DNA of 62,926 bases, the filler included, from Sluysia triapertura (taxonomy: Eukaryota): the NCBI GenBank assembly GCA_046118255.1. It is 5 parts of 5 records of this genome, joined end to end, with 100 filler letters (N's around TTAATTAATTAA, not from the genome) between each part and the next. Parts side by side here need not be neighbours in the genome. Positions count along the whole stretch, not along the records: positions 13,198 to 25,351 come from JBJNIA010134065.1; 4 more parts are not named here. The stretch is one strand, 5' to 3'. The position numbers and the translations under genes were made by a program. The notes under the pieces were generated by a model. It saw nothing but the letters and a program-made list of their open reading frames with translations, was not told the origin of the DNA and ran no database searches. Positions 1 to 62,926 of the stretch are shown piece after piece; position 1 is the first letter of the stretch, and each line of letters starts with the position of its first letter.

Positions 1-2103
1 TTTGACTTTGCTCAATATTAAGGCTTTCCTTGCATGAACTCAGTCAAACCATACCTTCATCGAAAGGTCTTTTCAAATTTAACATAGCATTCCGCATTCA
101 AAAGTTATTCACAAAAGCGTACGTTTTCTTAATTAAGTAAATTAAGATTTAATTAATTAATCTGTTTTTAGACTTAATCTAATTCTATGTTTAAAAGTTT
201 TATTGAGGTTTTAAAGTTATTTGATAGTTTTTTAAGGCACTCAGGAGGCTCTAGATGTTTTCACCTTCACCGTTTTGATTCCTTTTTCCTCTTCTTCATG
301 TTAATTATTACTACAATGAACTTATTTTTATTATTTTGAGCAAAGATTTTATTTCTCAATCATTTCAAAGATTTTTATACACTTTACGATATTGCTCGAA
401 GATAAGGCTAATAAGTTCTAATGGTACCTTAATGTTTCTAAAGGTTTTTAAAGTCCATCTCAAACTTCCTTAAGGTCTCAAACCCTTATGTAGGTCTTTG
501 GAACCTTAAGATATTCTTTAACTGTTAAGATTATTAAAATTGTTTTCCCTTTCATGATTCTTATTTCAACGAAGTTTATAATACTTCATCTATCACTTCT
601 CATCAATTCTTCCTTCATTCGTCTCCTAATTCAAAGTTGGACAATCCCAACATAAGGTTTTGCATAAATATAAGAGAGTTTGAGTATGAGTTTACACTTC
701 CTATGTAAAGTGAAGTAGTGAGACTTAAAATAAATTAATTACTTAGGTTGCGTGGATCAAAGTAGAATATCTTGAGCTTGGTCACTAAAACTTATGAATT
801 TAATCGCTGAGATTCTGCTGTGATTTGTTCTGCGTCTAATTATTTATTCTCCTTCCAGTAACTTATTCTGCTTCTAATAAACTTATTCTGTGTCTAATTA
901 TTTTTATTTTTCTAAAATTTTGCTTCTTATATATAAAATTACTTTTTCAAAATGGTTTCCTAAACTAATTTATTTATTTGTTCTAATACCTAAAAATAGA
1001 TTTTAAAAAAATTAATAAAATTACTTTTGTTTATTTTTTTAAATTCTAAAATAAATTTAAACAAAATAAAATAAAATTTAAATTTAAAACAATAAAATTT
1101 AAAATTCGTTATTTGATTTTTGTTATTTATAATTTCATAATTTTTAATTGTATTTTGATTTATAATTTTCTAATTTTTATAATATTTGATAATAGATTTT
1201 AAAACGCAAAACACTAAAAAGTTTTTATAACTTTTTTACATACTTTAAAGTTATAATATATTGTGATTCAGACTCATTTAATTGTGGTATATAATTATTG
1301 TTTATTTAAAAAGATGAAACCCAACATTACTATATTTTATTTTTAAAATTAGGTAATACAAAACGTGTTCAACTAATGTATGCATAAGTGAATTTATCTA
1401 ATAAATACCATTAGTACGATACATGTTTGAACAATTACGTTCAATTTTTAAGCCCTTAGTTCTAAATTTATAAATTTATAAATTAAGTGTAAATCTGAAA
1501 CACTTAATTCTTTGCAGATAACTTTTCATAGATTAATTTCATAACAAACTCAGCGTGATTCTATATCGAATTACTTAGTAGGTCAATTTATCTTACTTTT
1601 TATTTATTTTTATATGTAAAAAAATCAAATAATTTAAAATATTTTAATTTAATATATTGAAATAAATGTAAACTTTTTATAGTTTCAGTTCTTTTCATAA
1701 AATACTTACTTTAGTGCTTTCACATGTATAAATTGAGTGATTTAATTTAATTAGTTTTCTGAAACGGGATTTTTGATGAAAATTTTAATTTAAGTATCAT
1801 TTGAAAAAATAAAAATGAATTTCTATGTAATGTCAGAATTTTGTAATTAAATCAAAATTAAAATAATGTTTTTAAATAAAGCCGACCAATTAATTCTTGG
1901 ACTAAAAATCCGTTTATTTTATTCAAAAATTTAAAAAGAGTTGTTTAACAGTTTATTTTAGTTTTCTATTTTGTTTTAATTATCTATTTGTTACTTCCAT
2001 ATAATTAAAATAAAAGTGAGGTGTATTTTTGTTAAATGTGCGTTATCTTATGAGTCACGATTTCCACTGATGAATATTTTTACGTCTAATAAATATCATA
2101 ATC

Positions 2104-5100
2104 ATGCATTATAACGGCAGTAATTATAAGTAAGTATTTAATTAACATTTCATATTGTAATTTTTAAGTTCAGTTAATAATTATTCTACTGTAAGTAAAT
2201 TATTTTAAATATGCCATTTTGATTTTTTAATAGAATTATAATGTAGAATATTTTAATCAGGTTTGTTTTGGTACCTTTTTATTAATTTATTTAGACCAAC
2301 TTTACTTCTATGGAAAGTAAGCTTTATTTAATTTAGATGTCTCATTCAATCAAATTTTATGATTTTTTATCTTAAGATTACCATCAGTTTTATCCATCAT
2401 GTTATATGAATGCCAGTTTTTATCAACCTGTTCCGTTTCAACCCAATGTTGAAAAGCGACAATCATCAGCCCTACCAGTTATTGATCCACAGAACAATAA
2501 AGAGTTAGATCTTCAAGCATTTTCGCAAAAGAATGAATCGAAGAAAACTAAAAACTACAGCCTGTTAGATGAAATACAGACAAAGCCCAATGATAATTTT
2601 GTTAAACAAGAGTTGAAAATAAGTAGTTTATTAGAAGAAATACAATCAAAACCTGCAGAAAATGTAGTAAAGGAAAAATCATTCGAAACAGAAAGTACAG
2701 AAGTTTCTTCAAATGATTTAATAGTAAATAACGATCAAATAGATGAATTACCCCAAACCATTAATGTATCGGATTATGTACCAAACAATTTTGGTTGTAC
2801 AAATAATTCAAATATAAAAAATAAAAAAGATTCCTTTGCTAATGATGGTAAAATCTATAATCGAAGTGATTTAATTAAAATTGCTTGGAAACTGCCGTGC
2901 GATTATAAATTATTAAGGTATTCTGATAAAGAATATTCTGATATTTTTGAAGAAGTATTTTTATTTTGTATTTTATTATTTGAATTTAGAAACCTCAATT
3001 AAATGACTTGATCACATTATTAAATAAAGTATGTTTTAATTCATTTTTTATGGGTGTTACTTAAATTATGTAGTTATAATTTGTCTAGTATAATTATTTG
3101 CAATAAGTTCTATATCACAAATATTTCTACGTAAATTTTTCAAAATTTGTTTTAATTATCAATTTATTTAAAATAACTTAAACGTATTATTTTAAAGTAT
3201 ATCTGAAATTATTTAAAAACAGATGTATTTCGGTAAATGCAAAGGTTTAAATAGACATGCAATTGCGTTTTTCTTTATCATTAAGTTAAAGTAACATAAA
3301 TGTTTTTGACCATAAGAAAAATAAAAATTTAGATGACTCATTTACTATTTAAAAGAGTATGATGCTTTTCAGATAATGTATCGTAATTTCTTAATACTAC
3401 TCTCGTTAAAAATTGTCCTATTTAGTTATATATTTAAAGTTATAGTTTATGTTGTATACATCAACTAGCATTTTACGATCAACATTTTGGTAATTTTTGT
3501 TGGTAAAAATTATAAATTTTCAAGTATTCGTAGACCATTTTAATATTTTCCGCATTATTGATTTCAAATTCAGTACAAATTTGCACCACTCTTTAACATT
3601 AAGTAATATTTAATATTTTAAACTATTGTTAATTGGTACAAATATTTGACATTCCATTACAAGCTTGATAAAACGGTTTATTATTAAAGTGCAGAAATCA
3701 TTTACTATATAAAATTATAAAACAAATACAAATTATTTAGAAATCTTAGTAATTAAATATAATGCATTTAGAGAAAAAATCGAATTGATATAACAAACTT
3801 TTCAAAACTTAATCGGTCAACTAAAGGCTACTTACCTCCACATTTAAGAATAAATGATGTGTGTACTGAAAATAAAAGTCTGGCTGATTTTCGGCGATTT
3901 TTTAGAATAATACTAAATAAAATTGCACCTCAGAATTTTGAAGAATGTTCAACTGAAATATTGAAACTGGTCAAAAAAACTAATTCATTAAATGATATTT
4001 CCACGGAAGAATTGATATTGTGCTTAATTGAAGAAATATTTGATAAAGTGAGTAACATATGAATTCATTCTATTTTTTGTTTTAAGTATTAAAATATTTA
4101 TATTTTGCATTATATATAGGGAGATTTAATAAATTTGTGAAACTTATGTTACACTTGTACTTTGAAATAAATGAATATCACATTAACCATTTCCTGGCTG
4201 CAAACCACAATTATAATAAATATGCCAAAAAAGGTCATATTAAAGAAATAGTCTTCCTTATTGATAATCCTTAAAATAATCCGATTGTATAAATCAAGCA
4301 AATGGTTAATAAAATCATTAAATAACGTGATTTCTAAGCACAAAAGAAATTTACGAGTATTATTCATTCATTTGACTTGAAATACATAAGTATTACATTA
4401 ATAAAATATTTTCTGATAATTTAAATTGCTCCATATGCTCTTTTTCAACAAATTAACAACTGATATATTTACCAGTATCAAAGGCATTGGAATGATTACA
4501 ACAAACGCAGAGTATTTCATGTAATTGAACAAAACCCATTATCAAATTAGAGATCTGAAGGAAATTCCTGACAGTCCAAAATATGATTGATTTAAATGTT
4601 GATATGACTACTTACTGTCAAAAAAATCAGTGATTCAAACTTTTCAAAAGATTGGCATACGCGGCTGAAGCAATTAAATGTCTCAATGTGCATTGTTCCA
4701 TTAATGATCTACATGTTATTATTTAAAAGCCTGTAAAACAGCCGTTGTGACAATTTGAACAATGATGGATCATAGAGCTACTTATAAACATTTTTTATAA
4801 ACTCTTAATAGTAATTGCACCTTTGCTATACTATATTACATTAAAATATCCTCTTTGTATTTTTCCAAATTAGTGTCAAAATAAACAAAATTCAGTAATT
4901 GATTTATTTGGTGGTCTATATATAACTACTAATAAAATTTATTTGTCAGTAATGCTTAATTTCAAATGAATATTTAACTGAAACAATGTCACTTAATTTA
5001 GCACCTATTTGATAATTTAACATAACACTAGTGTCACTACGTGATATTCTTCGTGATATTTATGAAAAAATAAATATTCATTTTAAAAAATAATGAATTA

Positions 5101-8100
5101 AAAATTAACCATTTTTTAAACATTCACTTACACGAAAAATATCAATGATATTTTCATTCATAATTTCAATAATTTGCACAATTTTATTTTTAAATTTTTC
5201 ACTGCCATAAATTTAGTTACTCGATTTAGTCTTAAAAATTTTCATATATTTCAAACGTGTATGAGAATTGACTCCATTATTTTGGTGTTTGAAACAATTT
5301 ATGTTCATGTATAATTCTTCATTTTGTTTTTTTGACAATTTTTTTTATTCATTTACTTGATTTATTTTTATAATTATGAGCATTTTACCTAAGTATTGAC
5401 AATAACATTGAAAAATATAATTATTCTTAACTTTATATCTTTGAAAACCTATATAATTTTGCTATTCAAATCAGAATAATGCTTAGTTTCGTGTCCTACC
5501 TAATATAAGTACGGTTTAATTATTGAATGTGTCGACTTTAGTTCTAAAATGTGCAAAACATTTTAAGTTCAGAAAAACCAGTAAAAATTTTCAAGGAAAA
5601 AGTAATTAACAATTGCATTAGTCAATGAGTTTCATTGAGACTTTCTTTTCTAACCAAAAACGTTTTCATTCAAATTTAAATCTTATTTAATTGTAATTAA
5701 TATAATTAGCAATAATCAATTTTCATAACATTGTATTAGAAGAATTTAAGAAATATAAGTCCCATTTTGATAATATAAAAAGTATTAAAAAACTATTTTG
5801 AATTTTTTAAATATTCACATCTTAAATTTATGCGATATTTGTTTGGCAAAAATCTTTATATTTTTTATTGAACAAATTTTTATTTACAGGCAGTTAAAGA
5901 AGAAGTATATAGCGATACTTACGCCAAATTGTGTCTTAAAATTAAAGGATTTGAAGTTTCGGATGGTCTAGATTGGAATTTCAAGACATTATTATTGGAC
6001 AGATGTAAAAAAATGTTCGAAACTCCACTTCAAGATCAACTTGATACTGTTCGTCAATATTGGCAAGAAAAAGCTGAAAATGAATCTGATAAGGCACTCA
6101 AAAAGCTTTATTTAGATATTGATGAACAAGTGAAAAAAGAGAAAGATAAATATTTTGGAAATGCGAGGTAAGTTTAATTGTCTAATAATTAAAATTTATT
6201 TTCTTTGTCCAAGCCTATAAGTTATACAAATTTATCTGTGTCAGATATCTAAACAATATAGAAATAAATAGAATATTATACATAATGAAGTCGTGATAAA
6301 GTGGCAGAATCGACACTTTAGAAAAAGTGTTACAAAGGAATAATATTAGAAGTATTCCAAAAATCCAAAAGTTTTATTTACGTATGAATACCTAATATGA
6401 TACATAGTTATAATGAATAATTTTTTAATTAATATTTACTCAAGTACTAAAACTTTGTAGTTATTTTAAGACGATTTGTATTTTTAGTGACATTAAATCA
6501 TTAAAGAGAAGTGTCTAAGCTTTTCGAAATAAAAATTACCTTAATATTATTTAGGTTTATTGGTGAATTGTACATTCATAACTTATTAAAACCGGCTATA
6601 ATTTACCATTGTGTAAAAAATCTTATTTCTAAATGTGATACAGATGAAGCTTCAACAAAATCATTATGCAAATTATTAACTACAGTTGGAAAGAAATTTA
6701 CCGAACAGCACCCAGATAAAATGGAGGAAATAATATCTCTACTAAACGAACTTCTCGAAAAATTAAAAGATAGCAAAGATGCTAGTCGAATTAAATTTAG
6801 TATAATGGATATTATCGATATGAGTAAACGAAATTGGGAATTGAGAGCTGTACAACAACATAATATAATAAAACCAAAAAAATTCGAAGAATTAAAACAA
6901 GAGCAAGAAAAGGATAATTTACCTCAACAAAATGGAGTTGGTAATTCAAGTAATTTCTCTGCTACCAATAATAAAATGAAACAATCTGCCAGTGCAATTG
7001 ATTTTAGTGAGTATTTAAAATATTTTGGTATAACTTTTGCCAAGATTTTATATTAAATTTAATATTAAATTTTTTTATATTGTTGAAATATTAAATAACT
7101 TCAAGCTTGAAAATAAATAACTGTAAATGTTATTAGATTGTTTAGATTTAATCTATTTTCAATAATGTTTATATTGCTTAGGTTTATTGAAATATGAAAA
7201 GTACATATTTTAATCTTTTGAATACCAAACAATGTTTTCAGTATAATGTTTGTATTTCATGATGAAACTATTAGGTTATCGAATTTATTAAAGTTTTTAA
7301 ATTTACTTTAAGTTATCTTCATGTATTCATGTCTCAGAGGCATATCATAATGGGATTAGACTTAAATAATTCATGATGGTAATATTCATATTTTCGATTT
7401 TAAAATGGTTTTAGTAATAAAAATGCATATTATAATAATTGTTGCTTTAAATTAATTATTAATAATTTACTAATAGAACTCAAAATAACAAACTTTATAT
7501 ACGAACAATTCTACATTTAAATGTTTCATCACAAATTATGTTATTTTAAAATTACATGGTACGTTTACTTCAATTTACGATTAAATTTAATATTGCATCC
7601 AAAAATAATTAACGAGATTTCTAACATACTTGTCCTATTGTGATACAAATTGAAACCTTTTTTAATCATATATCTGTGCATCTACATGAAAATTTGTTAA
7701 ATTAATTTTCATATAATTACTAAATGATTATTAATTTTTATTTATATAAGTTCTATTTTAAATATAATCTTATTTTTTCGAAACTAAGTTAAATTTATTA
7801 GACGAATATTTAATTTATTTAGCACTAAACGTACAAGGTATCTATGCATACCATCGTCGGTCATTTGACCATGTCTACATATAAAAATATATAAAATTAA
7901 GTCATTATAAAATGACAAATAACAATACCATTTAAAAGTATTTTTTGAAGTAAAAAATTAAAAACGCACATTTGACCGGTCGTGGAACGCTTACATTTTC
8001 ACTTTGATGATCTTGAGTTTAACTTTAATTTCGATGCCATTTACTAAAATTCTAAATACTTATTACGAGTATCTAAAAGTATTTAAGTTATGATCTTTAA

Positions 8101-9181
8101 CTTCATAACTTTTAAATTTTCTTACAGTGAATCTTTTTTAACTTGTCTTTTTGCTCGATAAAGATGGAAATGCAGTAAAAGCAAAGTTTCGATTTAAAAT
8201 CCATCAAAATACTAAATGAAATTGATAAAAAATATCTATTTTTAATACACGAAATAGTCTTAAATAATGTTTTTATTTTATCCTATTTTAATGTTGCACT
8301 TAATATATTTTAATCAATTTTAATTAAATTTAAAATTTTTTCCTACTGAGCTCTTCAAAATTTACAGTGGTCTAACCAACCAAATTATAATGCTTAGCAG
8401 TCATCAAAACTATCGTAGACAGACAAATCCACCTATTGTAGATCGTGTTTTAAATTATTTTTTGGTAGAGTTTAGTTTAACATTTGTCTCCATGATAAAG
8501 TATTTATCTAATAATATATCTGGGGTTAAGTTATGATGGCGGAGCGGTAATTATGTTGAAATATTAATGACTTGAATTTTCATAAGCTTGTCAATATGAT
8601 AACAATTTTAAACATTGTTAGTCTAGTGTAACTATATGCATCGTAACGACTAGGAGAATTAAACTTAATCGAGTTTGTTGATTTGACTTTATTTATAATA
8701 ATTATTAGACATTTTTCCTTCGATTCGTCATAATTTAATTTTTCAAAATTTGTATGTTATGTGTACATGTACGGAATCTTGTAATTTATTAACGCGACTA
8801 GTCATATCGAACCAGAAAACTGTCTTTCGTTAGTGTGATAAGCTAGAACGGTTATTATTCAGCATTGAAGTATGAAACAAATTGGCTTTAGATTAATTGG
8901 AAGAATTTCTTCGGCAACTGTTAATATATTTCTAGTTTGGTTTTATTTTACGATTTTAATGTTTTTTTATTGATCAATGACAGGTATTGGCAGTATTGGG
9001 TAATTCATAATATCATTGGTCAGAACAATATCGTTTATACTGTTTTATCCAATTATTCCATATTATTACTGTATAATATACACTAATGATTGGCTTTGCA
9101 GCTAAGTTTTAATTTTTTATTAGGTAAATGGTAGCCATATTGAAAATGACTAATTAGAATACAAAAATAAAATTCCTGCTA

Positions 9182-9254
<73 letters not shown>

Positions 9255-11733
9255 GGTCCCCCTTAATTATTGCATACTTTAAATTAATTGAATTAAGGTC
9301 AATATCTATTATTATATAACATATTGAGTTTCCGTTAAAATTTCGTTACAAATAATTGAACAATGCTCTTTAATACTCAAAAAGATTTAAATAATTTGTT
9401 CAGAGATTAAACTTTGTCAGATTTTGTATATTCAACATCTCAGATTCCAATAATCTATCTTGTTTATGCTAATTTATCTTTTAGAGATTTCTATTCAATT
9501 TCGGTATTTCGTGCACTTTATTGTACGTTTTCGAGTGACATTTTCTAGCTTTTCAACATTTTCAAGTAATTCAATTCTTTCATTGTCATATTACGGTTAA
9601 TAATGCATTTATATCGTGACTTGAACAGTTTTAGTGTTAATGTTAATGGTTAAGCGATTGAATTTGGTTGTTAAGTTTAAAATTTTGAACATGCCTGTTA
9701 AAATGTCTTAAAGTTTGTTGAAGGGCTGAATATTTTGAAAATACTGAATGTGTTCTGTATTTAATAATCAGTTTAATGGATTGGTGATAGGTTATTTTAT
9801 AATAAAATTTTGGATTGTGAGTTGGTTCAACGTACCACCAAATTATAAGAACCAATAGTTATTAAAATTTAAGAACTAATGACAATCAAAATTAAATTCT
9901 TGTTCGCAGAGTAATATAATCACATAACATCTTTACTATAATCATCTTTCCATTAAATCAACATTCTACTATCTAATTAATTTAGTAAGTGAAATAATTA
10001 ATTTAGTAAGTGAAATAATTAATTTAGTAAGTGAAATAATTAATTTAAAGTAAGCGCAATGCAATTTTCATTGTAATCTCTATACTTTATGGAATAATAT
10101 TTGTATAATTATTTAAAAATTGTTTAAAAAGATTCATAGAAATTCTTCAGAAAATATTTGTGTCTATTAGGTTTAAGTAATTAAATTTAAACCAAAATAT
10201 TGTTTGATTTTTAACTAAGTGATATTTGCATTTTCAATATCTATTTCAATTTTTAAAACTTATATATTAATTTAAGAAGTAAATTGAATAAATTTTCTGT
10301 TTAAATGTGCTAAAACTATTAAAACTAAATTTTAGAATTATGATTATATTCAAAACCTCATACATTATTAAATAAATATATTAGGTTGGTAAGTATGAAA
10401 TTTGTGGATAATATCAAGTTTAGTAGCTTATTATCTGACATTGTTTAATCATTTTTGCTGGAAAGTTACGTATCTCTCCTATTTAAAGATTTGTAAGCTC
10501 TAAAAATATTAAAAACATTTTTAAAAAATTAATTTTGTTGAAAATGTAACTGTCGGAAATTGGCACTAATACGAAATATTAGTTCGTGTGCGTAACTGCG
10601 GCATCGCATTTGGCTCTAGCGCTACAAAACAGCATAAATTATCTAATTTGTTCGCAAAATTCATAGGAGTAACTTTGACCTCTTAAATGGGCTGTACGGT
10701 CATCCAGAATCAAAAGTCAATAATGAATTATCATTGAAGTTGGGTGTTAGCAAACAAATACATTAACTAGCTTAGCTCAAATTGGAAAAGTGAAAAGGTT
10801 GGATAAATGGTACTACATAATCTGAATGAAAAACGTTTGGAAGCTTCCTGTATGTTGCTTTGTATTGTCACAAATCTGATTAATATTTTAAATCGAAATG
10901 TCACTCGAAGAGAAATGGATCCAATATGACAATCGCAAACTTTGAGCACAGTGGTTGGACGCAAAAGAAACTGATGGTGAGTCTTTGATTGTCTAGCGCT
11001 TGTATGATCCATTTCGATTTCATGAAACCTGGCTCATCAATCACAGTAGAAATATACATCAATCAACTGGACGCAAAAGCATGACGCACAACGGATCGAC
11101 TCTTATCTTATTGCATAATAAGATACACTATACTGCACAAACAACTCTTTAAAAATAAGGCAGTTGGGGTTGAAACTTCATTCTTCATACCTACCAGACA
11201 TAGTCCTAACTAACTACCATTTCCGCAATTTGGAAAGCTGTTTAATAAGGAAACAATTTAATCCCGACAATGCTGTAAATCTGGCCTTCCGGGAATTTTA
11301 TATAACCTCTTAAATGGCAAAAGTGTATAGACAATCCGAGTACATATTTTCATTAATAAAAGGAATTCCTTATTTTTTAAAGTTACCAACCAACTTTTGC
11401 TTTTTGCTACAAATTTCATCCTCAATGTCCTGATGTAATTTTAAATTCTAAACTAAGTATACCTTATTGGTATAAAGATTTAATGATCAGTTTAACATAA
11501 ATAATAAACATTTTGCAATACTAATCTATTATATAGATATTAAATCAAATTTTAAAATATTTTTAGGAACAAAACAATCCAACAGTAAAAAGTTAAATAG
11601 TCAAATTGAAGTTAGTTGTCTTACACCATCAACATCTCAACCATCAGACGTTTCTTTAATGCCGAGTGTAAGAATGTGGTCTCACGGAAGCGGTGTTAAA
11701 AACGAATCAGAACCATGGATAGAACAAGGGTAA
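2104..11733 (+). CDS. eIF4G: Eukaryotic translation initiation factor 4 gamma, 9 predicted exons (about 615 aa if the last exon is terminal)
   Basis: Exons 2104-2129, 2169-2190, 2234-2260, 2295-2316, 2377-2954, 3772-4047, 5890-6167, 6555-7006, 11567-11733. All introns are GT..AG and phases are consistent (1848 nt, no internal stop). Protein has the eIF4E-binding motif KIYNRSDLI (YxxxxL-phi), LNRSTKGYLP upstream of MIF4G, the MIF4G hallmarks FRIILNKIAPQNF, IFDKAVKEEVYSDTYAKLC, GNARFIGELY, LCKLLTTVGK and SRIKFSIMDIIDMSKRNW, and a post-MIF4G WSHGSG resembling WGKGSS. The last exon is the least certain. Confidence 0.93.
7823..7990. mobile_element. Possible decayed piggyBac-type MITE in eIF4G intron
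   Basis: Starts ttag-CACTAAACGTAC and contains GGTCATTTGACC plus a second CATTTGACCGG, resembling piggyBac-derived MITE subterminal motifs. No clean TTAA target duplication. Confidence 0.25.
9182..9252. repeat. (TAT)n microsatellite
   Basis: About 23 perfect trinucleotide units. Confidence 0.97.
9975..10046. repeat. 21-bp tandem repeat x3
   Basis: Unit aattaatttagtaagtgaaat repeated three times plus a partial copy. Confidence 0.9.
10381..11435 (+). mobile_element. Decayed mariner (cecropia/Hsmar1-like) DNA transposon inside eIF4G intron 8
   Basis: TA then TTAGGTTGGT left TIR; ATGAAATTTGT is shared in inverted form at about 11409-11419. Broken transposase frames read RLEASCMLL, KWIQYDNRKL*AQWLD, QKKLMVSL*LSSACMIHFDFMKPGSSITVEIYINQLD, LILLHN, PDIVLTNYHFRNLE and KWQKCIDNPSTYFH*, matching mariner DD34D transposases. 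Confidence 0.92.
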
Positions 11734-13097
11734 TATATATGTAATTTACGTTATAAAATAAATTCTTTAATTATTAATTTTATAAAAGTATTTAAAATAT
11801 CTTTATTATAATTAATAATCAAATTATATTATTTAAGGCAATATTTATAGAAAATAATTTGCAATTTATCTAGATATGCTATTTATTTTGATCAAATGAT
11901 TTTGTATAATTCGCATTGTTTCTTGAAAAACTAATTATTCCATTCCGTTATTTAATGGAAATTTATTGCTGCAATCAAAATAAAACGGACACTAATATTC
12001 TAAATTAAGGTAATAACATTTTATTAAATTCTCTACTATAATTATAAAACATAAATGGAACTAGGATTTTAAAAGTACTTATTATGAATAAAAATACAAT
12101 GTAATATATTCAGTAGTTTTAAAAAATTAACAAATACATTGGTTATAGTGAAATTAAATGAACTCTTAAACTATTATTAAACTATATAAACTCAAACTAT
12201 ATCCTCATCAAAATAAAATGATGATTAATACGCGCTTTCGTGAGGTGGTAGAAACAATGTCTGACAAATTATTTTACATGGCATATTGAGGCCCATAAAA
12301 TAAAAAGTTCAAACATTAAATATCAGTATGAATAAAAATAAACAGAATACAGTAACAAAAATCAAGCTTAACTCTATATATCTGAAATCACATTCGCTTT
12401 TGATTTCATTTCCTCGAACGCTGAGATGCGATTATGTAAAGGCAGTAGAGTTAATGACTGTAATAGTCAATTGAAGATATTAGTTTACAAGAAAATTATA
12501 AAATTATCTAATCCAGGCACAAAATGAGTCCTCGAGCGCATAATTTATCAATTCCACAAAAAACTTTTCGAACATACTTATGGTGTAATCACACATATTA
12601 CTTAAATTGTAATAAATTTTACTTATTTTATTACATCCAGTATGTTTTTAATTATATTACATATGCTAATAAAATGAAAGTATGCTTGGTTTAAATGAAG
12701 AAATGGTTTCCTCATATTAATTGTGAATGATACAAATGAATACAATGAATGTTAATGTAACTAAGAAACCAAGTGAATAATTGAAAGTAGTTATTGACAT
12801 AATTTAGGTGAATCAAACATTAAATATATGCATTTTTAACAGTAATAATATTTTTTAAATTTTGAATTTTTTTAAAATGAAATGAATAAATCATAATTAA
12901 TAGTTAAATTTAATCAAATAACTAACGATATGTAACATAATATTTATGTAATGTAAATTTTGATAATGTAATATTTATGTAACATAATTAATGTAAATTT
13001 TGATAATATTTTAAATTAAACTTTATCGTACGAATGGTTAATATATTAACCACTGTTTGTACTCGTTGTTTGCCGAATTATAGGAATATAGAAAATT

Positions 13098-13197
13098 NNN
13101 NNNNNNNNNNNNNNNNNNNNNNNNNNNNNNNNNNNNNNNNNTTAATTAATTAANNNNNNNNNNNNNNNNNNNNNNNNNNNNNNNNNNNNNNNNNNNN
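13098..13197. other. Assembly gap with artificial linker (44N-TTAATTAATTAA-44N); identical gaps at 25352-25451, 39222-39321, 50202-50301; plain N gaps at 32583-32731 and 42311-42445
   Basis: Directly visible. The linker places stop codons in all six frames and is a scaffolding convention, so adjacency across these gaps is uncertain. Confidence 0.97.
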
Positions 13198-13523
13198 ATT
13201 AATCGCAACAATAATAATAATAGTCCATGATAATTAAATGGATTTCGAAAAGATGTTAATCGTAATAATAATAACAATAGTTCATGATAGTTAAAATTTA
13301 TAACTTTAATTTGAATTTTGAAAAGATGTTAATCATAATAATAATAATGATAGTTCAATGAGATGATAGAGCTTATTTTTTGAATGATTTCAATAGCTCA
13401 TTTAGTAGTTTGTGTATGTGTGTATCATTTTTAAGTGATAGGTTGTGTTGAGCTTTATGAGAAGAGTTATTATGAATGTTGTGTGATGAATTGTGATTGA
13501 TACCTAATGACGAGTTCCCCACA
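13198..13523 (-). repeat. Dispersed repeat family C (TGT(G/A)GGGAA terminus, AC-skewed tract); homologous to 34472-34625
   Basis: gttcatgata...tttttgaatga...tttgtgta...tgtgtg...ttcccca(ca) aligns with the reverse complement of 34472-34625. Confidence 0.75.
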
Positions 13524-13962
13524 ATTATTAAAGAAACTTTATAAATTTTACACTAATAACGTATTTTCAGTAAATCACTTATAACCTTTTAGTAAACATT
13601 AACAACACCACATCAAACATTCATCTTTAACTAACTATCATGACCCCTTAAAGTTTACATTTCATTCAAAAGTTTTAGAGACAAAAAAGAAAATATTATT
13701 AAACAAAACTTGAGTAAAATGTTAGTAATTATTATTATTATTATCATCCTTTATTATTTTTGAAATATTATTTTTATTATTTTAGATGGATCACGTACAA
13801 CTCTTTTTAGTTATTTTTAAATTTATAATCTGTCGAAGTCGTATGTGTAATTAATGAAATCAAAATACTTTTTGTATAGATACTCCATGCGCTTATTGTA
13901 CCTATATTAAGTATGTTATATAAATAGCAATTGACCATTTTTAGAAGGTATTAAAACAATTT

Positions 13963-14467
13963 CTAAAATATTTTATGTAAAGTAAAACGTCTATTTGGGG
14001 TTGGTTTTGTCTCGTGAAACCTATTTAGTAGATTAAGTTCTTGGTACCAATTTGATTGGTTAGAATATGCTTGTGGTAAATATTTATTTACGTAATTTGT
14101 GGTGCTGATAGGTTGACACCCATTTGGAAGTATATTAAGATAAAATGTTAGAAGTTTTTTGACCGTATTCAACCTTACGAATGTGACTTTATGACAAAGT
14201 AATTGAGTTATTTTTATATACACTTTGACATCTTTTACTATGTCTTGTTTATGATGAGAAATTATTTAAGTTCGGAGAATATGGCAACGAAATTGTAACG
14301 GAACCATCACTATTAGTCGAAATCATAGGTTTAAAACCTAGTATATTGAATTCTTGACTACTTGATTTACTGACTGATGCATTTGATCCAGATTTAGATG
14401 ATAGTCTTTCCGAGCATAATCTACCAATAATACTAGTCGTAGAAATGTTAATATTCGAGCTTCCACT
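13963..14467 (-). pseudogene. Frameshifted orphan ORF (Ser-rich N-terminal part), divergent from module B copy 1
   Basis: After ttaattag the frame reads SGSSNINISTTSIIGRLCSERLSSKSG...LPYSPNLNN, then shifts by one base near 14260 into ORF 13963-14223. No family recognised. Confidence 0.4.
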
Positions 14468-14510
14468 CTAATTAAGTTGTATATATAATGGTAATGAGAA
14501 TTGTGAGAAT

Positions 14511-14817
14511 TGTGATATATAGTGTCAACACTGGTGATGACATTTATAAAAATTAAATTAATATTAATTTAAAATTGATAGCAATAATAACAACAATATT
14601 GTCGTTATTATTGTTAACAATAAAAAGAAAAATTACATAAATCCTCTTTTCAAACTTTTACATGATCTTTTCTTTCTTAGATATAAAAGAAATTGAAATA
14701 AAAATTGGTGACTTTGGATGAAGTAGAACCGATAACAGGATGCGCTATGCTCGAGTTATCGTTGTTATTTCACTGTATAAAATTGAATTCTCTAAAACTG
14801 TTTTAGTGGCCACCACT
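14511..14817 (+). repeat. Module B copy 1 (internally deleted)
   Basis: 14511-14542 matches the reverse complement of 15840-15871 at 28/32. The tttaca(t/a)gatct block is shared with 15612-15662 (rc) and 59391-59445. Ends tggccaccact like 59928-59938. Confidence 0.75.
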
Positions 14818-15659
14818 TACAACCTAAAACTCCTTAAAACATAATATCCAATAACCATAATTTAAATTTCAATAAAACATAAATTCTTAAGCAGTCACAC
14901 TTCTTACTATCGAACTACACCAACTCAATTACCATAAATAACACTCGACATTTATAGCATCTCATCAATTCATATATATCAACAATTCGACGAATACTCT
15001 CAACCATCCACGTCACAACATACTCCAATAATTAATTTCGAATATCCCACAACATTCACCTCAAAGCTATTTCTTCAAATAAACCGCAACCACAATATAT
15101 AATACACAAATTATAAATACAATAACACCATTCAACAACGTTAACAAATACATGAGAAATAGAAAACATTTACATTAAAATCTTTAGCCAACTACACCAA
15201 GCTAAATCTACTTCATTTACACATATTCATCATCAACATTTATTCTTAATAACATTATAAATACGTTAAGATTTATTTTGTAATCGTCGTTTAAAACTAA
15301 AATAACTTCAACCTTTCGTTAAGCATCTGAAAATATCACATTTAAGGCTTAAATCTTATTTTTAATTATAAACTCTTAATAAATCTCAATACGTTTTTCT
15401 AACATTCTTCGTTTCAATTACAATTACAACTCGATTCATTCCTATTTCATTCAAAAATAAACAATTAAGCTTCAAACGATTCATTATCTTAACAAGAAGC
15501 AACAACGATAACTGAGACGTAAAATACCTCGTTATCGTTGTTGCTTCAGAATATTTCATAAGTTTTATTTCTTTTATTTATTATAAATGTAAGGACATTA
15601 AAGAAATATAAAAGAAAAAGATCTTGTAAGTTATTAAAAGAAAGTTTTATACTTTTTCT

Positions 15660-15700
<41 letters not shown>

Positions 15701-15726
15701 CTTAATGTTGTTATTATTGTTATTAG

Positions 15727-15781
<55 letters not shown>

Positions 15782-16030
15782 TATGTTAATAAACAATTAA
15801 AAATAAAAATACTCACCTTCTGATGATAAATCTGGTTACTGCCATCACCAGTGTTGACAGTCTATGTCACATTTTCATTAGGCTGTCAGCGCTGATGATG
15901 GTCAGTGATCAGTTGTTACTCATTTCCATTTTAAACCACTTATGAAGCATCACCCAATCAGAGTATAGCTCACTAGAAATTACTTATGAATACTTACTTC
16001 TTAATACTCTGATTGGGCAGACTAAAATCA
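14818..16030 (-). repeat. Module B copy 2 (AC-skewed tract, hairpin, AAT tracts, CCAAT inverted pair)
   Basis: Same block order as 59010-59938, in opposite orientation. Minus-strand splice donor gaag|GTGAGT at about 15816. Confidence 0.7.
15955..16017. promoter_or_regulatory. Inverted pair of CCAAT boxes, putative bidirectional promoter
   Basis: cccaatcagagtat (15955-15968) and atactctgattggg (16004-16017) are perfect 14-bp inverted repeats, about 250 bp upstream of ORF 16268. Confidence 0.5.
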
Positions 16031-16267
16031 GTAACTCACTTTAATAATTTTTATCAAATATTATCAATTAGGAGATATTAGTAAAAAAAATTGACACAAT
16101 TTGAAAATCAAAAAAGAAAAACGCTATTTTTAAATAATAATCACAAAAATTATTTTATGATCGTGTCGAATTAATTTAATTTGGAAACTATTAAACAATT
16201 TTAAAAAAAATTAACACAAGGAGATATTGAAAATACGTTTTGCCAACCTGGAAAATTAAATAAAGTT

Positions 16268-17864
16268 ATGTTACAAGTTTTAGTCCATCACTATCTTAAT
16301 CGCTATATCATTAATATCGTCAACAGTGAACATCCCAATTCGACTATCACTTGTTCGAATATCATAACTGATTCAAAATTGACGTTATCAAATCTAACAA
16401 CAAATGATACTTTAGTAAATACTCAAAAAAATCAAACTATATTGGTCACATTTCTAGTTAGGGCAAAAATTGAGTCGCAACCTATTGACGTTAGTTTTCT
16501 TAGTACTTACGTTCGAGTAAGATCATTTACGAAGACTAAATTAACAATGCACGAATCCACAGCGTTCTACAATATGTCTCCTCCTAGAGATGCCAAGTCA
16601 AAAGAATCTAATAATTACAAGAAAAAGATGGATACTTTGATCTTTCACTAATAATGATTTCAATGACGATAAAGATAGATTGTCCCAATTTCGATCAATT
16701 TAATGTCGACAAAAAACATATTGGTAATGTCGACAATTTCAAAACAAGAGGTTATACAATATACTCTGTACTTTTACTATATCCTTACAACAAAAATGAT
16801 GTTTATTCGGAATTAAACATTAAATTAGATATACTCCGACCAGACCGAATATATAAATTTGATTTTATAAATATACTTAATATCATGAACTCGACCTATG
16901 AAAGAAAACCCAAATTCCATGAATTAAATGATAAAGTATTTCACTTACATATAAAAAGCATTATGATGGTCATCATTCAAACTGTTAATAACCGGTTCAA
17001 AGTTACATTCTTACCGTCTGTTCATAGAAATATTGATTAATAACTATCCTAGTCTTCACAATAACATCGCTATGAAAAATGACGAAGTAGTTATATATTT
17101 TACCCGCAACATCAAATCTACAAAAGTTATAAACTACTACACACCGAATCTAAAGCTCATCCATTTATGACGACGTCAAAATTCATTACTTGAGAATTCA
17201 ATTATAGAACTTTCTTGTTATAATTACAAAATTTTTATTCATGATACTAAAATTTACGTAAGTTCTAAATTTTTACTTATGATGATTTCTAATTTAGTTC
17301 GACTTATTGTCGGTTGGATCTGTGAAGCACAATGTGGCGGTCTACTAATTCGAAAACCAGGAAAGAAAAGTAAACAAAAAAACAATCTTTTTAAGTTAAA
17401 TAGAATAGTTTTATGTGTTAACAAAAATATATATCATATTTATTAATTGAGTCTTAAAATTATTCATTGTAAATAAATTGAGCAATAAAATTAATTTATG
17501 TTATGCAAAAGCAAATAAATTAGTCACAGAAATTAATTTCAAAGATCAAAAATCACAATTCGCTAGGAAACAGACCGATAGTATAAAGAATAGTTATCTG
17601 TTAAAAAACTCAAAATTGACTTCCTTATTAAGAATTATCGGCATCGAAGACATGCTAAAAGATATCAGTAGATACATAGGCAATTTCTGTCCTCAATCTT
17701 ATCTAAACCTTGCTTCTAGAAATTTAGATTTATATGACAGGTCCATCAAAAATGAACATAAATATAAAAATCTTGTACTTGATAAAAGGTTTATTAACAA
17801 CGCGTTGCCAATAGATTATCCTAATACAACGCCGTTTAAGCCCTCTAATAACATTAATTATTAA
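16268..17864 (+). pseudogene. Run of co-oriented decayed orphan ORFs (16268-16651, 16654-17040, 17478-17864)
   Basis: Consecutive plus-strand ORFs of about 128 aa each with coding-like composition, interrupted by stops or shifts. No recognisable domain. Confidence 0.45.
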
Positions 17865-18413
17865 CGGATGTAAACTAATTTACTCTATGAACTGTAATAA
17901 AATTTAAAAGAAATTTTAAAAGAAATCAATATTTTAATAAATATTTTCAATTAAAGTTAATAAAAAAATTAATTTTAAGTTTTAATCAAGTAACATTACT
18001 AAATTCAACATTACCAAATTTAACATTACCAAAAAATTCTTTACTTTGATTTCTTTTTATGATCACAATATTATGTATTTTATTTTATTTAGAAAGACAT
18101 AAAGTTGATCGAATGGCATATCCAGACAAGAATAAAGAATCAGGCTAAAATTATTAAACAACTTCAAATAAGAAGGAAACTACGATCACAGATACGATAA
18201 AAAGAGATCCATCAATAACTATTTTAATAATTGCTGCTACACTATTTATTATTGTTTTAATTATTAATGATTATGATGTTTATTATGAATAAATGTAAGT
18301 ATACTAATTCCTATTCTAATAATGACGATGATAACCATTATTCTATTTCAAGAATTAATAGATTTTTGCTCCTCCAGGACCACTATTACCATCAATAATG
18401 TCATCATTATTAT

Positions 18414-19352
18414 ATGAGTATAACACGGACTTATGCTTATCAACACACTATAGTGGAATACAAATGTCATCAACGTTACTATGTATTTACTACAGATTCA
18501 TTTAAAATAACCAAAAATAAGTTAAGTAAGAAAATGTTTTATGATGATATACAATTAACTATCCAAGCTAAGACAGACGAAATAGATAAAAAATTACTTA
18601 GTTTATCTATTAAATGGTTAAATAATTGGTGCACATCTACAACACCATACAGAAGATATTGGATTATAACCTATGAAGATTTGTTCAAATCTCAATTAAA
18701 TAGAGTTAAAATAGCAATGGAATTAATAAACCGATTAATACATACTCAATACAATTGGATTCAAGCCAAACCTTATTTATTCTTTTATAGTTTTTGTAAA
18801 CAATGGATGAATTGTTCTATAATAGCATTAATCAATGAAATTAATCTAATTAACATAACCAATCCATCGTTAAATAATTCAATCGTAATAAGATATGGGA
18901 CTAATAGAGAAACAGTTCTTGAATTAATTCCACCTAAACAAACAATTATGTTGAACTATCACCATAAGTTAACCTTTCCAACTATGTACACATGGATACT
19001 TTTTAATAACGAAACAATAAGTATAAACAATTGGTCACTTGCACGACCATATAACTTAGTTATACTCATCGTCAATGAGACTATAAGCAACAAACTAAAT
19101 AAGAATAATGCAATTGAATCAATAGTAACTGAAAGGACAACTAAAATACCAAATAAATTTACTAAAATCAAATTTATTAACCTTAAAATTTCAAAACACA
19201 ATAATGATATTAAAGAAAAATTTGAAATCAACATTCATCTTTGCATATTTACATTCACGCTTTATGCTTTGCTTGCAGTCAAGCTTATGATTGAAGCCAT
19301 AAAAATGCATCTAGGGATACCTTGTACAATGACACCTTTGATTAAAGTGTAA
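18414..19352 (+). CDS. Orphan 312-aa protein with C-terminal hydrophobic (TM-like) segment
   Basis: Longest ORF in the window, unlikely by chance at this AT content. IHLCIFTFTLYALLAVKLMI near the C-terminus. Candidate upstream intron about 18295-18351 (gtaagt..ttcaag). Confidence 0.6.
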   Translation: MSITRTYAYQHTIVEYKCHQRYYVFTTDSFKITKNKLSKKMFYDDIQLTIQAKTDEIDKKLLSLSIKWLNNWCTSTTPYRRYWIITYEDLFKSQLNRVKIAMELINRLIHTQYNWIQAKPYLFFYSFCKQWMNCSIIALINEINLINITNPSLNNSIVIRYGTNRETVLELIPPKQTIMLNYHHKLTFPTMYTWILFNNETISINNWSLARPYNLVILIVNETISNKLNKNNAIESIVTERTTKIPNKFTKIKFINLKISKHNNDIKEKFEINIHLCIFTFTLYALLAVKLMIEAIKMHLGIPCTMTPLIKV

Positions 19353-19567
19353 GACTGAACAATATAAAAGTTACGAGTGATCGATGTTGACGGTTATTTT
19401 CTGTCCAACCAGTCACCTAACTTTACAAAACTACTTTTCGTAGTTATTAGCAATGTACATAATTAGGATCATAAATATAGCATTTTAACTAACCATTTAA
19501 TTAATTTTAAAATATTATTATATTATTATATTTTTTATTTTCTTCTTAAATTTAAGCAATTTATTTC

Positions 19568-19818
19568 ACTCGATGCTCAATTTGTCAACATTTTATACAT
19601 AAGCATTACACAAAAACATACCCTTGTTCGCATAATTCCTTTTTAAATGCATAATCAATCTCTTTCATTTTTCAATTACAGAATATATGAACTACCCATT
19701 GTGCAGAACTTCTGTAGAAGAAATCCATGTTTTTTATAAGGGTAAATTTAAACATTCATATATTTTGGAGAAAATTCCACTCATTGAAATTCAAGAGGTA
19801 GAAATGACACAACCATAA
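19568..19818 (+). pseudogene. Decayed C3HC4 RING-finger (E3 ligase-like) coding segment
   Basis: TRCSICQHFIHKHYTKTYPCSHN, then a 1-nt shift near 19640, then FKCIINLFHFSITEYMNYPLCRTSVEEIHVFY. This is C-x2-C...PC-x-H...C...(C>Y)PLCR spacing. Not in the ORF track. Confidence 0.75.
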
Positions 19819-20519
19819 TACATTAAGCAGAATAATAATAAACATTCGATAAGTACACTCTCCTTAGTTGCCAAAATCCAAGAAGCATAATAGACGTCGC
19901 CGATAAATAAGACGTCTTTATAAAAAAGTAAGTTTATATAATAAGAATAAGATAGTAAATCCTTTTCTTAAGAAAAATTGTCTAATTTTTTTACTCCAAA
20001 AATACGTAAAGTGTTAAATAATTAAAAACAATATATAAATTATGTAAAATAAACTAACGATTAACTTATCTAATGTAAACCTTTTCCTTTTCTTATAAAA
20101 TTTATTATTTTGTTCATATAAAATGACACAATCACAAGCAAAAATAATAAATAACCATTTGAATAAATAATAAATAATGAATTGACCGTTTCTCTGTGGT
20201 CAGAATGACACACCTATTACCTTCTTCAATTCTAAAACTACATCCAACATTTTAAAGTGAGATCGATGAGCCTTTCATCACTCACCTTTTTCTTGTAAAT
20301 AACCTAGATTCATCGTTAGTGCTAAATACTTTTCAAGGGTGCCCCGCGGATAATAGGCCTATTTTAATAGCAGCAGCTAGGGGAATCTTAGAGTTACTAT
20401 GTGTGTGGATTTTATCCCACTACAAATTTTGGCATTACAATTTAAAAAGACATGTGAAATTAAAATATCTACTTTTTAAGTTTTTATTAAATTGTCTAAT
20501 AATGATGAAGTGGTAAAGC

Positions 20520-21270
20520 TTCAAGTATGAATAAAAAGGTGTTCAGATGTATGTAATACAATTAAAAAGTACATCTTAGAAGAATTTAAATTATTATCAG
20601 AATCAGTGAATTGTTTAAATTATAAGACGACAGTGTCAGAAACCAATTATTCTATATTTTAGTTATTTAGTCTCTTAATGGACCATGCTATGTGTAAAAG
20701 TTAAAACCAATATTTTAGTACGTAATCGCTTTTGAACCATATATGTACACTTCATTCTAAAATTTCAGTTTTATCAAATCCAACAACTTTAGTTTCTCTT
20801 TCCTTCTTGTAGCTTCTTCTAAAAGATGACAAAATAATATTTATTCATCGACTCTATCTTCATAAATGTACCTGACATACCAACAAATGAGTGACTTTTG
20901 TAATATCAGTTGGTTCGTCTAATTGGATTGTAAATTTATAGTCTAATTTAATTCTAGTGAGATGTTGATACAATTGATAATTTTCAATATTAGAAAATTA
21001 TTTCATCACTGTATTTAATTTTAGCAATCAGATATGAAACTTCTGTAGGCTTGAATAAATATTTTTCGTTAACAGTCAAAATATTTATCTTTATTTGAAG
21101 ATTTGACATTTGTCTGAATATTCTTTTTGTTCATTGACGTTCGAAGAATATAACGATGCAAGATGCTTTTTTAATTTGATACTTTATTTTCTTGTTAAAA
21201 GTAAAACCGTATTGGAGAAATGTTTCATTATATTTTCTTTTGTAAGGCTTAAAATCTGCTAACTGATTAC
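20520..21270 (-). mobile_element. Decayed hAT (Buster/Charlie, ZBED5/SCAND3-like) transposase
   Basis: Minus-strand fragments KRKYNETFLQYGFTF, TVNEKYLFKPTEVSYLIAK, KFTIQLDEPTDI, YVRYIYEDRVDE*ILFCHLLEE and THSMVH*E occur in the canonical order of Buster transposases. Confidence 0.85.
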
Positions 21271-23144
21271 TTTATTCAACTTATTCTGTCTTATTCAACT
21301 TTAACTATTTATCCAGTTACAAAATATTGTTACCCAAAAATATAAATAAAATGACGCCCATCATACTAATAATTAAATAAATACTAACCTTAGTCGAGTA
21401 AAACAATAGAATAAAATATTTTATTTTTCTTGTAGTGTACACATTTGTTGTAATGAAACAGAAATAAGTGACTACACTTCAAAAGGGTTATCACTACACT
21501 AGTCTCGGTATTCATGTACGGCATATCACGATGTATATTTGCAGAATATTTTGATTCTGAAACAACTTAAGGACTAAAATTGCACAACTTTAGTGATATG
21601 TTCAATATGTAAATATAAGTTCGTGCATTTAAATTAAAATTTTGCGAAATTCACTTTATAAAACTCTGTTTATTTAAAGAATTGATCTTAGAAGTTAATA
21701 AAAGTTGACAATTCAAACACTATGCACAATTGGATCACAATGCAAACATTTTTTAATGACAAAAATCAACGAAAACTTCTAATACAAATAAATCCCAATT
21801 TAACTATTAAAATTATTTGCAATATTAAAGTGAAATAATATTAACTTTATTCAACATTTTAATTTTAATTACTTAACAAATTAATAAAATAACGATATTA
21901 TTTGATCAAAATTAGTCGATGCAAAAGGATTACTAAAAACAGTTTTTGTAGTATGTGTGCTAAATAAAACTTTGTAAAATATTAATCACATTATTACAAA
22001 TTAGTTAACATAAGACGAACACAATATTTTAATAACATTTTCTATAACGTCAAGTTTTTCTGGTTGTGAAAGACAACTCAACCAGAAAAAGATCTAAAGA
22101 TCTAGGAAGATATAAACCAAAAGGAAAATTAAAGCATTGAAAGCGCATATTTGAAGTAGTAATGTTATGCAAGATATCTACTGATACATTTTGAAAATTT
22201 GTCAGTATGTTTAATCTGCTTAATTATGTGAATTTTAAGGCATACTAAATGACTATATTACTATAAGTTACTACACTGAATGTATTATATTATTATTACA
22301 CTGAATATAACATTGTATCGATGATTAAGATAAAACTCTTAAGATCAGAATTCTCAATGAAGATTATTTGAAACCTAAAAATTTATTCTTAAACCTCTTT
22401 TTAGATTCTAATTTTCTTTTAACCGTAAAACTAAGAACTAGCCTAGGACTATGATCCTAAGTGACATTGTTTTCGTTACAAATGATTAATTTTTTAAAAT
22501 TTCTTTTTAAATTTTAAATATATTGCACATGAGCTGAGGCTCCTTTCCACCTCAATACCCGATAACCAAGATGACAAGGAATTTTGTTCATTTCCTATAA
22601 TTACTCCTGCAAAAGATTCAACTGATTTTGACATTTTTATCACTAATTTGCATATTGTTTGTAACATTTAATTAGGGGCCACGTTTTAAATTTGAAATTT
22701 TTAGAAAATCTCCCCAAACATAATGAGAATAAAAGTAAATAGACAAAATTCACATTAACACTATAACAAAATTTGAATATGTTAATTTTACTGAAGGAAA
22801 AAAATAGTATGCTCAAAAGTTTATATATATCTGAGCATCTTCTTGATCTTTATCGACACTTCAACATTATCGAAACAGTAATTTAACAAGAGCAGATTCT
22901 TTTCGGTTTGTGATGTAATTTCATATTTTATATGTAATTTCATACATCTAATATCATCCAATATTGAATAATGACGTTATGTGATACTCGATCGACAAAT
23001 ATATTCGACTTCAATTCTTTCAATCGATCATAATTAAACTGATAATATAATTTTAACTGAGAAGTCTTTGTTGCATCCTTTATATTATTCTTTATAAAAA
23101 TACTTAAATCAGTGGTCTTCACACTTTACCAGTCCAGTTTTTTT

Positions 23145-23190
23145 CTCGGCCCATTGGTGGGTCGCGCTCTCATTTTGAAGAACACCTCCT
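23145..23190 (+). mobile_element. Probable hAT/Charlie-type terminal sequence
   Basis: GC-rich island ggtgggtcgcgctctcattttgaagaacacc resembles the GGGTCGCGACCC...TTGA(G/A)AA.CACTG ends of Charlie-type elements. Confidence 0.4.
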
Positions 23191-24949
23191 TAAATGATAA
23201 GCTGCTTATTCTTTTCCAGCGTACACAATACTAAAACTTAACAAACAATTTGAAGGTAAAGAATGAATTTCGATTCTGGGATCAGTTCTTTAATATTTTA
23301 AATTCTCGTTCGTCGAAGTGCATAATCAATACTAATTTTAACGAAATATTATCCAACAGATCATGTTTAATTTAATTTTAAAGTGCAGTGATTATATTTA
23401 ATGTTATAAAAATTGTATTTAATGGTTAAGGAACAATAATTTTCATTGTAAAACTCAATAAATTCTTAATTGTATTAATCTATAAATTCAAATTATGATA
23501 TTTTTAGAAAATTAAAATTTATATTTATGTGACTTAAAGGCTGACTAAAATTTTATTACACAAAATTTTGGGTTTCTATATCAATAAGTACAAAACATAA
23601 AAAGCGCTTATTGGTAACAATCTTACAATTTATTATTTCAATAAATTCAAAAAACATTGCATAAACATCATTTAAATGAAGTTTTAAAATAAATTGGTCC
23701 TTTACATTTATTTAAAATTTCCCATAGTTCATTCAAAATTCCATGATCCTCATTAAGTATAATGAAAGAAGAAATTTCATAACTTGTAAATTATTGCGAA
23801 TTAATTTAAAATACTCCATAGTTTTTATAAGCACTCTTTGCAAGATTACAATAAACATTGAATGTGACATTCATTTTATAAGTTTTATAAAATTTTATAA
23901 TATTTACATAAAACAGATGCAATATATCTTCCGAAGGATTCGATTCCATTAATTTGTCACAATATAATTTCTTTAATCCTTTAGAAATTTCTGTTTAAAT
24001 TAGTCATTTTATAATAGAATTTGTACAATGATAGTTCTATTTGATTTGAGTAACTCATATCTAAATAATGAGCATTTAATTGTGATATTGTTACAATATC
24101 ATTTGAATTTAATAATTCAGAAGCTTTTTAAAATTTTTCAAAATTTAAACTTGTAATGTCCTTAATGTAGTCACTAATAAAATTTGTTAATAATAATAAT
24201 AATATAATAATAATAATATTCGCCAAAACTTAAAAGAAAAACTTAATATTAAAAAATATAAATTTCTTTTAAATATAATTAAAGAAACCTGTTTCTATTA
24301 AGACTTAGTCGTAATATTTGTTTTCTGAAATTGTTTATTTATGTTTAATTTCTGATAAACAAAATAATAATAACTTCATAAAAACAAAAGTAAAATAATA
24401 ATTATTGATACAAATTTTAAATCCTTATATTAAAATGGAAAATTAATTATTAAATATTTTTAATTATAATTTAATTTAATATTTAATATGAAATAATTTA
24501 ATATTATATAATTAATGTTAGTGTAGAGTGTAAAAACGTGAAAGTGTAAAGGATGAGTTAGAACGTTTTGAAACCCACATTTAAGTAGCACATTTTCCAT
24601 AAAAAGTTACTTTATGTGAAAAAAGATTTACAAATATAAACTTTTTAAAACAATAATTCTAATTCAATAAAGTTAAATTGTAATTGCTTTGTCAATTTTC
24701 TCAGAAATATAAGTACAATACGTGATACGAATAAAGTTTGAATTGGCAATTATTGTAATCAATTCAAACTTCATTGGTTTACAATTTAAGTCATCGTAAT
24801 ATATCTGAGGATTGGATATGTTACAATCAATGATGATATGTTGCCTGTTATAATGATGATTATTTTTAAAATATTGATAATTTATTTTACAGAGTTAGAA
24901 TGGTTGCCATTAAACTCAAGATAATATTGTATTATAAACTAAAATGCTG

Positions 24950-25210
24950 AGAAAATAAAAATGACTCAAAGTAACCTAAATTGAAAGTTCGATAAAAAGA
25001 AAACAGAAAAAATATTTCATTTCTTGCACCAAAAACTTTAGAATCAACTATCTATAGAAATAAGAAAGGTATGTGAGAAAAGTGAAGCGATAGAATAAAA
25101 ACTTAGCTTAAGGTGAGTGCACCAACGTACTGCACTTACCAGTTAGGGCCAGCCGTTGGATTTTTTATGAAATCAATATTTGAAGCAAATGGAGGTTATA
25201 TAAACTTTAT
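24950..25210 (+). repeat. Dispersed repeat family E; second copy at about 45420-45740 (-)
   Basis: Core gtgagt(g/c)caccaacgtact...ccagttagggc...(g/c)ttgga and flanks tcaaagt(a/t)acctaa and tggaggt are shared between copies. Confidence 0.8.
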
Positions 25211-26059
25211 AGTAATTGCCTAGCTATAAATTCTTAATAATTTTATTTTTTGCACAAAAAACTTAGTTAATATATTGATGAGGTTCTTAAATTGAACCTT
25301 AAAATTACAATGATTTTAATGAGGTTCTGAAACTGAACCTTTGAGAAAGATNNNNNNNNNNNNNNNNNNNNNNNNNNNNNNNNNNNNNNNNNNNNTTAAT
25401 TAATTAANNNNNNNNNNNNNNNNNNNNNNNNNNNNNNNNNNNNNNNNNNNNAATATTAATATTGTAATTATTGTTATTATTATAATTATAATTATTATTA
25501 TTATTATATTAAATCCAGAGTTTTTGATCGTCATTAAATAATTCGTTCATTAAATAATTACATTAAATTTTGAACCACGTTGTATATTTTAAACTTAACT
25601 TGCAGTTATTTTATTAATTAATAGAACAAGAATGAATAATAAATTAATAACTAGAATGCAATTAAAACAGGACGCCATAATTTCAATTAATTTGCATAGA
25701 TTACTTGTGATGATTTTTCTTTTTGACTAATTAACTTTCAAAATTAATTATGCCTGATTATTATTATTATTATTATACTTACACTAAAATCTTTTTTGAA
25801 TATAATTAATTTAATTTTAAAATAGAAATTTATGATAAAAATGTCCTTTCCAAATTATTAAACTTTTATTGTTTTCTATTAATATAGGTTTTAAATTTTT
25901 TAATTAATGTCATCTCAATTTTAGGTAATAAAATTTAATTTGAATTTTATAAAATGTTAGTTTTTTTTTGTTTAATTTGTATAATTTTAAGTATTTAAGT
26001 AATTAAGTATAAAAAGTTGAATATGATGTCCAATTAGAATTTATTAAACGATTTATTAT

Positions 26060-26907
26060 TGCTGTGGTTTTCTTAATGCTAAACCTACGGCAAAATAAAA
26101 ATTGAACAGAGTCTGGTTACAGTAAACGTCTTACAACTCGGAGTTGACGCTTCTGTAACTAATAAGTTAAGAATATTACTAAGAAATAGTACTTCTAAGA
26201 CGTTCCTAATAATTTTGTTACGAGGGTCTTAATTTTAAATAACACAATAAAGAAAAGACTCAATTAACTTTTGAATTATATTAAACTAAAAGTATGCACA
26301 TAATAGTTATAATACAGAATAAAATGTAATTATTATTTTATGACCTAAATCCTATTAGGATATTCGATCTAATTACTTTTAAAATTCGAGTAGAAAATTC
26401 CCTCTCAATATATCGGGGTCCTTACACTATATTAAAGCTAAAACTTGATTTTTAGTGTATTTTAGTATCTTGACTTATAAAATCAAAATCACCTTAACAA
26501 TAAAATAAGTTACCATTTCATAGAATATAAAATCCTTCGATGAGAAATTTGTTCGTAGTCCAATTCGATCTGTATAAAGAAAATTTGTATACAAATTGCA
26601 AATGGCTGCAAAATTTAAAATGGCGATTTTCATTAAACTGATGCTAGTTTATATACTAGTCATCAGCCAATGAAAATCAATGGAATGTTCTAGAACATTA
26701 TAGAAGCTTCTATTCTATTTATAGAAGCAAATTTTCCTTTTTAGAATTTTCTTTTTTAGAAAAATAATTTTCTTTTTTGGAAAATAAATTTTTTTGTGTA
26801 TCTGGAAACGCAAAAATATTTTTTGAATGATTTAAATGAAATTTTAATAATATTTTTGATAATTTTAGGGTAATATTTTTGATAATATTGTGATGGCAGC
26901 CTAACAA
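26060..26907 (+). repeat. Dispersed repeat family A copy 1 (palindrome-rich, LTR-like)
   Basis: Shares gtggttttctta...acctacgg...gttacagtaaacgtcttacaac, aaaatggcgattttcattaaactgatgctag and ttctagaacatt..tagaagcttcta with the other copies. Confidence 0.9.
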
Positions 26908-27083
26908 TATTATTTGTATATTCTGCGTGATACTGGTTTATACGCTCCGATATTTGAAGGCTTTTTATTGTCTTTAATTATTTAAAATATATTCATCTTA
27001 CTTAAAATAAAAGCAATCATTGTACTGTTCATTAAAATGGCCATATTCTATATGCTTTCCTTTAATAAGAACACCATCTAATA

Positions 27084-27299
27084 TTAGTAATTCAAAATTC
27101 TAGTAATAGTAGTAGTAGTAGTAGCAGTAGTAGTAGTAGTAGTAGTAGTTCCACCTTTAAATCGAACTATTTTTTCAATTGTGCATTTTGTAATCATCTT
27201 AGAAATACTAATAAAATCATGGTTTTCGTGATTTTGACAAAGTAACAAGTTTATTATTATGAAAATATAAGAAAATTTAATATTAATTAACTTTTTCAT
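27084..27299 (-). CDS. Possible first exon or short ORF of a secreted protein
   Basis: aaacaATG start and MKKLINIKFSYIFIIINLLLC signal-peptide-like N-terminus. The poly-Thr tail is an (ACT)n microsatellite and may be intronic (donor aaag|gtggaa). Confidence 0.35.
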   Translation of the reverse strand: MKKLINIKFSYIFIIINLLLCQNHENHDFISISKMITKCTIEKIVRFKGGTTTTTTTTATTTTTITRILNY

Positions 27300-28857
27300 T
27301 GTTTATATTTAATGTATTTTGAATTAATTCAATAAATTATAATTATGAAATAAATAAATTATATAATACTCAAATAATTTTTTAAGAAATAATTAATTAA
27401 TAAATTGTTAATTAATAATATATCAAAATAATACTGATTTTACAATTTAGATTATTTATAAAAAAAACATCTATTTATCAAAAAAACATTTTTTATCTTT
27501 CAGTAGAATATTTTCTTTCGATAACGCATAAAAAATAATCTTTATCAAATAATTAATTTAGTTTGTCGGTAGATTAAAAAGACATGAATTATATATAAGT
27601 CAAAAAATGAAGCTAAGAACAACATAATTAATAGTTAAAAATTTTTTACGAATCTTGATACGACAAGGAGCTAGTTGATTTAGTCGGAATAGCAGTTCAT
27701 TCGATTGATTTGGAATAATCGTTTATTTGCTTAACTGGAATTAGTGGTTCATTTGATATGATCTTGGTCCAAAGTCAGTGAGTCATTTTATTTCTGAAAT
27801 CATAATTCATAAATCTATTTGATATTACTTGGACAAAATCTTTTATTATAACATTCCATGAATACGAATAAGTAAGCTGATTATATATAAGTGTTTTAAG
27901 CTTCAATTTTTGACAGCTCCAATATTTACTTAAAATATCTTAAGTTCCATCCAAGCATTCACCTGGATTAAAATCTATTACAAAATCATTTTTATAATAC
28001 ACGGAGAAATCATGTATCTTATTATTTGTTATTATATATCATTGTTCAAATTTTCTGTATTACTTCTTAATAAATAAGTTTTGTTTTATTAAAGGTAGAG
28101 AAACGTAATAAAGTTTGGTATCATAATTTCTTTTAAGAGTGATAAAATCTGTAAAGGTAAATTAATTGATAATTTTGTTCGAATAATTATCAAAGAGTTA
28201 AAATATTGAATTGTAGTTTTTGGAAAATTTATGTACGAAGAGACTCTCAGATTAGAGTTTAAAAGATTGCGTGTAATAAGTGATTAAGGCCTCTTCGAAG
28301 AAATTTCTTGACATCCTGTGAATACAAATTTAATATTATAATTGTACTACTAATTTATAAAAAGTAGAACACATCCATAACAAATGAAAATAAAAATTTT
28401 AAAGTTACTTTATTAACAATTCAAAATTTCACCAATTTCTTAGTGAATTACTTTAGGAATTATTATACAATCTAATGTTACTATTTATTTATTTAAGAAA
28501 TAAATTTTAAGTAAAATATATAATACCAAAGTGTTAGAAATAATCGTATTATAGATTCAGTGAAATCTTTTAAATTGGCTTAACTCATGCAAATAGCACA
28601 AAGTATAAATTCCAGCGAATTTTTATTAATTTTTTAAATTTTATAAAAAAGTATTTTTATTTAATGTAATAAAATCGATATTAATTATTAAAATTTTATT
28701 AATATTCGCTATATGTTTCCTCTGAAAGTCGAACATAATAATAAAGTGACTGTTGTGGAAGATTAATATCATATATCTTAACTTTTCGTTAAGTGTTACC
28801 TTTAAATCTAATTAATATTGAGGATCACAATATATACACACACCAATTTGTCTCTAT

Positions 28858-29600
28858 TGTTAGGTTGTCATCATAACCCTTAAAAATCAATTAAAATGCT
28901 TTATAAATCTTTAAAATAATTTTAAAAATAATTATTTTCCAAAAAAGTAAATTAGCTTCTAAAAATAGAATAGAAGCTTCTAGAATGTTCTATAACATTC
29001 CATCGATTTTCATTGGCTGATGACTAGTGCACAAACTAGCATCAGTATAATGAAAATCGCCATTTTGGACAATCTAAATTCAATACAAATTCCATGTCAA
29101 AAGTAATTTATTTTTATTAAGTCGATATTAATTTTGTATAAGGAAATTAACATCATAACTTTCACTTAAAATCCGAATCTTTTTATAAAGTTTAAGGTTT
29201 TCCTGACATATTGATGGGTAAATACTGGAAAAATATCATAGATTTAAAAGTTAAATACTATTATTAGTTTTAACTTCAACAATTTTTTGTTAAATTTAAT
29301 TTTTATATTAATTCTGCCATTCTCTTAATCTCGCAGTCAATTTGTATTAATTGAGTTTTGAATAAAAATTTTGGATTTACATTTTGGTTTCTTTTGTTGT
29401 ACGATAAGTTGAGCCCTTACTTACTATTAGACCCTCCATCATTAAATTTGTTAAATAGTGTTATCACTCTTAAAGTAATTATTAACTTATTAGTTGCAGA
29501 GACGCCAACGATATGTTGTAAGACGTTTACTGTAACTGAAGCCTGCTCAAAAATATTTTACCGTAGGTCAAGAGTTAGAAAAACCACAACACTATCTTAT
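28858..29600 (-). repeat. Dispersed repeat family A copy 2 (inverted relative to copy 1)
   Basis: Reverse complement of 29481-29596 aligns to 26055-26170; 28960-29070 aligns to 26615-26730; boundary tgttaggttgtcatca versus tgttaggctgccatca. Confidence 0.9.
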
Positions 29601-29991
29601 AACCTATAAATTTTTATGAATATTAATATTCCATATTTTGTCTTGTATTTAGTTATCGTAACCCATTCAACACCAATTATTTAAATTTTTATGCGTATAT
29701 TTTGGAAGATTATACCCAATGTAACTAGCAAAACTTAATAAAACTTATTTTTTAATTAAATAATGATTTTTATTGAAAGTTTTATCGGTATTTTGAAAAA
29801 AAAACAGCGGTGTCGCAATGGGAACATTGGTAATGAATGAGTTAGAAACACGTTAGAAACAGTAATGACAAAAATACAAATATGAAATAAATTTTATTAT
29901 TTATTCCTATATTTATTTAAATTTATTATTTATTTAAATATTTATGAATTCAGATTGTAAAAAGGAAAAACTAAAATACACAAATATTCCA

Positions 29992-30057
<66 letters not shown>
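29992..30057. repeat. (AAT)n microsatellite; others at 15661-15700, 15730-15780, 46058-46104, 51758-51823
   Basis: Perfect trinucleotide runs. Confidence 0.97.
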
Positions 30058-30058
<1 letters not shown>

Positions 30059-30744
30059 TTTCAAATAATAAATAAATTATTTTATTACAAAATAAAACCG
30101 ATTAACGTTTTTCTAGGAGTATCTTAAAGAAATTATATGATCATAAATTATTCACAAACAAATGAAATATATGGTTTATATTTATTATATTGAATTTGAC
30201 TTTTAGTAAAATCTGTATTTAATTTCTTCTTTCACACTTTCTGTACATTTTACCCTTTCTTTTACCATCATGAAACTTATTTTTACTTGGTATAAATGTA
30301 AAACAATATAAATTAATTCTGTACTTTACGATTAATTTACATTTTAAATCAATATGTTTGCTAATTTTGCTTATAAACAAAAATTCATAATAATAGTTCT
30401 ATATTTGTAAAATTTTCATTTAACGTTTGTTATACATTTATTTACATTATTGTAAGAATACATAAAATTTTCTGTTTATTAATATATCAAATAATATGTT
30501 TGTTTATAAAAATTATTTGTGTATGTTATTAGTAAATTATATTTTAACTATTGGACTTATATTTATTGTTAAAGTAATGTATGTCAAAGTCAAATAAATA
30601 ATCCTTTATAATTGGTACTGCTTTTAGTTTCATTTTAATTAAGTTTTGCATAAATTGTGTTTAAGAAATGTAAACTATATTTACCAATTTTGAAGCAAAA
30701 TTTATTAATGATTAAATATTTTAATTTGTCTTTTATTTACTTAC

Positions 30745-31842
30745 AAATAGAAATGAATTGGATTTCATCCAGGTTACTGAATCATAAAAGTGTAAAAAAA
30801 TCTATAATTAATTACTGATTTATGTATTAAGATAAATAATATTCTATAACTACGGTTGGTTTAATGGATTAAAATGTAAAATTCGAAAAATGACATTAAA
30901 TTTAAAACATGTTTCATATTGTTTCTAATATATACTAAACATTAGCAGATTATAAATGTCAAAATAGAAAACATATATTAAATTCAAAAAAAGGTTCTTA
31001 AAATCATTTGTTTTCGTAATCAAATGATAATAACCACCATATTTAAAAAGTTAAAACTAATTATTTTTATCTATATTTATTAATGTTTAAGTACATAAAA
31101 ACAAAGATTTTATTTAACAATTTAACAGTTCAGACAAAATTATCGAATATTGTTAGATTATTTGATATTTTTGGTAAATCTTAAGAAAGATTTGCTAATA
31201 GTTACTATACCTCGACTATATCTTGTCTCTAAATTAAGTTGATTAAATTTTAAATGGAAATTCTGTGTTAAATATCAAAATAAGAAAGTTTAAATGAAAT
31301 ATTTAAAAAAATACATCGAATATTCGTAAAAGAACTCAAATATGTTACGTGTAGCTTCAGCATAAATGATATGATAATCTTTGTGCTATAAAATCATTTG
31401 AATTTTTTTACTGATGCTAAAAAAGAAACGTATTAATACGCCTGTATCATTAAATCCTGCTGAAATTTAATAAATATGTTAACCAAAGAAATAAACCTAA
31501 CCTCGACATAATTCCTTCTTGTGGATAAAGCATATTATTATTTGTGTGGTTTGGAGAATTATTACGATTACTAAACAAAGATTTCATTTTGTCAATAGCA
31601 AAAGCAGGTAATGAATGTCTACGTTGAGTATTATCATTATTTTGATTATGATTATTAACTGTTAACTCATTAAGATGATCATCATATTGAGATAAATTAG
31701 AAATATTAGAATGGATAGAAATTTTTTCAACATAATTTTCATCAAAACTTGGTTGTGTAACTTGAACTTTAATATTAGTTACCTGTTTGTGAAATTCTGC
31801 ATTACTTGATTCTTCACAATTATTATCAATATCATCGGCCAT
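30745..31842 (-). CDS. 5-prime part of an uncharacterised multi-exon gene with micro-exons
   Basis: Exons 31842-31497 (MADDIDNN...RRHSLPAF...GIMSRL), 31459-31440, 31385-31349 and 31228-31211 join in frame through GT..AG introns (AGFNDTG-HKDYHIIYAEAT-QTRYSR). A further open exon lies at 30801-30745 (IFLHFYDSVTWMKSNSFLF); the link to it is not resolved. Confidence 0.65.
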
Positions 31843-33329
31843 TTTATTAGATAAAATCCATAAAATAAACAATTAACTGTCAAAATCCATTTTTTAAGTT
31901 ATCACAAATAATCAAACTAAAGACAATATATATATTATCTTTTTATCCATTTGTTCATTGGACAATAATATACTACAATAGATACACTATTTTTAATATT
32001 ACAGTATAACAGTGCAGTATAGTACTAACTTTATTTTCTAATAATAGCTAATATTAAAAAATATTATTCAACTAAAACATCAACACAAAATTATGAAAAT
32101 TTTTTAAAGATATATGACGGGGATTTAATAAAAATTTACAATAGATACAAGTTTCATAACAATTTATACTAAAAAAGCACGTATTATTTTCTATTTTTGG
32201 TCTCTATAATTTTTTTTATCTCGACAAATTATATGAAAAAGTACCCCTGGCATTATTCCATTATTAATTCATTGAATTTCTGTATTTAAAATAAAACATA
32301 TCATAGTCAAATCTAACTATAATAATCAGAATATTTATAATTACATATTAAACTTTCACTCTCAGTTTTAAGCTGTTGATTTCTTTCCTTTTTACCTTTT
32401 TTGTTATTTCCCAGGTAGACATACAAACAATAATAAAATTTGAAATTGTATACAGGAATAAAGCAGGTAAAAATCTTTCTGTTCTTTCTACTAAAAGAAT
32501 TATTATTGGTATTATTATGTGACTACATCACTATTGCTGCGCTACATAGTTTCCTCAAAATTTACTGATCTTGTGATATAGANNNNNNNNNNNNNNNNNN
32601 NNNNNNNNNNNNNNNNNNNNNNNNNNNNNNNNNNNNNNNNNNNNNNNNNNNNNNNNNNNNNNNNNNNNNNNNNNNNNNNNNNNNNNNNNNNNNNNNNNNN
32701 NNNNNNNNNNNNNNNNNNNNNNNNNNNNNNNTGTGCCAAATGATTAATATTTTAAATTCCATAGAGTACTTTTATTGGTACTTATTTCATATTTATAAAA
32801 TGTCGTAAAAATTAATGCGATTTGAATGAAAATTAGTCTATATTGCATTTGTTGCCATTGATAATACATCGTTATCTTTTTTTTATTTATTTAAACGATA
32901 GTGTATTTTGTGATTTAATTAATATGAGAAACTTTTTTGGAAAATGAATACAAGCTTACTGATGTATTGAAAATGGTTGCGCTTGACTATTTTCTTAACA
33001 ATTATTTACCACATTAAATGTATACGAAAAATATATTTCTTAAGGTATAATTGTCCAACGATGAATCAAAAAATTATATTTAAAATTTATGACCCATGAA
33101 TTTAGTAGAACTAAGATCGAAATGTTGTTTCATTCGAATCATCGGGAAATAAGTCTTCTCTTCATTGTTCTTTCATAAGTTATTTTTTGTTAAGTTAATT
33201 TCTATCTTTGCGCAATGAATAGAAATAAGTTTTTTTTGGATATTGCAAAAATATAAAAACACCTAAAAAATCAAATATATATTTACTAGGATTCGCTTAC
33301 AGTAAATGATTCGTAACATATATTCAAAG

Positions 33330-33430
33330 ATATGCTATGGTTTTCTTAACTTTTAACCTACGGTAAAATAAAATTGAGCAGGATCCGGTTACAATAAACG
33401 TCTTATGTCGTAACTAACACAAGTTAATTC
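33330..33430 (+). repeat. Family A partial copy
   Basis: atggttttcttaacttttaacctacggtaaaataaaattgagcaggatccggttacaataaacgtctta matches 26062-26133. Confidence 0.85.
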
Positions 33431-34471
33431 TAATGCTAAAAAACATAAATTGATTATAATTGTTTTGTATAAAGATATAGATAAACAAAGAAATATTTAA
33501 ATATAAACAAATATACGTCGTTTATAATTATCAAACTAAGTAGATATATTAAACTTTCAGAGATAAAGAATTAATTTCGAGCATACGTTGATTAATTGAC
33601 TAATTTCGATAAAATATAAGAAAGTAAGTAGAGATCTTCGCGCATTGAGTTACGCAACATTTTGACTCAATCCTCTAATTGTGTCTTTCGTGAGATCGAA
33701 ATCGCAAATAACAGGCGAACCTGTAGAATAATTCATAATTGTCATTCATAAAGAATATGTACAAAATAATTGCGTTTAGCAGAGTTTATTTTCACGAGTT
33801 TATGTTTGCGACAAATAAACTTTGTGAATTATTCTCACTTATCAGGATTAAGATAAAAAAATAGAGATATTAAGCATATTAAAGCTATGTTAGAATTTAT
33901 GGAAATTTGAAGCTAAGCGAATCTTTGTAAATGCAATTTGTTCATATAGTACTTTCATTTTTCATATATCCTATTATTTTCCAGGTCCTGAATATCCTGG
34001 TGTTCGATTTCTTCATAAAAATCAACAATTATAATTTTAAATAAATGGGTCCTTCTGTATATTGCGATTTAAGTCTGAACGAGGACACAATTACAGATGC
34101 TAGAAGAAATTAAAGCTTTCCTAGAAAAATCGAAAGATCAATGTGAAGGTCACTAATCTTCTTTTTACTCAATCCTTTAATGCAATCTTCACTTTTAGGA
34201 GTTATACCTTTTACAAACTCCTAAATTTAATTTACTCAACTTGTGCAGATTTTTAGTTCAGAGTATATATTAATTTGACAATATATTCTACGATAATCTC
34301 CTTTTTTTAATTATAAGTCTCACAATAAACTTCTTATCGTCATTAATTATTTCAATATTTGCTCTTTAAAACTCAACGAAAGAAAAGTACACAAAGAAAA
34401 CAAAATTTTATTAAAGAAATGTGGAATTAATAATGATACAACTAATATAGCAGAATACAGCAATAAATTAA

Positions 34472-34860
34472 TGTAGGGAATTCACCACACAAAATTCATC
34501 ATACTTCATCACATAAAAACACTTCACATGTACACAAATTATTAAACAAATTACTAAACTCATTCAAAAAACAAACATGATCATCGCACCTAATTATCAT
34601 GAACTACAGACATTATTATTACAATTCAACTCGTATTAAAATGTATATAATAATTATAGTCATTATTGTTATATAATATAATTATCAAATAATAACTTTT
34701 ATAATAATTTATAAAATAATTTTCATAATATATTTCAACATAAACACTTCAGTATTAATAAAAATAATAACCACGTTATTGTTATCATTATTATCATTTC
34801 TCTTATCCTTATTATCAATCTGCCTTTTTATTATTTATTTATTTTTTCCCAATACTATAC
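34472..34860 (+). repeat. Family C module (TGTAGGGAATTC start, AC-skewed then AAT-rich tract) preceding cargo ORFs
   Basis: Homologous to 13198-13523 (rc); block architecture parallels module B. Confidence 0.6.
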
Positions 34861-34954
34861 AACATATCTGATCCCGATATATCTGACTATGACACTGGAA
34901 AATTTGAACTTTTGTACAAGCAAGATCCATTTACAAAACCTGTTATCGATCTAA

Positions 34955-35378
34955 TACGAATATATACCAAAATTGGAAGAAGAAATAAGAAAATCCCTTA
35001 AATCTTACGTCACAATAAATGAATCTAAAAAAATCAAACTCCCAAGTCCTTAAAACCGCCATGGTGTTACTCATAGGTTACTTGCTAATATATTTGGTAC
35101 AACAATTATTTGCATTTATTGGACTGCACACTGCTTCCAGCTTATTGGCCTTGATTCTTTACACATTAGTTTCTGTCTTACTAGCCTGGGTCTGTTCGAT
35201 CATATTAAATAAAGATGAAGTCAGATTTCATATAGAGGAAGCTATTAATAAAACATATGACATTATTTTTGTTCCTGTTTTACAGTGTGCTTTAGAACAA
35301 TTAGCCAGACAATCTACTAAAAGTATTGTGCAATCAAGTAATGACAGGACGAGTCGCCAGAAAGATAAGCAGCATTGA
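34955..35378 (+). pseudogene. Atlastin C-terminal fragment (end of three-helix bundle, TM hairpin, C-tail), frameshifted, no GTPase domain
   Basis: EYIPKLEEEIRKSLKSYVTINESKK, then +1 shift in the A7 run 35027-35033, then SNSQVLKTAMVLLIGYLLIYLVQQLFAFIGLHTASSLLALILYTLVSVLLAW. Parallels atlastin [24 protein letters not shown]...RTPATLF...Y...GFIGL...ASL...L.W. In-frame stop immediately upstream (34952-34954). Confidence 0.75.
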
Positions 35379-35418
35379 AATTTCTAATTAATGAATTTCT
35401 AGTGAAACATCCAGTCAA

Positions 35419-36908
35419 TTGTCTGATGTATCTACATCGCATGATAAAATAAAAGTTATTATTGCAGTTGGCAAAAGCAATATTCGATTGGGAAGTATTA
35501 CTAAATCAAAAGATGAATTTAAAGAAGTTGAAGAGATGCTTATAACTGGATACCCTAATTATGATAAGAAAGTAGAATTGAAAGATACTAAACTAGTAGT
35601 ATCAGAAACCGTAACAATTACGACAATTGAATCGCCATTAATAATTGATGAATCGCCCTAACCTTTTGATTTTTTCCAATATGGTACAATAAGTCGTGTA
35701 ACAGAAACTCTCAATACTAGGGTCACAAAACTACATGGTAAAGTTTCTTGTCAAAGCTTAAGAAATTGTCGTCAACAAAAATGCCATCATTTCATTCTAC
35801 TGCTTATTCTAATGATTCTGATTATCACACAGTAAGTGGTGTGTCGAATGAATATGGTAATGTTGAAATTACAACAAACAATAATATAAATCATGAATCA
35901 TTTATGATAAATGTGGAAGCAATACCAATTATGTAGTATTGTCATTATTAAGATAATCTTTTACTCAAAATAATAATTTAAGTTTTATCTTCCTTCCGAT
36001 GCTGCCAAATAATCAAACAAATATTAGAAGAAAAAAATTAAATAATATACAAATGAAACCGGTTATCATCGTGAATTATTATTGACAACTTCAAGGAGAC
36101 ATAAAAATCCATATTATTCTTAATAAATGGATTCTGATTACAATTTTTAATGATTTGTTATCAAAAACGAAAACTGTGATTATTTATTGTACAATCGTGA
36201 ATTTCATTAATGTCACACATCACTCATTATTATTAAAAATTTGAATTTTAGTTAGTGTACTCAATAATTTGATTTTAACACTTATTTGCAATCACCGTTT
36301 TGCTAACTAAATATCAAATAAATTTTTATAAATTATTTAATAAATTATGGTAAAAAAATCAATTATGGCTTCATTGTTTATGATATTTTGTGATGTTGAA
36401 ACTAATAATGATGTATACACTGATGTTAAGAGTAGTAGTGTTAATAATATCTTATCTAATGATATGAAATTAAATAAAACCACTGTAGTTCCTACAATCA
36501 ATAGTAACACTTATGATGCAAAAAGAGAAAATCACAATGATGATACTAGAAATACTACAGGAAACGAATAAACATGTTCAAAAATATAAAGATAATACTT
36601 TAGGTTTGTTTTCTATGCTTAATTCTGTGGCTCGAAGTAAGTCTACGGTAATCGGCAACTCAGTATACACAAATGTGAATCGTAAGGAACATGAAAATTC
36701 AAATAATATAAATGTCGATGCGAGCAGATATATTAGTACAAAGTCAGCGAAACTTGAATATTCAAAACCGGATAATTATAGTTCAACAATTAAAAGCGAT
36801 TTAGATAAACGAGAAGATGCCAAAGCAAATGATACAAATATAGTTACAAGATTTATGGTGCAATCGCAAACAATACGTAAAAACAGTGTCACATTATCGC
36901 ATATCTAA
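35419..36908 (+). pseudogene. Co-oriented decayed orphan ORFs downstream of the atlastin fragment
   Basis: ORFs 35419-35661, 35748-35936, 36347-36571 and 36513-36908 (the last two overlap as if frameshifted). Ser/Thr/Asn-rich, no family recognised. Confidence 0.4.
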
Positions 36909-38328
36909 GTTATTGAAGATCGAGCTAGGTTTATTATTAACATTTGTTTTATCGTTTTTATTCGTTTATAATCAACAAAATAACAAATTTTTTAGTTGTG
37001 TTAAATTTCTTAATTGTTACAGGCCTTACGCCTATTTTGTTATGTATAATTATATCAAAATTTAAGTATTTTTGTTTAAACCTAACTGAATTAAGTTTAA
37101 AGTATTTTTGTTTATTTAATATTGTAAATAATTTTCAAAAAAAACTAAATAAAATTAATAGTATAATTTGTAAACCAAAATATCTATTGCCTCCACACAT
37201 TTGTCAAATATAATACTTCAAAAATAAATGTATTTAACTTAATTTAATTATTAAAATTTTGTAATGCTTAGAACATTTAAAGTATGCGATTTAATATATT
37301 ATCATTATTATTACTACATAATAATCTATACAGAATCCGCAGTGGTAATAAGTTATCAAATTACTTGGAGATTATGAAATATTTAAAAAAAAGATAAAGT
37401 TCTTTCTGTTTATACTGAATTATTTATTTTAAGTGCTTTTGAGTACTTACTTTGCAGTAAATATAAGTGCAACGTATATTATTAGTATTATTATTAATTA
37501 TTATTATTATTATTATAAATTTCTGAGATAATACCAAAACATATAGAATATATTTAAGGTTTACATTTATAAATACTATTAACAAAGATTCGTCAAAAAT
37601 TCTATCAAAGGTAATCTTCATAAATAAACACTATGCTATATAAAATTAACAAAAAATTCATAAAATGCTTCATTAAAGCGTCAAATTGTATTTATTCAGA
37701 CTTAAGAAAATTAAAACCTCTTGAATGCAATTTTTTAAAGTTAATATTTCTAAATACGTTAGTTGTAAGAATCTATAAACATAGTATATATGATAATAAA
37801 TAATTGATTTCTAAAATGCAGATGTTATTTAGATAATATTTCAGAATCTTGGTAGTTTTGGTTAAGCAAAACTTAAACATTACACAATATAGGGTCATAT
37901 CTCACATCATCAAGACGAAAATTATAATTATGAACATGTCACAGCTCGCAGAGATAGTTAAACCTAACAAAAAGAAAATGATTACTACATAAATCTAAAA
38001 TAAAAATAAAAATTAATGAAATTGGTAAAATGATCGCTTATATACTGAAAATTAAACGTTTATTTTTACACATTCATTTCAGAGTTTCTTTTCATCTTTT
38101 ATCCTTTCAAATTTATTCGTCCAAGGTTATTCTATTTTAAAATAAACCTTCATAAAAGCGCAAAAATAATGCTAAATCATGCTTAATTTATTTAATAATA
38201 GATGAAAAAATCTAACTTTCTTTTTCAAGATACACTTAACTTATTAGATCTTAAGAACAAGCGTGTGCAGAATATTTTTCTAAAGAATAGACCATTCCGA
38301 ATTGCATTGCAGGCCTTTATTGAGCTGA

Positions 38329-38526
38329 TCAAGACGTAAGATCGTCGCTACAGCAAACACATTTTGTTTGCGGCGCTCTTGACGAAAAAACTGGTAGGGC
38401 ATTCGGCAAAGTTCCATGAATCCCTATGATCCAGTTTGAGTAGGCTATAGAGTAAGCCACAAGATGACACGATATTTTATCGTCATTAATGTAGCACGTA
38501 GTCAACTGACTGGCACACACTAAAGT
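38329..38526 (-). CDS. Possible terminal exon (Cys-rich), GC-elevated
   Basis: Strong acceptor gcattttcag| at 38527 in frame with ORF 38329-38547. A phase-compatible upstream donor (KERQCPRK|gtaagc) lies at about 39188, next to a gap. Confidence 0.3.
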   Translation of the reverse strand, partial: TLVCASQLTTCYINDDKISCHLVAYSIAYSNWIIGIHGTLPNALPVFSSRAPQTKCVCCSDDLTS

Positions 38527-39321
38527 CTGAAAATGCAAGAGAAGCACTTTATCTTTAGATTCTTCCGAAGAAAATCACAGCAAAAAAAATTAGTATTAAA
38601 AACTAGTTTAAATATCCTAATAGTACTTGGACAGAAATGTTCACCTTCAAAATGTTCAAAAATAAAGGTAAAATTACGTCAAATCTATTATTTAAAAAAA
38701 AATTTTAAAAATAAATTATTTAAATTTTAGAATAAATTTAAAATTTTTGTAAATTAATTTTGTTTTTATCTTTACTCATTCAAACTATTATAATCATACT
38801 TCATACTATACATTTCAAAGTTGGGCATTTATTACTTATCCATTTTCCATTACTTCACATATTTCCTTTTGTATTATTCAAAGATTAACAGAAAAGTCCC
38901 TTGCTATTTTTAGCGTAGGCCTCCTCGTGTCCACAACTTTGATAAGACTTAATAAAAAGAATTAAACTGAAACAAAATAAAGGATTAACTTTATAATAGT
39001 TTTACATCACTTTTTTTATATAAAATATTAAAAATTATTTTAAAGTAAATACACAAATATCTTACTATACATACTATAATATGCATTTTTAAATCCAAAA
39101 CTTATCGGTCAATCTTTTTTTTAAAAAAATTTATTAAGTTTTTAATGATTACTTTACCGAAACATTCATTATATTGCTTTAGCTTACCTTTCTTGGACAT
39201 TGTCTTTCTTTATTTAACAAANNNNNNNNNNNNNNNNNNNNNNNNNNNNNNNNNNNNNNNNNNNNTTAATTAATTAANNNNNNNNNNNNNNNNNNNNNNN
39301 NNNNNNNNNNNNNNNNNNNNN

Positions 39322-39488
39322 TAAAAATCCACTTTTTTCTTTTTAATAGCTTGGAATAGTATATTACGAGATTTTATGTATTCATTCTTTGTTTTATCCG
39401 TTTTTTGACTTCGCCATTTCCTTTCTCTGCACCGTTTTATTCTTCGGTGCAGAAGAATAAAATATGAATCAAATCTTATTGTTAACAA
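39322..39488 (-). mobile_element. L2/CR1-clade LINE ORF2 fragment (endonuclease-RT linker)
   Basis: RRIKRCRERKWRSQKTDKTKNEYIKSRNILFQAIKKKKVDF matches the R..ERKWR..K......Y...RN.....I...K..(Y/F) linker pattern. Truncated by a gap. Confidence 0.55.
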
Positions 39489-39647
39489 AAGATGAATGAG
39501 GTTGTCTTAAAATTCAAAAACAATTCAACAAATGAAATACTAAATGAATTTAGAACTGAAGTATGCTATCTGATTAATAATAATTTAACCAATAATATTC
39601 GATCTCTGACTGAAAGAATATAAATATTTTATATAACAGTGTCTACA

Positions 39648-39700
39648 TTTATTAATCTGTATTTATTAATCTGTATTTATTAATCTGTATTTATTAATCT
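39648..39700. repeat. 14-bp tandem repeat, about x4
   Basis: Unit tttattaatctgta. Confidence 0.9.
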
Positions 39701-39744
39701 AAAATAATGTTTATAATAATAAGTCTAATTATATTTAATTTCAG

Positions 39745-40090
39745 AGGAATACGTTCACATATAATTTGTTTAAAAAACGTTTTAAGATATTCTTGTGCTC
39801 CAAACGTAGTAGATTTAATTCAGAATTATTTTCGAGAGACTTTACCAGAAAATTGTCAATATTCTGATCCACCTAGAACAACAACAGTTATAAGTGTAAT
39901 ACAGAAAAATAATTTGAATTATCAGCAAGACCATAATTCGAATTCAAGAAGTAGCAACAATAACAAAATTGATTATTCGTCGTGGTCAGTTTCAGATAAA
40001 AACGAAAAAAAATTTAGTTCAAAATCAAAACTTAATTTATTATTGCTGATAGAGTTGTTTTTTTTATATATTTTATTTTATGAAATTTAA
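39745..40090 (+). CDS. Terminal exon of a Cys-containing cell-surface (probably GPI-anchored) protein
   Basis: Acceptor atttcag| at 39744. Reads GIRSHIICLKNVLRYSCAPNVVDLIQNYFRETLPENCQY, a Ser/Thr/Asn spacer, and a hydrophobic C-terminus LNLLLLIELFFLYILFYEI*. Upstream exons not found. Confidence 0.65.
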
Positions 40091-40134
40091 TTAATTTATT
40101 ATTACGTCATTTTAAAATTTCAATGATATTTAAA

Positions 40135-40165
<31 letters not shown>

Positions 40166-43100
40166 CAATTCAAAACTTAACAATTTTTTAAAAATTACCA
40201 AAGAAATTATAAAATTTATTATAATATCAATAATTATAATTATACATTGATGCTTAATTATGTCTTTAATATGGTTAACTCACTAATCACATTATTCTGT
40301 AATAATAAATTAATAAGTAAATGAAATTTTTTAATTTTTATGATTGTATTTAAATTATGTAACTAAATGTGAAATTATATATATGGAACTACTATAATTT
40401 TGCAATATTTCATAGTTTATATTAGCTTATGTTATTAAAACATTAATTATAAAATTATAAAATTCCAAAAACTTCTTTAATAATAACTTACTTCAGAATT
40501 TTTCTACAATTAAATATTTAAATACAAATTATTCATTTATGTATAAATTATTTATTTATGTAGGAAGTATAATAAAAATAATTTTTCAGAAATTGCTACT
40601 GTGTATCATAATTAAAATAGATTTAAGTTTTATATAATATATATTGTATTTTAAAAGCTGTATATATTTTTTAGATCAAAGACCAAAAATCGAAACCTTT
40701 ACAATTTAAACTGCTGAAATGATAAAGTTTTTATGTTATAAATTATTTTACAAATTTAATTTAAATATATTAAAATATTTTTAAATATTGTTTTTTCATA
40801 TCAAATATTAATTTTGTCTTTCAAATAATGTAAAATAAATTATTGATAATAAATATAATAATTATTATTAATTTTAGTTAAAATTTAAATAATTAAATAA
40901 ACATTTATTTGAAAAAATATTTAATAATATTTTATACCAAAAATTAAATTTAAAAATATAATAATAATTTGGAAATTATTTTATTATTAATTATTGAATT
41001 TCTAAATTAAATTAAATATCGTTCATAATCTATATTTAATTTATTAATTAATTTATTAATAATAATACATTTTATAGACTGTTTCATAAGACATTTCATA
41101 ATTTTTACATTAAAATTCCGTAATAATACACAAAATATTCTATTTTAATTTAATTCTATTTTAATTCTACTTATTTAAACATAAAATAATTTTTTCTCAA
41201 AATTTTAATTGACTTGTTTTACTGTATTAATTTAATATTCTTCAATATGTACTGTTTGAAATATCTTTAATTTTTATTTCATTATGTAAATGTTATAAAA
41301 TGAAGAAATGCGAAAATTAAAAATGAAAAACGATGCCTTATTAAAACAAAGTCGATCTATGATTCAAATCTAGATTTAAAATCGAAATATTAAATGAAAT
41401 TTTGAATTTTGTCGTTAAGTATTTAGAGAACTGTTATGATAAAGATATAAAAGATCAAAATGATGCAGATATTAGTTTTAAACAAAGAAATAAAGTTTGA
41501 CAGTAAATTCTCAAATCTATCAAAATATATCCGAACAGAACCCCAAAAAATCATTTTACAATATCAATAATATGTTATAACAGGATATTACTACTCCCCA
41601 CAAGTCTCAAAACATAAACTAAGTTATGTCAGTTAAATCAGTTGATATCACTATCCCTAAATTTAAATAATATAGAAAACATTTATGGTAATTACTTTTT
41701 ACTGAAATTAAATAATTTACTCAATTATTGTGTGTCAGATATTATTTGGTGTTGTAAAGTTATTAAAAATTTTTCGATTATGTCAAAAACTAACCCAGAA
41801 CTGATTTTGATAAATTTATTTTATTAGTGCATATTTTAATATTAATTTTAGAGTAAAATTCTTTTAATAATAACAAATATTTGTCTAAAAATATAGTTTA
41901 AAAATGTATATTTTCATAGAATTGTTATATAAAATAATAAAATTCATTAATAAAATATTAAATTAAAATGAAAATTAATACCCACTAATGTACCACTGCC
42001 AAAAATTGAACAAGTGATAAATGCTGACATAAAAGAGCTCATATAATTTAATTTATGTAGTTCATTTTTTGTAATTTAAAATCTCGCGTTACTTAAGAAT
42101 CATTTTGTGTGCAATAAAACATTTAAACAAAATCTAATAGAAATAATATTTATTTATATAAATTAAGTAATAAAATAAATATTGTTATGCATAAAATTAA
42201 AAATAATTAATATATTAATAAAGTAGATGAAAGATTATTTGTTTTTTTTGAAAAAAATGCTTTTTAATAGTATTTATATCAATAATTTTAATGATAAAAT
42301 CTATTTAAGANNNNNNNNNNNNNNNNNNNNNNNNNNNNNNNNNNNNNNNNNNNNNNNNNNNNNNNNNNNNNNNNNNNNNNNNNNNNNNNNNNNNNNNNNN
42401 NNNNNNNNNNNNNNNNNNNNNNNNNNNNNNNNNNNNNNNNNNNNNTGTATTAAGTAATTGAAACTACATTATAAATATTATTTCATATTATATGTGATAC
42501 GTCTGAGTACTCATTTTTTCATCAGTGTGACTATGTTGAACAAATATAATGAAAAAGTATTGGAATTAATTTTTATAAGATTAGATGACAAAATAAAATA
42601 AAACAATAATAATTTGTATGAACTTTGGAAAACAAAGATGTATCATATAAGAAAATAATGACAATATTATGATAAATACATCTTATACTTAACAATATAG
42701 GTCTTATTTATTAAGTATATAAAATTAATTACATTTTTTGATTTATTTTAGTATTAATTTCGCATATTTAATGGCAAGACTTACAACAGAATATAATTTT
42801 CTGTAAATGTTGAAGATCATATTAAATGTTTTTCTTATATTTACGTTCTTAATTTGCTATATAAATATTAATTTTACAACCGGTTTTATCAATAAATGAT
42901 TCAAAACAGATTTTATACTTATTTATTTCTGAAAATTCTTAATGTATATTCTAAGTATCCAACCTAACATTAGAAATATGTTTGGATAATAAATCAAAGA
43001 AGTCCGAAAAATACATAGTTTTATCAATTTATTAAAAAATATTTATAGGAATAAATAAAATAAATAATTTATCAATAAATATAATGAGATTAACGAATTC

Positions 43101-45419
43101 ATAAAAACTACAAACTGTGCTGGAAACCGATTTTTTAAACTAAATGCTGCCCACTTAAACCATTTTTATGAACGATCCTACTGTTCATATTACGTATTTA
43201 TATATAATATTTGTCCTTTGAAATAAATTTTATCATTGTTAGATATCTAACATTCATACAGTAAAGGTTAAAGAAAGAAAATAATGTTATTTACTAAGCT
43301 GATAAAAATCATCATATTATGTAACATATTATAACATATTATATAATAAATGGAAATATGTTGAAAATTTAGCAAAAAGTAATCTGAAAGGTTTGAAGAT
43401 TGTTTCACAACGAACTAAAGAAAATATTTTAAATATTTGTGTATTGTTAAAATTCGGCAGAAAAATGAAATTCAAATTGTTTATTGATAATACTTTACAA
43501 CTAAATTTTTTCAGAATCTTCAAAAGAATACTTGCAATAAACAATTTATAAATAAAGAAATATTTATGTAGAGTTGGATAAATCAGCGAAGGTCGTGACT
43601 GATCTAATAGATACAGGCAAATTTCTTTTTTAAATACTCTTGTTTATATTCGGCGTATTTCTTGAAGGTCATGTCAATCTAGCCATGTATATGTTACTAA
43701 TGAGAAGCTACAGTGGTTTTGCGGTTATGTACGGATGTTTGGCATTCGATTGTAACTTGTATATGAGATATACACGCGACCTCATATGCAATTTTTCGAC
43801 CTCAATCTCCGCATGGTTAATTAATACTTTAAAAATTATTTATTGAGAAAATACTTTGAAATAAAAGAAGTCAGAAAAATAAATATTAATGATACTTTTT
43901 TATTTATTAAATGCTCTAAATGTATTATAAGAATTTAAATAATTCTTAAAGGTAAGGTTATTTATTATCATGATACATAAATCTGAATATGTTTGAGTAT
44001 CTATGGACACAAAAACAATCTACTGAAACAGTTTCGTAATAAGTCGATAACTTTATTTAACATATATCGACTTGGCACCATATACATGGAATATTTTAGT
44101 GCTCCTTTAGTATTATCATTTAATGTTATTTTGATTAATTTTGTCTTGTTCATTAAGCGGATTTTTTGTTTCTTTGTTTTATTTATCTAAATACATATGT
44201 GGTACTTACGTATTAATTTACAATTTTGACATTTACTAAGTCAAACATCAGTTACATCAACCACATAACATTTAAATACATTCATCTCAAATCTCTACAA
44301 CATTCAACAAACTTATTAAACAACATCAAACCTTTTAACACTGTATTTAGCACTTTACTATCTTTGACTTTAATTTCTCAATAAAATCAATTTTTAACAT
44401 TAATATCATTGTAAGCTAAAAAAACAACCTTAGAATTTTCACCAGTTATAATACATACGGTATAATATTATAACACAACTGTACAAACAAACCTATAAAC
44501 ACCAATCGCTATTGATTGATTATATATTCATTGTCTATTCATTTGTGAACATTTATTTTGTATTATTGATTCATAACATTTATAATTTTTGTATTATTGA
44601 TTTATTTGTATAATAATAATTGACAATTTATTGATTTATTTCAGAATTGGATAATAATTATTATTGATATTAATTTTGTAATTTTTAATTTGGAAACAAT
44701 TAATACTAACGTAAGTAATTTCTGTACATTATTAAACTTTAATATTTTTGTTAATTGAAATATTTTTTGTTTTAATCTAGCAAATGTCAGTTAAATAAGT
44801 ATTTAAACATCGTAAAAAATGCACAAGAGACACAACTTTTATAGTTTAAAGAAGTGACAATTACGTTAATACAAATTTTAGATATTTCATTTGGAAAATT
44901 TTTAATTGGACATTGAGTGATAATTGTTTTTCTGAAAAGACTTGCCAGATTTTTCATACAAAATATTTACATTAGTTTATTATATTAAGTTTGGATACAA
45001 TAAGTATCCACGCAAAATAGAGGAAAAATAAATTTTGTAACAAATTTCGAAACTTATAATAGTTTCGCGTAAACTACATTGTTAAATTATTATTATTCAA
45101 AGAATTAACTGCAAGTTAATTTTTCGTAATATATTCATTAATATTTATATATCTTTTGTATCATATTAAGTTTATAACTTACGAATATAAATTACTTGAG
45201 ATTTTCTTATTATTAACAATTAACCTCTATAGTTTTAACTTCATAAAATCATTACTATAGTAAAGCTTAATTATGAATTCGAAAAATCATTCATTATAAA
45301 TCCGTTTCATAGGATTTGCGTAAACTATTTCAATAGTTTAAAATTTAACTGTTATTTTTCAGTTAACAGAATATTTGCATCTCTAAATTAGAATCTACTC
45401 CCACTCTTTCATAAATCAT

Positions 45420-45740
45420 ATCAAATTATATTTAAAATACCTCCAGAGCTCAACTTAATCTGACGAACAAGCATTTAGGCAAGCATTGAAATATATTCTT
45501 AATCTTTTCAATTGCAAACATCCAAGGTTTAGCCCTAACTGGCATGCCTAGTACGTTGGTGGACTCACGTAAAAGTTTTATTTTATTCTATAAGTCGCTC
45601 TTAGAATTCTCAGACAACATTCGAATTTTACATAACAAATATAATTTTCGATCGCTGTGACTAAGAGAATATTAGGTAACTTTGAAATATGATTTTAAAA
45701 TGTGCAGAAACGTATTTATGATTGTGAAAAACATTTGTTT
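45420..45740 (-). repeat. Family E copy 2
   Basis: Reverse complement of 45520-45591 aligns to 25091-25160. Confidence 0.8.
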
Positions 45741-46055
45741 TATAATATTCCATATTTATTAAGTCAGAAAGTTCGATTGAATATTTGCCAATATGATTTG
45801 AAACAATACGATAGTGAAGCATTGGCTAAAGGGAATCAACTTAGTCGAAACTTTAAGATAAAACAAGCTATATACTAATAATGAACAAAATCTGTCTACG
45901 AAATTAGCAATATAATTAATATTCCAAGTAGGTGTGACATTTATCATTCAACTTTATATTATCGTGTTAAATTGTTTATTAATATTTATATGACAGTTAA
46001 CTTTTAGGGACAATCTCACTTTTCATTGCTCATCATATAATAACAATAAACAAGA

Positions 46056-46105
<50 letters not shown>

Positions 46106-48567
46106 TATCACTAATAATATTAATAATTAATTAAGCCATGAAGGCCTTTATCTAAATAATTATTATAAAAATTAATAAAATAATTAAAACAATAATTGAT
46201 TTATGGACAATGATTGTTGGAGGCAATAAAGTTGTATTTATTATTTTAAGCCTTATATAAAATTTTACAATTTAAAAAGCAATTTAATTGCAAGAATTTG
46301 TACAATATATATAATGTTATAATTAAAAAGTATAATGAAATCCCTTCCTGTTCATGTAAATAATATGATAACGATATATCTGATGAATTATTATCTAAAT
46401 AAACTTACTATACCAATAATGAAATACTGTATTGACCATGTTAAATGTATAATCAAAGATGAAGTACTCAAGCTCGTTCAATATTTAAGCTAATTTGGTT
46501 CATTACTAGTTTAGAAGAATTTAAACGTTAAAATGTTTAAAAAGCTTTCGAATACCTACAAACAAACTACTCTGAAATTTCAATACGTTCGTGTTCGTTA
46601 ATATCGACCAATTTAGCTAAACTTACTCCAGTTTCGAATGTTCTCCGAATAGTGAAAATAGGATATTAAAGTTTAACATTATTTTTTCCTAGATATGCCC
46701 ACCGAAAATTTCAAGAAAGTTCAAATATTATCATATACCAATTCATTTTTCTACAACCAGTAAAAACCACTGTCTGATTTAAAGAAGTGTATATTGCAGA
46801 TCATATACTACAGTCAAATAATTATACCTATTATCATGATAAGAACAGAATCATTTATAAACCTATATCTTCTTTGTATATTAATAAAAGTTATACTAAA
46901 ACTTTTAGGTTCATTTAACGTAGTATTTTTAAGTTTTCATAGTTCAACATAATAGTTGAAAAAAACTATTTTTTGATACATGTTAAATTATCCAACTAAT
47001 CGTTAATATGTATTTTATTCCATGTCACACTTTGTGGAAAGTTGGCAGTAAGCGCTTTATATTTTATTTTTCCATTATACAACATATTATTGTTGTATTC
47101 TACAAATTCGTATTATAATTGATAATCTCGTTCATTATTGTTTTATCTTAATTCGAGTAGCTCTGGTCCCTTTAATATAAAAGTTTATTTTCACCTATTT
47201 TACTGAATGCAAGTCTGGTATGGTAATTAAAATAAATCTCAACCGAAATTCGAGGCTAATTTATATTATAATGAAATTATTAAGTGATAGTTTATATAAT
47301 GCAGATGGTAAGAAGTTTCTCTTAAATTTAAAACTTAATATTGCGAAAGTTATCAAACTTAAATTAAATTTAATCGACAATAAAGTGAAAATAAAGTATC
47401 GTGCTATTCACTCACGTATGAAACTACAAAAATTTACTTCAATCTTTTCAAGAGTACATTTTTAAAATTAAATAACATTTCCATTCACGTCATAATTCTC
47501 AATGGTATCAGTTTTTTTACGAAAGTTTTAAGTAACATCAGCATCAATTTACTATTCTGATTTATCGAACATAATTACAAAACATTTAATACCCTTACAC
47601 AATTATATTACAGTAGAAAAAAGGTGTCATGAACTCTAATTTGATAAATATATTTAGATTAATGTATGATTTATGAGTTGATTCATTTCATTTTTCAGAA
47701 TGATTTATAGGTATTAAGAATAATTAGTCCACATAATAATTAATGTCAAAGATTGACAAATTTTAGCTTTCAAACAAAACACTTCAAAAATCTCTTAATT
47801 AAAATAAAACTAGACTTTGGATATATATATCTTATGAGGAAGCATCAATTATCTCATTATAAATGTCAAGCATTAATAATGCTTGGGTTGCAATTCATTA
47901 TTTTGTTTTAATAAACCAATAAATTTTTGTAATATTTTTTCACAAATGAACGTTTTCTGTTTAAATAAAATTTTTTATTTATTTTTAATGAATTCGTACT
48001 ACACATTCATCATATTATTCATTGTTTTACAGATATTTCTTTGATGTGGAACAATACTGTCCTTTGTTTTTCTGTTTATTGCTCTCATTTTTGATCTTCC
48101 TTTAACTAAAAAGCCACGTTTCATTCTAATTCTTCTACTCATATGTATTTTTAAACGTAGTATTACAGAAATAATAAGCAAAAATAAATTTAAGAGCGTC
48201 TTATAATTTTAAGTTATAATTTCTGTATATAATTTTGACAATTTAACCAAATGGTTCATTACACCATGATTATAATTTCTTAGTAATTAATATACTGATT
48301 TAACCACTTAAATTTTAAATTTTAATTAGCTTAGAATTAAATTTCTTTGAGTTATCGGAATTAATGCAATTATTAATTTATGAATTTTTTTAATAAAAAT
48401 GTCCTAAAAGTTAATTTACGTATAATTATTATATGATACTTTTATGCTTAGAGTATACGTTATACGGTAACAAACAAACAAAAAGCATGGAAATAGCAAA
48501 TTACAAAAATAAAATACTCTTAAATTATGTAAGTTTATTTTTTATTCAAAAGTAAAATAATACTACT

Positions 48568-49295
48568 CTTGAGCAAGGTCCAGTTACGCTAAACATCTTA
48601 TGTCGTAAAGAGACCGCTTCTGTAACAATATAAGCTAATAATTTATCTAAATTCAAATGTTATATGGTTAGGGTCTTACAATTGCTCGAGTGTATAACTT
48701 AAATAATTTATTAAATAACACAAAAATATTAAATTTTATTCAAAATACGCAATTTTTAACGACTATGGTGATAGATAAAGAATGTAAAATGATTATTTTA
48801 GTGATTAAAGCTCCAAGAATGTTTAATATATTGCTAAGATATTTTAAGTAGATTTACACCTCAATACATCGGGGACTTAAATACCTTTACAAAATAATAT
48901 AAAATTTGCCTGCATTTTGTGATTTTAACTTCAAAAGTTGAAATCGCCCTTACAAATATATAATTTTCCAAAAATGGAATTGATGTTGTCCAGAAGATAA
49001 CTTCCACATTGATGAACTTTTACTAAGGTTTCACAATTTCTCGAAATGCAGCAAACTCATTTTCCAAAATGGCGATGCAAAAATGGCGATTTCATTAAAC
49101 TAATGCTAGTTTAGAAATTTTATTTTCTTTTTTGGAAAATAATTGTTTTTAAGTAATTTTAAAGATTAATAAATGGTTTTAAAGCATTTTCTATGATTTT
49201 AATTAATTTTTAGTTATTTTTAAATAGTTTTAAATAATTTTAAAGTGTTATTATGACATTTTACATTATTTTATAGGGTTGTGATAACAACCAGA
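48568..49295 (+). repeat. Family A copy 3 (palindrome block partly deleted)
   Basis: gagcaaggtccagttacgctaaacatctta, tcaatacatcgggga, aaaatggcgatttcattaaactaatgctagttt and ttgtgataacaacc occur in the same order as in copy 1. Confidence 0.88.
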
Positions 49296-50301
49296 AATAC
49301 TTATAATTAATTTGAGTATTTTATTCACAAAGAGCATATTTATATGTTACTTACTTATTTCGTGTTGAAGACAATTATTTAAGTTTTATTTAATGTTTGT
49401 TAATTAAATTTATTAAAAACTAACATTTTGTATATGAACTTAAGATTCCACTGAAAAAGTTACTATTATTATAAAGTTATATAAGTTTATCAAATTTTAT
49501 TTTTAATAAATTCTTAAATGATTAAAATTTAACTTTTTACATATTATTTAAAAAGATAATTTTAAGAATTATAACGAAAATAAATCTGAATCTTTCAAAT
49601 ACTTCAAACCAGTAAATCTTGATTGAAATAGCAATATAATAAAATTGGAAATGCTTTACAAAATAGGTCATTCAAGAACACAAGATAGGATTGGTGATGA
49701 AATAATCTGTGAGGAAAGTAAACATTCAGATATTTAATTTTGTTTTGGTGACTGAACAAGAGTTTCTTCACTACTATAATAAATAAAATATATTGAGATA
49801 ATTGCATAAATGCATAATTATTTATTTATTATTTATTTATTCTATAGTAAAACATTGATGTAAAATGTTAATTGTGTATTATAACATCTAAAATAGATTA
49901 ATTTTTATTTTTAAACAAAACATAGTTAAATGATAAAATTAAACAATGATATTTATATTAATGCTAGATTTTAAGACAATGTTTTATTAAATTAATTGAA
50001 GCTTCAATTGTTTAATCTAATTAGTTAATTATACTTGATATAGAAATTACAAAAAAGAACAAAAAGAAATAGAAAAAAACGGAAGAAAATTTGAGAAAAG
50101 CAAATAAATTAAAAATTAAAACAAATAACAATGATGTTTTTTGACAATTTTGCTTTTATAAATTAAATATTGTGAAATACTTTTCATGTATATAAAATTA
50201 ANNNNNNNNNNNNNNNNNNNNNNNNNNNNNNNNNNNNNNNNNNNNTTAATTAATTAANNNNNNNNNNNNNNNNNNNNNNNNNNNNNNNNNNNNNNNNNNN
50301 N

Positions 50302-50550
50302 ATCGAGATTCTGAAGTTGTTTAATTATTGGGTTTTGATTAATAATTTGTGAAATAGAAAGTATAAAAGACACAACAATATGTAGAGATTTATAATTAGA
50401 TTTATAACTTTGAATTTGTGTAACAGTTATTGATTATAGTTTCTGTTATATATTTGTGATAATTTAAAGAATGTATTGAGATTCCGAATTAATTTAATTG
50501 TTGAGTGATAGTTTGATATTGTAAAATAAAAGTAACAAAGACACACACGC
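50302..50550 (+). repeat. Family D (LTR 3-prime-end-like), two tandem units; another copy at 53989-54062
   Basis: atcgagattctgaa.ttgttta.ttatt..ttttgattaataatttgt.aaata.aaa...gacacaaca is shared; it ends in ACAACA after an AATAAA-like signal. Confidence 0.8.
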
Positions 50551-51130
50551 ATATATATATATATATATTATTGTGTTATCTTTTAAATTTTCTTTAAATA
50601 AACAATTATAAAATACAATTATAAAATACAATACACTACAATGGAATAATAGTTAAATCAATATAACTCAGTCTTTTTACGACAACTAAATATACTTTAT
50701 TATATATCAATCTCAGAATAACTAAATAAAATAAAAATCAATTATAATATTCAATATCAGGACTTATAAAATGTTAGTATTCAACAAATATAAATAAATA
50801 AAAACTCAAAACCCAACTAACCACAAATAAGTTGACTTAACGATGAAATTTTAGTCATATTTCTAAAGATTTGTAAGATTCATTCAGCCTTTGCCACTAC
50901 TGTATTAACTGTTTCATTTTTGTGCAATTATAGAAAAATGAGGGTTTTTATGTAGAAATTAGATAATTGGTACTGAATTTCGGATAATATTAAAGCAAAT
51001 AATAATTGTGTGGTTTTTGTATTTTTAAATTAACAATAATTGCATAACACAATTAAATGAGTCTATAATTATATCACAATGTATATTACAATAGAAGAAG
51101 AAATTTGTATGAGCTCTCCAATAAGCTGTA

Positions 51131-51755
51131 ATTGTGGTGACCAATCTTTCACTCAAAAACTTAAATTAACACATTATAATAAAAAAAACCGCACTTCATT
51201 AGATTTCACCTATTATTCCTTCAAAAATCATTAAAACATGTAAATACATTAAACATTTTAAGTTCACAATTTGATAGCATAAAAATCATTAAACTTATAA
51301 TTCAGAATTATCTTAATATGCTGAAACTCCTTATTCTTTATCAATAAATCATTTATAACATCAAAAACCAGTAAAGTTACTTTCAATGTTCCGCAAAACA
51401 TCAAATTAAAAGGAATTTCTTTTTACATCGATGAACTACTTTGTTACTCTTTTGAGATATTTCTTTATAAACCTTCTACATTTTTATGTACATGAAAACA
51501 GTAGAAGATGTTAACACTTTAAGCATTTTAGTTATTATTTATTCTGTTCACATTAAAAGAAGTGAAATTAAGTTTCTTTTTTAAAAGAAATTCAGAAATA
51601 AAGGAAATATGTATAAAAAGAGACATAAGTTTATGCATTTTAGTATTTACATCAAAGTTAATGTAACAAATAAATAATAAAATCTTTTTTCATTTTTAAA
51701 GAATTTTAATTCAAGAAATTTATATGTTTAAAAGAATTGAAAGATTTTTGTGTTA

Positions 51756-51824
<69 letters not shown>

Positions 51825-51975
51825 TAGCACAAAATTAGTTGAATATAACCAGTCATCAGTCTTTAATTGAATGTAATAAAGATCATTTTGTCAACTGATG
51901 ACAGTCGCTCAGTCCAAAAATTTAAGTTATTTTATTTTTGACGATATCGTTGGCATCCAATAGTGGACATATTTG
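51131..51975 (-). repeat. Module B copy 3
   Basis: Terminus tgtggtgaccaatct (compare agtggtggccaacct in copy 4), AC-skewed tract, (TAT)n, gtcatcagt/actgatgac inverted pair and tggcatccaat box, followed by ORFs from 52118. Confidence 0.55.
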
Positions 51976-52117
51976 AATGACAGATTAAAAATAAATGCAT
52001 AAAAATTATAACTGCTAGTAAAAGAGACTGTTACAAACTTTTTATAAAATTTCTGACTATTTATTTTAAAAAGCTCAAAAATTCATCAAGAAAATTGATA
52101 AACAAATGGAATGCTAA

Positions 52118-52914
52118 ATGTTCGTGACTTCTTCAGTTTCTAAATGTAAAACCGAAAGACCTTTGTCAATATCAAATGAAATAATTATTAAAGTGAATGA
52201 TGATCCTTATAAATATGATAGCCTAGCTTCCATCGATCAGATAGCCTATCATATTAAAGAAGTTCATGTAGTAATAAAATTATCAGAACGTAATTTTCAT
52301 TCTGTTCCAAAAAGATCTGCTTCAAATTTAAAGTTAAAATTTAACAATAAAATGTTAAACCAAAAACATTTTATGTCTTCAATTCAATTATTATTTTTCA
52401 AGAATTAATAAATATAATTTCGTTAGACACCAGTGAGGTAAGAGAACTTAGAGCTGGCCATCTTATTACAGCTTATTATGTATATTGCAATTCAAGATCT
52501 ATGTTTATAAAAGTAAAGAAAGATATTCACTGTTTAGTTAAAGTAACATCTGGAGACAATATATTTATCTAATGTTTAATAAAAATAAGAGTTAAAGACA
52601 ACATGTTTAATTATTGCATTAAAGGCTTTGTATAACAGTTTACTTCAGTGGTTAAAGTTTTACAAGATATTTATAATATTTTCTTTAAAAATTGTCAAGA
52701 AGATTATTTCGAAATGGCAATAAATCAAGTTGATTACAGTTCTGAAGAAATTTCAAGATTTGAAGATAAATTTAATTCCTTCATGATAAAATTTCTGTCA
52801 TATGTATTTGGAGGAATTGAAACCGAAACAACAAATTTGTTGGCATTGGTAAAGAATAATGATTCAACATTATTAAGAACTAAGATGAGGCATTATGATG
52901 AACTGCAATGGTAA
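52118..52914 (+). pseudogene. Decayed orphan ORFs (52118-52408, 52648-52914) that are part of a repeated element
   Basis: The 3-prime end (RHYDEL) and downstream 52855-53050 recur inverted at 54070-54260 (KYYDEL*). Confidence 0.45.
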
Positions 52915-54783
52915 AATAAGCATATAAAATATTTAAATCGAAATAAAATAATGAGAGATACGAAGAAACAATCCTGTAAAAGGTTTTATTTGTTAAAATA
53001 CATTTGTAAAAGTGCATTTGTTAATTAACTTAATTAAAATTTATTTAATTTAATAGCTCGATAGAAATGTTTGCTCATAATATAAAGATGTTAAATTTAG
53101 TATATAACGTTGAGTTTTATTATTGGTTTTAATGATGAAGTATTGCGAAACGCGTCAACGTGGATAACGTAAAAATTAATTATTTTAATTAATTTTGTAA
53201 TTTAAAATTAAAGACTAAATATGTTTCAATGTCGAAGTATTAATTAAATACATCAAATTGATGCTTACAAGCATACTAATTCAAATATATTATTCAACTT
53301 GACGTGCGACGTACGGTTGACGCACAACGTATTGATTCAAAATACTCCTGTGAGAAATGGATTTAATATTTTATAAATTTTTATCTCAGATTAAGTTGAC
53401 AAATTGCGTTCTTGGTACAATAGCAATATAACAATGATTTTAAATTTTAATTAGGTGAAATTAATAAGATAAGGGGATTACTGCCGAAATTCAATCAGTA
53501 AAATTAGTCACCTTATTGCCGACTAAAAGAGAATAGACGGCTTTAATTTCCGTCTTGTTCAGTTCTTCATTTTAATTTTCTACAGAAACATAAAACTTCT
53601 ATATAAGCAGTTACTTATTGCATAAAATTAGAAGTAAAAAATCGACAGAGATAAGAATTAGAGTGAAATATCAAAGCTTTCTAGTTGAGGGACGCTGCCT
53701 TGATACGTCTGTGGTTAACGGTGATATCAGGGCTTATTCTTTAGTAATTGATCAATATAAACATTTTGAGTTAGAGGACCTAGGGTTAGTGATTTATTTT
53801 GTATTGAGTATATTTTGCATTAATTATTTATTTTTGAAGAATAATTTGCGTCGTTATAGAGAGAGTAATTTGCAATATTGTTATAAAGAATAATTTGTAT
53901 TTTGTTATAAAGAGTACTTTGTATTGCCGTTGACATAAAGAATAATTTATATCTTTTAATTGTAATTTTGTGATTATTCAAAGAATATATCGAGATTCTG
54001 AATTTGTTTAGTTATTAGTTTTGATTAATAATTTGTAAAATAAAAAAGCATAAGACACAACAAAGTTATCAAATTAAACAAATTTTAATTAAATTAAATA
54101 AATGTACTTTAATACTTTCACGAATAAAACCTTGTAAAGGTTTATTTCTTTGTAATTTTCATTCTTCTGTTTTTATTCAAATATTTTATACACTTATTTT
54201 ATTATTACAATTCATCATAATACTTTATCGTAATTTCTCAATGAAGTTTATTTTATTCACTTATCCTGAGTCATAACCCTTATGTTTCTTCCTATTCTTA
54301 TCTAATCCAAACATTATCAATGAACTAAAATTCATAACGGTATGCGAAATAAATGACTTTTTACTAAACCTTATAGACACATTACATGATACTTATTTTG
54401 ATATGAAAATTAAAATTAAAAATTAAGTGATAATGAGGTTTTAATTTCTATTTACCGTTCAGTCATCCTTGAAGACAATGACGTTTTGGAAAATGAAAAT
54501 GTAGAAAGTGTTTCGGCGTTAATACTTGTTTTAAACAACTCCTCAGCGTTTACGACCCACTTACAATGTTTTCATCGTACCCTACCAAAGTTGTTAATAA
54601 TAAAAACTTATTTTTAAAATGTTTTATTTACTCACTCTTGTTTTAATATTTAACACTTTATAGTATTACTAAACTTTTTTATTTATATATTCTTATATGG
54701 AATTTATGTTATATTAATACATAGTAATGTAATTTATTAAAATATTTTTTTGAAAATATTTACTTAAGACTACATTTCATTTA

Positions 54784-55113
54784 ATGGAACTTGAAAAAAA
54801 ATTATGTTCTACAGAAGCAGAAAACGCTGTTTTGGAAATTGGGTTTGGTGTTAAAGAAGTATGCCTGAGTCAAAAATTTAAACAGTTAGATCACGAAGGC
54901 TTTATAAATGTAACAACATTTGAAGATGAAGTTTATTGTATACAAATAACCCCGGAAGGTTTCAAGGTTGTTTCTCATTCATATGATTCCAAATGTGATG
55001 ATACAGCTAATAATGAAAAATTTTATGAAACTATTCATTCTCTAATGAGTGTGAAAAGTGATTTATATCGAGTTAGATTTACTGAAGAACTCTGTAAGAG
55101 ATTGCTTGAGTGA
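54784..55113 (+). CDS. GSKIP: GSK3-beta interaction protein (GSKIP/DUF727 domain), 109 aa, intronless CDS
   Basis: EAENAVLEIGFGV...FINVTTFEDEVYCIQITPEGFKVV...YETIHSLMSVKSDLYRVRFTEELCKRL aligns along its length with GSKIP (EAEAVVNDVLFAV...[24 protein letters not shown]...[27 protein letters not shown]). The C-terminal F-x3-L-x3-L GSK3-binding helix is retained. Confidence 0.95.
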   Translation: MELEKKLCSTEAENAVLEIGFGVKEVCLSQKFKQLDHEGFINVTTFEDEVYCIQITPEGFKVVSHSYDSKCDDTANNEKFYETIHSLMSVKSDLYRVRFTEELCKRLLE

Positions 55114-55599
55114 CTAAATATGATTACATTGCATTTTTCTTTACATTCTATGTGTTTTATGTTTTAAAATACTTCGTTTACATGCCAGTTTTTGTAATGA
55201 ATTTTGGTGGCATAGCTATCAGAAAAGCTATGTATTTTTATTGATTATTTGGTTAAATTCTTTACATGATCTTTATTTTTCTCTTATATTGACCAAAGTA
55301 AAATTTTTGTTGGTTTTATTTATTTAAATTTAAGTTCAGTAACAAATTAAGTATGATAACTGTCTTTGTATTTTATGATAAATGAAAGTTGAAAATAGTG
55401 TTGAGTTTACGTTAAAATTTTGAGTTAAATTAATAAATTAAATATATTATATAGAATAATAAGCGAAGTACTTTATTTGTGCTTTCACTATCTTTATATT
55501 AATTCACGTTTTTCTTCAATAAGTTTTTTAGTGTAATGAGCGAAATGAAATTTGTGCATTACATGTTATATGCGATTATCAAAAGGATAAGTATAAATT

Positions 55600-57500
55600 A
55601 TTGTTCAATTAAACTATTTCAGAACAGCCCTTTTGTAAGAAACCTGATCTAAATACCAAAGACAAATTTAAAGTACTAAATATTACAAAAATTAAAATGG
55701 GAACATAGCTTAATACTTTCACAAGATGAGAGATATTTCGGAATAAATATATTCAATAAGTGGTAAACATCGTTATGAAAAAAGCTGGAACTATGATTTT
55801 GAATGTCACAACAAAAAACGTGGATCGAACTGCTAACGTGAAGTGAAAACTAACATTAAGAATATTGAATAATGCAAATTCTAATGTGATGTTAAGAAAA
55901 GGAACAAACATTGGATTACATTTATGGAGTTAGTTGAAAATTGATGAAGTTAGCAAACAAATTGAGATTATGAAACAATGATGCAATGCATTGCAATTTT
56001 TCCAATAATTATGTTGAAGAATTCCGATTTTGTGCAACTTATAGAAAAAATTGTTTCCATTACCATAAATTGATGAAACATCACATAAATGTAATAATTC
56101 TAGTTTCTTTAAATATACAAGTTGTTGACAGGAGTTAATTTAAGATTGCATTTGTCACACCATGAATCATTTAAATTTAATGTTCTTTTGGGATTCACAG
56201 GAAGTCCAGCAATTTTTCAGAGGTTGATATGCCACATGTATAATCTTATTCATTTTCCTTTGAAGAACATAAAGAATATGAATTGAAATTACAGTGTTAA
56301 CAATTAAACCCAGTTAATGCGAATAAAGAAAAAAGAAAAGTTACCCTTTTGGGTCATATTGTATTAAAACAAGGCAGATGCAAGAAATGTAGAAAAAATA
56401 AAACATTTATAACATTTAATAATTACAGAGATTTTTAGAATTAGTTGGGTATTATAGTCGAAATTTCATAGGACGGGAATACAACGGTGAGCATTTGAAA
56501 AATTAAAAGAACAACTAATGAATTTTTCTACTTTAAGGATTGATTTTCACTAATGCTAGTGGATATACCATAGGTGACACAGTAAATCAAAAAGAAGCAG
56601 ATAAAACTAAAGATCATGATATATAAATCGAACATTAAAAAACAATTTCATCATTGTATTTGTTCTCGGATAATATATCCTTTCAGTGGTTAAAGTCCCA
56701 TAAAGATACTTCATCATAATTAATATAGAAATCAAATGTTGACAAGGAAAAGCAGTCTTTATAATTAAACTCACTCAATTACTGAAGAATTAAGTAATTG
56801 TTGAAAACGAAAAAAGAAAAACAATCACTATGATATATATGACGATATCCTGAAGTACAAATTACGAACAACCTTACAAGAAGTTCTGAAAGAGAAACAT
56901 AACGATGTGATTGGTGGTCACTTATCACCGAAAAGGCCCTCTCAACCATTATGCAGAAATATTTCTGGAAAAGTTCAAAAGAAGATGTTTAAAACAGTGC
57001 TTAGTTTGTGCACGGAGGAAAGGTAAGAAATTTGCAGATCCCATAGCAGCTTTGAATATTTTAGAACTTTTACCAGAAACTACAAAGGCAATAAATATAT
57101 TTTAGTATTTTCTGATTATTTCACAAGATGAACTGAAACTAAAGGCATTCCTGACCAGAGAGGTAGGACTATCTAAATTTCTTATTGAAGAAATTATTTT
57201 TCGCCACGGAGCTTCGAATTAGTAAACGTTATACTTCTGTTTACCACCTGAAACTGAAGGATTAGTATTAAGGTTTAATGGAACATTAACTCATATGTTA
57301 ACATCATTTATAAATGATCATCAAGATAATTTTAATAAATATATAGGTAATGCCTATAGGAATGTAATTTGAGGAGAAATTAGGAAAACGCATTTTTATC
57401 TTATGCGTCTGGGTTAATCGAACATACGAATTGATTTAATGAAAATACCGAACATATGGATAAAAATAATTTGTAATAAGTGAAGAAAATATTAAAAGAA
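55600..57500 (+). mobile_element. Heavily decayed Ty3/Gypsy LTR retrotransposon pol (RT-RNaseH-integrase)
   Basis: In order: FPLP*IDE, KIAFVTP, FNVLLGFTGSPAIFQRL, LGHI, FLELVGYY, TNASGYTIG, H..VIGGHL, QCLVCARRKG, LPET..GNKYILVFSDYFTR*TE, FLIEEIIFRHGA, TSVYH..TEGLVLRFNGTLTHML. Confidence 0.92.
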
Positions 57501-57741
57501 GTTTGCTGAAAGCTAAAGTAAGTGCCACATTTAAACAATAATCTTATAAGAAATTTTACGATGGGAAATTAAAACTAGAATCACATAAAAAAGTGATTTT
57601 ATATACACCACTACATAAACTAAAAATCGCATAAATCCTATGATAGTTCTTATCTGATACAAGATGCAACTGTGTGGGTTTATGAAATATTATATATTAC
57701 TTTTGTCGAAAAATTTAATTATTAAATTTAAATTAAAATGC

Positions 57742-58773
57742 TTAACAATTATTATAACAAAAACATGGACAACAATTAAAACATCTATTATATAAATTAT
57801 ATTTTTCATCGTTATTTGAATATGCTATTGAATTGAACCTACAATTTTTCCTAAATAAAATAAAATATATAAAATTATGATCATAAGCAAAAATCATAGT
57901 AAAAAGTTTTTTTATCTTAAAATTGTAATACATCAATGAATTAAGATTTTTGTGAATTCGTTGGTCTTCCATAGGCATTAGATACTTGTTGATTGAATTC
58001 TCCTCGTGTGATGAAAATATAAGGTTGGACACTAAATTCTTAATGTGTTGATAGTGGTTACCCATATTCGGTATATAAAAATTTGGTGTTTTTAGCTCGA
58101 ACAGACTATGTGCATAATTACAGTTTCTTCCGAATTTAATATATTCCTCTCTTTCTGTTGTACAATAACTACATAAAGCTGTCTTCTGGCATGTTGAATA
58201 CAAATTTTGTTTGCCGTCGTTGTTTTGTGTACATTGTTGATGTTGATCAAGACGATTTCCAGTATTGAGAAAATTTATGACATGTTCGTTTACCATAAAA
58301 TTATGAGGCCTCATGAATAGATATTTGATGGATAGATAAAGTATATACACTTCTTGCAATGCCAACTAACATAGGACGATGCCATATCATTACATATAGT
58401 TTTATAATACATATAATCAATAGGTTTATTTATGCATTTAGAACTTGTAAAACGAGGAGACATTGATAGTAAATTACATATAACAAACTTTATCTTTAAT
58501 ACCAAAATGGGAATAAACACGAACAGATACCTTAAGTAATCTTAATTTTAGTTTATTAATCGAGCATATTTCACATTTCTTGTATTCTATATTTCCTTTT
58601 GGATACTCTGAAGGTAATTCTGATAGTAATATCGAGCAGCTCATAAAATGTGATTTAGTAACCGATTTATTTAAACTAGACGAATGAGAGACTACATTGT
58701 TGAATTTCCTTTGAAACCCATTATTATCAAAAGTTTCATCATCGTTTCCAAATAAACATAATAAATCTGCCAT
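57742..58773 (-). pseudogene. Decayed tandem CCCH zinc-finger (TIS11/ZFP36-like fingers) gene with N-terminal CxxC motif
   Basis: Three overlapping frameshifted ORFs. Finger 1 YYKTICND...CKKCIYFIYP; finger 2 KTALCSY.....E(C>Y)IKFGRNCNYAHSLFEL; N-terminal KKCEIC. Confidence 0.75.
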
Positions 58774-59009
58774 AAGAAATTTTTTAAATTTTGATGATAA
58801 ATATAGTGTATGTTTTATACGAAAAGAGATTTAAAAGTTGATATAAATTTTTTGACACTTTATATTTTGCTAAAATTAATCATTAAATTATCTAACAAAA
58901 ATCATATTATTAAAAGCATCAAATGATATCTCTTTTATATTTCTAATTTTAAGTATCTAATAAGATTACTATTGATTTTTACCAAATACACTCAGCACGA
59001 TATAAGTGA

Positions 59010-59938
59010 TTTGTGATTGGATGTCCAGTAAAATGTGAAATAAAATATACATTGATGATATGGAACTGATTGGACATCCAATCAAATAAAAGAAAAATTA
59101 ATTGATAGTTATGTTTCAACAATGTGTATTTGTATCGTCACTGACAGTACAGACGTCGTCAGCAACAATCAATGTGTAATGAAACAATTAATAGTAATAG
59201 TTTAATCATGAAGGTAATGATAGAGAATAATAAAAATAGTGATACGAACAGTAACAATAGTTATATCAGATTAATTTAAATTAATTTATAACAATGATAA
59301 TACTAAAATTAAAATTACTTTTTTCCGCATAATCTTTCTACTATAAATCTTTTTATTATTATTCTATTATTATTTCTCATATTAATAATAGAAAAATAAA
59401 ACATAAATTCCTTCTTATTATCTTTACAAGATCTGTCTTTTGTAATTCTTGTTTTTCAAAATATTAAAATTCTTTACTTAATGCCTTGACATAAAATAAA
59501 AATCGAACATAAATCTTATCGAAGTTTTATAAATAAACTTTTCTTTACATATAAAACTTTTGCTTATAAGTGTAAATATTTGCTATCTAAGATGTAAATT
59601 GAGATTCTAATGTTATGAAATAAGGAATAAAAATGTTTTAAATGAATTTTAAGGTATATTGATGGTTTAAGGGTGTAAATTGTGGTTTGAATTGTGAAAG
59701 CTTGTGAATTAAAATGTTTTGAATAAGATGTAATGTGTATTAATGGTTTTGAAATGAGACCAGTTTTAGTGGATCTGAAAGAAATAAAAAATAAAAAGGT
59801 TTTAAAAGTATAATAGGTAAAGTGTTATAGAATGTGGTTTTGTGTGTGATGTTAATTTAAATTTGAAATGTTGTGAAGAGTGATTTTATTACGTCAAGAT
59901 AAAATAAAATTTGTTAAAGTAATAGGTTGGCCACCACT
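59010..59938 (+). repeat. Module B copy 4 with inverted CCAAT pair
   Basis: tgattggatgtcca (59014-59027) and tggacatccaatca (59070-59083) form a perfect 14-bp inverted repeat. tttacaagatct block, GT-skewed tract, terminus aggttggccaccact. Confidence 0.7.
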
Positions 59939-61010
59939 AACTGATCCAAAACACAATACGCCTGCTGTTACAGTTTATAGAAAAAGACGTAAAAAGTTTT
60001 ATTTTCCGCCAAAAATACAATTTCCGAGTAAAGATGAAAACAATGCAGATAAAAATGAATTTCATAAATGTAGTACACTCGTGACTGCAGCATCGTTCAT
60101 ATTTATTTGCTTGTAAAACCTAAAACTCTCGCAAAATCTTTTTCTCCATAAATGCATTTCATTTTGAACCTAATATCAAAAATATCTTCCAACAAAAACG
60201 AACACATTAACACATATTTTCCATCAGTAGCCATATTTCATAATCTTCAACACCAATAACTATAAAATAATAATATTCATCAATTTGTTAGCTAATTTGT
60301 CCACTCATTGTTCAATAATCTGTAGCTAATAAAGACAAAAAATTTTGCCAATATTAGTCAATATTGACTTACATCTCCATGCGTCAAAATTATAATTATA
60401 AATGCATTTCAAATACCATAGAGTTGGTATCGATGAGTTGTTAACCTCATCTGTATCCAATAATTCTTTTAATCCAATCTTCAGGGCGCTATAGCAACCA
60501 AAATTATGATAATAATAATAATGATTTCAATTAGGCATAATGTTTGGATTGCCAGACTGATAAATAAAAAATTTATCCTTGTATTGTCGGAAAAGAATCA
60601 TGAAAGTAAAAACACATATAATGATGTTAACAGCTAAAGAATACCTTGGCATTGTTGCGTCTTTAATAATGGTACTTAATAATAATAGCAAATTTATATC
60701 GGTTAACAAAACTTCAATAATTAATCATTAAATCCAATATAAAATTATCACAAATTTCCTTATTTCGATGATATTATTTATTCAATCCAAAGATTAAGTT
60801 TTTTAAAATAAAATAAACAACAACAACAATGATTGTAAAAAAATCAAATACCAATTACTGTTATAAGTATTTAATAAACAACAATAAAATGACTAAAACT
60901 ACAGGATTAACGATAACGTTTATAATAATGTCAAGTATATGACAGTCTATATGAAGAAACAAACACTAAAAATATCAATATCCAGAAAGTTTAATATAGC
61001 TATGATGCTT

Positions 61011-61232
61011 AAATATTTTAAAAATAAATTGGGCAGTGTCTCTCACAAAGTTAACTTAAAATTGCTAAAAATAAAATGGTTGATTCAAAATATTTTAAAA
61101 ATAAATTGGACAGGGTGTCACTCACAAAGTTAACTTTGAAATGCCTACAAACCTAAATTTAATACTTTTTTAAAAATAAATTTTGTAGGGTGTTTCCCAC
61201 AGAACTACAAAATTTAAGAGTATTCCCACAAA
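61011..61232. repeat. Imperfect tandem repeat of about 77 bp, x3
   Basis: ttttaaaaataaatt...g(g)gtgt(c/t)..(t/c)(t/c)cacaaagttaactt repeated at about 61015, 61092 and 61167. Confidence 0.8.
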
Positions 61233-61899
61233 AATCAAATAAAATGATAATAATAATCAAAATAATAATCAAAAATAATAATATTCAAATAATAAAATAA
61301 AATATTTAATCCTTATCATAAGCATGGATCTTCTTAATGAGCCCTGTCTTCTTGTTGTGTGATTGTGTAATTGTGTTGTAAAAGTTTTTAAAATTTTCAT
61401 TTTATACTCTTTTACTATCAAATCAATCCAAAATCTCACAATCAAACGCTCTTTCACACATATCATCAAGACTTCTTTGAGAATTAAACCGATAATAATA
61501 ACTTTGACAATTACATGGTACTTCATTAGACAGTTATATGTCAAACTTCATTAGAAACTTTATTTATTATCAACAATCACTTTCTTTTACTCTACTCAAT
61601 CTATTTTTACTTAAATTACTTCTCATATTAAAATAACAATCAACAATACTGTTAACATACATAAAAATAATGAATTTAATTTCACTTTTTTAAATTTAAT
61701 TGATTTTCGATATTCACACCCAATTTTCTAATGAAATAAGTTTTAACGTTCTTATTCTCAAACGAACCATTTTTCAGACATTTCGAATTCACTTATAGAT
61801 TCTCCTCTTTCAGAGTAATCATCTCATATTCCGTTCAACGTATATGCATCACTCTAAGTATTGAAAATTCAACATAACAACGTCACATTGACGCTTTAA

Positions 61900-62720
61900 A
61901 ATTATTTAAAATCATTAATAAAACTAATTAAAATCACATAAAATGCTTTAAATCTATTTAAAATTCTTTAAAATCACTTAAAAAATAATAATTTTCCAAA
62001 AAAGAAAATAAAATTTTGAAAAAATTGGATTCTAAAAATAAAATAGAAGCTTCTAGAATGTTCTAGAACATTCCACCGATTTTCATTGTATGATGACTAG
62101 TATACGAAATCGCTATTTTGTAAAACACTATATTGCAATTTCAATTTGCAAAAGTAATAATTGTTACATTGAAATTCCGAGAACACTCGTTTCAAAATTA
62201 GTATAAGGAAAATCTCATTCGTGCATTCAAAGATTTTTTTGGAAATTCTGTCAATTCCATGTCAATAGTAAGTTATTTTTATAAGGAGATATTAATCTTG
62301 ATCAATAAGACTAAAATATACTAAAATTGTAAACTTCAAAAGAAACAATAAGGTTTTCCAGATATATTGAGGGATAAAATACAAATGTAAGTTCATTTTT
62401 ATCATAAGTTAAAGACAGTTTTAACTTAAACAATTATAATTTAATGGATTTTTATTTCTTTTTCATAATCTTCGTAATTTTATATCTTTCTTTGTTTGTT
62501 GAACTTATTAATTAATATAGTTAATTGTTAGTTTTATTCGTTAAATTAACGTTGTATTTATAAATTGATTGTAATATTTAAGGTTGTAAAATTAGATTTA
62601 AGACATCATTAAAACATTAGATTTAATTTATCTAGTCGAAGAAACGCCAACTACATGTTGGAAGACGTTTACTGTAACCGAATCCCGAAAAAGAATGTAA
62701 GGCCGTTTTTGATTCTAGTT
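61900..62720 (-). repeat. Family A copy 4
   Basis: tagaagcttctagaatgttctagaacattccaccgattttcatt, tccatgtcaa.agtaa and acgccaac...gttg.aagacgtttactgtaac are shared with copy 2. Confidence 0.9.
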
Positions 62721-62846
62721 TAATGAGAAATAAAGTGTAGGGAAATAACTTATATAGTCTTAATCCTATAAAATCTGTGGCGAGTTAATTGTTTTCTTTA
62801 ACACTGGTTTCAGATCCTTTTAAAAACAGGATCATCAATAAAGCTT

Positions 62847-62926
62847 CACAGCATTCCTCATTCAAAAGTTATTCACACAAACGTAATTTTCCTTAATTAA
62901 GTTAATTAAGATTTTAATTAATTAAT
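62847..62926 (+). repeat. Direct repeat of window positions 83-161
   Basis: agcattcc.cattcaaaagttattcaca.aa.cgta..ttt.cttaattaagt.aattaagattt at both places. Confidence 0.9.

Follow-up and report, generated by a model that had tools for sequence, protein, structure and literature searches.

Conserved ends around unrelated interiors in two copies of a decayed dispersed repeat: a candidate non-autonomous transposon with probably exchanged middles

Background

Two similar AT-rich blocks, at 18010-18140 and on the minus strand at 57929-57801 of the window (the whole stretch of 62,926 nucleotides analysed here), appear to be the downstream ends of diverged copies of a decayed, non-autonomous transposon whose middles were exchanged by ordinary capture or recombination. 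We give this reading a probability of roughly 0.55; against it, there are only two anchored copies, and several of the upstream alignments are marginal. The order of parts is identical in the two copies (hereafter copy 2 and copy 4): first a G-poor segment, then hairpins, CCAAT boxes and a start-codon context, next an interior of open reading frames (ORFs), and last the AT-rich block (hereafter the anchor) followed by a poly(A)-like signal. The pattern of conserved ends with unrelated middles is supported by the anchor, by a collinear upstream block and by interiors that resemble each other no better than shuffled sequence does.

Captured gene pieces carried between conserved transposon ends are a familiar finding in plants and have been described in animals. 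In the excerpted accounts that we used, Penelope-like elements frequently lie beside an inverted truncated copy and keep introns (PMC8557442), Terminons contain numerous ORFs (PMC6431247), Helitrons capture promoters together with gene pieces (PMC4778049), the HINEs of mites have palindromic subterminal repeats of 12-15 bp (PMC4067079), and Pack-TIRs are present in animals (PMC8277862). The element considered here is undescribed in the literature searched, which is too small a body for a claim of absence from print.

The window has a GC content of 23.7%. It contains two highly diverged host genes, an eIF4G-like one that is spliced and multi-exon (2376-7056, +; MIF4G, E 5e-19 in Pfam) and a GSKIP-domain gene in a single ORF (54754-55113, +; E 7e-27 in Pfam). 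A piece of the former found 11 weak relatives at 28-35% identity, the five named ones from flies, and a homologue search with the latter found nothing; the host is taken as an animal, with no closer assignment. Identical 100-nt spacers (a 12-mer with stops between two runs of 44 N) stand at 13098, 25352, 39222 and 50202, where scaffolds of 11-14 kb were probably joined end to end to make up the window. Because the spacers look like scaffold joins, copies 2 and 4 need not be linked.

Results

The anchor is shared by two sites of the window

In a self-BLAST of the window, 18010-18095 aligned with 57929-57848 on the other strand at 80.2% identity over 86 columns and 74.3 bits, whereas the same search gave at best 55.4 bits in the reversed window and 58.1 bits (mean 47.9) in 20 block-shuffled windows. 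When 220-nt tiles were compared on both strands, the anchor's partner scored 81 and the best unrelated tile 38. The first-pass annotation had reported a match between 18057-18126 and minus-strand 57885-57815; the sequences it quoted lie where it placed them, and the match is real and extends further. It had also raised the prospect of an independent short repeat found anywhere. Within the window, a profile built from the two copies retrieved the anchor at both backbone sites and nowhere else (next match E 0.27), and the 17-mer before the AG is present at these two sites only. The anchor pattern had no match in metagenome contigs. Conservation is highest up to the AG, over a stretch with the GT..AG limits of an intron, and lower just past it and in a weak block further downstream (Table 1).

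Table 1. Positions of the features discussed, counted along the window (strand "." where none applies).
Feature	Position	Strand	Remarks
Inverted arm, copy 2	14500..14799	-	homologous to 15468-15880, then other ORFs (14467-13966)
G-poor backbone segment, copy 2	14800..15500	+	5% G; very deeply covered
Hairpin 1, copy 2	15497..15546	+	16-bp perfect stem, 18-nt loop; z -10.2; register comparison
Hairpin 2, copy 2	15646..15803	+	(TAA)n/(TTA)n inverted repeat
Hairpin 3, copy 2	15830..15914	+	85 nt, long stem, pre-miRNA-like shape; G-U pairs favour + strand
Two CCAAT boxes, copy 2	15954..16016	.	opposite orientation; putative promoter
Start-codon context, copy 2	16085..16211	+	pairs with 58853-58720; ATG 16157, frame closed after 5 codons; upstream edge of unrelated interior
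Interior, copy 2	16205..17864	+	orphan ORFs 16205-16651, 16615-17040, 17171-17446, 17451-17864, changing frames; no relevant family match
Anchor, copy 2	18010..18092	+	AT-rich, ending in AG; putative short intron or coding hydrophobic stretch; 67/81 identical to 57931-57851; frame test
Near-palindrome, anchor core, copy 2	18057..18068	.	12 bp, 11/12 (perfect in copy 4)
Past-AG sequence, copy 2	18093..18140	+	less conserved; 30/48 identical to 57850-57801
Weakly similar tail, copy 2	18205..18320	+	65/113 identical; Cys-rich end in anchor frame, AATAAA at 18288; likely the unit's 3' end
Orphan 317-codon ORF downstream of anchor	18399..19352	+	depth step at about 18212; no homologue
Past-AG sequence, copy 4	57675..57850	-	Cys-rich ORF end (stop at 57742), ATTAAA at 57719
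Second ORF, copy 4	57742..58365	-	continues across anchor; CCCH-like finger at about 58185-58084
Anchor, copy 4	57851..57931	-	81 nt, GT to AG, stop-free in upstream ORF frame; perfect palindrome 57875-57886
First ORF, copy 4	58474..58773	-	from ATG 58773
Three CCAAT boxes, copy 4	59014..59084	.	
Hairpins 2 and 3, copy 4	59110..59400	-	weak; z -1.9, -1.8
Hairpin 1, copy 4	59516..59565	-	10-bp perfect stem, 18-nt loop; 7/10 pairs changed on both sides vs copy 2
G-poor backbone segment, copy 4	59500..59900	-	4% G; marginal alignment to 15138-15660
Oppositely oriented arm, copy 4	59920..60400	+	marginally similar to 14760-15150; 125.5 vs null maximum 123
G/C-asymmetric segments	9600-9800, 13300-13700, 44200-44500, 50300-51400, 53700-54300, 59500-60400, 61400-62000		

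The ends of the anchor resemble the acceptors of the host eIF4G gene, which likewise consist of T-rich runs followed by AG, and by this resemblance the anchor is a putative, unproven splice acceptor. The ORF of copy 4 runs through the anchor, and across the 66-nt core no frame of the six but this one is open in both copies. That frame scores above re-dealt substitutions (P 0.047) and leads into a Cys-rich tail downstream in both copies; the synonymous excess is not significant (3 against 1.5 expected, P 0.18). Intron and coding C-terminus are thus both live readings of these sequences, and the latter would be an equally good rival to the acceptor and exon proposed at first. The anchor folds no better than shuffles (z -1.2 and 0.2). 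Since it is more conserved than its flanks, contains a 12-bp palindrome and has no RNA fold, it is probably a cis signal acting as DNA or a more recently exchanged block.

A faint upstream backbone is better preserved in structure than in sequence

Against copy 4, 4 of the 49 copy-2 tiles rose clearly above their own shuffles, three of them upstream and the fourth at the anchor. The upstream tiles are collinear (15601-15738/59450-59297, 15760-15869/59317-59218 and 16085-16211/58853-58720), so that the upstream and downstream blocks follow each other in the same order and orientation, as the first-pass annotation had described. The stretch 15590-15960 scored 176 against copy 4 (null maximum 158). 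The G-poor segments (192.5, null maximum 194) and the CCAAT stretch, 15930-16330 against 59110-58640 (137.5, null maximum 139.5), did not exceed their nulls. The shared promoter-like block first proposed is therefore real as a shared block but faint, and lies mostly upstream of where it had been drawn, its CCAAT part being at the level of the null.

Structure supports homology of the backbone better than sequence does. The loop of hairpin 1 measures 18 nt in copy 2, in the inverted arm of copy 2 and in copy 4; between copies 2 and 4, seven of the ten inner pairs differ on both sides and are still paired. Perfect inverted repeats of this kind number four in the window, two of which are hairpin 1 of copies 2 and 4. 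Hairpin 1 is succeeded in both copies by hairpin 2 and then hairpin 3, which are strong in copy 2 (z -8.9 and about -9.3 to -10.0) and weak in copy 4. For hairpin 3 the ORF strand folds better in both copies, and in copy 2 the + strand reaches -50.0 kcal/mol with 5 G-U pairs, against -33.8 kcal/mol with 1 on the other strand; its Rfam matches were sub-threshold only, far below gathering scores. This is the most stable hairpin of the window, and the inverted arm retains only its 5' side (about 14555-14508). At the downstream edge of the backbone, the ATG that opens the first ORF of copy 4 pairs with the ATG of copy 2 whose frame closes early (Table 1).

The interiors do not align with each other

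The interior of copy 2 spans about 1.8 kb and holds four orphan ORFs; that of copy 4 spans about 0.8 kb and holds a CCCH-like finger. That the two look unrelated, as had been noted, was supported at both levels of comparison. At the DNA level, 16200-17980 against 58720-57960 scored 162 (null 170.6 +/- 9.2), no better than shuffles. Protein-level homology had been named beforehand as the finding that would speak against unrelated interiors, and none of the 28 ORF pairs reached P<0.01. The best, at P 0.045 against shuffles, was a 22-residue match between the first ORFs of the two copies (E 0.006 pairwise). By this match the first 30-80 codons of the interiors may be related.

ORFs of 148, 141, 137 and 317 codons in copy 2 exceed chance, since 0 of 500 shuffles had two of 130 codons. 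The copy-2 ORFs found no relative in Pfam, the ESM Atlas, viral and metagenome contigs or PHROGs; the second interior ORF in particular found nothing in the ESM Atlas, and a PHROGs search with 19 proteins gave weak matches only, none of them for the two interiors. The 317-codon ORF, which lies beyond the anchor in what is probably a separate, more abundant repeat, had no homologue among 1.84 billion representatives, in the ESM Atlas or in viral or metagenome contigs, and its single-sequence structure model was unusable (mean pLDDT 37.6). Pfam likewise returned nothing for 43 short ORFs, nor did ARAGORN, or Rfam at its gathering threshold.

The opposition of orphan ORFs to a CCCH gene, drawn in the first-pass annotation, holds for the orphan ORFs but has to be softened for the finger, which falls below the Pfam cut-off (PF25427, E 1.3e-4, 22.3 bits against 31.1) and lacks one cysteine. 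It resembles tandem-CCCH proteins (PDB 6nzl, E 0.0028; unkempt, 5elh; tristetraprolin, 1m9o) in its KTxLC...CxxAHxxxEL sequence; unlike them, the ORF has one finger only, and in the alignments the second cysteine of C-x-C-x5-C-x3-H is absent, leaving fewer than four ligands. A search among longer proteins found no parent gene. A finger without one ligand fits a decayed captured fragment.

Copy 2 is a dispersed repeat with a more deeply covered upstream block

Contigs from public run X1 (0.42 of sampled words) were placed on 14000-21000 at 80% likeness. The 6400 contigs comprised 599 at >=99%, 1201 at 95-99%, 2267 at 90-95% and 2333 below 90%, that is, 4600 under 95%. Because many diverged contigs cover all of copy 2, interior included, copy 2 is a dispersed repeat, and its interior, being itself repeated, has been amplified with its flanks. 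Summed depth ranged from 8220 to 73568 across 14702-16105 and from 243 to 758 across the interior; it was 589 for the bin that contains the anchor, 1341-2425 for 18212-19147 and 35-40 for the right flank, where a 3.7-kb contig (depth 17) is an exact match. These values are used here as a contrast only, because the tool states that depth is not copy number. The contrast puts the abundance of the upstream block well above that of the interior, and the anchor, no deeper than the interior, speaks against a widely shared downstream anchor. Among the 40 differences listed (800 more lie beyond them), 13 fall in ORFs and 3 of these are synonymous, as expected for a dead copy in neutral decay. Short joints in the contig placement (e.g. 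20031 to 15821) were discounted, being probably mismappings of AT-rich sequence. In the same run, coverage is very deep over two short segments, 19150-19400 and 19850-20080, and run X2, from a different coded organism, contained an identical 238-nt piece at 19182-19419 (depth 2.3).

The backbone continues into other ORFs elsewhere

The inverted arm of copy 2 (14799-14500) aligned with the backbone at 204 (null maximum 167); it departs from it inside hairpin 3, unlike the other junctions, and has no anchor. Two modules, at 13540-13200 and 34460-34800, are weakly similar to each other and to copy 2. The second opens a unit at 34460-37100 (+) in which a G-poor block akin to 13540-13200 precedes intronless orphan ORFs in tandem; one of these is hydrophobic (35019-35378), and two that overlap are Asn/Thr/Ser-rich (36344-36908). 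Since the arm and the module at 34460 continue into other ORFs, no fewer than three different ORF sets adjoin the backbone, and their junctions are not identical. In four tests the unit at 34460-37100 had no significant match to either end of copy 4 (P 0.08 to 0.57), so that a third anchored copy at 36300-37150, plausible by eye, was rejected. The P of 0.007 obtained for one protein pair in this unit is no more than multiple testing allows, 42 pairs having been compared, and we regard the fourth start motif, at 44688, as a chance occurrence.

Comparison with known classes of mobile element

Several traits recall Penelope-like elements and Terminons as the excerpted accounts present them: an inverted arm by the upstream end, clear in copy 2 and marginal in copy 4, a terminal block with a putative promoter, a possible retained intron, several co-oriented ORFs and an association with microsatellites. 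Unlike Penelope-like elements, neither copy shows a reverse transcriptase, GIY-YIG domain, hammerhead or direct pseudo-LTR pair. Pfam found no reverse transcriptase, GIY-YIG, transposase or recombinase on reading through stops in six frames of 14700-20300 and 59850-62900 and in the three sense frames of 57700-59940, a search that may miss decayed domains, as it also missed a retrotransposon relic seen nearby by eye. Neither copy contained a hammerhead (Rfam, E<=1), the one core from a descriptor scan lying outside them at 46380, and neither had a downstream repeat of the hairpin block. The hammerhead ribozyme is absent in the Naiad and Chlamys Penelope-like elements.

The presumed captured gene pieces beside a putative promoter, the internal microsatellite and a 12-bp palindrome resembling the subterminal repeats of mite HINEs are reminiscent of the Helitron/Helentron/HINE group, to the extent that the excerpts describe it. 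Unlike Helitrons and HINEs, the copies have no GC-rich hairpin with CTRR at either end (the one candidate in the window is at 44975, and decayed ends could be missed), no matched subterminal repeats and no Rep/helicase. The palindrome occurs once per copy with no stem-loop after it, copy 2 having an 8-10 bp partial partner upstream. Conserved ends round unrelated interiors and multicopy chimeras are shared with Pack-MULEs and animal Pack-TIRs, again as excerpted; in contrast to these, the ends are not mutual inverted repeats, only scattered 11-mers, mostly A/T-only, being found between the candidate ends, and no target-site duplication was found in a search limited by undefined element ends. 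Integron-like paired sites are not apparent, as the bracketing repeats differ between copies and no recombinase was matched. The element resembles these classes in how it would work, but a reverse transcriptase, endonuclease, hammerhead, Helitron 3' end and terminal inverted repeats were sought and not found, so we file it under no known class; decay weakens these negatives.

Discussion

We favour exchange of middles within a decayed transposon. The unit would be transcribed from the CCAAT block, the backbone lending promoter and 3' end to whatever interior sits between. Template switching or gap filling during copying could have given one lineage the CCCH-finger fragment and another lineage different ORFs, and each chimera would then have spread as a subfamily mobilised by an enzyme encoded elsewhere. 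We infer transcription, splicing, mobility and capture alike from the DNA; the outward-pointing inverted arms and strand-biased folds make us lean towards an RNA-intermediate, Penelope-like mode, without establishing it. The 22-residue match between the first ORFs runs against this reading, as it hints that the first part of the interiors may be homologous.

That match also serves the account that we consider unlikely but the most probable of the rivals, in which one fast-evolving element gene simply diverged, its middle by insertions, deletions and decay, the anchor being its conserved coding C-terminus (a hydrophobic stretch, basic residues and a Cys-rich tail). The start-codon contexts pair and the match follows, the copy-4 frame is the sole one open in both anchors (P 0.047) with the Cys-rich tail in the same frame, and an intron more conserved than its exon (83% against 62%) would be odd. 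Yet upstream non-coding DNA can still be aligned while no ORF pair among the 28 reaches P<0.01; the finger is confined to one of the interiors, whose lengths are about 1 kb apart; and the excess of synonymous change falls short of significance (P 0.18). Chance similarity of two AT-rich intron ends, which the low GC content and the T-rich, AG-ended host acceptors might foster, is scarcely credible given 74 bits when the best of 21 controls reached 58, a match that runs past the AG and a 17-mer confined to the two sites.

Depth would also fit a different arrangement, in which an abundant upstream element (a solo terminal repeat or a preferred insertion site) and an anchor-bearing ORF unit are separate repeats that happen to adjoin. 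Depth drops from 8220 to 243 at about 16100 and climbs again at about 18212, not at the anchor; the arm at 14799-14500 and the module at 34460 run into other ORFs without an anchor; and the region is dense with decayed repeats. The identical order and orientation and similar spacing of the parts in both copies, and homology that runs through the start-codon context, render such a pile improbable. Cassette-like replacement, the mechanism put forward in the first-pass annotation, could not be sustained: there are two cases, no recombinase or paired sites, two other modules without the anchor, and an anchor no deeper than the interior. In its strict form, a site-specific or homology-guided swap of ORFs between fixed ends through TTATG(ATC) motifs at the edges of the slot, we hold it to be decidedly improbable. 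In its favour, a 12-bp palindrome forms the core of the anchor, which is better conserved than the sequence around it, and 10-bp and 6-bp direct repeats bracket the interiors of copies 2 and 4, respectively; these repeats were noticed after the fact, sequence common with copy 4 sits inside both brackets, and the upstream motif doubles as the start codon.

Taken in its ordinary sense, exchange of middles within a transposon adds one more family of gene-capturing transposons. Its significance would be greater were the ends to fall outside every known class, which the failed tests leave room for, and were the backbone to lend promoter and 3' end to interchangeable ORFs, which would open a direct way for lineage-specific orphan genes to arise. 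The boldest version, an undescribed and very abundant animal mobile element acting as a natural expression vector, with a conserved hairpin array, CCAAT promoter, start-codon context and palindromic 3' signal and with unrelated orphan or host-derived genes swapped at fixed junctions, strikes us as rather improbable.

Other repeats in the window

The surroundings of both copies are rich in decayed repeats. Next to copy 4, at 55600-57690 (+), we noticed by eye what we take to be decayed Gypsy-type reverse transcriptase and integrase motifs, which were not confirmed by Pfam or PDB; this relic stops where the similarity of copy 4 to copy 2 stops. Decayed motifs at 20300-21300 (-), also seen by eye and presumably of a hAT/Buster-type transposase, were not confirmed by Pfam, and depth there is low in run X1. 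Extreme G/C strand asymmetry marks many segments, several of them in outward-pointing pairs (Table 1).

A second repeat family has four copies (25873-26770, 28913-29778, 48310-49270 and 61897-62679), two of them inverted around 2.1 kb, and a conserved core with a palindrome and a CCAAT box, in which we made out by eye what we take to be heat-shock-element and YY1-type motifs. A third is present in direct and inverted copies at 50302-50600, 52854-53140 and 53800-54760. The first and last segments of the window have repeats in common, at 83-161/62847-62926 and 502-595/60558-60653.
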